Shown here: piece by piece, positions 1-64,000 of the stretch
Numbering within the stretch: position 1 is the stretch's first letter
Layout of the letters: each line of letters starts with the position of its first letter
DNA from: Rhodosorus marinus CCMP1338
Lineage: Eukaryota; Plantae; Rhodophyta
Direction of reading: 5' to 3'
NCBI GenBank assembly: GCA_029953675.1
Contig: JAMWBK010000006.1
Span: 186,001 to 250,000 of the forward strand
DNA: 64,000 bases
Position numbers and translations under genes: made by a program
Notes under the pieces: generated by a model
Told to the model about the DNA's origin: nothing
Seen by the model: only the letters and a program-made list of their open reading frames with translations
Database searches by the model: none

Positions 1-659
1 AAATATTAGCAATATAATTTAAGTACTGGTATTGTTGAGTATCTACTAACCCCTTCCCGGTAGTGGTACTAAAATCGTTAATTAATGGAGTCCCGGCTAG
101 GGGTGAAATCTACGGGACGTGGACATGGACTTTTTTTGGGTTCTGCGGTAAACAGCACCTGGGCAAAAAGCTAAGTGCGTTTGTATGATCCCCTGGAGGA
201 CAAGTAAACAATCGACGGACTCCTTATTTTTAAAATAAGAATTGGGTGATTCTGGTGTTGATCTTTTGCTGAGGAGGGGTGAGTGAGCAGAGATCTTATG
301 ATGACGAAAAAAATCGCGGGTGCGGGTGGGGTTGGCAATGCGCATGTCCATGCGTTTGATTGGATGGAAAGGTCGTAGAATCAGAGGGCTTGAGCGCGAA
401 GCTGCGTTTTTGTTAGTATTTTGGAAAGGGGTAATTGAAGCGCAGGATTGTAGTGAGGGAATATTAGACTCAAAGCATCGCTCTTCCAGCTGGCGGAGAG
501 GCTCGTAGGCAGGCCGTGGTCTGGGTCATAGGCTTTCGAGTTGACTACGATGGAATGGGGGAGTTGATAGCAGACCGGAAGAGGGATCCATCGTTTGGTT
601 TTTGAGCGAATTTACGTTTGTGCCGGTGTTCCGGGGGGGTTGAACGCTCGTTGTCAATA

Positions 660-1838
660 ATGACTGTATATAAGGAGCGGAAGTGGGGCTCCTGGAGGGC
701 ATTGGACGGAGTTTGGTTTAGGGTATGCATCCTTGGGTTATTGATGATGCTTTACGTCTGGAAGCCGCACAAGATAATAGGTGGAATCGTCTTTAGAGTG
801 GCGACCGGACCAGAGCTGACTTTGACGAAGGAAGGGAGGGAGCAGATACTGAACAGCAACATCTATCCCCCAAATTTTCCAGATGAAGAGAGAAGGTCCC
901 CTAGAATAGAGACGATGGACGGGGTGACTTGTCGGATCCCCAAAATATTGCACCAAACCTACAAAACCAAAGACGCTGATAAGTGGCCCGTGAGGGAGTG
1001 GGTCCGGTATAGAGACTCATGGCGGAACAACCACCCGGCTTCCGAAGGATGGAGCATGAAGCTCTGGACGGATGAGGACAACTTGGAACTCGTAACTAAG
1101 TACTACCCTGAGTACCTGGACCTTTACAAAGCGATTAAGCTAGGAGTCTCACGGGCAGATTTTGCTAGAATGCTGTACATGCACCTCCATGGTGGAATTT
1201 ACGCGGATATGGACGTGGCCTCTGCGGAGCCGCTGGAAGTGTTCTTTAATGAAAGTTACGAGGCATGCGTGGATGCAGGAGTAATCATGGGCCACATGGG
1301 GGAAGAGGATGGGTCTGATTCGATTCCCAATGCTTTCATTATGAGCGAACCGGGCCATCCGCTATGGAGGTACTGTATCGAAAGTGCTCCTACGTCTGCG
1401 ATCACGGTGGAGGCGAGGTACGGGCCAACGCATATTAAACGATGTGTCAAGGCTTTCACCGACAACCCTGTCAACGAAGGGACAAGGATTAGTGGCGGCC
1501 TCCTCAACGAAGGGTCGGAGAAGGGTGGGGCCGTGTTCTTAGCATCAACGGTCTACTTCTACCCTTATAGCTGGGCGAATTTGGGCATGCTGCCATTCTG
1601 TGATGACTATCGGTTTGCCCTCGGAAAGGAGGACTATGTTGACGACGACCTCAGGGGCAAGTGCGAGAGCGAGTTGAAGGAGTTTGCCGACCACTCAGTT
1701 GTCTCCGCCGCTCGCACTGCTCCGATTACGTATACAATGTGGTGTCACTCTTGGGGACAGTTTTTCGAGAGAAACAAGGTGACCTACAAGATTGCTAAGT
1801 TGTTACGGGCCATTCACCCTCGCCTTGCACACTTCTAG
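660..1838 (+). CDS. Glycosyltransferase family 32 (OCH1/SUR1-like, DxD mannosyltransferase-type), type II membrane protein
   Basis: Intronless ORF (track 618-1838; first ATG 660). N-terminal hydrophobic anchor VCILGLLMMLYVW, then IPKILHQTYK, W..LWTDED, RADFARMLYMHLHGGIYADMDV (DxD) and NAFIMSEPGHPLW, all typical of GT32. Confidence 0.9.
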   Translation: MTVYKERKWGSWRALDGVWFRVCILGLLMMLYVWKPHKIIGGIVFRVATGPELTLTKEGREQILNSNIYPPNFPDEERRSPRIETMDGVTCRIPKILHQTYKTKDADKWPVREWVRYRDSWRNNHPASEGWSMKLWTDEDNLELVTKYYPEYLDLYKAIKLGVSRADFARMLYMHLHGGIYADMDVASAEPLEVFFNESYEACVDAGVIMGHMGEEDGSDSIPNAFIMSEPGHPLWRYCIESAPTSAITVEARYGPTHIKRCVKAFTDNPVNEGTRISGGLLNEGSEKGGAVFLASTVYFYPYSWANLGMLPFCDDYRFALGKEDYVDDDLRGKCESELKEFADHSVVSAARTAPITYTMWCHSWGQFFERNKVTYKIAKLLRAIHPRLAHF

Positions 1839-3689
1839 CCCTTGATGGAAGGCAGTTCGTTGTTGCCCACAGAACTACTTCCCGAAGTCTTTTTGCGATA
1901 AGCCGGGAAGCAATAGAAGCTACTCCAGCGAGGACTGAGCTGAATACCACTCAGTACGGGTTACTGACTATACGAACGCCAGCAATTACGCTTGCTACTG
2001 TTTTTGTCGGAGGTAGCTGCGCTGGCGTGCGTTCCACGAGTTACTAGCCGGCTTTGCTGAGAGCGGTTTCAGTACCCCAGCACTGCTAATCTAGCTATTT
2101 ACAATTTTTATTCGCGGTTTTGCCACTGCTAAGAATAGACGATCAGCGAATTATTAAAACGGCCAAGTCAAGCTGGTACTCTCTACATTTTCCAACTCAA
2201 AAGCGGACACACATACACGAACCAATTGACAACCAACAGCGCCCACCGACAGCCTCTTCCCACAACTCAAAATTAGGGACCAACCCCTACCATTTGCCGT
2301 GAATACTAAAAAGGAGCTACAAACAAGTCTAGACCACGACAGCCAACTTAAAAATTTCCCCAATTCACCCTCCTCACAAGTACTCGAAAAATCGATATTT
2401 TACAACCACCGCATTCCGTCAGTCAAAACTACTCCGAAAAGACAAAAACCTCAGACCCGTCTTTACCCGAAAGGACCGTCCCTTGGGGGTGGATATCCCA
2501 ATATGTTATATGTTGTGGTAATTTCGATCTCTGCAAAATCTCTGAAGATTGTAATTTTATTTCTAAAACTCTCAGATTTTGTTTGTTTGTCGAGTTCCGA
2601 TAAATAGTTTGGTTACAGAAAGGTGGGGGGGGGGTTTTAGGGCAGGGGCGAGGAGGGGGGGAAAGGGTTGCAAAAACTATTGTGGGTAACGAAAGTGTTT
2701 TTTTTACGCATCGTTCGCTGCGGAGTGGATTCTGCTTTGCTACATATACTGAAACGCTAATTTCAATAAAAAACATATTAGTGCAAAAGTCTATTTTCAT
2801 TCAAAAATTGAAGGAAAACGGGACAGAGAGGCCTGACAACAAACAAGAGTCTTTTTCGGCAAATTTAGAATATGGAGGCGCGGCGAAGAAGCGAACAAAC
2901 AGAAAAGAAAAACTCTTTTGGGTTCAGAATAATGATATTATTGGTGAGGAACGGAAGTTGTTTTCTTTGTTTATTCAGTGTATGTGATGGATTAAGTCGG
3001 AAAAACTCTTTTTTTTAATGAGATGGATTGTTGCTCGTTCGTGCGATCAATTGTGGGAAGGGGAATTTTGATGAAAGCGCACTGAGCTTCAACGGCCGAT
3101 CCCTGAAGCGGGCAGGGGTGGCAACGTGACAAGACTTCCACAACTCGAGGGTCACGCGAAAGCTATCCAACCATTTTTTTTTGGCCAGGGTGACTATGTG
3201 TGTTTGGATCAGCCGATGCAGAAGCTGAGTATCCACCGTCTGGGGTGGTTTCACTGCTTCGCGTGAATGTGAGTCAAAAGAAACGATCACTACTCCCCAG
3301 TTCCTGAAGTTGTCTTTTCCATCTACTAAAGAGCCTGCCGTACCAGCTGTGATAAGCGGACAGAGTCCAGCTGTTTTTGCCCACCGCTGATTGTGCTCCA
3401 GGTAAAAGTCTCGAGATCGACAAGAAACATTCCAGGAACACGCCATTATCCAAAAGATCACTTCAAGAGAGTTTGGTAACCTTCTTTTCGATCTGACCTT
3501 GAGACGTCCCAAGTCCTGAGACAGGTTTAACACGCTACTTGGCCCAAATAAGCACCAAAATGTGTTTCTTTAGCGTAGCTGCCGGGCAACTAGAGATTAT
3601 ACGTACACATAAATAAGTAATAAGCACAGTAATCATATTCTTAGCTTGTTAGTTGTGAACAATTTACAACATCCGATGAAGAGCCCGCT

Positions 3690-4308
3690 TCACATGGGCT
3701 GGTTCAGCTCTGAGAGAATCCTGTTGAGTTCCTCCTGGAGCGCTTCGTTTGCCTTCCGTTTCTCCTCGTTCTCGGTCTGGTATTTGTTATTCTCCTCCTC
3801 CATCAAGTTGATTTTCCTCTGCAATGAGCGCAATATGAAAGAGGGTATCTCAACCTGTCAAAACACAAGGCCGCGTGTGGGGAACTCGCAAAAAAATTGT
3901 CTGCTCACCTTCTGCTCCTCGTTCCACTGACGAGCTCGTACCCTCTTTTTTATTTTCCTATTGTACTCCCTTTCCGATCTCTCCTCTTCGGTAAGGTTTA
4001 ACGGCTTCCTGCCCCTTTTCTTCTTGGCTTTGTCTCTGTCCGACGTGCCTTCCGCTGTCGATGGTGCATCGGAAACGTTTCCGACAGCAGTCGACGGTCC
4101 AGGTTCAGGCGCCCGTTCCTCATGAGTACGTTCTGCGAGTTGTTTGGACGTCAATTCAGGTTGGGTTTCCGTCTAGACTATTCCAGCCTTGGGCCAGACC
4201 CCAAGCATGTTGTCGTTTGCGAGTCGACCTACCTGCAGCCTCTGTTCGCGAGGAAGCGCGCGAGGGATTCAACAAATACCTCAAATCCGCCTTATTTTTC
4301 TCAGACAT
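3690..4308 (-). CDS. Small bZIP-like (basic region plus coiled-coil) transcription factor, 3 exons
   Basis: Hand splice: MSEKNKADLRYLLNPSRASSRTEAA, GTAGG...CGCAG intron, ERTHEE...KKKRGRKPLNLTEEERSEREYNRKIKKRVRARQWNEEQK, GTGAG...TTGCAG intron, RKINLMEENNKYQTENEEKRKANEALQEELNRILSELNQPM*. Basic region followed by a heptad coiled coil. Confidence 0.6.
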
Positions 4309-4980
4309 ATCATCTCACCTACTCCCCCGCACATGTTCTACATGCTCAAAAAGCAACCTAGAACACGGATTCAGGACCAGACTGGCGACTCCCATCGCTC
4401 ATTTTCACTGCACCAAAGCATCCAAAACCCCTTTCCCCCACCACGATCGCAAGTCAATGCAGCACACAAGCAAAACTCGCTTCTAATAATCTGTCCCCCA
4501 ACCCCACTACAGATTCCAAACCCACATTCAGAAAAGAGTAACCGCACCCTCCAACCACGATAGCAAAACAAAGAGCTTGGGACTGACAACAACTTCCAAC
4601 TCAAACTAACAACTAAGCCAGTCCAAACGATTCGATCTCGCATCCATGCTCAGTCGTAATCCTCCCGCACACCTTTGTCCCACAACAAAACCTCCTCACA
4701 CTATTATCCGTATTGCTTTCAACCAGAAGCAAGCGAACTCCTAATGATTAAAACTGGATAGTAAATGTGAGAGGCCCTACTGGTTTACTTCGATTTTTTC
4801 CACAAATCAAATTAAAAAAGGGATGTTCACTACCCAAACGTTTGATAACCATTTCCCCAGCTTTCAAACTCCACCCCTCTTCCCCCTCAAAACAGGCCAC
4901 CCTTTTGCTTCTTTTTGCCCTTTTTTCATTCTTCCGCTCTCCGTCTGGGCTTGCATTCGCCCTTTTAGGGGCTCACACAA

Positions 4981-5010
4981 CATACACACACACACACATA
5001 CACACACACA
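4981..5010 (+). repeat. (CA)n microsatellite, interrupted
   Basis: catacacacacacacacatacacacacaca seen directly. Confidence 0.9.
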
Positions 5011-8000
5011 AAAAAACAGACGAATGAGACAAACACAAGTTGCGGCACCTACCTACCATGGTTTCCGGACAAAATGCTAATCTTCGGGGGGAAATAAACG
5101 TGTGCAGACCGATAAGGCAAGTTCAGTTCAACAGCTCCGCCGTTTGAGTAGCGAAAAAGACGGTTCGTGCTTGCTAGTAATCAAGAGGACTGAGAGGCGG
5201 CAACCCCTTCCCTAGTCTAGGCTCTCTGAAAAGGGAAGCGAGCGAAAGACGAATGTTGCGGAAGAAAAAAATAGCTCTTTTGAGGCATGCATCATTTGAT
5301 CTAAATGATTGGTTGGAATGTTCCCGTAAAGGGATTTTTTCCCCCAACTGGCAATGGCGAGGACCTAGAAAATTCGAAGAAAACAGAGGTTGTTCGGGTC
5401 TTTTCGAACTTTTTGTAATATCGAAAAGAAACAGATTTCTTTCTAAAAAGAACGAAAATATTGGAATAGATATTATCGTCTTCACCTAATAAAATAGAGA
5501 ACGCCATGAGGGTCAGAAAATACTAACTAAATATTCCAAATCGCTGATTTCCAACTGAAAAGGGCTGAAAATGAACCCCCCTTATCGGCTTCCAAAAATC
5601 GTTTTGACTTTATTTTTGGATGGAGCATGGCTGGGATAATCCGTTTCCTACCACACTAAACTTTTTTTAATAACGAATCATCAACTCAATGTGTTTTCTT
5701 CTTTTATTGAACAATTTTCGGTGAGGTTCATACTCGGCTGAGGCTTTCGGTTTTGTGGTGCGTCTTCTCTGGGACACGCCAGAATATGAATCCCCTGCTT
5801 CGCTCGAAAACGCCATTTCGCAAGAAACACTTCCCTTTTTTTTCTTGCTAGGGGCGTCTCATTAGTGGTTCTCTTTCCTAATCGTCTTCTTTTTTTTGTT
5901 GGGATCGGCATCATTTTTGTATGTATTGTTCGCTTCCGGCGAATATAAACTGGCGGCTACCCCTAGGATAGTGTGCGCCGGAAAGGAGAATATTGGGTTT
6001 AGTCAATTATTAGGAGGGGATATCAAATTTTGACCTGAAGACGTTGCTCCTCCTTTTGAAATGGACGACAAACTTTCCCCTAACGCACCTCTCCCGGACA
6101 GCTAGGTTCTCCTTTATTTTTAGATGATGTCCTTTTTCCCTTGAAATATCTCAAACCATTCTATAGAAAGGGACTTCGGAAAAGGAAGTTTTTGGATAGC
6201 CTATCAAAATAAGAAAAGAGCTCCATTCTGGGTTATAAATTTTCTAAAACTCAACATGAGCACAACAAAGTGAATTGTCGGAATATTAGCAAATTGAATA
6301 TTTTTAGGAGATGTTCTGCACGGATTGGCCAGTGCTCATACCGCTACTACTCAGTAATTGGTTCACTCCCCATCTCTCACTCCTCATCAAATACGCCTTG
6401 GTTCTCATACTTGGCGGAGAAATCATTTTGACAAATCTAAGCCGCCAGGCAGCTTTTGCGCGGAACAAAAATATTTGTAAAACTCCCTCCTGCTCAAGCA
6501 CAACACAACAGAACAACTATCGGCTAAAAGACAAGACAAAAGAATTGACAAAGGGCCGCTCGATAGAAATACGCAAACGAGCGTAAAATTGGCTCAGGAT
6601 TTTTCCAAACCATCTACTACAGGGCCGGTTCCGCTCAGTATATGACATTTTGAGCTTCAACCCGTTTCACGTCATATAAAAGGAGAGCCCGGTAACTTAT
6701 TCCTTCTAAACAAACAGTTTATCAATCAATTTAGAACGACTTATACATGGATTTGTTGATATTGCTGTAATGCGTAATTTTCTTGTGGTCCGACAGAAGG
6801 CGCAGAGGGGGGTTGGAGAAGGGTTGAGTCCATGGGAATCCCATGAATCAATTTTGAGATTTTTTTGTGGTCTAATCATTATCCTTTATTTCTTAAGTTT
6901 TCACAGGGCTCCACCGTTGTGCAAATTTCCAGGCTCCGTCAAAATGGAACATTAGGTATTAATAGGAAAAATCGATTTTTCGTCTGTAGTAATGGGACGG
7001 ATTTTTGAAAAAATCGAGAGGGGTGGACGAAAGTAGAACAGAAAGGGATATATGGGACTGTCGTGTGGACGCGATCAAGATCGATCAGCGGCGGTGGTGC
7101 TGGGGATGGGGCTGTAAGTTAAAATTCGTTTTTCTCTGATGCATTGTAAGTCATTTCGACAGCATGGAAGATTTCGATTCATGAATCAGCTCGTGCTCAA
7201 CATTGCACAATAGGCATCCGCTGGCTTTGGTTTTGTCAGCTCCCCTAATCGTTTCCCATCTCTTTTTTGGTTGTGCAAAAGTCGTGTCAGAGGCACAGTA
7301 GCGATGCGCAGGTGAGTGCCGTACCTGCACATGCCATTCATCACCTCGTCATTGTCATCATCGTTATGCTTGGGCAAGCATAGCATTACGGCTACCCCAA
7401 TCCACGATCGGACCAGCAATCTCCGTCAGTGTTATGGGTGCCAGTCAGCTCATAACAGCAGGATATGCAATTGTTGGCAATTGGTCAATGACCGCCTGTA
7501 TCACGTGTCAATATCCGCTCCCCCACGTGGATCACCTATAGACTTTCTCATGGCTACCGAGCTCAGTGGAACTTCACTCGCGACATGAATCCGTTGAGGT
7601 TGAGCGGCGGAAGCCCACTAGGAAGAGCTCGGGAAGCTTTTACCTCACACTGCTCGAATAACGTAGAGTTAGTTCGACAAATGTCGTGCAGGCTCTTGGT
7701 ACAAGGCTTGTCAGGCCTTGCCTAGCGGGCTCTTAAAAGACAACTGGGGCACAGGAGTTGGGGCTCTGTCATAGAATGGGAGGTTAACCTTTCGAAGAGA
7801 AAAAATGACTTTGCTGCACGCCAAAGATTCCCTGGACACTTTGATAGGTCAGCTCTCAAATAGAAAGCCTCCCACTTCTTCTTTCTTGTTTCCAAGCGTT
7901 GAAACTTTTTCCACAAAAAGGACCCACGCCGCCCCCGGTGGGCTTGCTGGAAACAAGAATCACGATTGATTGGTTGTGTACACGTAGACTGAGCCAGCCG

Positions 8001-9062
8001 CAAACCTCTAACGAGAAGTCCCGGCAAGAATCTCAAGCAATGTATGCTTCAAAAACGTGCCTTGCACCATTCGTACTGCACCGCACTTTGCAAAGCACGA
8101 GTTTCTAGTCCGAGTTGGGAACTGGCGCGTTTTGCTCATCGGAAAGATGCGAGTGTCCTAGCACGGGTTGACTGCGTCGAAGTATCCAATCCATGTGCGC
8201 TTGCCCTTCATCGTGAGAATGTTTTTGTATCATGTTTGTCAAGGTACGCATGTTCTCTTTTCTCAATCTCGGCTGAACGACTCGCCTTTCAATCGGAAGT
8301 ACGAAAAACCTCCCCCTCCGACCTTTCAGACCAACGACGTCGTGGACCTCCCTCCTACCAATTACCCCATTCACATCTCAACAGCTGTGGATTGTGTCAA
8401 GTACGATTTTAATTACCCGTTATGCCAGGCATGCATCGCTAGACACCTACCTCTCACTGACTCCCTGTGCCCTCACTGTCCCCGGACTGCTCAAGCTGTG
8501 CAAAGGCAAAAAAACCATTTTGCCAGAAAAAATAAAACGTCAATCATTATTGGTCAATCAATACTGTCCAACTATCTCTTCTTCAGTGCCTTGAAACCAG
8601 ATTTCCGAATTTAGCGATTTGGTCCTATGGATTTTACTCTAATTCAATTCAGAAGCACCGGATACATCAAAACCACCTGGTCTAATTCAGAATCGCAGGT
8701 TTGCGCGTTTCCTTTGTTTTGTGAATAATTTTATTTGTTTCTAATCGCGCTCTCAGGGTGGGACTTGTATTGTACTACGATAGGCAAATTGAGTGATTCA
8801 TCATTTCTTGTATTCAAACGGGGGCGGCCTCATGCAGGAGGGGTACGATATAAAAAAACCACGAGTATAAAAAAGGTGTTGGAATTGGATCCCAAAAGGC
8901 TAGCTAGTTACCTGTTTTCACTGTACGCATTACGTATCCTTTTAAAGAAAATTGTACACCGTCTGCGGAGTTTAGTGTGGGATGATCAACACTCCGCACG
9001 TTTCAGGGTTATGGACAGATTGTCTTCAAATCAGCATTGGTGTGAGAACCTCCCCAGACGGC

Positions 9063-9240
9063 TGTGTAATCTGTCTATGTTTTAGTGTCAGGCACCTATT
9101 TTAGTGTAAGACGTCAATGTTTTAGTATCCAGTAGTTTCTACTTTACTGTCAGGTATGTTTTAATTTACAGTAACCGAGACTATATAAGGCCTAGTTTTG
9201 CTAGATCTTGAGAATTGAGTAAAGACAAGTTGGTTCAGAG
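9063..9240 (+). mobile_element. Probable 5' LTR (~165 bp) plus tRNA-Met-type PBS of a second, truncated LTR retroelement (host of the gypsy insertion)
   Basis: Starts TGT, contains a TATA-like ctatataagg and ends ...AAAGACA (9227). It is followed by AGT-TGGTTCAGAG, one base short of the canonical PBS TGGTATCAGAG. No second copy of this LTR was found in the window. Confidence 0.45.
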
Positions 9241-9256
9241 AGTTCTAACAATTGGT

Positions 9257-9547
9257 TGACACGTTCTCCACTAACGAATGTCCGTGATCCAAAATAAATT
9301 TAAATTCCCGTTTTGTTCTTATCTTTTATCTATCTTGGATACCCTCCTCTAGCTTCTAATCCTGAGACGGAAGGTCGTAACTTCCGTATTTATAGGCTTC
9401 CGGTTCATGTCCTGGGTTTTCTAGACTACTATTATTAGATCTAGACTTATCTAGTATTAGCCAAAAGTCAGCCATTTAGCTCGACTATTATTAGACCTGT
9501 TTTCGGCTACACGCCTGAAGGCTGACTTGTTCGGTCATGTAGTAACA
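9257..9547 (-). repeat. 3' LTR of gypsy element
   Basis: Direct repeat of 12697-12987, about 20 differences in 291 bp by eye (~93% identity). TG...CA termini; preceded on minus by a purine-rich PPT. Confidence 0.95.
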
Positions 9548-9559
9548 ACTCCTCCGCAC

Positions 9560-11165
9560 TGAAGGAAAGAACTATCTCGTGGAAGAAGAAGCTGCCTTGT
9601 GGAGGTTTGTGTCATACCGGATTTGTTTCTTGGTAATCTGGTTCTGCGGTAGTTGATGGTAGGGTAACCATCTCAAATCGCCCGTTGTCTCGCCTTCAAA
9701 GTAAACGAAGTATTCATTTCAGGTTCTTTTCATCTCGACGATGTCCTAAGAACTGAATTCAACTCGCGCTGTGGTATGTCTGGTTGTAATGCAGGAACTA
9801 CATGCGAACCTTCAGGTTCCGGTCCATTGAACTTCCGTAATAACGAGAAATGAAAAACATCATGTAGTTGAGAATCCCCCGCGAGCTCCAGCTTAGATGC
9901 TACGTTACCAATTTTTCGTAGAATGTTAAACGGTCCGACATATCTGGGCCGAAAAACTTTTGAATCTGGGAGTTTGAAGATTCCGTGTTGACAAGAGCAC
10001 ATATTCGCCTGGTTCAAAGTCAAGGTCTCTTTTGCCTCGGTCATAGTAGAAGCGTTGTCTTTCTTGGGCGTAACGTAGATTGGCGCGGGCCAAGGAGTGT
10101 TGATCCTGTTGGCGGCGTAGGAGGTTTGTGGCTGCTTCCGGTAAAGGGGTTGTCGGGGTATCGTCCGGAATAATGAGATCAGGTAGTAAGGATAGATTTG
10201 CCCCATAAAGTAGGTCAAATGGGGAGAACTGGGGTTACGCTTCCAATATCTGACGATTGTACGCCAGCTCTGCAATCGATAGGTCTTCTGCCCAATTCGT
10301 TGCAGTCAAATTACACCTCAGGTACGTCTCCAGCGTCTGATTGACTCGCTCTGTCTGTCCGTCTGTCTGTGGATGATATGCTGTACTCAAGTTTTGCCTT
10401 ACTTGCAGCATCTTCAACAATTCCCTCCAGAACAGTCCCGTAAATTTTGGATCTCGGTCAGAAAAGATGTCTGTAGGTATACCAGCAAACCTAACCCAAT
10501 GACGTAAGAACAGCTTCGCGGTTTGTTGCGCAGTCGCCGTTGTCGTTGTCGGTAAGAAACGGGCATACTTTGTGAACCGATCGACGATCACGAAGATTGC
10601 GTCGAACCCGTCCTCGGTTAGAGGTAGGGTGACAATGAAATCCATCGATACGGATTGAAATCTCCCGTCTGGAACAGGCAGTGGATTCAACTTTCCCGCT
10701 GAGTGTCGGAGTGGTTTTTGCCTCTGACAAACTTCGCAGGTTCTTAAGAATTTCTCGATATCCTGCTTCAGGGTTGACCAGTAGTAGTTTCTCTTAATCA
10801 GGTTCCGGGTCTTGGTGATCCCAAAATGTCCCCCGTTGGGTTCATTATGGTAACTTTTGAGGAGAGCGGTGACCATGATTTCCGGGACGCATATTCGGTT
10901 ATGCAAATAACAAGGAGTCATTTCGGCGAATGAATCCTTGCTGCCGGTACCGCTCCGGATGCTCAAAGATTTCGCTGAACTCCGGGTCCTGCAGGTACGC
11001 TTGCCCCCACTCTGGATTGGGTACAACTGATACGGCTGTTAATTGTTGTATGGCGTGGCGACATATCGCATCCGCAATATTCTCCTTGCCCTGTTTATAT
11101 TTGATGTTGAACTGAAAGGGCATTAACCGATATAAATATCGGGCTTGTCGCTTCGTAAGCTGTTT
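9560..11165 (-). pseudogene. pol remnant: RNase H C-terminus, integrase (HHCC zinc finger, DDE core, GPF/Y motif), chromodomain; frameshifted
   Basis: KQLTKRQARYLYRLMPFQFNIKYKQGKENIADAICR (RNase H end); HNEPNGGHFG...CEVCQ (HHCC); VSMDFIVTLP, IFSDRDPKFTG, STAYHPQTDGQTERVNQTLE (rve); RYVGPF and HDVFHFSLL; EYFVYFEGETTGDLRWLP (chromodomain). Split over several frames. Confidence 0.95.
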
Positions 11166-11627
11166 AGGAACGTGCTAATCAGCAATTCATCCCTGCGTCC
11201 GTCGTAAGCCTTCGGTTGCGGGGGGGGCCTGGATCTTTATGAGTGACGGCATTCTAACACTGGTTCCTAGGTCTCAGGTGTTCTGGTTTTTTCTGGGTTT
11301 TCTGGTTTTCAGGTATCATCCCGCCTGGGTTTAAGATCATCATCTGGTTGGGGATGTCGACTCGCGCTTGATAGTTGCGTTGGAAGTCTTGTCCCAAGTA
11401 TCCCGGGCTCGCCAAACCCAGAATACAACCCGAAAAGAAACCAGAAAATGAATCAGAAAAAGTTACACCAGGAAAAATTGAAAACGAGAAACCGGATGTG
11501 AAAACCTGAGACCTAGGAACCAGTGTTAGAATGTCGTCACTCATAAAGATCCAGGCCCCGCAACCGAAGGCTTACGACGGACGCAGGGATGCATTGCTGA
11601 CTAGCACGTTCCTAAACAGCTTACGAA
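11152..11627. repeat. Inverted repeat: arms 11152-11279 and 11504-11627 (gag 5' end duplicated head-to-head), 224-bp spacer
   Basis: ttcgtaagctgtttaggaacgtgct...ggttcctaggtctcaggt is the reverse complement of acctgagacctaggaacc...gcacgttcctaaacagcttacgaa, with about 3 substitutions and a G-run indel. Confidence 0.95.
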
Positions 11628-12696
11628 CATGTTCTAAATTACCACGACTACCCGAAGATGACGATGAATATAAGATTACCCTGGCCGACGGTTATCTCAC
11701 TGGTGACGCTTCCTATTGGTGGTCACTACTTCCCGACAGCCAGAGACCGTCGACATATGAAGGATTCGAGAATACGCTTAAAGCCCAGTTCTACCCAGCG
11801 GGCGCTAAGATCATTCACATTCCGTTTGTTCAGAGGCTAACTACCCTGAGAAGCGAGAGACAAGACGCAAAGATCCGTGCGAAACAGCAACTAGCACAGG
11901 CAGAGCAGAAAACGACTGTAGCAGCATATTCGTCGGCATATTTCAATAAATGCCTGATCCAGGTTGGAGAAATCTCGGACTCGGAGAAATTTGAGAAATT
12001 CGTCGAAGGCCTCAAACCGGACATCAAGATATACATACATATCCAAGACGTGCAGACCTTCGAAGCGGCGCAGGCCCCTGCTCTAAAAATCGAAGGCGCT
12101 GAGATGGCCAGCTACACATCGAGCATGAGAAACCATCAAGGTTCAAGTCAGCGGAAAACAGAAGCTGTGAAATCCGTGACGCCTCTTCCCCTCGTGAGCC
12201 GAGGAACCCGTTCCGGACGCCCGTACCAACCGACCAACCAGGAGATGAAATAGCGCAGCTACGCCAACCTTATCTGTAATTTTTGCGAGAAAAAGGGGCA
12301 TACCCAACGGATATGCTGGGACAACCCAGATCGGGATCCGACTGTTTCGAAATCGGCACCCACTAAAACACAGGAGTTAAACGAGGAGCAGCGGTAGGAA
12401 GCGCCGACACTGTTGCTGACAAAGGCGTTCGGGTTCCCTTCAGTGCAAACTTCACGGTCACAGGGTTCTTGAATGGGAAGAAGCAGGCCCTCCTGATCGA
12501 TGCCGGAAGGTAGCCATTCCGTCCTGCGCGGTATCCCCGACGCCACTCCAATAATCCCAACTCAACATGAGCGATTGGACACCACTGCCGCAGGAGCATC
12601 AATTGAGATTTTGGGAGAAGGGAACGTAACCTTACAGCTAGGTGATCACTACTTAGAGTGGCAGCCCTATATCGTAGAAGAAGCGATGAGATCAAT
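11531..12696 (+). pseudogene. gag (capsid, CCHC zinc knuckle) and N-terminal aspartic protease, oriented opposite to LTRs and pol; disrupted
   Basis: YDGRRDALLTSTFL, YLTGDASYWW and FVEGLKPDIK (retrotransposon gag). In-frame TAG at 12251-12253, then CNFCEKKGHTQRIC (CCHC). Overlapping-frame ALLIDAG with a 1-nt frameshift to SHSVLRG (protease). Truncated at the LTR edge, 12696. Confidence 0.9.
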
Positions 12697-12987
12697 TGAC
12701 ACGTTCTCCCCTAACGCGCGTGTCGGTGATCCAAAACAATTTTAAATTCCCTTTTTGTTTTTATCTTTTATCTATCTTGGATACCCTCCTCTAGCTCTAA
12801 TCCTGAGACAGAAGGTCGTAACTTCCGTATTTATAGGCTTCCAGTTCATGTCCTGGGTTTGCTAGACTACTATTATTAGATCTAGACTTATCTAGTATTA
12901 GCCAAATGTCAGCCATTTGGTTCGACTATTATTAGACCTGTTTTCGGCTACACGCCTGACGGCTGACTTGTTCGGTCAGGCGTAACA
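12697..12987 (-). repeat. 5' LTR of gypsy element
   Basis: Direct repeat of 9257-9547; followed on plus by the TSD TTGGT. Confidence 0.95.
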
Positions 12988-13159
12988 TTGGTCGAATTGC
13001 TCAAGCCGATGCTAGCCATTTTCTTAGTAAGAGCATAAAAACTAAAACCATCTAGATCTGCGGAGAGGACGTTTCTTTTCTGTTCTGGACAGGCTTTTGG
13101 AATATTATGGTCAACGTCTGTACATAAAAGGAGTATTCTAGGATCAACAAGGCCATGGA

Positions 13160-13310
13160 TATAGTATAAAACAGTATACAACAGTATAAAAACAGTATTA
13201 AAAGTATATAAAATTATTAAAATGTTACATTCGTTAAAATGTTAAAATTATTAATATTATTAAAATTATTAAAAGTGTAAAAAGTGTAAAAAGTGTAAAA
13301 AGTATAATAT
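13160..13310. repeat. AT-rich degenerate tandem repeat (~9-bp unit, AAAAGTGTA-like)
   Basis: acagtataca acagtataaa aacagtatta aaagtatata ... aaaagtgta aaaagtgta aaaagtgta aaaagtata. Confidence 0.8.
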
Positions 13311-14365
13311 TCTTGAAAGGGTACCGCATAAAATTGGAGTTCCCACCCTTTTCAAGTATTCTATGCTTAGCTCAGCGATCTTTGTGCGAGAACAAGCACT
13401 GGAGGTCTTAAAACAAAATGACTCCGACCATGTGTTCTTTCAACTATACTCTGGACGCTTTCAGTGCAGGAAGGAGTTCTTGGAGGACCGGTGAAGTAAA
13501 GAGTATCAGCGCGCACTGCGTGAACTCGGATCGTGATTTAACTGATGCGACGCGCGAAATGAATCAGAAGGGAGGAAATGTGCTGATGAGGATAATCAGA
13601 TGAGGTGATAGCGAACGATATCACTCTATGCGTCAGTTGAGAATCGATAGCTGATTCATACTTTCATCGACCACCGCCGCTGGAAGCTCATCCTCATCTT
13701 CGCGAAGGCAGCGTTGTTTCGTGTGTACTGAAGAAGCCATACTGTCTCGTCTGCATTCAGTGGATTGATACCCGTGAATGCGTAGAAAACGTTGAGCTAT
13801 GCTTTATTCAAGACACTATAGGAGAGTTCTAAGCTAGCCCACCATTTCAATCCCTGAACCGGGCCAGACATCTTCCACGCTTTCGATGGGCTTTTCAAAC
13901 AGATCTTCCAGGAGCTCATCCATGTCCGAATACGCATCGAATTATTGGCCCACGTGCGCAGTTCTGTTGTATATGTACACCTAGCTTTCTTCGATTAAGA
14001 CTTACGAACCGTGGACGAAAAAAATAGCTTGGCCCGCGCGGGCTCTGCACTTGCAATCATCTTTTTTAATATAAAGTCATACAGCACTGATCATGATCAT
14101 TTTGGAGCAAGACTCTGTAATTATGTCTGAAGTATAGCAAAATATCGGCGGTGGTTCTCAGCCACATTTTCGGGAATTGACGAAGATGGAGAGCTGTTGA
14201 GCAGCTGAAGCTGTTGGGATTTGATGAGTTGGTAGAAATCAGGTTTGCATTCTTCAGGTTGGTGGATTGCAGGAGGAGAGACAAATGTTGAGGAGGAGGA
14301 AGAGGTACTATAGTTCGGATCGTATGTAACTAGTAATCGTAGAGGAGGTTTGGATCATTCAGAAC

Positions 14366-15917
14366 ATGGAGAGGGGATGCGGATTCGCTATGAATCCTGG
14401 TTCGAGGATTCTCCGTCGGGCTGGGATGCAGGGCTTGCTGAGGACGAAACGAATGCGAGCAGAATTCGTTACGGTTTCAGCGATGTCATCTGATCCGTTG
14501 GTTCGTCCGAACATAGTTGTACTGGGAGGGGGATTCGGAGGGCTGTACACTACTCTTCACTTGATGAATATGCCCTGGAGCCGTCTCCAGAAGCCTAGAA
14601 TTACGCTGGTGGACCGCTCCGATCGATTTGTTTTCCTGCCACTTCTGTACGATCTACTTTCAGGTTCTGTGTCCACGTCGGAGATTGCACCATACTATGT
14701 AGAGCTCCTGCAAAATTCGGACGTAAGGTTCCAAATGGGAGCTATCACCAGCCTTGACCCAGATGCAAAGACCGTTCAGGTCGATGGAAAGGATGAGGAG
14801 TATAATATTGGATTTGATAGACTGGTAATAGCTACTGGAGCAGGACCGGTGCTGGATTCAATACCAGGAGCTGAGTACGCACATCCTTTCGCTAGCCATA
14901 TTTCTCCCAGTGCTGACCGTTTTCCACGACCCCATCGCTGATCCTTCAATAATTAATTGTGTTCGTTTTAGGGACCACGCCTTTGCGTTCTATGGCCTCG
15001 AGGACGCTTTCTTGGTGAAGGAAAGACTGCGAGGGCTACTTAGCTCGGAACTGAGTAGCATTAAGGTTGTGATTATCGGGGCAGGATTCAACGGCGTTGA
15101 GCTTTCGTCGACGATAGCTGACGTCCTGGGTGAGAGAGGATGTGTGACGTTGCTCTCAAGGGACGACGGAATCTTGAAAGACTCGAAACCCCACAATAGG
15201 ACAACTGCCGAGAAGTCGCTGAGAAGGCTCGGAGTGGATGTGGAAACCAAAGCTTCCGTAGATCGGATTGAGGAGGGCACTGTGTTCTTCAAAAGCGAAT
15301 CCTCTGAAGAGGAATCGATCCAAGCGGATTTGATCCTTTGTACGGCTGGCACGCGGACATCGAAGTTCCCTGGATTGAGCAAACTACCTCAGAACGGGAG
15401 AGGTCAACTCCAAACCACGAAGACCCTTCAGGTGAAGAAGTCGTCGGGAATATTTGCTCTCGGGGATATTGCCGCGAGCACTGATGTTTCATCGGCAACA
15501 CCCTCAAAGGCTACAGCGCAAACTGCACTCCAGCAAGCAGACTACGTAGCTTGGAATGTATACGCTTCCATCGCCGACGAACCTGCCCTGGCGTACAGAT
15601 ACCTTGACTTAGGAGAGATGATGTCCTTGGGTGACCACGACGCGACAATATCAGCTCTTGATTCGATAAATCTCTCCGGGAAGGCGGCAGTGGCTTTCAG
15701 AAGGTACGTGGGCATCTTCTCACCGTACAACACGTCTTCGATTCCTGACTCCGTCCCTTCCTCGCCTCCTCCGCAATTCACTACATGTAGAGCCGTTTAT
15801 CTTGCCCGAATGCCAACCGACTTGCACCGATTAAGGACCACTGCTTCTTTTGCGACCAGACCATTCGTTTCCAAGGCCAACCAGTCTCTGACAGAACTGC
15901 TTAGGGGAATTTCTTAG
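14366..15917 (+). CDS. NDC1: Type II NAD(P)H dehydrogenase, plastid NDC1/NdbB-like, 3 exons
   Basis: IVVLGGGFGGLY (FAD), DRSDRFVFLPLLYDLL, VVIIGAGFNGVELS (NADH), FALGDIA, ATAQTALQQA, YLDLGEMMSLG and RRAVYLARMPT. Introns 14875-14971 and 15704-15790. N-terminal transit-like peptide. Confidence 0.85.
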
Positions 15918-16739
15918 ACAACCCTCGCCAACTTCGTTTACCCTGACTTGGCATCAAATAAGCACTGTAAATACCCAACACAGTTACCCACAACCCACAG
16001 CATCGGGGCCGCGTATATCTTTACTCACGACCAGGAGGCCTGCCAAACACATCTCCTGAGGAGGAGCACTAACCGTTCTCATCGTCGTGTCCGGATAAGC
16101 TGAAAGGCTCCCATGAAACCCTAGGCTATTACCTCCTCAAAGAAAGCGAGCCCCAAATGTCGATATTAATCTCTTCTCGAACAAGGACCGTGACCTAGAG
16201 CGAAATGTAACCACTCCTTGTCGCTGGAGACCTAGTCGAGTTGGTGAATCCCGCTCTATTTCACGTTCCTGTGACTTAGAGGCGAACGATGCCTTGGCGT
16301 GAAGGTTCATAAAGTTCTACGAACTTTCACGCCGAGGCATCGTTCCATAATATATTGTCCCAAAAGTGGAATGCCCCTGTCCTGTCCCATATTATTCGTC
16401 CCATATTGGACCAGTTTATTTGCACTATTAGCATACGGGACATGGGACATTGGATATCAGGAAATTGGGACAGTTCATGGTCGTTGTGAGTAGTGGTGCT
16501 GTACAAGGCCGCCCTGTCCGTGATTCGATAGGGTTGCCGTGGTGGGGAGGGAGAGACAACATAGAAATTGCGCAGAAAGTGATGTATTGCGTACCTCTGG
16601 GTCGATACTGAGTATGCTGTAGTTTGACTTTGAAATTCCTCGCTTCGTAGCTTTGAGATTGTTTTCAGGGTCTGGTCGGTTGAATGAGTGAGGGGTAGGT
16701 TTACGACGTATTCGGGCAGTTCTGATCGCTTTGTCGAGG

Positions 16740-17474
16740 ATGGATTATTTTACTCAGACCGTTGATTCCTCGCTTTGGGCGTCTCGTGCGTTTGATGATG
16801 AGGGCTATGAAGGAGAGGAGTCTTTGGGGGAGCTGTGCGGAAGGCCGTTTGAACTGGAGGGTGTTAAGGGTACTTTGGATGAAGTCGAGAGTCTGTTGTT
16901 GTGCACGGATGGGGCGCCCACAGCGTTTGTGGACGCGGTTATCCCCCTTTCAGGAGTACCGGGCACTTATAAATCTAAAGGTGTTGATGAAGTTGCCTTG
17001 AGAATGTCCGGGAATTGCGCCATAATCAAGTTTGACAAGTCGCTGGCGTCTGAACGAGCGTTTCAGTTGTCAAAAGCCATCTTTGATACGCTCAAGCCAC
17101 AGAAAGTCCTCGTATTAACCGCAATGCCAAGCTGGAGGGCACAGGTACCAGACGATCCAGAAGTGCTCTACTTTCTGAAGAGTTCCAGCCATAATCTGAG
17201 CTCTATTGAACCCTTGGCGAAGGGTGGTGTGCTACCAGCACCTACACTTTTGGAAGGAATGGCGGCAGCTGTTCTCAACGAATGCCAGTTCCGAGCGGTT
17301 CCCGGTTGCGCGTTGATCGGCATGGATAGCTCGCTGCGACTCTCTGGCATCTCCTTGGCACGTTTCTTACCAGCTGTGAAGACCTTGCTAGGTCTGGACG
17401 TTAGAGACAACGTCGATTTTGCTGCTGCTGCTGAGGCGAACTTCAACCCAGTTAAAGGTAACATCTACATTTAA
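16740..17474 (+). CDS. PSMG1: Proteasome assembly chaperone 1 (PAC1/PSMG1)-like
   Basis: Acidic N-terminus (RAFDDEGYEGEE), IFDTLKPQKVLVL, and LPAPTLLEGMAAAVLNECQFRAVPG, resembling the PAC1 motif LE.PN...LPAAVLSYCQ. Confidence 0.7.
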   Translation: MDYFTQTVDSSLWASRAFDDEGYEGEESLGELCGRPFELEGVKGTLDEVESLLLCTDGAPTAFVDAVIPLSGVPGTYKSKGVDEVALRMSGNCAIIKFDKSLASERAFQLSKAIFDTLKPQKVLVLTAMPSWRAQVPDDPEVLYFLKSSSHNLSSIEPLAKGGVLPAPTLLEGMAAAVLNECQFRAVPGCALIGMDSSLRLSGISLARFLPAVKTLLGLDVRDNVDFAAAAEANFNPVKGNIYI

Positions 17475-17683
17475 GGATTTATTAAAGGGTCCAAACGCGC
17501 ATAAACGGAAGTTCCGCTTCCTATTACCCTTTTTGCCCATCTGTATTTGACATGGTCACACCCGTGCAGTTCTCCAGCTAAGATTGACAAGCGTGGCGGG
17601 ATCAGAAATTTCAACAACTATCGCTCTACTGGTCGTCCCCCTCAACGAACTTCCAGCTGCATTGATTGTAGAGTAGCTCCAAT

Positions 17684-18280
17684 CTACTTTTTCCCAAAAA
17701 TTCCAGCGAGGAAGCCACTCTTCTCTTCGGACTCTTCCGCCTGTCTTTCTTTCTCATACTGACCATATTGCATGTCATACGCATCATCAAACTCTTGCAT
17801 TTTAAGCTTGATACCATCAGATCTCGGGAAAGCAGAGCAAGTGAGCACATAACCAGACTCTTTGACTTCTTCTGCAAGAGCTGCTTCTCCTACATCAACC
17901 TTCCCGGCTTGGATCTTTGCGGCGCACTGCATTGAAACATAACGAAACTGCAGATTGAGAAAAAGCGAAAATGGAGAGCCACGGACAACGCTATTCACGC
18001 GAAAAGATCTATGGCAAATAAATATTTGTATTCGGGAAATCCAACTCACCGTCATACAAACTCCAGCCCTGCATGATGAATCCACTGTTAGTCCATAGTT
18101 CTCAATCGCCTCCAGGAAGGTCTCGTCACTCTTCACAGGAATAGTATAGTTCTCTCCATCAAGCTCAATTTCAACGTCATAAGACTTTGCGCGCACCACA
18201 CTGCGATTTCCAGATCTACTACAGATCTTCAGCCCCCTCCTACCCAAACCAGTCCCAGACACCCCAGCAACGAAAGCCAT
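17684..18280 (-). CDS. Plastid [2Fe-2S] ferredoxin with C-terminal extension (FdC2/Fed2-like), 2 exons
   Basis: Transit peptide MAFVAGVSG. SCRAGVCMT|CAAKI (intron 17927-18049) gives CxxxxCxxC; YVLTCSAFPRSD; acidic tail DDAYDMQYGQY as in FdC2-type ferredoxins. Confidence 0.85.
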   Translation of the reverse strand: MAFVAGVSGTGLGRRGLKICSRSGNRSVVRAKSYDVEIELDGENYTIPVKSDETFLEAIENYGLTVDSSCRAGVCMTVSWISRIQIFICHRSFRVNSVVRGSPFSLFLNLQFRYVSMQCAAKIQAGKVDVGEAALAEEVKESGYVLTCSAFPRSDGIKLKMQEFDDAYDMQYGQYEKERQAEESEEKSGFLAGIFGKK

Positions 18281-20494
18281 CTTTCTCTAAATTTACAAAA
18301 CCAAATAGGCTATATGCTATTACAAACCAAAAAGGGGGATCAAAACTTTACAGAAGACCTCTTCTAAACATGCACAAAATCCCCCAAAAACATACTCTCC
18401 AAAACCCACTGAGAATTCTCATCGACCCTGACCTGGACCCCATCTCCTTCGCTACCACCTTTGGCCGCTTCAAATATCACCACCACATGCGGAGTGGTTT
18501 CGTTTCGCACATCGAGATGGAAAAATCCTGTCAGAAATTTGCGAGGATTTCTACTACCCGTAGTCAATCGGATGTATATCTTAATTTTTAACTAATAAAG
18601 ACCAATATGGAAAATCGATGTTCCGCTAGGGGGGGGATTTTCGAACATCTCTATCGAGCTCACCGGCGGGATTAATAAAATGAATGTTTTATTTAGTTTT
18701 TCGAAGAAGTTCAATGTTGGTGTGATGAGATTGGTAAACGAATATTTTCCTCCAATTAAGGACTTGTTTGCAGATCTTAAAGGGCGGTTTATTGTGCACC
18801 ACGTGTCTTTACGATTTAGCCGTTCTAGTATGTTACGGACCCCGCGTGCCTTTTTGAGTCCAGTTCAGAGCTTGGGGTGAATTGGCAACTTGCTCTGGAA
18901 CTAGGACGAGAAGCCTGTGACTGAGTTGTTCGTTCTCTAGCAGAATCTCATAGCTTAGGATCGGTTCTTTATGTGTTTTACCTAGTACAACTGTTTCGCA
19001 GATCTGTAGCTTCCGGGTGTGATTGTCGGCGCTGGCATGCCCTGGATAGGTAGTTTCATTCTACTGGTTCACGTCCCAATCGGTAGTTTTCTGATGGTGC
19101 AGTGTGATCTTCGATACAAGGGCGGTGATATCGGGTGTCGCAACGAGTCCTGGCACGCACGTCCAGATGAACACTTCATGAAGCGGCCTTCCTATACAGT
19201 TGGGGATGCATGATTCCATCCTCATAGCAAGCCATGAATGACTTAGTTTTCAACATGCTTGATAAACAAGAACTCAAGTCTGGCGAGACGAAGGCGAGCG
19301 ATGCCCTCTCTCCCGCAAATGCTGGCAAGTGTCTCCAGCACTCGGACCACACGACGAAACACTCCTCCAATTTAGTCATGCCATCTTAAAAAAAAAATTT
19401 CTAGATCCTAGATCGTATACCCACATTCCAGGACCGAGATTATGAATCTATTGACAATTCTAATTGGTAGTACTGTTCCATAGGTATAGAAAGATATGTG
19501 ATACTAAACATCTCTCTAGTATGGTATAGTACGCTCTACGAACGGAATGCATCACGGTGGCACGGCGCAAGTCATATTCAAGAAAAAAAGGGAGAAAAAT
19601 CCGTTGCCCGAACTTTTTCTGGTTTCAGGATTGAAGCGTCGGCTTTTGAGGGATTGCTGGAACAGCGGATTTACGGGCTACATGATCTAGCGCTCGCTGC
19701 TACGGGGGATTCCGTCTATGGTGCCGGGGATTCATAGCCTCACCTACGTCACCAAAGAGTCCACACGTTGCTTGTTCTGCTCGCAGGATTCTTAGGTAGT
19801 CCATGTGTAGGTCCGCGGTTTCACTTTCGTTTGCGCACTGTCTCAGCGGCGCTGCTGGTGCTACCCTCGGTAGCTGACAGTAAACGTAGTTTTACTGAGA
19901 AGTAGAATATGGTTGAAACACTGCTTGGAGACCTTTTCATGCTCAGATTTGGCAGCATGTCCGTTTCTTTGCCATGCCTTGCAGATTGTCTTTCTTCAAT
20001 CGTGGGACGAACTGATGCCTACCAATTTTATCGTATGGTCGGGGACTTATAGTCAGCCACGCTGTGATTGATCCTCATCCTCTTCAATGAACTGCCCGTT
20101 TAGCGACCGCGCATAAGTGCTCTACGCTTCGCCTCAAAAACCACTGTCAATTTGCGGCAATCCGAATTGTGGGTTGGCTCCTAGGCGATGGGGAGTTGCC
20201 CAAAATCCGAGCTGCAGACGAAAGTCTCGAATGTGTTAATGTTTGGTTTCTTGGTTACAAGCTCGTGGAACTTGGTCCCCGGCCTCAAGAAGCGGGCGAC
20301 ATAATGAATAGCTTTGAAAGCCTTCGGTAGCGATCGGGTCCTCGTCGATACTAGTTAGCCTCGGCTACGTTATGTGCATGTGAACTTGCAAGAAATGAAA
20401 CACTTCGTGCAAAAGAACATTCAGTCTCGGCGTTGCGCACGTACGCCGGGCAGCGAAATAACAGAACGATTTCTACAATCCGCACATACCCCCA

Positions 20495-22253
20495 TCACCA
20501 ACCGGAAAAATCTCCAAACTTTGAAGAGCTCTTCTGCTGTAGCTTCGGTTTCTTCCGCTGTGGGATACCACCTATCTGCACATCGTCCACCTCACCGCCA
20601 CTTACTCTGCCAACATACTTTCCTACAACGTCAGTGCCCCCCTTCGCAGCCGCTTTTGCGTACATCTGATCCCTTTTTTTTTCCCTGCTGAGCTTTGCCT
20701 GCTTCCCCTCCTCCTCTCTTTGCTCCTTTTGTTTTGCCTTAACAGTCTCCGTAAACGGGTTAACGAGAACCTTTACGCTGTCAATGCGCACATCCTCCTT
20801 CGGTCTATCATCGTCATCAGTCGGTACCTTCTCTATCTGTTCCAAGGTCTTCACAGCACCAACCACTTGACCAAACACAGTATGTTTGCCATCCAAGTGA
20901 GGGGCTGAAGCATACGTGATAAAAAACTGGCTCGTGTTCGAATTGGGGCCTGAGTTCGCCATGGACAATATGCCTTTACCTTTGTGCTTCAAGGATCCTC
21001 TGATCTCATCCCCGAATGGGGAACCCCACAACGACTCACCACCTCGTCCGGTTCCAGTAGGATCTCCGCCTAGAGAGCAGGATTCAGTAATGGGTTCAGA
21101 CTCAGAAGCAGTTTTTGAATGGAAGAAGATGAAGGCAAGCTTTTTCGTACCTTGTAGCACAAACCTTGGAACGCTTCTATGGAAAAGCACTCCATTGTAC
21201 AATCCTTTTCCAGCCAAACCAAGAAAGTTCTCACATGTTCGAGGAGTTTGATCGCAGTGCAGCTCAACGTTAAGGGGGCCATGGTTCGTTACAATAGTGA
21301 CGTATCCTTTCTCCTTGACCTGTTTGTACCTTTCCTCTCGCATTTCATCTTCGGTAAGTGCTCTCAACTCGTTCTCGGTGACTGGATTGAGAGCGGTTGA
21401 CGTAAAACCCGCAGCTGCTCTTCCAGTGGTGTGGATGTTCGACTTTTTCCCAGAGTCAGTTTTCTCAGCAAACTTTCGCGTGCTTTCACTTGAGAGTTTC
21501 AGCTGACTGTTCTTTTCCACGAGCTCATGATTTTTTGACGCCTCATTGAGCGCTCTTGTCGCGGTGGAGTCGAGTCTAACAGAAGCCCCAGACTTCTTCC
21601 GCTCCTCCATCGCCCTCTGCCTAACCTTGGAATCCGCTATTCTCCTCAGACTAAGGTTGTTTTTATCCTAAACACCAGTCAAGGCCTCACCATCAGAAGT
21701 CAACACTTCCATTCTCTTGAACTGATTCTTTCTTGCACAGATTAGCTCATACCGCTAAGGTCAGGATGTCCTTCTTCACGAATGGTTCTCCAGTAAGGAG
21801 GTCCTTCATTGACCTAGTTTTCAAGTTCAGCTCTTTTACTGCATCGTATGAGTACACATTTCCGGTCGTCTTAACAGCAACGACGTGTGAATTCTTGTTG
21901 AAAGTTTTGAATAAAATCGGGCAATGAATCTCTCCTTCCGAATTTTTGTGGAACACCAGTTTGATGATGTCAGTCGTCGACAACGGTTCTCCGGATATTG
22001 GATGCACTCCATACTTCCTAACGTAAGGAAACACGTTGAGAAGCTCAAAAACCGTACCATCGGGTGTGCATACCGGGTTATCCCATGGCTGAAGGGATAA
22101 AGCACAGTGAGTGAGGGGTAGCTCAGCTGCCTTCGCTGCACTCAATGCCGCGCCCGTTTCACGCGAGCTTAGACCTCTCTTTCCGCCGTAAAGCTGCTCC
22201 TGCTCTGTCCGAGTCACGAACAGACGATCTTTGCTGTGTTGATTTTTCCCCAT
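20495..22253 (-). CDS. PPIL2: U-box/RING plus cyclophilin peptidyl-prolyl isomerase (PPIL2/Cyp60/CYP65), 3 exons
   Basis: MGKNQHSKDRLFVT; CALSLQPWDNPVCTPDGTVFE (U-box); CPILFKTF...VKTTGNVYS; cyclophilin FHRSVPRFVLQG|GDPTGTGRGGES, LSMANSGPNSNTSQFFIT, HLDGKHTVFGQV. Introns 21668-21752 and 21070-21150. Confidence 0.95.
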
Positions 22254-22496
22254 GTTCGAACAGAACCTCCCAAGTTCTCTCAATGCCCTTGCCCCTTCAT
22301 CTGCAAGCAACCTTACCCCTCTCCGAGACCAATAGTTTCAAATCTGAGGCGTGGGCATCACCCGCACAGCCCTCGGAAATTGATGGACTTGACAAGCAGC
22401 GCCCGCAGATCTTGTTCCAAGTCCCCTCAGTCTTCCATCCGACACCACAGCCAACGTTCCCACCACTGCACCAGTCTTATAACTAAGGCTACTGCT

Positions 22497-23020
22497 AACG
22501 TCAAAACCAATGCTACGGCCTATGATACGACCAATGTTACAACCACTGTACCAACCACTATTACAACCGCTATTACAACCTCTGTTACACGCAATGGCTA
22601 CGACCAATGTTACTACTAATGTTACGCCAATGTTACGATCAATGTTACGACTAAAGTTACGACTAATGTTACGCCAATGTTACGACCAATGGTACGACCA
22701 ATGTTACGACCAATGTTACGACCAATGTTACGACCAATGTTACGACCAATGTTACGACCAATGTTACGACCAATGTTACGACCAATGTTACGACCAATGT
22801 TACGACCAATGTTACGACCAATGGTACGACCAACGTTACGCCCAATGTTCACAACCAATGTTACGCCCAATGTTCACAACCAATGTTACGCCCAATGTTC
22901 ACAACCAATGTTACGACAAATGTTACGACCAAGGTTACGACCAATGTCACTCCCATTGTTTCGCCCAATGTTACGCCCAATACTACGTCCCACGCGAGAC
23001 GATATGACCAACGTCGCGAC
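22497..23020. repeat. Minisatellite, 12-bp unit CAATGTTACGAC with 11- and 13-bp variants, about 40 units
   Basis: Ten consecutive perfect units within 22680-22830, degenerate flanks, and three 25-bp higher-order units (caatgttacgcc+caatgttcacaac) at about 22831-22910. Confidence 0.95.
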
Positions 23021-23092
23021 CTCTCTTACCTTCCAGTGTTCGAACAAGGGCACTGGCAAAGGAACATGACGTGAGGTGCGCGGGTGGAAAGC

Positions 23093-24501
23093 ATGGACGA
23101 ACAAAACGCTATGGAAGAATCGTGGGAAGATATGCCGCTATTTGCGGATGAAGGATACTTAAAGAAGGTCGCCAAAGATGAGCAAGTGCCCGAAGACATG
23201 AGCGATAGCTTCGCCATGTTGTCACACCTTGTCTATGATGAGGACACTCCAGCGGAAGTTTCTGAACAGTTGAGAGAAAAGGGAAACTCACAGTTTAAGA
23301 TTGGTACCAAGTAAGCAATGGTCATCTTCAGGATTATTGCTTCCGGGCGGCAATGGAGACCAGAATCGCCACTCTCCATCTAGCCCCGTCTGACGGTTCC
23401 GGTGGCGTTCTGATTTTCAAGGTACTCGCTGAAACGTGCCGCAGAGCACTATACAAAGGCCTTGGAGCTTGAAGATTTGGAACCTGAAGTGAAGTCCTTG
23501 GCATATCTGAATCGTGCAGCAGCGGAAATGAAGCTGGAAAACTTTGGGAAAGCCCTTGCTGACGCGAAGATGGCTATCTCGCTGGACAGCTCCAACGGAA
23601 AGGCGTACTGGCGTGCTGCAAAGGCCGCGAATAGTGTTGGACGCTGGCAAGAAGCTCGCGACTTGGCAAGCTCTGGTATCATTCTGGCGCGGAAGGGCTC
23701 GGTCTCAATTCCGCTCTTGAAAAGCGAAGTCAAAGTAGCCAAGAAGAACCTCACACGAGATCTGGAGAAGATTACTGCCGTTCAGAAAAATGAGGAAGAG
23801 AAAGATAACAGGGCAAAGGAACTATCTAAAATCCTCGTGGAGCGAGGATTGCAGATCGGTCCGCCGCTGTTCTCTCAGCAGCTAAAATATCCAACACAAG
23901 AGCCCAAGATTAATTCAGATGGATCCTTGAGCTATCCCGTCCTAATTGTCTATCCGTCGTACTCGGGCGGTGACTCTGACCAAGTAACTCAGTCTGATTT
24001 CATAGAGGATTTCCACGAGATGCAAACACTCAGGTAGCGAATTGAAACACTGTCTCGCAGGAGCTTTTAATTTCTCACATCCTCTTCTTTTCTCGTGTCG
24101 TTCTTTCCCTAGTGAGTTTCTCCAAGTTATGCTGCCTCCTCCTTGGGAAACAAGCGGTGAGCTGCTCCCCGACAGAGTAGATGCATTGTACCGAGAGAAG
24201 TGGACGATTTCAGGTGGTGAAATGGAAGAACGGATTGGACTAGGTGAAGATTTAGAGGGATATTTGGGGTCAACGAGGGGTCGTGATGAACTTGGGAGCT
24301 GGAAATCTGTGTCAGTGGACAAACCGTTGTTCGAGGTGTGCCGTTCACCGAATTGAGCAAACTGCAGCCAGCGCTTGGTTGACGAAGAGTCTGAAGTTTT
24401 TGTATGGCAATGATGTTGTTCAGATCCTAGCGTTGGCGGATTATATCACCCCGAAGTTTCCTGTGTTTTATATCGTTCCAAAGGGCTATCGACCGCCGTA
24501 A
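23093..24501 (+). CDS. TTC4: TPR co-chaperone TTC4/Cns1-like, 4 exons
   Basis: LREKGNSQFKIG|KYSLKRAAEHYTKAL, AYLNRAAAEMKLENFGKALAD and KAYWRAAKA (TPRs); LSYPVLIVYP..QSDFIEDFHE and PPPWE (Cns1 wheel domain). Introns 23311-23421, 24034-24112, 24336-24423. Confidence 0.9.
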
Positions 24502-25689
24502 GCTCTGGAGGTACTGTCTTGCGAGCACATGTACAAATCCCAAGGAACCCCAGAGGCGAGCAGACTTCAGCACAACGAAAAAGACCATGGGAAAATCTTC
24601 TGTGACAGGATGGTGCGGGAGCGACATGGAACGCTGCTCCGAACCTCCACTCTCTAAGGTCCAGCCGCGTGGATGAGATTGAGTATTCTAACTTGTCAGG
24701 GTGAGGTGTTTCCGTATCCTTCTTGCACGGGGTTGCTTTCCGACATCGACCTGTGGATCCCCCGTTATTGGCCCGGTAAATGAGACAAGCTAGGATACCA
24801 AGTTCGAACGCGTGCGTCGATCTCCTGCAGTGCATTGCCCCCCAACTGCATTTCCGGGCTCCAGCTTCCCCCGTTTTGTCGGATCGTGCTTACCCAAGAG
24901 TGCTGCCCACGCCCACGCCATAGTTGCTTTCACCGCTACAGATGTGTTCTCGGCCGCTCAATTTTCTGAGAGTTTCCCGTGCCCTAAAGCGGCGTCACGG
25001 AAAACGTGCGAGAGCAACACATCTTCCCCCAATTGTTGTTGCACAGTAAGCACTTTGGCTGATTGGACAGTTACAGTATTTTGAACTAATGTGCGTTGTG
25101 AGGAAAGCCTAGGTTAGAACTCTGGGCAGGAGCGCATTTTCTGCGCATCAGTCGATAAGGACAGCGGCAACAAGACTGCTTTGAGGGAGCATGCGAAAGC
25201 TCTAATTCAGTGGCCATTATCAAGCCATACTGACACTCAAACTCTTAGGCCAATTCCTTTCAACGATCAATGTAAAACAACATTCAAAGCACAGCCAGAA
25301 CTACTTGAGGGTTTTTCGAATGACACTGTTTACTTCAAACGATCCATCATGTCCTTAAGTAGACTCAAACCTAATGAGTCAAGATCCCATCGCCAATCGC
25401 CAAGCGGATGAAACCAGATTCGTTTCTTAGGATTTAATCTAGCTTGTTTTTCATCCGATGCTCAATCAGCGACGACGGTCGGTAACAATAATAACAAATT
25501 TACTGATTTTAGAAGCTTGAGGAGGATGAACAAAATGGATAAGGTGATGGGATTGTTAGCATGTCATGATTGGAGTTTGGAGGCGATCAAAATCCTGTAG
25601 AGAAGGCGAGTTTAGATTCTAGGTATGAAAAACAGTAGAGCGTTCGCTTGAGGAGTATAGGCTTAGTAGGTGTTGGAAAGGGTATAGAT

Positions 25690-26577
25690 ATGGCCGAAAT
25701 TCGAGATGCGTCGGAGGTGAGAAAAGCTTTAAAAGAGGCTGATGATGACGAGTACGTGGATGCGAGTGGGGACGGAGGAGTTAAAATTTGTCGGTTGCGA
25801 GCTCCGAGGGAAGAGACGGCTGCTTTTGGGAACGTGGAGACTCCTTACGTAGAAGGTTCGAGTCGCGATGAAAATCGCAATGCCCTGAAGTTTTTGTGAC
25901 TGAAAGGTTTTTTTGTTGGTCTCTGTGATATGGACTGTATAGTACATTATGAAGGCTTCCTGGAAGAGAACGGGGATCTATTTGACTCCAGCAGGGCGTC
26001 TGGATATCCGTTCGTAGTTTTGCTTGGGAAGGGCAAGGTTATTGCCGGATGGGAGGTAGCTTTGCAGGTCCTCAGGTTGGGTGAAATGGCTGAAGTTTTA
26101 ATTCGATCAGACTATGGATATGGGCAAGAGGTAAGAGCCTTGAGGACAAGCCATGAGACTGCTTTCTAGGTATGCGAATGTGAACTGAGATTTTCGCCAC
26201 CTCGTCCCACCGAACGAAAAGGAAAATGACGATATTCCAGCTGGATCAACGCTGAAGTTTATTATTGAAATCTTGGACGTGAGATCCACCCCAAAGCCTG
26301 TATCAGTGACACCGATGACCACGGACGCGGACGCAAAGAGACTGGACGAGATTAGAAAACAGAGAGAGGAGGCAGCGAGACGGCGTGAGGAAGACAAGAA
26401 AGGTGCGCGCTAAACACATGTGATCCATATCTTATTGCTCGCCTACGCTTAACAGCAACTGTTTCTTCCACTTCAGCCGCGGAGGAGGCGAAGAAGAAGG
26501 CCGCCGAGGCCGCCGCCGCTCGACTTGCCAATAAAGGACAGAAGGGTGGAAAAGGAAAGAACAAGAAGAAGAAATGA
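25690..26577 (+). CDS. FKBP-type peptidyl-prolyl isomerase (FKBP20-1-like), 4 exons
   Basis: PYVE|VHYEGFLEENGDLFDSSR, LLGKGKVIAGWEVAL, AEVLIRSDYGYG, IPAGSTLKFIIEIL, and a charged tail AEEAKKKAAEAAAARLANKGQKGGKGKNKKKK*. Confidence 0.9.
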
Positions 26578-27683
26578 TAGTCGGGACACCATATTTCGTT
26601 CCGCGTTCTGTGACGCTTTTCTCAGTACTCATCGAGCAGATCCTAATTCCGTCGTCTTGGATGTGGATTCGAATCCTTTGTTCGAGGTCACAGCATGATG
26701 TCTGACGAACTGCTCACCACGGAGGGTCGGGTCCGAAGATAGCGGCGGCAAACTACATGCCGTCATCTTTAGACTCAGTGGATCCCGGGTTAGATCGCTT
26801 TCCTGCCCCGGGGCGACCCAGCATGCAGATCACCAAAGGACAAACGAGGAAGAGCTCTCTCCCAGGCTTCGTGCTGTTGCCTTGCTCGAAGATCCTTCGC
26901 GCAATATGCGACTCTGAATCTATTATCATCAACAGAGATCCTTAATGGGATAGGGATTGCTAAAGCTGCAGAAAACTGATTAAAACAGAAATTGTACATC
27001 GGGTGTGCCACTCGTGAACTAGGAGACACCTCGCGCCAGGGCTCTCACCACTCGTCGTGGAAACGCTGTGGGGTCCGAAGCTCCTGTGGAGAGTTCTCAC
27101 ATCAAAAGTCAGTTGACATTTCATTCAACTTCCCGCGTACCATCTGCCAAAGCCTCGGAGTTTCCCTTCAAACATTTCTGACTTAGAACGCATACCCGTT
27201 TTTCCAATAACTTCCTTTGACAGCCTGTTAGCAGAGTTTCCCATCGTCTCCATCGACGTAGAACGCACCGGATAAAATCGAGCTGTGCGCGTTTCACGTC
27301 TTTCTTCCGGGTGTCCCCCCATTGACATTGAACGCCACTGCTTGATAATATTTTCTTTGATAGAAGAATGCAATTATTGAAAAACCTAAAAATCTAAATA
27401 GGAAAAAATAGTATCCAAGATATTCTTTCGATTAATATTTAGTTTTTAGGATATTTTTGTATTGATTTGATTGAGATCGGGTTTTTGATAAGCAATGAGA
27501 TGAATGATGAGGGCCGATGGAGGTGAGAGGCTCCCCCGATGAGAGGAGTGAGTACATAGATGAAGTTTTCAACTGGCGGGGAGTGAGGGGAGGCTGGGTG
27601 TGTTCTGGAGAAGGCGATGAAATCGGTGAGGGCGTAGACTGGAATTTTCAAGGTTGACAGGGAGTTTTTCTGGCGAAGGGGCT

Positions 27684-28804
27684 ATGGAGAAGCTAAGCTG
27701 TTTGTTTGTTAGTGGAGTGGATGGGATTGTTCGCTTTGGTGGGGATCGTAGGGTTCGATGTTGTAAAAGACGGAGCAGGAGGGTTGTGATGCAAGAGCAG
27801 GATCTTGGGGAGAAGCTTTTTGGACTCATTTTTGGAAAGCAGGAGGAAACGCCCCTTGGGTTCCAGAGGTTTGATAGAGATCGGTTTCCGGAGCAGTATG
27901 TGGCGACCTTGGATGAGTTTGCAGATCCGGTTGCTTCGGATACCGAGGAGATGGCATTGTTTCGACCCATGCTCGCGAGGACACAGCTGGTAACTAGAGA
28001 TTTGCAGCTGCTTTATGACGCTGGCGAACATGGATGGACGGCTGCGGCTTTCCACGAGTGTGTGAACAAGAAGGGAGCCGGGGTTGTTGTTGCCGTTACT
28101 GAAGGAGGAACAGTTTGTGGAGGTTATAACCCAAAGGTCAGTTATTCAGATCTATCCTACGACCAATTCATGTTTTCAACGACGCTGATCTCTTCTGACC
28201 TTTCTACAACGCAAGGGATGGGTTGGGTATGGCGAATCCCGCGGTTCCCTGGCTTCTTTCCTCTTCACATGGCCGGAGGGAGATACCTCGAAACCACCTG
28301 TGAAATTGAGGAAAGTGGTAAGGGCATGGTTCCCATGTGAGAGCAGCTGTTCTCGCTAATCGACGCGCTCAATTACGTGTTTTTCCAATTCTCTGTCTGC
28401 GGGTACGTTTCAGGGAGGAAAGTCAATGTCAGTTCTCGATGATCCGGAAACAGGACCAAAATTCGGTGCTGATGGATTTGTAGTCATGCTGATGAGCCCT
28501 TTCCAAAGCGAGCTCGACGGAAGCGAAAAGATTGCTTCGTCCAAACTAGGCACATTCTACGAGGTCAGACCGGATGGCGTTCGTCACATTTTCTCAAAAA
28601 CCGAGGGCAAAAAGACAAAGCTTGTGTCTCTCAGAGCATATTTTGGAGTCTACGAAGAAGGCGAGGAGATTCCGTACGTCCATGACTCCATCTCGAAACC
28701 CGAAACGGGAACCCGTTTTTTTTACAACAGATAATGTGCTCAATCACCCACTCTTCTATTGATCATCCAGGTTCGATGATGCAGTGCCAGTCTCCTTGGA
28801 ATGA
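27684..28804 (+). CDS. TLDc-domain protein with plastid-type transit peptide, 4 exons
   Basis: LLYDAGEHGWTAAAFHECVNKKGAGVVVAVTEGGTVCGGYNPK|GWVGYGE...ASFLFTW, GPKFGADG (TLDc motifs); spliced end IPFDDAVPVSLE*. Confidence 0.85.
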
Positions 28805-29450
28805 CAGGATTCACGTTTCTACCCTCGAAGAAACGAATGCCATCAATCAGTGAAGTTGCTCGCAACCAGTTAATCTAGCAACCGCAAGCTAGAATCCATC
28901 ACTTCAACGACAAAAAAACTTATTCATATCTATCTTCACCGTTCTGGATAAGGAAGGACCTTCTGGTCAGTCAGCCAGGAAATTTCCTTTAGAACTTCCA
29001 CTCGGGATACCTCGCCAAACCAGTAAACAACAAGTTCCAAGCTTTGCTTGCTCCTCCCCGGCCCAGCCGATGAAAAGCCCACAAACCAGAGAGCGCAACG
29101 AACGGTGGAGGTGCTCTTTTGCCGAAACGTGTCTACTGGATACGGGAAGCTTCTTCTAAAGCTTCTCGTCTGGATACCTAGCTTTGTAGTACAGTTTATT
29201 TTGAAACCCAATGACCACTTTCCCTCTGACGATGTACCGAACACGCTGACATAGCGCTAAGCTTCCATATGAGCGTTTAGGGGGAGAAGGGCGTAAGTGT
29301 GCAAGGGCGCGATGAGGTCAAAAACAACGCTCGCTGTTATTTTTGCTTCTAGTTCTGGTTTTGTTCGTGTTTTCCTTTTGGTGAAGTAGTTGAATTGATA
29401 ACGAGATATCTGCTGCAGGGAATTTGAGGATTTAAGAAGACAAGGGTGAC

Positions 29451-30399
29451 ATGAGCGGGGCTAACGGAGATCCCTTTGATGTGGTAAAGTATGAGGTAGA
29501 GCAGAACTTGGATAAGATAAAGCAGCAGTTTGTTACTATTGAGCTCGGAGGAGGAGTCCAACGAGACCTTGGCGTAGTTAAGGAGCAGCTTCAGGTAGAC
29601 TAAATCAATTCCCTACCCGAATGCTGGGCCTTTTTTTTCCCTCAGAATGACGTGGATATACTGATCAACCCTGCTTTGCTTTGAAAACAGTCGAGCGTGA
29701 GGAACATTGAATGGGATCTACAAGATTTGGACGAAACAATTGCGTAAGGCATTCACACATGCTTTTGTTGTCCCCATTTTCTCATCTCGTCTCTCTCCCG
29801 CGTCTGCCCAAAATCTTAGTGTGGTCATTGGAAACAGAAGCCGCTTCAATCTGAGCGATGTTGAGATCCATAATCGACGACGCTTCGTCGCTGAAGCGAG
29901 ATCCCTGGCACAGAAGTGGAAAGAGAGGATAGATCAGCTCGGGCCTGTAGCTGCTCCTCAGGGTCGGAACGGAACGCCCGTCGATGAGATTTCAGCGGCA
30001 AGAAATGATGAATTTATACAGAACGAATTTCAGCACCAGGAGCTGATTCTGAGACAACAAGATCAAGGTAGGGACAAACTCTGGTTTTAAGAAGCTGTCT
30101 GTTGCTTCCAAGTCCTAAATCAAATCTCGTTTGGACTCCTGAGCACAGGTTTGGATGATCTAGCGAAGACTGTTCAAAGAATAGGGGATATGGGAATGGT
30201 CATGCATCGGGAGCTCAACGAACAAGCAGAGATTCTGGAGGACATTGATAGTGAAATGGACTCAGCTACAAATAGATTGCAACTGTTACAGAGAAAACTC
30301 GATCAGATCGTTGCTCAAACCGGTCGAGATAGATTATGCCTTATCTGTTGGCTGTTCCTGGCGTTTATTATTCTGGCAATACTAGCGGTTGTACTGTAA
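29451..30399 (+). CDS. Syntaxin-6/SYP61/Tlg1-like Qc-SNARE, 4 exons
   Basis: MSGANGDPFDVVK; IEWDLQDLDETI; RFNLSDVEIHNRRRFV; QQELILRQQDQ|GLDDLAKTVQRIGDMG...ELNEQAEILED (SNARE); C-terminal TM LICWLFLAFIILAILAVVL*. Confidence 0.92.
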
Positions 30400-30591
30400 C
30401 AGAAATCCTCAGCGGGTCCTAACAGACCTGCTTCCTATCTTATTAACAAATACGGGAAAAAACTCACATATTGATGAGACCCAGTGCTGGCCTCCACAAT
30501 GCCCATACAAATCTTTGTACATCACAGGGTTGAATAGGTGCGTGGCTGGCTAGCTTTGAACATCGAAGAAAGAATGCAACTGTCGTTTTCG

Positions 30592-31599
30592 TCACAAGGG
30601 AACGTCAACTTCATCGTAGAGCTGTTTGACAAGTCTGTGAACGACGACCGGACTGCATCCGCCGTTGTCAGAAAGAAGAAGCGATATCATCTCCGCTGGA
30701 ACGAGGTCATTCGCTGGGTTGACAATGTTCACGTTCGGCATTTCCGAGGCAATCTCCTCGTTGAGTATTGTTGCTGGGTGTAGCAGCTTCACATCGGCCA
30801 TCGTGGATAGGGGAAACAGGGGGGTCAGTTTGTAGAGTTCCGCGCAAGAAACAACTGGCTTCGAGTAGTGACGAGCAACTGTTGTTACGAGTAGTGTCCC
30901 AGCTGGGGCGAGGAGAGATCCATTCGCGAGCACGGCCTCCCCCCCAATAATAACCTTATGTACACGCGGCATTACAGCGAATATGGCGGAATCTGGGATC
31001 AACGTGACCTCCAACTTGGCTTCCGAGGCAAGCACTTTCGCTAGACCGTGCCCATCACCCCGTGGAGAATTCTCCGCTATCACAACCTCAAACGTTCTCT
31101 TCTTTGCTGCCTCGAGAAGCAGTCTCTCAACTGTCGCGGACCGACCGAACGTCAAAATGACCTCCGCGGAGTGAATCTGTTCCGCTACTGCAGCATTAGT
31201 GACCATTGTATCACGAGTCTGGTTGAATTCATCCAGAAACAAAGACAGCGCCTCCTTGATATTCTCCTGTATCGAAAACTCCTCATCCGGATCATCAAAG
31301 GTCTCCTGAACCAGCTTGAGTACCCTCCGAGTCACATTCCCAATCACGTACTTGTAGTTCCCAGCAAGTCCAGCTAAATATCTCCCAACGGCCCTCAGGG
31401 ACCTGCGGACGTTGTCGAGCCCAGCCATACATGTAGCAACCGCGACAACCTTCAATACCTCCGCCGTTGTATTCGCAACGTCGGAAGAGTCCGTATAGCT
31501 TCCACGCAAAAGCTCATGGCTGAATGCCTCTACAAACTTCCAAGCCTTTTTGTGAGAAGACAGAGCCTTGATGGCAGCTTCAAGATCCTTCGTGTCCAT
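30592..31599 (-). CDS. EIF2B2: Translation initiation factor eIF2B beta subunit
   Basis: Intronless. IGNVTRRVLKLV, IHSAEVILTFGRSATVE, FEVVIAENSP, TLIPDSAIFAVMPRVHKVIIG, LANGSL, CAELYKLTPLFP. Confidence 0.92.
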   Translation of the reverse strand: MDTKDLEAAIKALSSHKKAWKFVEAFSHELLRGSYTDSSDVANTTAEVLKVVAVATCMAGLDNVRRSLRAVGRYLAGLAGNYKYVIGNVTRRVLKLVQETFDDPDEEFSIQENIKEALSLFLDEFNQTRDTMVTNAAVAEQIHSAEVILTFGRSATVERLLLEAAKKRTFEVVIAENSPRGDGHGLAKVLASEAKLEVTLIPDSAIFAVMPRVHKVIIGGEAVLANGSLLAPAGTLLVTTVARHYSKPVVSCAELYKLTPLFPLSTMADVKLLHPATILNEEIASEMPNVNIVNPANDLVPAEMISLLLSDNGGCSPVVVHRLVKQLYDEVDVPL

Positions 31600-33822
31600 C
31601 CTGCCACGCAAGTCCCCTTACACGCTCAAAAAAATTTCTCACGCCAGTCCAGATACACACGCACTAGTCTTTCGCCACACTCTGGCGGGCATCGACTACC
31701 CAAAAATGCTCCAGCGGATGCTCCAACGGTTGTGCCAAATGTTTACACTCCTCAAATCCACTTGAAGATACCAAGAAGTCCACACAAACAGAAATCAGCT
31801 AATCCATTCCATGAGAACATTCCATCCGCAAATTCCTCCCCTTCACACAACCTACCTCGATCCAAACCAGCCTCAAATGTTAGATCCTTTCTATATCCCT
31901 TAATGTACAAACACTGCACCCATCCAAAGATCAAGTGCAGCAGAAAAAAGACATTCCAAAGCTCTCCTTCTTATCCCATCCCATCCCTTGCCATCCCTTC
32001 CCTTCCCCCTCTCCCAGAAGGAGCACCGATCAAAATCCTGGTCAAGTCCGGCAGTCCAACTACCAATGAAATCAATCACTTCCCATACGGAAAAAATTAT
32101 GAAAATCAATCTAATTTGTATATAATGATTGATACGCACTGCCTCCTCCAACTGGTCATTCCTATGACCAGTTGGCAGTGGACAGGTAAGAGCTTTGGCA
32201 GTGAAGGCTGTCGATGTTACAACTGGCCCCGATGGACCCATCAGATAAATTCTTTTCCTTTTGGTTTTCTTCTAATCCTTGGAGACGTATTTCAGAATTT
32301 GTTACGAGGTTCTGAGGCTCAGTTCACCCTGGAGACAGGTGCTGAGCTGCTGTGACCTTCTCTCGGATAAGAGAGGGCGTGGACTTTTGGTTTGTTGTCT
32401 GGGACAAGGTAGTGATGTGTTGGTTGGTGTTGATGAAGGAGTTTCGGTTGTATGGGAAGGTTGGGAAAGTGGACCTCATCATCGTCATCTCTTTACTCTG
32501 AGGTTAGGACCCGTGAAGTCTACTCGTTTATAACACGATTCCAGAGCGCAGAGCAAGAGCACAGTTGTCCTTAACAACCGGGGCACTTGACTGTGGATAT
32601 TCATTTGAAAATGATGGTACATAAAACACCTCGACCATCCGCCGTTGTATGAGCCTTTTTTCTCTTAGACGATCGTATCAAAGACAATCTTCGAGACTGT
32701 GGACATTACCACGCGAATCTCCTCCTGGAATACTTCCACATGCTCGACCCGTGTCATCCACGGGACGACTGCTTCAGGAACGCTTGTAGGCATTTCGGGT
32801 TATATGTCTCGCTTTGCTCTTGTCGAATCCTCTTTCTCAGCGGTTTTGGAACAAAGTGTTTCATGGTGGGTATTGCCTGAGGATCCCTAGCTATATACTC
32901 ATGCACTTGGGGTACTATTTTTGACATATTAAAATTGTAGGTCCAACGCACTCAGATGATGAAATTCCCACCTTACAGAAGCACGGCTTTCGTACTTTGC
33001 GCCAGTACGCTGCCAATGGGTGGCCCAATGTCGCGCACCCGCTTCATTTCTGATTTAGAGCGAGGGATAGTTTCCGCTCCCTTGAAATAGAGCACGCTTG
33101 ACGATGTCATGTAGCCAGATCTCAGTACACTATCCAAGGCATTTTTGGTACTGCTCTCAATTAATCTCTCGTGGTTTTTGCTCAGCCGGACTGTGTGATC
33201 ATAGCGTCTTCTGCTCTCCGCAAACGAGGAGGATATAAGATAATTTCCAAGCATATGTCTTAGGTCTCACCGTTCCTTCTGAGTGCGTGTTTCAATCTTG
33301 TGCCTCCCCACACAGACGACACATCAACGGTCAATCATCGTATCCACATCCCCCCAAAAAAAATTATTGAAAAGGTTCTCTCCACACAACGCAAAAACCG
33401 AAAAATAAGGAGTGCTTTCAAGCGTCATATTGGCTGACGTAAGAATCAGGCGTGATCCCGAGAAAGATTCGATCCTTGAAAGTTGAGAAACTTTTCCATT
33501 AAAGTGTCGATCTCGTTTGTGCTTAATACTTTTTTGGCTTTTTGTTTAGAATTCCGTTGGCCAGGCTAGGGGGTTACGATTTGGCGGATGTTACTTTCTC
33601 GTCGTGAGCAGGCGGAAAAAAAGGCTTTTAAAAGAATTGGTCTTGAGTTGCTTAACCGGAAAGGGCGGTGGGTGGGGAGGTTGGGACGCTGAGAAGGAGA
33701 GTTGGAGGAACGATAGTTGCGATCGTTGAAGGCTTGTTTGTTAGGTGGTCTTTTGCTGAGGTTTCATCCTTGTAGCCTGAATACCTGCGTATCTGGAAGG
33801 ATTGAAAAGTACCAACGACCGA

Positions 33823-34584
33823 ATGGAGACTCCAACTTCTTACCTTCAGGAGCCGATTGCGACCTTGGATTCTAGGAAGCAGCCGAAAATGATGACTGAT
33901 TTTGACGAAACTGGGCATCGTAAGGACAACAAGTTGAGGACATCCAAGGTGCTTCCTTTGCAGATTTACCTCATGCAGAACAGTCAGGCTGTGTTTGAGC
34001 GTGGTGAGAATGTTGTGTTCGCCCCGACAGACCCCGAGTTTACGTCGCTGAAAGATGCACTCCCAATCTACGAAACGAAATGGGAGAGAGAGGGGTCCAT
34101 ACACGGGTATATTCTTCGGGAAAAGGAGACAAAGCGCGAACTGCTGAAAGTACACGTGCATGCTAATACAGATTCACCGTTTGCTAAAATGTTCACTGGG
34201 TTGATCAACAATCCGTTAAACAAGTACGACGTGAAAAACCTCGGCCTCTACAGTGATCTGAAACGTGGTCAGTTGCTGGGCACAATCGAGGAGGTTTTTC
34301 CGGACAACCGGGTCTTCAAGCCGAAGAACGACTTCTGCCCGAGATTGGAGATGCAGGTCACCAAAACCTTAGGGCTTCACTATTACATGGCAGTCACAGA
34401 TATTACGGAGCCCATTGGCCAAGTTCAAACCGATGTGCTCGGTAGATTTGCCCCACGAAGCGAAGCGTACAAGTTGTCCTTGAGACATTGCACAAGGGAA
34501 GAGGGCTTGCTGTGGATAACCATGCTTATTGCAACAGATATGAAGCGCCGAAAGTCGACGAATAACAAATGGCGAAGAGTTTAA
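33823..34584 (+). CDS. Uncharacterised protein, possible scramblase/LURP-one (tubby-C-like) fold
   Basis: Clean 253-codon ORF with natural composition. The C-terminus IGQVQTDVLG..SEAYKLSL....EEGLLWITMLIATD resembles the IG.I.K...D.F.I....LL..IAID ending of that fold. Fold call is inference. Confidence 0.55.
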   Translation: METPTSYLQEPIATLDSRKQPKMMTDFDETGHRKDNKLRTSKVLPLQIYLMQNSQAVFERGENVVFAPTDPEFTSLKDALPIYETKWEREGSIHGYILREKETKRELLKVHVHANTDSPFAKMFTGLINNPLNKYDVKNLGLYSDLKRGQLLGTIEEVFPDNRVFKPKNDFCPRLEMQVTKTLGLHYYMAVTDITEPIGQVQTDVLGRFAPRSEAYKLSLRHCTREEGLLWITMLIATDMKRRKSTNNKWRRV

Positions 34585-34638
34585 AGTTGTGATGTGAGAA
34601 ACTTGTGCAGCGGGCTAGTCGGCACTGATCATCGCTTC

Positions 34639-35616
34639 TCAAAACCCGCTCTTGTAGCAAGGGGAGAGCAAGTCCGCTGTGATTTCAAGCAGGTCGTCGC
34701 ATGAGATATCATAGGAGAGGCTGGTCTCTGCAGGTATTGACACGTGTGCCAGTTGCGCGTACTGTTTTCGCCTGGTGGCCAAGAGCTCGGGGTAGCACCT
34801 GCATAGGAATGCATGATAGTTAGCATGAATCGAATTTGACGACTGCCATGGATGCTGATATCAACGCTTCAGAAAGTTGAGCACTGTCCAACCTCCTCAG
34901 CGCTTTATCCCCATCCTCGCCATCCATCTGATTGTACGAGTCTCCCCACGAGACTGGCTTGGGCGTTTTGAAATAGTTTTCTATCATCTCTGAGACCATA
35001 TCGTCAGATGCGAGGAAGTGGACCACGAGGAACTTGTCCCTTAGACTTTGTAGAACTGGTCGAGGCATATAAATTACTGATCCTGTTGTATCCAGAACAA
35101 AGTTTTTTCCTTCTTCCGGGTCCACGGATGCAGTGATTCTCTCCTCGATTTCCAAATACTTCTTTTCGTTCTTCTTGAACCGATCTTCGTATGGGAAACC
35201 CATCCATTGTGCCATCCCTGTGCCAAAAGCATCGAAATTTGATGAAGCTGGTGAGTATTTCCTCCTATTCTCGGTCGTCTCTGTAGGCTAGGGGTTTCCG
35301 AACTCGACTCGTTACCTTCAATTCCTTTGTAGCCTAGAGCCTCGAGCTCGGGCAAAATCGCTTCTTCTATTTCTTCGTCCACACTTATCATGTTGAATCC
35401 ACGGCTTTCTCGAAGCTGGTTCGACCTAAAGGACTTTCCACAGTTCGACATTCCAACGAAACACAACCGCGTACTTCCATCCTCCAACTGCTTCTTAAAA
35501 GCTCTCCGATTCGGCGCTCCTGAAGCTAAAACCCGACATCTCCTACGAGATCGAGCACTATCAACTCCAACCCGTCCTATGCCAACTCCCAAGAAACAAA
35601 CCACACCACCATCCAT
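34639..35616 (-). CDS. Shikimate-kinase-like P-loop NTPase with plastid-type leader, 3 exons
   Basis: LCFVGMSNCGKS (Walker A), ISVDEEIE, GIE|GMAQWMGFPY, VLDTTGSVIY, PKPVSWGDSY, ALRR|CYPELLATRRKQYAQLAHVSIP...GF*. Confidence 0.8.
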
Positions 35617-36710
35617 CCTTCCGAACGCTCTCAGTCCAAAATCACACAATCCACTCCCACTATTCCTGCTCTTAACCAAAACTCAGATTCTTTTCCTCCA
35701 CTCACGCTCTGCTCTATAAATATACGCTTGTCGTTCCTCATCAAGCAAACAATCCATTCCTTCAAGGAACGAAAAACATCTACATTTTGAAAACCGATTC
35801 GATCTCATCACAAAACTCCGGATCTCCGTCATGGTCGCAATCCAAACGCGGAGCCGAGAGGCCGGATACTAGAGCCGAGAGGAGGGCGTGCCTCATGGTA
35901 CTTCGAATGTCCCAAGTGAAGGAGGGCTTGCTGCTCAGTGAGAAGTATCGACGGGATCACGTACCTGTGTGCGAGGACTGGTATTGAGATTTCGCCCTTG
36001 TTCAATGCTGCTGAGCAAGAACTCGGGGCGGATACGATTGCTTCAGTCCGAGACAAAGAATTTGTAGAGTACGTTTTGAATAGATTTGGAGGTATTACTG
36101 TGTAGGACGTGTGCTTGTGAGATGACTTGAGCAGATGATCAGCGGTTGTTTGCTGATTCTTCCCTGCGGAATGCTATGGAATTGTTTGGGTAAACGCCAT
36201 CCCTGTCTTCTCGTTCAGGAGAGCCAGTGGTTCGACCTGCTTTGTATTCGAGCAACTTCTACCGTCCTTCTCCTCGCATGGATGGTCGAAGAGGATAGAA
36301 TGGAAGGGTCTAGAGGAAAGGAAATCTGTGCTTGAAGATATGGGGCTGCATCAAAAACAGTGCTCGCTATTCAATTGTTCCGAAGCGATTGAACCAAGCC
36401 TTTTTGCCCTGCACTGTCTTCTACGTGTTTATCTACAAGCCCAGTCTCCTAAAGAAGAGGGATCAACAGAGAGCTAGGCTCCCTTCATCCTTAAGGGCAC
36501 CTACCATTTGCCAATGGACCAGGCCGTTCAGAAGTCGCAAGGGAGCGTTTAGTACGAAATAAGTTCAAGGTGAGTACGCATTGCCTGAGAGTCAGCTAAA
36601 CGGGAACAGGACGCAGTTCAACAAACCGACGTGCTTCCGTTTCGGCGGAATCCTAAAGTACAGTTCAGTTTCCAGCCTGCTCGGAGGCTTTTTCCACGTC
36701 TATGTTCACG

Positions 36711-37538
36711 TTATTGGGCCGGCTTGTCATATACCTTGCCCGCCTTAACTTGATAAACCTTCGTAAGATCGTCGAGGTATATACCAGTCAACCGATCTCC
36801 GTAAACACATCCAGTGTCAAGTCCGATTGAGAAGTCATGTCTCTGTAACCTTCGTTTAGCATCGTGTCCGAAGCAGACGAGCTCCGGTCCCGGCCAGACA
36901 AACCCTATTGGCGATCCCTCAGAGACACTCGTTGTTGATCTCATGGTTCCATCGGAATCTGTAACAACGTTTCGGGCCGAGACCATGGTCTCTGCGCTCT
37001 GTTCTTCCAGTGGCAAGTTTGGAATCAACCCCGCGTGAACAACGATCGCGTGCATTGAGGGAATGCTAATGGTGAACGGTAGTCTAGCCAGCCACCTTAC
37101 ATCGTCGTCGGTGAGGCCAGTGATCCAGCGATAACGCTCGATGGGCAGCAACTCTTTATTGCCCGAGTAGTAGGTCCGAACACGGCGGAGTACGGCCTCC
37201 TCATTGTTCCCGCGCACAGCTAAAGCCCCAATTTGTCTCGCATACCGCAGAGCAGCAATGCTATCGGGGCCCTTATTGACGACATCACCGGCCAAGACTA
37301 CGACAGTAGTTCTCAAATCCACATCTGCCTTCTTCAACAGAAGCTTAAACTCGTCAATACATCCGTGGATATCACCGATCACGAAAACCCGCTTGTCAGT
37401 AACCAGTTGTTTGTGCCTCACAACAGGGCTACTAGGAATCTTCAAGCGGCTTGGTCTCCCCCTCAACCACAAACGGCTAAACCAAAGACCAACAAGAGTG
37501 GGCAATCCGATAAAACACAAAACTCTCAACGTCTTCAT
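36711..37538 (-). CDS. ApaH-like/PPP-family metallophosphoesterase with N-terminal membrane anchor (Ppn2/ALPH-like)
   Basis: IGDIHGC, AGDVVNKGP, VRGNNE, VHAGL, FGHDA and GLDTGCVYG; N-terminal TM LCFIGLPTLVGLWF. Confidence 0.88.
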   Translation of the reverse strand: MKTLRVLCFIGLPTLVGLWFSRLWLRGRPSRLKIPSSPVVRHKQLVTDKRVFVIGDIHGCIDEFKLLLKKADVDLRTTVVVLAGDVVNKGPDSIAALRYARQIGALAVRGNNEEAVLRRVRTYYSGNKELLPIERYRWITGLTDDDVRWLARLPFTISIPSMHAIVVHAGLIPNLPLEEQSAETMVSARNVVTDSDGTMRSTTSVSEGSPIGFVWPGPELVCFGHDAKRRLQRHDFSIGLDTGCVYGDRLTGIYLDDLTKVYQVKAGKVYDKPAQ

Positions 37539-38409
37539 CAAGCATCCACATTATCCGACGAACTTGATGCGGCACTTGATTCTTTCCTTAAGTGACAATC
37601 TATGTCTTGGATTGAGGTTTTCGTCTTGCCAATGACCGCAGCGTGAGCTACCACACCCATCCGCCGCCATTCAACTACTGATGAAAGAAAAAAATAAGGA
37701 GATTGAGAGCCCCTCAGAGATTGCTTCTACTGAGCCAATTTCCCAATACTTCCAAATGAGCTGGGGAAAGCGCTTTCTCCAGCTCACCCCCAGCGCGCAT
37801 TTGTCAAAGGCAAGTAATCCCCATCACCTGCTCCTGGGCAAACGAGCAAAACTAGATGGAAATTTAGGAAACCTTTGGTAATTGGCCGTGATAACTTTCA
37901 GGGGGTGTTTTGGATTGGGTCCGGTTTTGAAAATGATGCTTCTTCTGCTCCATTCCCACGAGCTTCACCCACACGCAGCAAACCATCTTACCAACCTCAT
38001 ACGGACATGAGGATGGCCCCGTCGAGTGAGTTTGTTGTATATCTAGTGGCCCTTTCGGATGATTTTCAAGCTTGGATTACATTTTCCTTATGTGAATGTC
38101 CAGTTGAATCTTACGCTACACCATCAGTACGATTCTCACCATCACATCTCCAATGCATACCAACGCGTCCTATACCGAGCTCATTTGGCACATGCGGAAA
38201 TTTGGCTTTCGTTCAATAGAATGCCAAGGGAATCCCAAATTGGATTTCAATCTCCATCTATTTTCCTTCATTTGCAAAGCACCATCAACGCCGTTTTGTC
38301 ACAAATTTGATGGTTTTACATGGACCAACACCAGATTATTAGAAAATAGCTCTCCAGATTGGGTTTGGAGGAATAGCTTGGAAAGCAGTAAGGTATCTGG
38401 CTCTCAGCA

Positions 38410-38495
38410 GGGAGGAAGGTATCTGGTAAGGATGGCTCTAAGGAGGGAGGAAGGTATCTGATAAGGATGGCTCTAAGGAGGGAGGAAGGTATCTG
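38410..38495. repeat. 35-bp tandem repeat, ~2.5 copies
   Basis: gggaggaaggtatctg(g/a)taaggatggctctaagga starts at 38410, 38445 and 38480. Confidence 0.9.
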
Positions 38496-38645
38496 AAGCA
38501 GAAAAGGTTGAAGAAGCGAGAACAAAATCCCTTGTTTGAGACCTGGTTTTGTTTCTCTTGGATAGCAGGTGAAGAGTTTCTCATTCGCGAGGTGAGGAGT
38601 CTGGAAACGCACGGCATGGTTGATGTGAGAGAATATTCGGCATGA

Positions 38646-41600
38646 TTGCTGGTGGCTTATGTGTCGTTGGGGTTGGGGTTCGATATGGATATGGGTGAAG
38701 AGTCGTGCAGGAAAACAGCGACGTTTTGTAGGCCCTTGTTTTTGGAGAATTCAGTAGTCTGGAAACGCAGTAGACGGCCGAGGTCTGCGTCGTGTTTGCT
38801 CTGTGAAAATGGAAGCGTGGACCGCGGAGATACGAAAGGTTTCTGGAAGACCGCAAGCTCTCTGAAATGCTCGGGGGATGCGAATCGGCTGAGGGAACTT
38901 GTAGACGGGCTACGGAAGGCACCGGTGACAGTTGCAGCTCCCGACTACACGGACCTGAAGCTCCATATGATGGTTCTGCAGGCGTTCTTCTCCAGGGACA
39001 ATGTACAGGGCGCCATGGATCACTTTGAAGATATGAAAGTTTATGGAGCGAGACCAGATGTAGTCATCTACAATTTTCTCATGAGCAACCTCGCGCGGCG
39101 TAGACGTCTAAAGGGTCTTTTCAAATTGAGAAAGGAAATGGAGGGCTACGGAATTCCAATGGACGCATGTTCGTATTCAGCTCTGATTCACGGCTACGCT
39201 GTTGTTGGAAACATCCAAATGGCGTGGTCCTTCTACGACGAAATGAGAAGCCGGCACATTGTGCCAAACGAGAGTGTGTTTGGCAACCTCGCCAGCGCTG
39301 CTTCAAAGAGTGGGGATGTTAGAAAAGTTGAGCAAGCAATCAGGAACATGCTTTCATACAAAATCAGACCCAACCAATACGTATACAACGCACTTATAAG
39401 TGCCTCTGCGAAGAGCGCTGACATCCACACGGCCATCGCAACCTTTGTCAGAATGCAGAAGGAAAAGATTAGACCTGATACGGTCACTTTCACGACTCTA
39501 ATGGCTGCTTATGCAGCAGTGAACGATCTAGAAGGAGTCGTAACAACGTATAACGAATTCGTTTTACGCGATCTGGAACCCGATGTTTTTATAATGTGTG
39601 AGCTGATCAAAGCTCACGCACGACTCGGCAAAGTCGAAGATGCAGAAAGGTGCTTTCGAGGCATGAAGAAGAGCGGATTAAATCCTGACCGGATCGTCTA
39701 CAGCGTTATGATCAAAGCTTATGGTCGAAGAGGGTCTGCTGACAAGGTCAGTCGCCTCCTTGAGAACACCGTCCTTCCTTGTTTCCGCTTGAAGTGTCTC
39801 ACCATGCTGAACACAACGTGCACACCGTGATTTCGATGTCTTTGGATCTGGTTTAGGCCAGGGAAATGTTTGAAGAGATGTGCGATGAAGGTATAAAACC
39901 AAACAGTGTGGTTTTCAATGAACTCATGGACGCGTACAACAAAGCTCGAGACCACGATGCCGCAATTCGAGCGTTTTCGCAAATGCAAGGTTTTCACGTT
40001 CGACCAAATTCGTGGGCTTATACCACCCTTATCCATGCGTACGCTCGTAAAGGAGATTTGAAGGGAGCCGAGAACGCTCTAGAGGACATGTTGAAGCGGA
40101 AGTTTAGGCCCTTTACTGCGACATTCACGACCCTCATCGATGGTTTTGCAAACGTAAGTTGTATTGTGCCTGTAGGACGGGAGGCGTCCACGTCTTCTCT
40201 ATTCTGATGGCAGATGTTGTCTCGTTCTTGGGATCTCCACTAGGCTGGCAATGTACGCAAGGCGATACACTATTACTCAAGGATCAAATGTGACCAGTCG
40301 ATGCCGTTGGACTCGCGTGTGTTCAATTCGATCATGCGTGCTTACTTTCACGCGGGTTATTTCACCCGAGTTGATAGACAATACAAGGATATGCTGCGCA
40401 GAGGGGTAAAGCCGGATGCACACACCTACAGCATGTTGATAGAAGCAAATTCTGCAATAGGTAGAGGTGAAATGATTGAGCTTCTACTGAAAGACATGAA
40501 GGAGAGGGGAGTACAATCGGATGAGGTGGTGGAGTCATCCGTTCTTCGGGGCTATTTCAACAACTTTGGGGCTGATGCAGCTGAAAAGTACCTTCAGAGC
40601 TTGGGGACCGTGCTCGACAAGCATCTGCTGACGATGATCGCACTGTTTGTGGATCGAGGCCAAAGCCAGCTCGCAGTTGAGTACTGCAGGAGGACAAAGT
40701 CCATGGGAGTGACCAACAAGCGACTCCTCGCCGTGTGGGTGCAGGCGCTGCTTCAGAGCGGCGACCGAGAGGGTTGTGTCTCCATTGTCCACGAGTTTGC
40801 TGAGGCTGGCGTCTTCGTTGAATGTGAATCTGTGAAGAGGATCATCGAAAGCAATCTGTTTACTGATGAAGAGGCCCGGGACTTGTTCAAGGGTTTGGGG
40901 TATTCAGTGGTTCTCGGATCAATGCTAAACGCGTACGCCAAGCTTGGAAAGTTCGACCAAGTAGAAGCGTTGGAGGTGGATCGTGAAAGACGGGGCATCC
41001 CGCGCTCGGTGGAGGGAACCCTTGCCTTTCTTAGCCTTCAAGCAATGAATGGCGAGAGCTCGCTTCAGTCCGGGATCACGGAACTCCAGTATCAGCGGGT
41101 GCTCGTAGAAAGAAATCTTTTGAGTTCTGTTCTCCAGATCTTGTCGGAGGGCGGATGCGCAGCCGCAGCTTTGGTCGTATTCGAAGAGATATCTCGTCGC
41201 GGATGGATTCCTACGCTGGCCTGTTATAATTCAGCGATGGCCGCCTACGCAAGACTAAAGCGACCTACCGATATTTTGAGACTAATGAACACCATGCGCA
41301 GGGAGCACTTTGCTCCGGATACAACGAGCTACAACAAGCTGATTGAGGCGTATCTAGCGCAGCTCAAGCTTGCCGAAGCTGTGAGAGTTCTTCACGATAT
41401 GAGGAAGGAGGAGGTGGTGCCGAACGTTGCGACTTTTCATATTTTGATGCGCTCGCATGTGAAGTTGGAGGACTCGAGCATGTTCACTGCCCTGTATATG
41501 GAGCTTTTGCGCCAAGGACTGAAACCGAACGCCATTACAACATCAATGCTCAGTCAAGCATTGTCCCACGACAAGAGCGTGCCTCAACAGTCTGAGGACC

Positions 41601-41746
41601 TCCCAATTCCCTTGTCGGTGCTCGAATGCTACGGCCGATTGTACGACAATGAAGCTGTAGATCTGGGAAAACTGTACAACCAAGCAGTTGCCGCTATCGC
41701 TTCTGCGGAGACAGCTCCAACGGTGGCACGGCAACGGGCGATGTGA
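38646..41746 (+). CDS. Pentatricopeptide-repeat (P-class PPR) protein, probably organellar, 3 exons; start codon uncertain
   Basis: Many 35-aa repeats (PDVVIYNFLM, PNQYVYNALI, PDTVTFTTLM, PDRIVYSVMI, PNSVVFNELM, PDAHTYSMLI, PDTTSYNKLI, PNVATFHILM). Introns begin after ADK| (~39748) and FAN| (~40154). Confidence 0.92.
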
Positions 41747-42193
41747 AAAGTGCTGTGTTTGCCTCCATGGAATAAGAATAGGAACGTAAATTATTTGGAT
41801 TATGTAATTTTCTGCCTCGTCCGAGTCTCAATCTCGTAACCTTCCTACAATCCCCAGACACGTGCACAAATCCTCTTCAACAAGGAGAACTTGCTGACGA
41901 ACGCCAAGCTGATTCACCTCAGGGGAACCCTATACGGGATCTTGTGGGAATTCGGACTTCCTATTCATCGTTTTTGAACATCCGGGGACACCGGATACCT
42001 CCTAACCGTCTGCAGAATAGATACACGACCTCGACCATCCCTCGCAATGGCCTCCGCGTAGGCACCAGCCGCTGCTTAAGTTCATGCTTGATGACATGGT
42101 TTGTTAAGGAGCATTCTATTGCGCGTAGTTTCACACTTGCAAACCTAAGACAGTCTAGTCTTCTTCATGCTCACACGCCGCGCGTGCCCATCA

Positions 42194-42640
42194 GACTCGC
42201 GACGAATATAAATTCTCTCGCGTCTCCACCTGGGATATCAAAAAGTCAGTCATTAGGGTGCGGGGGAATCATCACCATCGTGCTCATCAGGAACGGTAAA
42301 GCTGCTGCAATGGAAGGTAAGGCACACCTTCCTTTTTGGGAGACTCTAAATGTCTACCTGATCTTTGAGCTGCTTGAAGGCGATGAGCTTCATCAAGTGG
42401 AAAAGAGGTCGTTTTCTAGCTGACTGGCTACGAAGATAAATTCGCTCTGTCTCCAGCTGGGACATCGAAAACTCAGTCATCGGGTTACCGATGCATCATC
42501 ATCATCATCGTGCTCAACAAGAACGGAAGGCAGTACATCGGAAGAGATTCACAACTTTCGGGAGATTCTAAACGTCTACCTGGATCTTTGAGCTGCTTTT
42601 GGAAGGCGATGAGCTTCATCACAAGGAAAGGAGATTGTTC
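42194..42640. repeat. Diverged tandem duplication, two ~228-bp units
   Basis: Unit 1 starts gactcgcgacgaatataaattc (42194) and unit 2 starts gactggctacgaagataaattc (42422). Shared blocks tcagtcat, catcgtgctca, tctacctg(g)atctttgagctgctt, gaaggcgatgagcttcatca. Confidence 0.85.
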
Positions 42641-42836
42641 AGGACTAATGTGAAGAAGACGCGGAGGATTGTAAGAGAGGAGAGCCGAAAGGATTTGATG
42701 TGGTCAAGTAAATGGAGAGTGTGGATGAATTATAGGAACTGGTTTCGCGGTGCTGAGGAATAGGACAGTTTGGTTTAAAGTAAATAAAGGGTTTTGGTTA
42801 AGAAGATGGGCAAGTTAAGCTTGTGAATGGGTTGAG

Positions 42837-44309
42837 ATGGATCAGCTTAGGGAGGCGGTAAAAGGGCTTCAGGCCTGTATTGGTGACGTCGTGGGAACCT
42901 CTACTTATGCTCTTGAGGATGACCTGGCGCTGCTTGAGATGGTTTTTGAGGAGTTAACGGATGCTGAGGTTGGTCTTTGGGAGGAGATTGATAAGGAAAG
43001 TTTGCAGTTGGTGAGTCAACGGGGCCAGTTGAGTGACCTACAGGAGGAGCTCGATTCGATTCAAGTGGAGAGGGAGCAGATAGTGGAGGGCCTGGGTAAG
43101 CTCGCCGGTAGGATCTCCGATGGCGAGGTTGAGAGAGAGACCCACTCATTAGAGATCTTGAGGAGGCATTGCCTCTCGTCTACGGAGGAATTGGGGGTGT
43201 ACAAGGCGAAAGCCGAGAGATTAGAGGACGAGATTTCTCAGTTGGAGAAGACTCTGGAGATCGAGACGCGGTCAGTCCACGAACTGCGATCATCCTTGAA
43301 AAAGGACAGAATGAAGCGGGATGAGGAATCTAGACGAAGGCAGAAATGGCGCACAGAGGTGGGTTCTCGACTGCGAACAAGTAGCGCTCAACTCCGGGAC
43401 CTTCAGAAGGTTCATGCTGGTCTGATCGATATGTTCGAAATGAAAGCGGAACATAGCTTTGATTGGCAAGAACGTGGGGAAGCTGCCTTGAAGGAGATTG
43501 AGATGCTTCAGATACGGTACGGTACAAACCATTTCTGAATTGGCCCAGTGTGGAAGAGAAGGCATGGCCTCGTGCTAAGCCTAGTGGCTTTTGTGTCTGA
43601 TATCGTTGAACAGAGCGGACGAGGCAGAACAAGCTGTAAAACTGTTAGAGACAGTACAGAAAGAGCGCTCGCTTCTTGACGAACAGCTGTCAACCTTATG
43701 TAGAAAGGCCGAGCTCACCTTTCCGGGGACGGAACAGCTCGCCGTGGATATAACGATACAGGAGACCATCGCCCGCGCTCTCGAGAGGAGGTGAGTTGCT
43801 CGGGTAAGCCCTCGTAGTCTGAAGTCAATGATTGACCTGGTGAAACCTTGGACGCGATGCGCTCTAGGCTCAAACTCGCTGGTGAAACAGTAACTGAACT
43901 GGAGCAAGGAAGGGAAAAAATTGTAGAGGTGAACCTCAGCCTTCAAAAAGAAACTGAGGAACTTCGAAAGGAAAAATCGTTGCTGGAAGGACAACTTGCG
44001 AAGAAACAGGATATCAGCATTGCCAGGGAGCAAGCCTTGAGCGAAGGAAACCATTTGATACGTTTCGTTAATGGAACACTGTCGTAAGTAATCCATGCGT
44101 CTATCGATCACGCCGGTTCCATCTCTCCTACCTGAAACCGCCTTGGCTCAACCTAGACGTTGTTTTCTGTCCGCGGCTCATGATTGTTTTGAACCAGTCG
44201 ATGGCTTTCCGAGCAACAGGCCGCGATATATGAGGATGAAGGCTCTTCAGATGAAGTAGCTACGCCTGGGGAGGAAACTGCTCAAAAGTCAAAGGAAACA
44301 GAATCCTGA
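42837..44309 (+). CDS. Long coiled-coil protein of unknown function, ~4 exons
   Basis: E/L/K/R-rich heptad ORFs (42837-43538, 43591-43794, 43848-44087) joinable by GT-AG introns; last exon SRWLSEQQAAIYEDEGSSDE...KETES*. Confidence 0.7.
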
Positions 44310-44457
44310 CGACGGGCAGCGGGTTTGGAATGAAGATGTTTCTTCATGATTGAGCAAGTTGGTTGTTATTTAATTCTCTTTCACCCGTGCGGTTTGTTAT
44401 AACTTAAAAAAATTCATTACTAACATTTGTTAAACAAATCCATCAGTGGATACTAAA

Positions 44458-45426
44458 CTACTGTCTTCTGAGTGCCAGTTCAGTCTTCTGAGATTGGGAG
44501 TTCTCCTTCTCGATTCGATCAAACCATCTCATAACAGATTCGTAAGTTAGAAACATTAGCGCCGCGTTTGGAACAACTCGGAGTAGATGTGCGCCCATTC
44601 CTCCGTAGAGTCCCTTCATTCCCTCTTCTCGACCGATCGTACTCAAACTCTGTATCATGGTGCGATATTTGGGAAGTTGCCCTGGAGCAGGAGGAATTCG
44701 CATTCTCGTCCGCACCACCTCGTGCGGATACGTCAGGGCACTGGCGAAAAGCTTCGCGACTGCAGCTGCTCCAAAGAGTTCAAGCTTGGAGGCCTCAACC
44801 TTTTCACCAGTCGCTGTCCCCGGCTTCGATGCAACGAGGCGCTGCTTCAGGCCCTCATAAATAACAAAATGAATTGCACCCTCCGCCACACCCCAATAGG
44901 ATGCCGAAAGTCCGCGGAAAAACCCGCTCACACCTTCCTCCTGAAAGATCCTCGAAACCGAATTCCTGAATCCCTCGTAGGCATTGGCCTCTCCGGCAAA
45001 AAGTTGGAGCCTTGTCTTAACCATCCAGATGGGATTTGTCACAGTGTTGGACACGACGCCGGCGACAACAGCGGAGGCAATGTGAACGACTGGGTTCTCT
45101 TCCCATCTTTTAACAAGCCAAGACTTTGTGGTTGAATAAGCCCAGAAGTAGGTAGATCGTGCAGGGAGGATACCCAACAAAGTCGGCGGCAACCCTCGAA
45201 AGAAACCCCTTACCCCTTCGCGCTGCAGGATTTGCCCTACGATCGTACCGGGAGAACTCAACGAGGATCCTTGCAGTTTCGTCTTCACAACCTCAATCGG
45301 GCAGGTCACCGTCGAAGAAAGTGATCCAGCAACCCCTCCCGCCAGCAACGAAGCCAGTTGCTTCTGTTCCGCAAGCGCCGCCAGCCTCGCCTCCTTCTTC
45401 CCCCCAATCTGACTTACCGCACCCAT
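44458..45426 (-). CDS. Mitochondrial carrier, RIM2/SLC25A33/36-like pyrimidine nucleotide carrier
   Basis: Three Px[D/E]xx[K/R]x[K/R]-type repeats: CPIEVVKTKLQ, NPIWMVKTRLQ (W variant typical of RIM2/folate carriers), YPHEVVRTRMR; GLSASYWG; LLRVVPNAALMFLTYE. Confidence 0.88.
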   Translation of the reverse strand: MGAVSQIGGKKEARLAALAEQKQLASLLAGGVAGSLSSTVTCPIEVVKTKLQGSSLSSPGTIVGQILQREGVRGFFRGLPPTLLGILPARSTYFWAYSTTKSWLVKRWEENPVVHIASAVVAGVVSNTVTNPIWMVKTRLQLFAGEANAYEGFRNSVSRIFQEEGVSGFFRGLSASYWGVAEGAIHFVIYEGLKQRLVASKPGTATGEKVEASKLELFGAAAVAKLFASALTYPHEVVRTRMRIPPAPGQLPKYRTMIQSLSTIGREEGMKGLYGGMGAHLLRVVPNAALMFLTYESVMRWFDRIEKENSQSQKTELALRRQ

Positions 45427-47403
45427 ACCTTACCGCTCCCCTCACAAAAAAAAAAACCCAGCCGAAATTCTCACCCAAAAACAATCCCTTGACCAACCCC
45501 ACCCCCTCCCAATCCCGTCCTCTACCTCAACCACTCCGATCTCCTTCCCCACTTAACGCCAACATACATAAACCAATGTCCTTCACCTATCAAATAATTT
45601 TAACCCTTTTCTATGCCATTCACAATTCCCCGCTTCCTCCCCCCTCCGTTTTGCATGCTTCACCCAACTTCTACCTTTAATAGCACTACAAACCACCCTC
45701 TAAAAACTTCATTCCTCAGATTCCTTCCAATCCATCGTCCTTCACATTTTCCTCGAATCATCCAACCCCAAAACCCCCACGTCCGCCCGCGCAGCACCTC
45801 CTCCGTCCCGCCTCCCCGGCCATGGCCACCAACCAAATCGCTTTTTGTCGATAATGTCAAAAAAACAATATTTAAAAAAATTCCAAGGAATTTCCGCACC
45901 TCAACCCCCCCGCGTCCACCTTTCCCAACCAACCCAAAACCGAGTTTCCTTTCAATTACGTTGACCTCGAAAACTTCAAAACTTATTTAAAAAATCCCTA
46001 GCTCTTTCATTTTCTATTAAAATAATAGAAACTGGGGAGAATCAAATTAAAATCTACACTTCGGAAAAAAAAATCAAGAAAAAGTGGATTCAAAATTCGC
46101 CGTTGAATCACATTTCCAGCACAAAAAAAGTATTTACAAAATTTTCTTTCCCGAGCGAATAGTTCTGTTTTTAACGGTCTTCCGTACTGTAATTTTATGG
46201 AAGAATATTTTATTGCCAGCGAACCGACGCACAATATTCTTTTTCTTGTACAGTTTTTCTCCCTTGTATACGATCATGGATATTATTGGAATAAAAACTA
46301 TTCTTCCAGTTTCAATTTTTGAACAAGATTATCAAGATTGGTATTCAGGTGTTTTTTTTTTATATGCAAGATACTTTTCGATCAAAGTTGACTGATTATG
46401 GAGAATTATTCCCCTGTTCGATATTTGTATTGAAATTATTATGTTATCGCTCGTTTGGGAGCTTCAGGGTGATATTCAATTAAGATGAAGTAGGGAATGC
46501 TTGGGGGCGGGGTTGATGGTGGACGGGCGATTCAGCGAACCGAGGGGTTGGGGCAGTGATTCCTTGTTCTGTATTAAAATGTGATTATTCTGCCAAACAT
46601 TTATTGCCTCGCTGAACTTGGCAAGGAGCCAACCACGATAGATTAACTCGGACCATTGGACAAGAAATGCTTGGCCAAATCTTCCTCCGCAAGCGAATGA
46701 CACCGCTGGCGGTTTGGTTGCGGGTGGCGGTAGAGGTTTTCTGCCCTCTTCTAAAAATTCCTGGAATCTGGACTGATGGTGTATTCAGACTAACGAGACA
46801 GCGCTATACTGCTGAGTTGGCTTGCTCACTAGCTACCATTTGCATGCTTCAAGAGCCGGATGCCCTGTCCTGAACATGGGTTTGGTTAAGCTGCCAAGTC
46901 ATCCTATGACAAGCGAAGCCTCTCCCGGTTGTTGCGTACTTCGCACTCGTAAGCATGTTGCAAACGTCTCCCCAGTATCATTTAATGACAGAAGTTCAGG
47001 CAAAACTTCTAATTAAACGAAAAACTCAAAAAGTGAAACTATTATTCCCATCCCAAAAAACTACTATCATGTGGAAAAATACCGTTCTTGTATTGAACAC
47101 TAGTAGTGATACTTTGCACAGAAAACTCAACCCAACCCCAAAATAATATACACAGCTTCTCCCTAAACAAATACCCACTGGGAAGCTTCATCAAAAAAAG
47201 CCATATCTCACTATTCTCACCAACAGTTTGCCCGAGGCAACAACGGCAACAACGGCGACAACAGACTGCTTTCCCCCGTGCAAACACGGAAAGAAATCAG
47301 GAGCGCAAAACAACTAGCCTCGGATATGGGCACCAACTCAACCCCAATTGAAATAGAATACTTAGATATCAGTCCCAGCCCACACACAAACTGCTGAAAT
47401 ACT

Positions 47404-47997
47404 TTACACAAGGCACGTCTCCTGTGCCACCAGCGACAACAGGCTTACTCCGCAGTCCGCGGGCACGGAACGAACCTCCTCCGAAGTCTTCTTTTCTTCA
47501 CTCTCCGCTGGTCCGCCGACCTCATTCTTTGGCACATTCTCGTTTGTATCATTCAACCGTTTGGCCTCCTTCATTAAGCGCATGAAGTACTTCTGTGCAT
47601 GTGTGCGAACCTGGGTCATGTTCCTAGTCCCCACATACTGAGCAATGTTCTTCAAGTCCTTATGACCATATACTCGAAGTGCCTCGAGGAATAGCTTGTG
47701 CTCTTGCGAGGTCCAGTAGCGGGACTGCCCGGGTTCCGCGGCCGCGGACCTGTCCTTTCGCTTCCTCGTCCTCTTTGCAGGTTCCTCGCTTTCCCTCTGC
47801 GATGATAAGCTCGTGTTCAACTGGCTCCCAACCGCAGCGGTGGACTCACTGTTCGACCCCTCCTGCGCGGGCTCAGAAGTGATCCCACTCATCTTTTGTC
47901 TCAAACCTACTATCTCTTCTCTCGCTAGCTCTAAATCCGCCTCCAACAGCGCATTACGCTCTCTTAGAACTCCTATTTCCACCTTGAGCTCCTCCAT
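47404..47997 (-). CDS. Single-repeat MYB (SHAQKYF class) transcription factor with N-terminal coiled coil
   Basis: RYWTSQEHKLFLEALRVYGHKDLKNIAQYVGTRNMTQVRTHAQKYF. Confidence 0.92.
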   Translation of the reverse strand: MEELKVEIGVLRERNALLEADLELAREEIVGLRQKMSGITSEPAQEGSNSESTAAVGSQLNTSLSSQRESEEPAKRTRKRKDRSAAAEPGQSRYWTSQEHKLFLEALRVYGHKDLKNIAQYVGTRNMTQVRTHAQKYFMRLMKEAKRLNDTNENVPKNEVGGPAESEEKKTSEEVRSVPADCGVSLLSLVAQETCLV

Positions 47998-50900
47998 CTC
48001 TCAAATCTCACATGTTCATCCTCATCGCACACGCTCTAAGCCCACCTCTTCACCCGACCCCCTTCACGCCTTCCCCCCTCGCCCCAACTGAAAACCCTTG
48101 AATATATAAATGTATGTGCTCTACCAATCACCAGCTGGAAAACCCCCCCAAATCCCATTCATTAGAAAACTTAGCCGTACATGCTAAATTGTCCAAAGAA
48201 GGTCAACCCCTGCTAACACACACCTGCTGTCCAGTTCATTCTTACCCACCCCTCTGTATAGGTTCTGCCCGACAAGCGGGGTCGAACTCCTTCCCCCTTC
48301 AACAGAACTCTGTTCGCGAATACTCAGTATTTAGAAATATAATTTGTACGTATTAGTCGAACCTCAGTCCTATAGCCCCTTATGAAATACACTCAAATTG
48401 ATTTCCTTCTAGTTCAACCGTAGGGGTTGGGTTGGATATTTTGCAATTCCAGTGCGGATATTCGTATTCTAAGGGACCCATGAATGAACCAAAGCATGTG
48501 CTGAAAAATCCGGGGTGGGCGAGTATTCCTTTTTTTTTTGCCACCCTCTCCAGCATGGTATGCAGAAATTATCCATATCCAGACTCGGTGTGGGGTTGAA
48601 TAGACTTTTTTCATGATCGATAAGGCTACAAAATCCACCTTCAAAAGCCCTGAATCATATTCTCTACCCCCCCTTTCTCACACACGTGTCTAACTGATTT
48701 CCAACATCTTACCACAAAAGGTGGCATTCCCACCCCAGCTGAAATTCTGATGTGTGTATGGATGTTGGTGGACTCGAAAAGTGAGTAAAATGTTCATGAA
48801 ACACAAGAAAACGCTCGTTGCAATCCTGACATGGTCGCATAGCGAGGAAGATATATTATTTATATATATTCGATTCCGGGAATTTATCCGCAGTGGCGTC
48901 CCTTTGTTGGACAGAGGTCTTGTTCCTCTTTCTTCTTTTTTGGGCACCTGGCCCACCTTTTTTTTTTTTGGACCCATTAAGAACCCGGAAACCGCCGGTC
49001 ATCTAATTTATTTCAATATTTTATAATTCTACAAATTTTGCTTACTCTGAGTTGGATATCCACCCCTCTAGTCAGAACACCACAACGTTGAAATTGATTT
49101 TTTGAAGTCTGAAGATTGAGGAGTAGAATCTTTTCTTTGGTCCTCAATAGGGGCTTCCAAGGTACGATTCTCCAGTGTAATGCAACAACACTTGGTGTAC
49201 TTTTTTTTGCTGGGGGGGAGGGGGTGGGGGGGGGGGGGTGAAGCACGATGCAAAACGTACCGGAGTTCTTATTGGTAGGGGGTTATGAAATTGATTAGCC
49301 TTTTATCCCGCCTAAAGTGCTGAATGATGTAATTTGGATAGTTTTGGGGCTACAAAAAAAAAAAGACTGAATGGAAGCGTCGGGTCAAAACCGTTCCTAA
49401 TCAGGTTCCCTGAGATGTTATTCAGCCAATACATCCGCCACACAATAGTTTTTTCGAAGGGTATATACTAGTTGATTGAAGATTGAGTGAAGGGAGTGCC
49501 AGGGTTCTCCTTTTGGATTGGATTTGACCTCAATGCGGTGCTTCCTTGCTGAGTACGATTGGATTGTGGAAACATCTTCCCTTCCTCCCCCCCTATCGTA
49601 AAAACCGGAGCACACGATTTCTGAACTTCCTCCGCCTACGGGTTTTTTTCCTCCCTAACGGAAGGAAAAAAAAAAAAAAAAAAAAGGTGGAGACGATTAG
49701 CTTAGTGGCTAGAGGCTGACCATGTCCGGCGAGTGAGCTGGAAAAAGGGGTCCCTACGAGCACATGCGCAATTGGCGGCAGTTTCTTGTTCAAAATCGTT
49801 CAAACAGGACTATTTCGTAAGCTTACATGTCGGGTCTCGTGAATCAGACGTTCTTCGAACGAAAAGAGTGACCTGCAGAGGGGCTAGCGAGCGGTGAGGC
49901 GTCCGGATGAAATGGTTTGCAAAAGATCTTTGCAGGTGGACGATGTGGAGACTACAGCTAGCCCGAGCTCAGGATTCAACATCGTCCCCCCGAAGATGGA
50001 CTCTTGAGTAAGGACCTCCTGGAAGTTCGAAAATTGTGCATATGGTAGAAGCCACCAAAACATAGGCCTCCTGGTTTTGAGTTCTTGCCGGTGAGGATGA
50101 CGTCGATCCATACGATTTTCCTCGCCCTTTTGTTGGAAGACGCTAAGTGCCTGCACCGGGTGGAGGCGGTTTCCAAAAACCGTGCTACTGGAGCGTGCAA
50201 TTTCTCCTTCCCGACGGCCCCCCTCTCTTTCGCCAAGAAGCTCAAAAGTGCTCCCTCGTATCTTCCAGCCATTTGTGTCCCTCTACCAGACGGGACAGTG
50301 AAAATTCATTCCAAATTAGGATTTCTATTGAATTCTCTCGCTCGGTAGATCCGCCACCACATGAAAAACAGGGTCAACTTTTCTTCCGAAAATCGACGCA
50401 TAAACCTGGGGAAATGTGTTCCAAAAATATCCCATATTCATAGTCCCAATCCGCTGGAAGGAACTTTCCGTTCAATCTCCAACGTTCTTTGCGCTATGTC
50501 TGTGTTCCAGAATATACACGTATTTACTAGATGCTTTCTAGAATATTACCTTTTGTTTCTTAGATTGAGATTATCCAAAAAAGAATTTGATTATGATAAA
50601 ATTGTCACAAAATAGCGACAGAGTGACTTAGAAATCTCTATGCATGATCGTATTTTCGGTTGCGGAGCACTTTGGTCATACATTCGAACCATGGATGTCG
50701 GATCGCAATCGGTTGGTATTTACTCTAGCGCTTTGTGAGGGCGGGGTAACTTCTGTCTGCGTGCGCCGCAGACATCACCATTATAACCATACTGATTGGA
50801 GTGTATGCAAGTTAATCATGTCCGTGGAGGGATGCTCTCGTAATGATGTTGATCGATCCGAATCGCGTTAAGCGAGCTATGAATCACGTTTCCGTCGCAG

Positions 50901-51571
50901 GACCAGAGTGGAATTTCATCTAGCCCGTCATAAAACGAAAAGCCATAAAAACGAATGCAAAAAAGTCCTATTGCTTATGAATCGAGTGGACTCCGGTGAT
51001 TGTTGCGACTGGTGCCGAAATGCAGATCGCGAAAAAAAAAACTAAGGGGTGAATACAGAAGTGTTGAATCTGTTAACAATTAGAAGGGATAGCAGACCAT
51101 CGTCTGAGTGTGAGGAGGGGTGGAGGCATGTCCAACTTTAGCGTTGGTGGTGGTGAACAGGTGGACCTCGATATCAACATGTCGAAATATGTTTGATCCG
51201 GCCCCTCACAAATATCAATATTTGGCACACCCTCTTTGGGTTCTGGTTTGCTTTGGCAGAGGTTCGCGCGGCCCATACTTGCCGTCCGTCGAATGTAGCG
51301 TAGCAGCGCAATGGACCACCGGGCGATACTCTTGTACTATCAAGCGGAAAGTTGTCCAATATGGTAGGCACATCCGTTCAACATATTGCCAAGGACACCA
51401 ACGTACGATACCAGAGCGCCTCTGAAGTCAAGCGAAAGTCAAATGGCTTGAAGTCAGCTGCGCAACCGGGCGACCTAGGTTAAGAGCACGCCACCATCCA
51501 CCGGTTTCCTTTGGGGTCAGGTCAGGACAAGCCAAGCAAGGATACATGCTCTTGGAAGGGAGTTGTCAGTT

Positions 51572-53140
51572 TTAGTTTTCAGGTCTGTGCGATGGCGAGG
51601 AAAGCCGAAGCGCACGATATTCCCTGAGTCGTCCACTTGCTACTGGTGAGGAGCCTGATGAAGATATCAGCGACTTCTTTGGGGGCTTGTCCGACGGACG
51701 ACGCAGGAAATTCGGATGGCTTCTAGCCCTAGAAATACAGGAGCCAAATCCTTGCAGGACTTCAAGATGTCTATCTATGAGCTTCGATGCGTACCTGCTA
51801 GTCAAGACAACAATGAAGACGAACTTAAGGCTCCCGCGGAACACGGAACTTCAAGCCTGGGGGTTGTTCAGTTTAACGCACCTCACGATAAAGTCTTCTG
51901 TTGTAGGTTGGAGCTTCCCTTCGGCGCTGGAGGAATGTTCAAGGGCTGTTAGATCAAGCTGTGATTCGATTCTTTGCTCACGGACCAGTCCAGCTGCGTA
52001 AGCTTCATCAGCAACCTTCTCCAAAACCGACTTGCTCTTTCCCGTTCCCGAGGAGTAAACTAGCAGCCCGGTCTCGTACAGGCTCATACCGATGTCTACC
52101 GCGCTCTTGAGCAGGTGCGTTGTGATGCGCAACGTCCTCAAAGAGCCGGAGTGGATTTTGTCCGCGAGCTCCTCCTCCAACATGGCAAGATCATGAGAAA
52201 AGTCTACGCTCTGGATATAGCTGTTTGCGTGTGGCAAGAAAGCGTGTCAGACAGAAAAAAAAAAACAGACCGGGAATCGTGCAGCATTTCTTGCCCTTAC
52301 CTCTTAACTGATGGGTGTACGGGTTCCCTGACCTGAGGCCACTGCATCCATGCCGGCCACGGCGGAGTAACGACGCGGTCTGGTAGTATGTAGCCATGGT
52401 CGATGGGTATCAACTTCCGCACCTTCGCGTCCATCGTCTCCTGAACGAGAAGGTTGCCACCGTGTCGATCGCAATTCAACACGCGAAGATCAAAAGTCGC
52501 AATCCGTTGCACGTTCTCTTTCGAAAATATCCCAGGGCCATAATCGTCCGCATCCCCAACATTGTCTTGGTAGACTTGGAACGCACCCATGCCAGACGAA
52601 ACACCGAAACATGTAGGAATTGGGTATACGCATTTGACAATTGCAGTCTGCGGCACTCCGGCATTGTTGTTGTGATCTAGTAAATACGCAGCTGCCTCTT
52701 TGTACGCACATTCTCCAAGAAGAAAGGCTTCCGCGTAACCTTTAAACGGTTCGCTAGAGAGCGGGCGACCCGATTGTCCCCACTCTTCATCGACTGGTTT
52801 GAAGACAGCTATTCTGTTGCAACCAGAGTCTGAGATGAAGTAGGTCCCGCACACCGACTCTCTATCCGGCATGACCGCAACTGCCTTCCCAAGCCTCAAC
52901 CATGCGTCGGCGTAGTCTGCTGCCGTTGTAACTCCAGAATAGTCCCTCTCAAAACTTATCGGACACGGCTGAAAGTCGGCGCAGACCGGGGAGAAAGAAA
53001 CTTAGCACTTCTATTTTCGAAACTAGTCAACCGCCAAGAGCATCACCTCCTACCTTTTCGTCCTTCATATGAACCGCTTTCCATTGCCGTGCAGACCGCG
53101 ACACTAGCTTTAATGCTTTTCTCTCCTTCTGCTCCGGCAT
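51572..53140 (-). CDS. Type II phosphatidylinositol 4-kinase gamma-like, 4 exons
   Basis: GTYFI, AVFKPVDEE, ECAYKEAAAYLLDH, FDLRVLNCDRHGGNLL, LIPIDHGYILP, WMQWPQ, SLRTLRITTHLLK; spliced FIVR|YASKLIDRH. First exon MPEQKERK... is less certain. Confidence 0.88.
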
Positions 53141-55391
53141 GGTAGGAAGCGCTTTTGTGCAGATCAAAACCACGTCTCCTAAAAGTCAGGAACTGAGCAG
53201 AAACTAGGGAAACTGAAACGGGAAGCTAGAAGAATGTGTCGGGCTTGCCCTTCCTCATTCACAAGAGAAATGATATTAAAAAAGAAAACCTATGATACAA
53301 TTCTGCACCTCCCCCACAAAACAAAAAAGGCCCCCACAACCAAACTCGAAACCAACCGAACTGACTCCAACCAAGCACCTGTCCCTTTCCCAGGACATCA
53401 TCAGTACTCTAGAATAATGAACCTTTCATTGTTTCAGGACATGTCCTACAGAAATACCCCCAAAAAGTTCCACCACGGAACCTAGCTCATCGACCCCGGT
53501 ATCTCAATCCAGTGATCCTCTCAACCGTTATCCACCCAACAAAAATGCACATTACTTCCACGTTCCTCATTCGATCTGATTCACCTCATCCTGTATTCCT
53601 CTCTATCCCATTCCATCTGATTCCCTCCAGATCTTCCTCCTAAACCAGATAGTCCCATCCCCCCATATACCCCATCTTATCAACACAACCCACCCAAAAC
53701 ATGAACCTTAAAACAACCTCCCGCAAGAACTCAAAATCCCCAACTACAGGTTTTGCTATTCCCAACAATTCCTCTGCCAAATCACAAAATGAAGATCAAA
53801 AACTTTTTAAGCTGTAAAAATTTGCGGTTGGACTCAAATCATGTTTACAATAACTTATTTCAAAGGATCTCGATTCCACCATTGGGGTTCTTGTTTCCCA
53901 GAAAATCTGGGATTGCGAATTTGGCTGTTGCAAAAAAAATTTCGTGTTATTTTGAAGTATCGTGATCACTATTGGCGTCCTTTGGGTGAGGTTGATGAGT
54001 GATGATTGGATACTTTTGCTGATTTAGATCGCAATCTTGATACCGTATGGCTATAAATTGGTTTTATTGGACAAGAGAAAATTTAGATTGCAATCTTGAT
54101 CTTACTTCCGTCCAATGAATTTATCTGGTTCAGTTCAACAAAGGAAAAAAAAAGGGATGAGAAAAAGGCCTCCTGAGATACATTGAAGAGCTCTTTTTTC
54201 CTGTCCTTCCTGTTTTCCTTTTTCGTTGCACGGATTTTTAGGGGGATGGAAGCAACATCCGAGGTGTCGTTGTTGGTGTGTGGGGGGGGAGAGGTTAGTG
54301 GTAGCGTAGTCCTCTGCTGTGACTAGAAACTGTGATTTTTGGAGCCCACGAACGGGTTTTTCGACACCAATCTGCGATGACAGGAGTGGAGATGACTTCT
54401 TTTTTCGGATGAATCACTGTTTGACCAACTAATCCCACTTGACCAGAGCACCAGCTCTTGCGACTAGAACACAAGAGCTGGTATTCGAGCCGTTTAACCC
54501 CTGTATCTGGTAGTGAATCATCACGTTTTCAATGTGGGGGTGCTTATGGTTTCCGCCAGCTTAGCTCATGTTCTCGCGGGAAATTCGTCCAGGAGCAGCT
54601 CAAATCGGACGCAACTTCATAAAAAAGACAGATTTGAGTGCTCTTCCACTTACTAAAATAACCACAAGGTCAGAGCCGCAACCCACCCCGCCGTTGCAGT
54701 GGGCCCAACCCGTGCAAACGGCACCTCTCTCTCCCGCATTCCCTTCCATATTCTTAGTACGCAGTAGTGGTTTGAACGTAAGGATCCAATCCTAAAATAC
54801 GATATCGATCACCTCCTCAACAAGCAAATCATCATTTTTTTAGTTCAAAAACGAGCTTTTCAATCCCATTATCTGAGCAGCATGCCCCCCACCAGCAAAC
54901 CAATAATCATATAAATTTAAAACATTCCATAAATTTAGAAGACTTTCATAATAAAAAACAATAGCAATCATAAAATAGAATTGGATTCAATTGAAATGAT
55001 TTGTTTTTGGGATCATTATGAAAAATCGACGGTTTTCGAATGCTGGGGGCCCCCTCTTCAGCTGCGCTAAAACGCTTGGGATTGTGGTCAATCACACTGC
55101 TGATCGGTGCCTTTGTGCTTCTATTTGGTACGGTTGATTTGGTTTGGGGGGCACCCGTTGGGAGGGAGGTAGTTGTGGGGAGAGGAGGTTAAGGCGTTGC
55201 TATTTTGCAAGTGGAATATTGTGGGAGGGTTTAGGATTGTTGTTTTGGTACGTGGGTGTTTGCTTGTTTGTGGGAGATTGGATTGAGGAGTGGGAGTGCT
55301 TTTTTTTTGTTGAAGGAAAGTCGTAAGACCGGGTTGGGAGCTGGGAACTTTTTTTTTTGCTAGACTTTTTGTGTTTAGAAAGCGGGGGAAG

Positions 55392-55667
55392 ATGCCTTTG
55401 AAGACTCGTTTATTTAGCTATACTACCCAGCGGCACCCAAAGTTTCAGCCTAAGGCTCCTTTGACGGGATTGGTGGAATACACGCATTCGCCGTACGAGC
55501 TCAAGCTCTTTGGGGACTGGCAGGATTGGTCGGTCATTAAGCACAGGCTTCGCTACAATCTGTATGGACCGGTTAGGTTCCTTCTTCCCAGCGGTCTTTT
55601 TATTTACGGACTTTTCAAGTGGGCAGACGGGAAGCATGAACAGCTAGCAAAGGAGCATCGCTATTAG
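55392..55667 (+). CDS. QCR8: Cytochrome bc1 complex subunit 8
   Basis: GLVEYTHSPYELKLF..., one TM segment (FLLPSGLFIYGLFKWAD) and C-terminal HEQLAKEHRY, matching the UcrQ/QCR8 pattern. Confidence 0.8.
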   Translation: MPLKTRLFSYTTQRHPKFQPKAPLTGLVEYTHSPYELKLFGDWQDWSVIKHRLRYNLYGPVRFLLPSGLFIYGLFKWADGKHEQLAKEHRY

Positions 55668-55814
55668 GGCCTACCGCGGTTGCAAGCGTGATCCAGCCCC
55701 TGATGAGTAATGGTGGGACCCCAGCGGAAGGAAGCACTTTCAATTTGTTCCTCCCCTTGCTCTTTTAACCTTCTACTACATAGCTTGTGGTGAATTGTAC
55801 CAATGAGACAGCTC

Positions 55815-55984
55815 CTTTGTTAAAGTCAAGTAAAAAGACTCATTCCCAGGACGAGAGGCGACGACTTCAGAAGAGGGATACGGACGCACGGCAGCCTCTT
55901 TGTTAAAGTCAAGTAACAATACTCGTTCCCAAGACGAGTGGAGGCGACTTCAAGAGAGGGATACGGACGCATGGCAGCCTCTTT
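55815..55984. repeat. 83-bp tandem duplication, 2 copies
   Basis: ctttgttaaagtcaagtaa...gagggatacggacgca(c/t)ggcagcct starts at 55815 and 55898. Confidence 0.9.
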
Positions 55985-56561
55985 CGGGACCGCTACTTCA
56001 GGTTTTTGACGACGCCTGCTATTGGACAAAACCAATGCTTTCGGCTGGTTTCGTTTACCTCTCGTCGAATTCCTCGAGATGGGATGAAATAACGACAAAA
56101 ACATCTTTGTTAATGGACTCGATTGGATCAGTGCACGACAGGATCCGGAGTTAAGCCGACGTCCAAATTGATTGCGAAGGGAAGTAGCTTAGCTGTGAAG
56201 ATCAACGGATTATTTACAAGAAAGAAATAATCATTATTTTAGATACTAAGCGCACGATCAAAGGGATTGAGCGGACGCGAACGTTTTCGGGCAAATTTCA
56301 TTTCATTCAAAGCGGCTTCATGACAACATCCAAGAGTTCTAACCAAAGCAGCTCTGCGTCGAAGGATTTCGCTCATAAGCTGATTGGAGAGCGTACTATA
56401 AATTCAGTCAGTGAGCTCATGAGAATCGAACCCGCCGTAAAGCGGGTTCGTTGAGATAATGGGTCATGAAAACGGTTTACAACACATACAAAAAAGAAAA
56501 AGAACAGCGAACGCATGAACAACCAGAATAGTGTGTCGCCTACGTAGTGCTTAGCAAGCCC

Positions 56562-57298
56562 TCAGACTGTCTCAATGGACGGGTAGAAGAGCAGGATATG
56601 GGTTCCAGCAAAGATCAGAAGGAACCAGAATGCCCCCCAGAAAGCGGCGGAACCATGAAAAACAAAAACAACAAGAACGAAGGCGACTCCCAGTAACACC
56701 CTTTTCGATGTCTGGTTTATGACCACAGTGTCCGTCACTCTGATATCCTTCCCTCTCGATCCATAAAACCAGGACGCCAGGCACAAGAATCCCACAAGGG
56801 AAAGGACGCCCAAAGGATGAATGAATAATAACAACAGCAAATACAGAGCGCATGCAATTACATCTTAAAGTAATCAAAAGAAAAAAAAGGCGTTAGAACG
56901 TTGCTGCTCTCAAAACACGTAGGGTAGTAATTCTTTCCAACACATAGAACTGAGGTGGGCTACGCACAGTTGGAGAAGAAGACTTCTGAATTGTGGGTAA
57001 TACGTTCATGAATCTCCGATGTCTTGGGCCACTTGAAATTGTTGAAGTCAAAGAACTCCCCCCAGGGTCTCGCGGACTCAAACACCAGCTTCACGCGCTC
57101 GCCAAATGAAGAATCCGTCGACAGATCAAACGGCGCAGTGTACAGGCTAGGAAACCCAGAACTCTCCCTCTCCGGCTCCTCGCTCACAGCAGGATAAGCC
57201 GGGCCAGACTGGTACCCAGTCCCCGAAACCTCCCGCTCCTCCTCCGTAAACGCAGCCGCAGATTTCGTCGTCTCACCAATCGTCTGATACCCAGCCAT
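56562..57298 (-). CDS. PRA1 family (prenylated Rab acceptor) membrane protein, 2 exons
   Basis: SARPWGEFFD, ERITHNSEVFFSN|YVIACALYLLLLLFIHP (RI..N..YF..NY signature after splicing ~56864-56968), further TM segments and a terminal His (GTHILL). Confidence 0.88.
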
Positions 57299-58864
57299 CT
57301 CTTCCTACAAACCCCCTGCCCCCACCCCAGCCAAGATCCACCAACCCAAATTTCAATCACTTCACTCGTCTATAATCAAAACCCTAACCTAATCCAACCC
57401 AACACCAAACAACCCTATTCTTAGAACTACATAAACTGCCTTTTACCCCCTCCCATACATCCTCCTCATCCATCCACACCTCCCACCTCTTCTCCCCGCC
57501 CTAACTTTACCATCGACATAAAAAAAGGCTTATCTACGTCCATGGCCATCTCACCTCTTTAAATCTACTAAAAACAAAAAACTCCTATTCAAAAACAGCG
57601 CACCAATGTTACTTCTCCCAATCATATCCCCTTCAATTTTTCAAAACAAAAAAAGAACATTCCTTTTTCTTATGGCCAAAAATCCGTTATTTTGAGTTGG
57701 CCAATGTGCGTGTAGTATGTTGCCATTCTGTAGATATTTCTCCCGAAATACATTATCCACCAGGCCATCTAAAAAAAACCACAAATAGAAAATATAAGAT
57801 TTCTTCTGCCGCTTTCTATTCTTATTGGTAGATTTACATGTTTCCATTCCTCTTCCCTTGGACCCATCGTCTTTAGTTAAATGTTTCTTCCGCGTTATGT
57901 ATTATTATTGAAAAAAGCATATTCTGGAAACTGATATGTTGATGTGGATATTGACAATGTCGATACTCGTCCGTTGGATTTCTTCGAGTGCGGGATTCCG
58001 CAGTCAATCATTATAAAGATATCATGCGAAGTCAATCAATATGAAATATTTCCTTGTGGGTTTTGGGGTTCAATTCTCATGCAGAGTTGTTGTCGACTTG
58101 GATTTTGGAGGAGAGAATCACTACAGGCAGATAAGCACATTCATTCAGAAGCATTGAGGAGGTGAAGATCGAATTCTTTCTGCGGAAAGCAAAGTTTAGG
58201 TAAGCACATCTCAGCTATGGCCGTTACACATCGGAGTGAGATGGCGCGGATGATTTACTTGTGAATTGCCGAGTTCATGCCCCTTTCTCCCCACCATATG
58301 TAACCAGTCTTGTTTTCATTATCGTTCTACTCAGATCGCCTTCCGAGTATCTTCAAGGCGTGCTGCGCCTAGGATGCAACGTCAACTCACCTCCGCCTGT
58401 GTCTAATCAGTGCTATCGAAACTGGTCAGAGTGCGTGGCATCGTCCTCATTTCGCGTTGAGGAGCTCGTTTACGTAGATCGACAGTCTTCCACTCTTGTC
58501 CAGCCAAACGCAGAGAGAGTTTAGTTGGCAACCTTGACGAGGGGCCTACGACGTTCTTTTCGTCCTGAATAGAGGAGGCCTTGTCACCGCAAGCGCAGTA
58601 CTTATGCAAAAAAAATCACCAGAGCGCGTCCACTCCGAACGAATCGGAGGTTGTCATTTATTGTCAAACCTTGGTAGAGGCCTTCTCTTCGAACGTCATT
58701 GCGCTCCACACGCCATCGATGGTGATACAGCCGTGTCATTGCCGCGTGGCAATATGGCGCTAGTTAATGCAGTTAATTATAGACATAGTCGATCAACAGA
58801 TGTTAAGCACTGATAGATAGGTTCGATGACGCTCGATCCTTTCCAACCCTACGGGCCATTGGTC

Positions 58865-61800
58865 TCAGCTCGGTGGCGGCGGGGGCACTCGATAATGTTG
58901 ACCTGGCGCAGCGTAGTCGCTCGGAGGTGGCGGAGGGGGTTGCTGAGCACCTGCGTGATAGGACAGGTAAACGTCTTGACATTAGCTGATAGTTGCGCTA
59001 GCTAAACCTATTTCAAGATAGTGGCCGCAAAACTCACCAAAGTCGTAATTGCTCGGCATCGGTGCTGGGTCCGGGGCCAGTATGGTTGTACTAGGTACTC
59101 CTCCTCTCAAAGGAGTGCCAGGCATCCCCCTGCCTGGTGTTCCTGGCGCTGCTCGAAGTGGTGTGCCTACTCCAATTCTTGGGGTACCGGGTGGGTATCT
59201 TCCCGGAGTATTCGGGGGGTACCCGACTACGTGCGGGTTTTCCAGAGTCTTGAAATTCTTCTTGAACCAGTCGTAGAGAGCCGAGGGTGTTGGGTGAAGC
59301 ACGTTCCTCAATTTGAAGCCATCCGGAGTAACGATGACACTCGCCCGATTCACTGTCTTCGTTCCTGGTACAAATCCAAGCAAAAAGCTCCCCACTCTGT
59401 CCCTCCGCGTATCCGGACAGATCATGTAAGGAATCCGCTTCGGATCCCTGTTCTTCATGTCCCGGAGCGTGGCTTGAAGTTCGGCCCAGGAGACGTTCAA
59501 AAACTTGTCCCGGAAGCTAACCGCTTCGTTGTAATTCTGAACAATTGGGTCGATAACGCGAGAGAGAACTTCGTCCAAGCTCTCGTATCGCTCTGCCGTC
59601 GGACCAGAATTAGCCTCTACGTACAACAAGTTTTCCTTTCCGTTTATCACTTCCATCTCTTCGTTCACTTTGAAGTGCGCCACCACCCCCTGGTACAGCT
59701 TGTAAGTGAACGACACGGACTTCTTCGTGCTTCCCGGCCTAATAATCACCTCTCCAATCGGCGCCGGTTCCATAAGGCGCTCTGCTTCATCCGCAGTAAC
59801 GTCTTTCCAGAAGGGGTGCCTGGTGGACCGGTTCGCGAGATTTTCCTTACGAATCTGAACCAACATCTTGTCCCTCCGCAGACTCTTCTGCTTCTCGAGG
59901 GCCTTCTCCCGCTCCAAAAACTTCTCATCCCTGATTTCATCGTAACGCTTGCAGTAATCGTCGTAGAAAATCGGATCCTGAAAGCCGCTCATCGAGGCTG
60001 GATTGTTAAGTACTGACGCGCGACAAGAGAGTTTGACCTTGTACTCCTCGACAGTCAGCTCCTGCACTCTGCACATCGCCGAGCCCCCCGGAGTAACTCT
60101 CTCTACAAGTTCTTCATCTGTCAACCGCTGGTCAGAAAACTCCATTTTATGAATGAAACCCCGAATGCGCCCGTTAGCCACCATACATGAAACGCCGCTT
60201 CCGCTGTCAATGACCCTCAACTTCTCCGCTGTCACCATGGAGCCTATGTGTAGTTGAGTATCTGGATCCATTCCAGTGATACACCTAAACAGCACCTTCG
60301 GAGTGGGTTCAGTGAGCGGCACCCTCCAATCTCGGTACGGCTCATTGAACTCCTCCTCAATCAATCTAACCGTTTCCCTGTTTTTCCCCCGGCCCTTGGT
60401 CTCTAAATCCTTCGCGTATTGCTCCAGATCAAGGGCCTCCAGGAGTTCTGGATTCTCCATTAGCTCAAAGACAACTGCCGATGGATCCTTCCTCTTCGAT
60501 GCATCCTCGACAGACTGCTCGGCAATCTTGATTGCCACGTTGTAGTTCTCAAGGTGCATCCGCGTGTCCTCCAGAGGTTCGTAATCGGCAAATCTATCCA
60601 CATTCTTCTTCTTGTCCTTGCGCAGGCGCTTCCTGATAGCAGCAGCTGACTTTCCACCACTCGCCAGTTCGGGATCTCGAACCCTTAGGAACCCAGAAGC
60701 CGAGTAGAAGGTATTGTTCCCCAGCATATTCTTGACGAGCATATCTCTCCGGGATATCAACATGCCATTCTCGGAAGTCTCAATGGCTTGCAGCAACGAT
60801 TTCGCCTTTCTCGGTCCAAGTCCTCCTACATATTGCAATAAAGGTCTCAAGTGCGAGTGAATAATTGCCCTGTTAATATCGAAGCCGACTGTGTTCACAG
60901 AGCGAATCATAGACCGCCGTAGGACGTCCTTTTGGACCTCCGCAGGCAGAAGTCTTCCATTGTTAGTAAGTGGCAGATCGCGATAACCTTGTTTGTCCGC
61001 AACAATCGCTGCGTAGACAGTTAACGGCTCCTGAGTCAACCTGGCCAAACCCACGCCACGCCTCTGCAAGTACGAGAGCTCGGCAAGAGAGGCAATGGCA
61101 AGTTTCGTCTTGGCGTACGGAGTCACTAGAGTGTCCGGAACCAGAATTATTCTTTCCTTAACAGATCGTTCCAAATCCTGAAAGTCGCGTTCATCGTCTC
61201 TCGGAACGCCTAGGTAGTCCAACTCCTCCCGTCTAAAGTAGTCTCCCAGCAGCGCCAGGATATCATCACGAAGCCTTGTGGCGTCTTGACCTCCAGACCC
61301 AATCCCAATAGCGATGCAGTTCGGCTCGTACACCTGTATGACGTGCTTCCAGAGAAAGTTGCTGATCTCTTCTGGGATGGGATCGTCCCGCCTACGTCTC
61401 AGCCAACCTGCTGGGACTTCGTTCGTTCCAATCACTTCTCCGTCAGCGTCAAGTGCGACAAAGGTGGCGATCTGTGGACTTCCAGCGTATCTCTTCCTGG
61501 CCTCTGCAGTAGCTTCTTGAGAATCCCCTTGAACGTCCTCGTCTTCGTCTTTGGATGTCACGGTTATAGCCAGAGTCTTAGGTGATTGTTCCAATCCTTC
61601 GATCTTCACCGGGCCTTGGTGAAGCTCTCTGTCAATGCTCAGCGTCAGGGCCGCTTTCTGCTGCAAAATTGCTCTATCAAGGAGCTCCTTGCGTAGCTCC
61701 CTCTTTACCTCCTCGATTATAGCTCCGAGGGCCTCCTTGAGGATCATCCGTCTCTGGTCGTTCCAAGACATGGCCGTAGCACTGAGACTCTGCGAGAGAT

Positions 61801-63762
61801 AAAACCTGTTTAGGTCGTCCACCAATTCTTGGTAGTCTGTTTCGTTCATTGAAAGCTCGATTGTTGCGAGCCCTTCTTTCTCCACTTGGTGCATCATGAG
61901 AAATTCACCATCTCCGGACTGGGTCAGCAGTGCAAGCGGTTTATTCTGTACGGTACAAAAAGGTCGGAGCGGGTTGTCGTCGTCCACCTGTTTACGAGCC
62001 TTGGATGTCGGCATCGTCGAGACTTTCGCCGATGACCTGAAGGCGCTTCTCACATGTCGCATAATACCGCTTTCGGAGATAATCTCCGTTGTAATCAACG
62101 AACGTGCCAACTGCAGACACGTGGTAGGGTCGTCTAAGGTGCTCGAACGTGACTGAGAGGATGCCCAAGTAATGGCGACATCCTGTGGCTCAGAGGCAGG
62201 GTCAGCTGGTCTGTGTAGTGACTGATACTTTTGAAGGTTCTCAGATAGCTGGGACGCAGAAATGCCAAAGTGCTTCGCCAGCTCCCCAAGGCCAGATTTG
62301 CACAGGAACCGATAGCGTTCACGACGACGAGGCCTGCGTCGGCCTTTCTCCTCCCCCGTATCTGCTGCTCCGGTCGTAGAATAATACTTCTCCTGGAGCA
62401 GTGTTACGTGACGCTCTAAAGTGTTTATCTGCATCAAGTCGTTCGTAAACCCAGCTTCATCAGTAAGGTTCTTCAGTATATTCGTGTCGTCTTCAATTCT
62501 GGCCTCGGGTGCCTTGTTCAATTGCTCCAGAAAGTTCTTTTTCCTTTCAGTCAAGTGACTCCATCGGCGATCCCAATCCATCACTGTCCAGAGGGAAGTC
62601 CAATCGCCTAACTCATCAAATCCGGAACTCTTCATCAAATCTCCCATGATGTACTCCTTTCTGTAGACTGCCACGAACGGAATATCCAGAGTCTCCACGT
62701 GCAGAAAAGCAAGAAGAACAGATATCTTGCCTATAGTTGCCTCTCTTTCGTACTCATCGTGATCTGGACTACTGAAAGCCGACTGGTAAATCCACTCCGC
62801 TTCCTCCCCGAGATCTTCCTTATGAGCTCGTCTCCTATGTCCAAAATGCTCCTGCAAGTACTCGGGCATGTCCTTGCTTCGGATTTCCTCATCGCGATCG
62901 GTAAGGAGCCTCTCACGAGCTAACGACGGGTCCACCTTGATAGTCAGTTTTCGCAGATCCTCCATGTCGTTGATTTGAGTCTCCTCATTGGCTTCCTCTT
63001 TCCTGAGCATTGGTCCTGCATCTTTTCCATCTGCACACAGAGATGTTTCGAAATCGCGGGGATTAAAAATTGATCAGGTCGACGACGATGATTGCAAAAG
63101 TTACGATAAGACATAAAATTCAAGGAAACCTTCCGCTTACCTTCATCATCTGACACGACAAGAAAATCGATTCCTTGCAACTCATCCACATCCTTCTGGT
63201 CTCCAAAAATTTCTCGGGCGTCCTCTAGAGCGGCTGTATGAACTTCATCCGCGCCGCCCTTTCTTCGTCGTCTGTCGCCCTCGTCATCCTCGATGAAATT
63301 GTCCATTTCGTCTCCCTCGTCATCGTCATAGTCAATGTCTTCATCCGGACCTCGTCGCCTACTGTCTTCCTTCCCCTGATTGCGAACCTCACGGTCTGAC
63401 TCGTCCTCGCTCGCATCTCGTTCTAATCGTCTCAACTTTCCTTTCTTCTTTACCTTCACTCCAGCCTCCTCCAGAAGATCGAGATCTCCTTCTTCCATCT
63501 CTATCTCTTCTCGACCTCGCTTCCTTTTCTTTTTCTTCTTTTTAATGGATCGGGCTTCATCATCCTCATCCTCGTTCTCCTCTCCGCCGGCTTCTTCATC
63601 TCCGACCAAAAAATCGTCCTGCTCGTACTCGTTTGGAACATCATCATCCTCGCTAGAATCAAAATCCTCCGAGTCCTTGTCCTCATCCTTCACTTTAACT
63701 ACCACCTCTTCCTCCTCCTCCTCCGAACCTTCAGCTGCCTCGTTTTCCACAAAAGAACTCAT
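58865..63762 (-). CDS. SPT6: Transcription elongation factor / histone chaperone SPT6, 3 exons
   Basis: Acidic N-terminus, EEAEWIY, DIPFVAVYRKEY, YqgF (VALDADGE), HhH (QYVGGLGPRKA...FYSASGFLRV), LEDTRMHLENY, S1 (RGFIHKMEFSD), tandem SH2 (GEVIIRPGS). Exons 63141-63762, 59038-63030, 58865-58950. Confidence 0.97.
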
Positions 63763-64000
63763 GGTTTCAAGCTTTCTCCCTCACCTAGAAACACCTTCAA
63801 CACAACCCGCCCACACAAAAAACTTCCACGAACCAAAAAGCTTCAACAAGCAAACTTCATAACATAACTACGGGGTACTTCCTCTTGAAAGCTGCTCACT
63901 ATAGCCCATCCCATTCCCTTTTCCCCTCCTAATCCCTAAAAACGTCACAGCCTTGTTCCGAAAACTTACGATATTCCAATCCCTTAAAGAAACCCTGCTC

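Follow-up and report, generated by a model that had tools for sequence, protein, structure and literature searches.

Ty3/gypsy chromoviruses (Metaviridae) are LTR retrotransposons with TG..CA LTRs, a 5-bp target site duplication (TSD), a primer-binding site (PBS), a polypurine tract (PPT), a Ty3-type capsid, a CCHC knuckle, a retropepsin, an integrase of H2C2, rve and SH3 modules and a chromodomain-like tail. The locus described here shares the LTRs, TSD, PBS, PPT, capsid, CCHC knuckle and integrase modules; its protease is a split, frameshifted homologue of a Rhodosorus protease with a retropepsin (RVP) match, and the chromodomain-like tail is tentative. It differs from intact members in having lost reverse transcriptase (RT) and the greater part of RNase H and in the inversion of its gag-protease segment; such a copy cannot be autonomous.

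Internal inversions are a recognised defect class in integrated retroelements (PMC8473067) and abnormal template switching is known to make complex LTR elements (PMC1950507). Such defective elements resemble our locus in having an intact LTR pair and TSD, a flipped block and short-homology junctions, together with a large deletion and the loss of coding capacity (PMC8473067; PMC1950507). The present case departs from the standard inverted provirus in its host, a red alga, in the chromovirus-like character of the element and in the position of a breakpoint at the 3′ edge of the PBS. In addition, a short duplicate of the gag 5′ end makes the locus hairpin-capable.

Mu killer, a natural inverted duplication of MuDR in maize, triggers heritable silencing (cited in PMC11624286). 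The likeness to our locus lies in a partial inverted duplication of the 5′ region of a transposon downstream of a promoter, with hairpin RNA possible. Mu killer, however, derives from a DNA transposon, produces small RNAs and has been proven by genetics to silence in trans, whereas for the present locus active target copies were not found in the window or among predicted proteins. Clusters of the flamenco type, which produce piRNAs, also hold transposon sequence antisense to a possible long transcript, but consist of many nested fragments; our locus has just one element, and its surroundings are gene-rich. We know of no PIWI pathway in the Rhodosorus lineage.

Organisation of the element

The window, i.e. 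the whole 64-kb stretch that was analysed, comes from the nuclear genome of Rhodosorus marinus CCMP1338 (JAMWBK010000006.1, GCA_029953675.1), assembled from ONT reads with NextDenovo and then polished with Pilon. The mitochondrial-carrier ORF of Table 1 has an identical NCBI protein on this contig; among the window ORFs looked up by exact match, no other had a record. Positions 9257-12987 are a single Ty3/gypsy LTR retrotransposon copy in minus-strand orientation, old and broken (Table 1). With a probability of about 85%, we read the locus as a chromovirus-like Ty3/gypsy insertion with a TTGGT TSD that underwent two internal rearrangements and later decayed. A scan of the window found no tRNA genes and an Rfam scan of the element region returned no match.

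Table 1. Features of the element, in window coordinates, and genes elsewhere in the window.
Feature	Position	Strand	Remarks
Left TSD, TTGGT	9252-9256		Read directly; identical to right TSD
3′ LTR	9257-9547	-	291 bp, TG..CA ends; direct repeat of 12697-12987
PPT, GCGGAGGAGT	9548-9557	-	Adjoins 3′ LTR
Integrase remnant	9572-11054	-	H2C2 zinc finger, rve core, SH3_Tf2-1, chromodomain-like tail, pol stop codon
RNase H C-terminal tail, RQARYLYRLMPFQFNIKYKQGKENIADAICRH (translation)	11055-11151	-	Last ~32 residues, directly upstream of integrase
Inverted-repeat arm A′	11152-11283	-	Second copy of last 31 nt of leader and gag codons 1-32
Pro/Glu-rich linker after protease, NPGGMIPENQKTQKKPEH	11284-11331	-	AACCNGAA-type repeats
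Protease C-terminal part, (L)ASPGYLGQDFQRNYQARVDIPNQMMIL	11332-11414	-	Aligns with L001 protease residues 98-125
Inverted block	11415-12682	+	Leader, gag, CCHC knuckle, protease N-part
Leader	from 11415	+	116 nt, at start of inverted block
gag	11531-12394	+	Premature TAG 12251-12253
CCHC zinc knuckle, CNFCEKKGHTQRIC	12275-12316	+
Protease N-part	12397-12682	+	DAG for DTG/DSG; +1 frameshift near 12508-12511
PBS, TGATCTCATCGC	12683-12694	-	2 nt from 5′ LTR
5′ LTR	12697-12987	-	291 bp, TG..CA ends
CTATAAATA	12830-12835	-	Inside 5′ LTR
Right TSD, TTGGT	12988-12992		Read directly
Mitochondrial-carrier ORF	44461-45426
Ordinary genes elsewhere in the 64-kb window			Spt6, PPR proteins, cyclophilin, eIF2B, mitochondrial carrier

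The two LTRs can be aligned over 289 positions, with 17 substitutions, 3 indels, an identity of 94.1% without gaps and a K2P distance of 0.061. Two related transcripts anchor the ends of the element. The U3 part of the 3′ LTR is homologous to the 3′ end of the Rhodosorus transcript L002, which at the position of the PPT reads GGGGAGGGA and then TGTGAC, and the R/U5 part of the 5′ LTR aligns with the 5′ end of L001. The 5′ LTR carries a TATA box. The flanks of the empty site are ..GAGTTCTAACAATTGGT/CGAATTGCTCAAGCC.. Direct reading, the LTR alignment and the placement of L002 bear out the LTRs, the TTGGT TSD and the minus-strand PPT of the earlier note.

That pol lies on the minus strand, as had been supposed, is confirmed by the Pfam domains of the integrase remnant (Integrase_H2C2, 5e-21; rve, 2.3e-9; SH3_Tf2-1, 3.5e-13). 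The remnant runs through three reading frames with an in-frame stop and shares 68% nucleotide identity with L002. A Chromo match on the L002 homologue is weak (E = 0.026, below the curated cut-off) and the window copy gives none. RT-like sequence is missing from every frame between the LTRs, no RT domain occurs in the scanned ORFs, and all of RNase H but the C-terminal tail is absent. We interpret the copy as derived by deletion and not as a member of another family.

The place of RT and the bulk of RNase H is taken by 132 nt copied from the 3′ end of the leader and the 5′ end of gag. This is arm A′, which translates as MPSLIKIQAP..LNSLRS and meets the RNase H tail at junction J4 (11151/11152). 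Junction J3, between the linker and the leader copy, coincides with the 3′ end of the linker, at about 11284-11300. The linker aligns with KPEEQPEEQPEE of L001, and a tandem repeat at 11281-11309 in this region resembles the leader. Further upstream on the minus strand, blastn matches L001 1322-1390 to window positions 11409-11341, and the part of L001 that corresponds to the protease C-terminus is covered by the Pfam domains RVP and Asp_protease_2.

The plus-strand block presents the other half of the coding region. Its gag matches Ty3_capsid (2e-9) and Retrotrans_gag (1.4e-7) and displays 71% amino-acid identity with the Rhodosorus gag P0001; blastn aligns L001 266-1314 with 11530-12681 on the plus strand. 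The window protease, here split by the inversion, frameshifted and with DAG at its active-site motif, is homologous to that of L001, which gives an RVP match at 6.5e-6. The Pfam assignments and the alignment to Rhodosorus gag and protease place leader, gag, zinc knuckle and protease on the strand opposite to pol, in agreement with the earlier note.

Primer-binding site and colinearity with related transcripts

In L001 the sequence following U5 is ..TTATCA-AC-TGGTCTCATCGC, which puts the site just as far from the LTR end as the PBS of Table 1, and 11 of the 12 positions are identical; the chance of such a match at a fixed position is approximately 2e-6. The earlier note had assigned the PBS to TGGCGAGCC at 11406-11414. 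This sequence falls in the protease C-terminal codons L-A-S-P of ..ASPGYLGQDF.., and the supposed minus-strand leader at 11280-11405 is the protease C-terminal end and the Pro/Glu-rich linker. Nor does the plus-strand block lie exactly between the 5′ LTR and the PBS: the true PBS adjoins the LTR and the block ends at 12682, not 12696. Because the PBS was misplaced, two arguments built on it also fail, one from CAA at the junctions and the other from the expectation that the insert would have been copied into both LTRs. The last four nucleotides of the PBS (GCGA on the plus strand, 12683-12686) are common to the protease codons at junction J1. A Tf1-like self-priming mechanism was considered and set aside; on inspection by eye, no complement of the PBS was visible in the R region of the LTR.

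On a single strand, L001 has the order R/U5-PBS-leader-gag-knuckle-protease-linker, and L002 the order integrase-stop-PPT-LTR. Nucleotides 546-1314 of L001 correspond to window positions 11873-12681 on the plus strand; past this point the match switches to the minus strand, where it resumes at about 11412, no more than 3 nt having been lost. In the protein alignment the two pieces meet at one protease codon across the strand flip, and at the protease break both ends of the flipped block find their counterparts side by side in L001 (1314 to 12681, plus; 1322 to 11409, minus). Since L001 is colinear to 12681 on one strand and resumes at about 11412 on the other, the block is a two-break inversion, with the protease breakpoint common to both junctions, and not an insertion between LTR and PBS as first proposed. 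Of the two junctions, J1 occupies 12682-12687 and J2 11412-11415. The relatives used as reference are only 65-72% identical to the element in DNA, and our view of the canonical 5′ leader, of how the linker joins RT and of the precise microhomologies at J2-J4 is inferred from a relative at this distance.

A tandem gag-protease unit, in which the 5′ end of the plus-strand block would be post-protease linker and not leader, is less likely because the first 85 nt of the block resemble the L001 leader more than the linker. None of 300 shuffles reached the score against the leader, as opposed to 15-18 of 300 against the linker.

Inverted repeat

The inverted repeat of the gag 5′ end reported in the earlier note is real. 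Repeat alignment defines it as 132 bp, with arm A′ at 11152-11283 and arm A, in the plus-strand block, at 11500-11627, separated by a 216-nt spacer. The 128-nt core of the arms has 3 substitutions and a single 4-nt indel (~97% identity), and the leaders at the two arms differ in the repeat region. Divergence between the arms (3/128) does not exceed that between the LTRs (17/289; Fisher p = 0.14), and therefore the duplication dates from the last retrotransposition or later.

RNA started in the 5′ LTR would contain gag and protease in antisense and would form a long hairpin. The predicted fold has an energy of -313 kcal/mol with z = -25.6, far beyond chance. This part of the earlier proposal stands, namely that such a transcript would run antisense through the protease N-part, knuckle and gag and then into the sense gag copy, with a hairpin of ~130 bp possible; its assembly by insertion does not.

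Origin of the architecture

How might such an arrangement have arisen? A two-break inversion flipped the segment from a point x in the leader to protease codon ~97, now window positions 11415-12682. One break is directly 3′ of the PBS, where ~60-70 nt of the 5′ leader were probably lost, a figure inferred from the length of the L001 leader. The other falls inside the protease, between ..YIVEE and ASPGYLG.., with both halves kept to within 3 nt. In the other rearrangement RT and nearly all of RNase H gave way to the 132-nt copy, which comprises the leader 3′ end and gag codons 1-32. As a result of the inversion the copy now forms an inverted repeat with the original, at a distance of 216 nt.

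Each of the four junctions has the look of a template switch at short homology. J1 shares GCGA, J3 falls within the AACCNGAA repeats that are present both in the leader and after the protease, and J4 possibly shares ACGAA. Reverse transcriptase may have made the switches while copying the element for the last time; alternatively, they may date from DNA repair or replication once the element had integrated. The template-switch origin itself is deduced from the junction sequences. Snap-back self-priming of minus-strand cDNA at the supposed PBS was rejected. Beyond the arm the sequence leads to the gag C-terminus, knuckle and protease, not to the RNase H tail; furthermore the two leaders differ and the supposed PBS is protease.

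Several other explanations should be addressed. In a composite, a second copy of the family would have arrived within or next to the first in opposite orientation, and subsequent deletions would have produced a mosaic. Two observations would suit it: nested or head-to-head insertion is a frequent event, and the leaders are not alike in the repeat region. Yet the plus-strand piece stops at the very protease codon where the minus-strand piece starts, no more than 3 nt being lost, a coincidence of two independent deletions with a probability of about 1e-3. There is no extra LTR and no second TSD, and the plus-strand piece lacks an LTR end, which leaves the composite highly improbable. A chimeric Nanopore read or the assembler could in principle have created the inversion or the inverted repeat, given an ONT/NextDenovo/Pilon assembly and the occurrence of fold-back chimeras in such data. 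We consider such an artefact scarcely credible since the inverted block is mostly unique in the window, and so is not a palindromic copy of a neighbour, the arms differ by the 3 substitutions and the indel, and the junctions fall at biologically meaningful points. Moreover, at 3.7 kb the element would fit within the size-selected reads (6 kb), and the contig around it measures 2.47 Mb.

The earlier note envisaged a functional locus, in which a reverse-inserted 1.28-kb gag-protease piece between 5′ LTR and PBS feeds Dicer and acts as an siRNA silencer like Mu killer. Antisense gag and protease do lie downstream of an LTR with a TATA box, the ~130-bp hairpin is predicted to be stable, and there are precedents; hairpins derived from transposable elements start silencing in maize and have been discussed for Arabidopsis EVD (PMC11624286). 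The structural premise is nevertheless at fault, the supposed PBS being protease coding sequence and the true one adjoining the LTR, and the functional claim is unsupported. The window holds no second copy of the family. Searches of predicted proteins gave no close relative, with a single gag match at 64% identity and, for integrase, one close fragment, the best match being 74% identical. No family member was detected in metagenome contigs by either a protein-pattern scan or an exact 22-mer scan, and the related transcripts, at 65-72% DNA identity, are too distant for siRNA targeting. The copy is old (6% LTR divergence) and signs of conservation are absent. In the literature searched Rhodosorus and Argonaute were not found together, and no report of RNAi genes in Rhodosorus was found. 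We judge the model very unlikely. That the block and the 132-bp fold-back are transcribed from the 5′ LTR to give small RNAs silencing this retrotransposon lineage in R. marinus is, judged on sequence, a long shot. A silencing role for the locus is unproven, and that LTR-driven antisense or hairpin RNA might feed silencing is only a possibility.

An inversion and a deletion-replacement in one decaying insertion remain our preferred reading, and the locus is best described as an ordinary rearranged relic. Gag, protease and integrase all carry broken frames, with stops and frameshifts. No product of the locus occurs among the predicted proteins searched, Rhodosorus transcriptome ORFs included. 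With RT missing and gag, protease and integrase broken, the copy is non-autonomous and most likely inert.

Implications

Rearranged relics of this type are common by-products, and as it stands the locus matters little, being one more decayed and rearranged retrotransposon copy. It serves as a worked example of how a related transcript can relocate a PBS and turn an apparent insertion into a two-break inversion. The repeats common to the leader and the post-protease linker are likely template-switching hot spots in this lineage. To our knowledge, the control of transposons by RNA silencing is essentially undescribed in red algae. Were the silencing proposal true, the locus would represent a self-made silencer similar to Mu killer in a red alga, and if the hairpin yields small RNAs it would provide a first way into the study of how stylonematophycean red algae silence transposons.

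Structure and decay of the element

The minus-strand Ty3/gypsy element at 9257-12987 possesses the LTRs, TTGGT duplication, minus-strand pol and plus-strand gag-knuckle-protease segment described in an earlier note, as confirmed by direct reading and domain matches, and repeat comparison likewise recovers the inverted repeat reported there (Table). The LTR pair differs by 17 substitutions and three indels (94.1% identity, K2P 0.061). On the minus strand GCGGAGGAGT precedes the start of the left LTR (TGTTAC), and a related Rhodosorus transcript that carries the integrase-3′ LTR side (L002) has a matching arrangement of integrase, stop, GGGGAGGGA and TGTGAC... The integrase tail is chromodomain-like, with a weak score.

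Features of the element and its surroundings (window positions unless marked L001)
Feature	Position	Strand	Basis or comment
LTRs, direct, 291 bp each, TG..CA ends	9257-9547 and 12697-12987	-	Repeat comparison
Target-site duplication TTGGT	Both flanks of LTR pair	.	Read directly
Integrase remnant: Integrase_H2C2, rve, SH3_Tf2-1		-	Pfam domains
Gag (Ty3_capsid), CCHC knuckle, retropepsin N-terminal part		+	Domains and alignment
Inverted repeat (the arms)	11152-11283 / 11500-11627		Repeat comparison
AACCNGAA-type repeats	L001:170-215 and 1399-1445; window 11284-11331 and 11415-11499		Leader and linker
AT-rich tandem repeats, periods 9-20 nt	13163-13307		~180 nt right of element
19-nt repeat	9075-9126		~130 nt left of element
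ORF, mitochondrial carrier	44461-45426	-	Identical to NCBI protein from JAMWBK010000006.1; clusters with Rhodosorus marinus transcriptome protein

The closest gag relative is an R. marinus transcriptome protein (64% identity by BLASTP, 71% across the full alignment); BLASTP found no other close gag relatives among 5.8 billion proteins. The canonical order is given by the 1457-nt transcript of this relative, L001, in which R/U5, PBS, leader, gag, knuckle, protease and a Pro/Glu-rich linker follow one another on a single strand.

The element is an old, non-autonomous relic with 6% LTR divergence. Gag has a premature TAG (12251-12253), the protease has a DAG motif, a +1 frameshift near 12508-12511 and two parts separated by the inversion, the integrase occupies three frames with one in-frame stop, and reverse transcriptase (RT) is missing.

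Primer-binding site and inversion

The earlier note took TGGCGAGCC at 11406-11414 for the PBS, with leader beyond it on the minus strand, and regarded the gag-protease block as inserted backwards between this site and the 5′ LTR. Comparison with L001 contradicts all three points. The C-terminal part of the L001 protease (SPGYLGRDFLNYYQAKLNLPNQMLLLKPEEQPEE..), covered by Pfam RVP and Asp_protease_2, aligns to the minus strand from 11412 downward (ASPGYLGQDFQRNYQARVDIPNQMMILNPGGMIPENQKTQKKPE), so that 11406-11414 represents protease codons, and the stretch taken for leader comprises the end of protease and the linker. Judged by sequence, the true PBS is 12683-12694 on the minus strand, the expected place after the 5′ LTR. 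It reads TGATCTCATCGC, starting 2 nt past the LTR, and L001 carries ..TCA-AC-TGGTCTCATCGC at an equal offset from the U5 end; 11 of 12 positions agree (chance approximately 2e-6 at a fixed position). A tRNA scan detected no tRNA genes in the 64-kb window.

In nucleotide alignment, L001 nt 266-1314 correspond to the plus strand at 11530-12681, and nt 1322-1390 to the minus strand at 11409-11341. The canonical sequence can be followed on the plus strand as far as 12681-12682 (..WQPYIVEE), then picks up on the minus strand at 11412 (ASPGYLG..); no more than one codon is lost between the two parts. A single protease breakpoint is common to both ends of the flipped block, the signature of a two-break inversion, and the alignments assign 11415-12682 to such an event rather than to an insertion. 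The second breakpoint adjoins the PBS on its 3′ side; from the L001 leader length, some 60-70 nt of 5′ leader would be missing there. GCGA at 12683-12686 fits both the PBS complement and the protease codons Ala-Ser, and constitutes microhomology at J1, the junction of PBS and inverted block (~12682-12687).

A head-to-head composite of two element copies is unlikely, since two independent truncations would coincide within 3 nt about once per thousand. Nor is an assembly artefact a likely source of the inversion or inverted repeat. The nuclear genome assembly of R. marinus CCMP1338 (GCA_029953675.1) derives from ONT reads with 6-kb size selection, NextDenovo and a Pilon polish (PMC10250338). The size-selected reads exceed the element in length, the contig that contains it measures 2.47 Mb, most of the inverted block is unique sequence and the two arms are not identical.

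Loss of reverse transcriptase and proposed origin of the arms

Reverse transcriptase is expected downstream of the protease and linker. In its place the minus strand holds a duplicate of the final 31 nt of the leader and gag codons 1-32 (11283-11152), after which J4 (11151/11152) leads to the last ~32 RNase H residues (RQARYLYRLMPFQFNIKYKQGKENIADAICRH) and then integrase; no frame between the LTRs showed RT-like sequence. Until the inversion, the extra piece would have been a direct repeat of the gag 5′ end; the inversion converted the two into a 132-bp inverted repeat whose arms stand 216 nt apart.

In the window and L001 alike, leader and post-protease linker are both built of AACCNGAA-type repeats, and none of 300 shuffles attains the leader-linker score in L001. 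Such repeats provide ready homology for J3, where the linker meets the leader copy; they look like a conserved feature of this retrotransposon lineage and are a likely template-switching hot spot. All junctions are compatible with short-homology template switching, which when abnormal can produce complex LTR elements (PMC1950507). The switches might be reverse transcriptase errors during the last cycle, or repair or replication switching of DNA after integration, a variant of which would combine deletion of RT and RNase H with a snap-back templated insertion that copied the gag 5′ end. Both routes fit; J1 lies at the PBS 3′ edge, where plus-strand strong-stop DNA ends, and this placement points to reverse transcriptase.

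Comparison of the two arms shows three mismatches over the 128-position core, together with a single 4-nt indel within a C/G run. This divergence is not significantly different from that of the LTRs (17/289; Fisher p = 0.14, binomial 0.05), so the gag 5′ duplication is no older than the insertion and arose during the last reverse transcription or afterwards. That much of the earlier timing argument survives; the remainder fails. The indel stems from a plus-strand run of eight G in the minus-strand gag stub (11215-11226), a homopolymer whose length may be unreliable in an ONT-derived assembly.

Genomic setting

With no further copies of its family in the 64-kb window, the element stands alone, inserted between genes in low-complexity DNA. 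Repeats occur on either side (Table). The remaining window is gene-rich (Spt6, two PPR genes, cyclophilin, an eIF2B subunit, mitochondrial carrier, PI3/4-kinase and others). The PPR-repeat genes form a neighbouring tandem pair (394 and 481 aa, 38646-41746, plus strand). Two overlapping plus-strand ORFs in different frames match Pyr_redox_2 (14366-14941, N half; 14910-15917, C half), and 14366-15917 may be one NDH-2-type oxidoreductase gene cut by a short intron or a Nanopore-assembly indel. Spt6 (58982-63762, minus strand) is split, by either an intron or a frameshift, into slightly overlapping ORFs of 272 aa (SPT6_acidic) and 1342 aa (HTH_44, HHH, SH2_2), the latter absent from the annotated proteins on record.

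Potential for silencing

Could the locus act as a natural silencer, as the earlier note proposed? The 5′ LTR contains CTATAAATA at 12830-12835. The predicted transcript would begin with ~1.27 kb antisense to protease-N, knuckle, gag and leader, and continue in sense through protease-C, linker and the gag 5′ stub. The 521 nt around the repeat have a predicted fold of -313 kcal/mol, where shuffled sequences give -144 ± 6.6 (z = -25.6). The layout and fold make the predicted antisense-plus-hairpin RNA structurally sound. Mu killer is an established case of hairpin silencing among transposable elements, and EVD is one for which it has been discussed (PMC11624286).

No product of the locus or of a near-identical family member was present among predicted proteins, Rhodosorus transcriptome ORFs included, and two metagenome scans gave no match to family members. 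L001 and L002 share only 65-72% DNA identity with the element and, on this measure, are too diverged to serve as siRNA targets. The element region matched no Rfam families, and we found no report of Dicer or Argonaute in Rhodosorus in the literature. None of these results supports a silencing function, which is highly improbable. Internal inversions are a routine defect class among integrated proviruses (PMC8473067), and this locus adds one more case to a familiar type, the defective LTR retrotransposon that carries an internal inversion together with a deletion.
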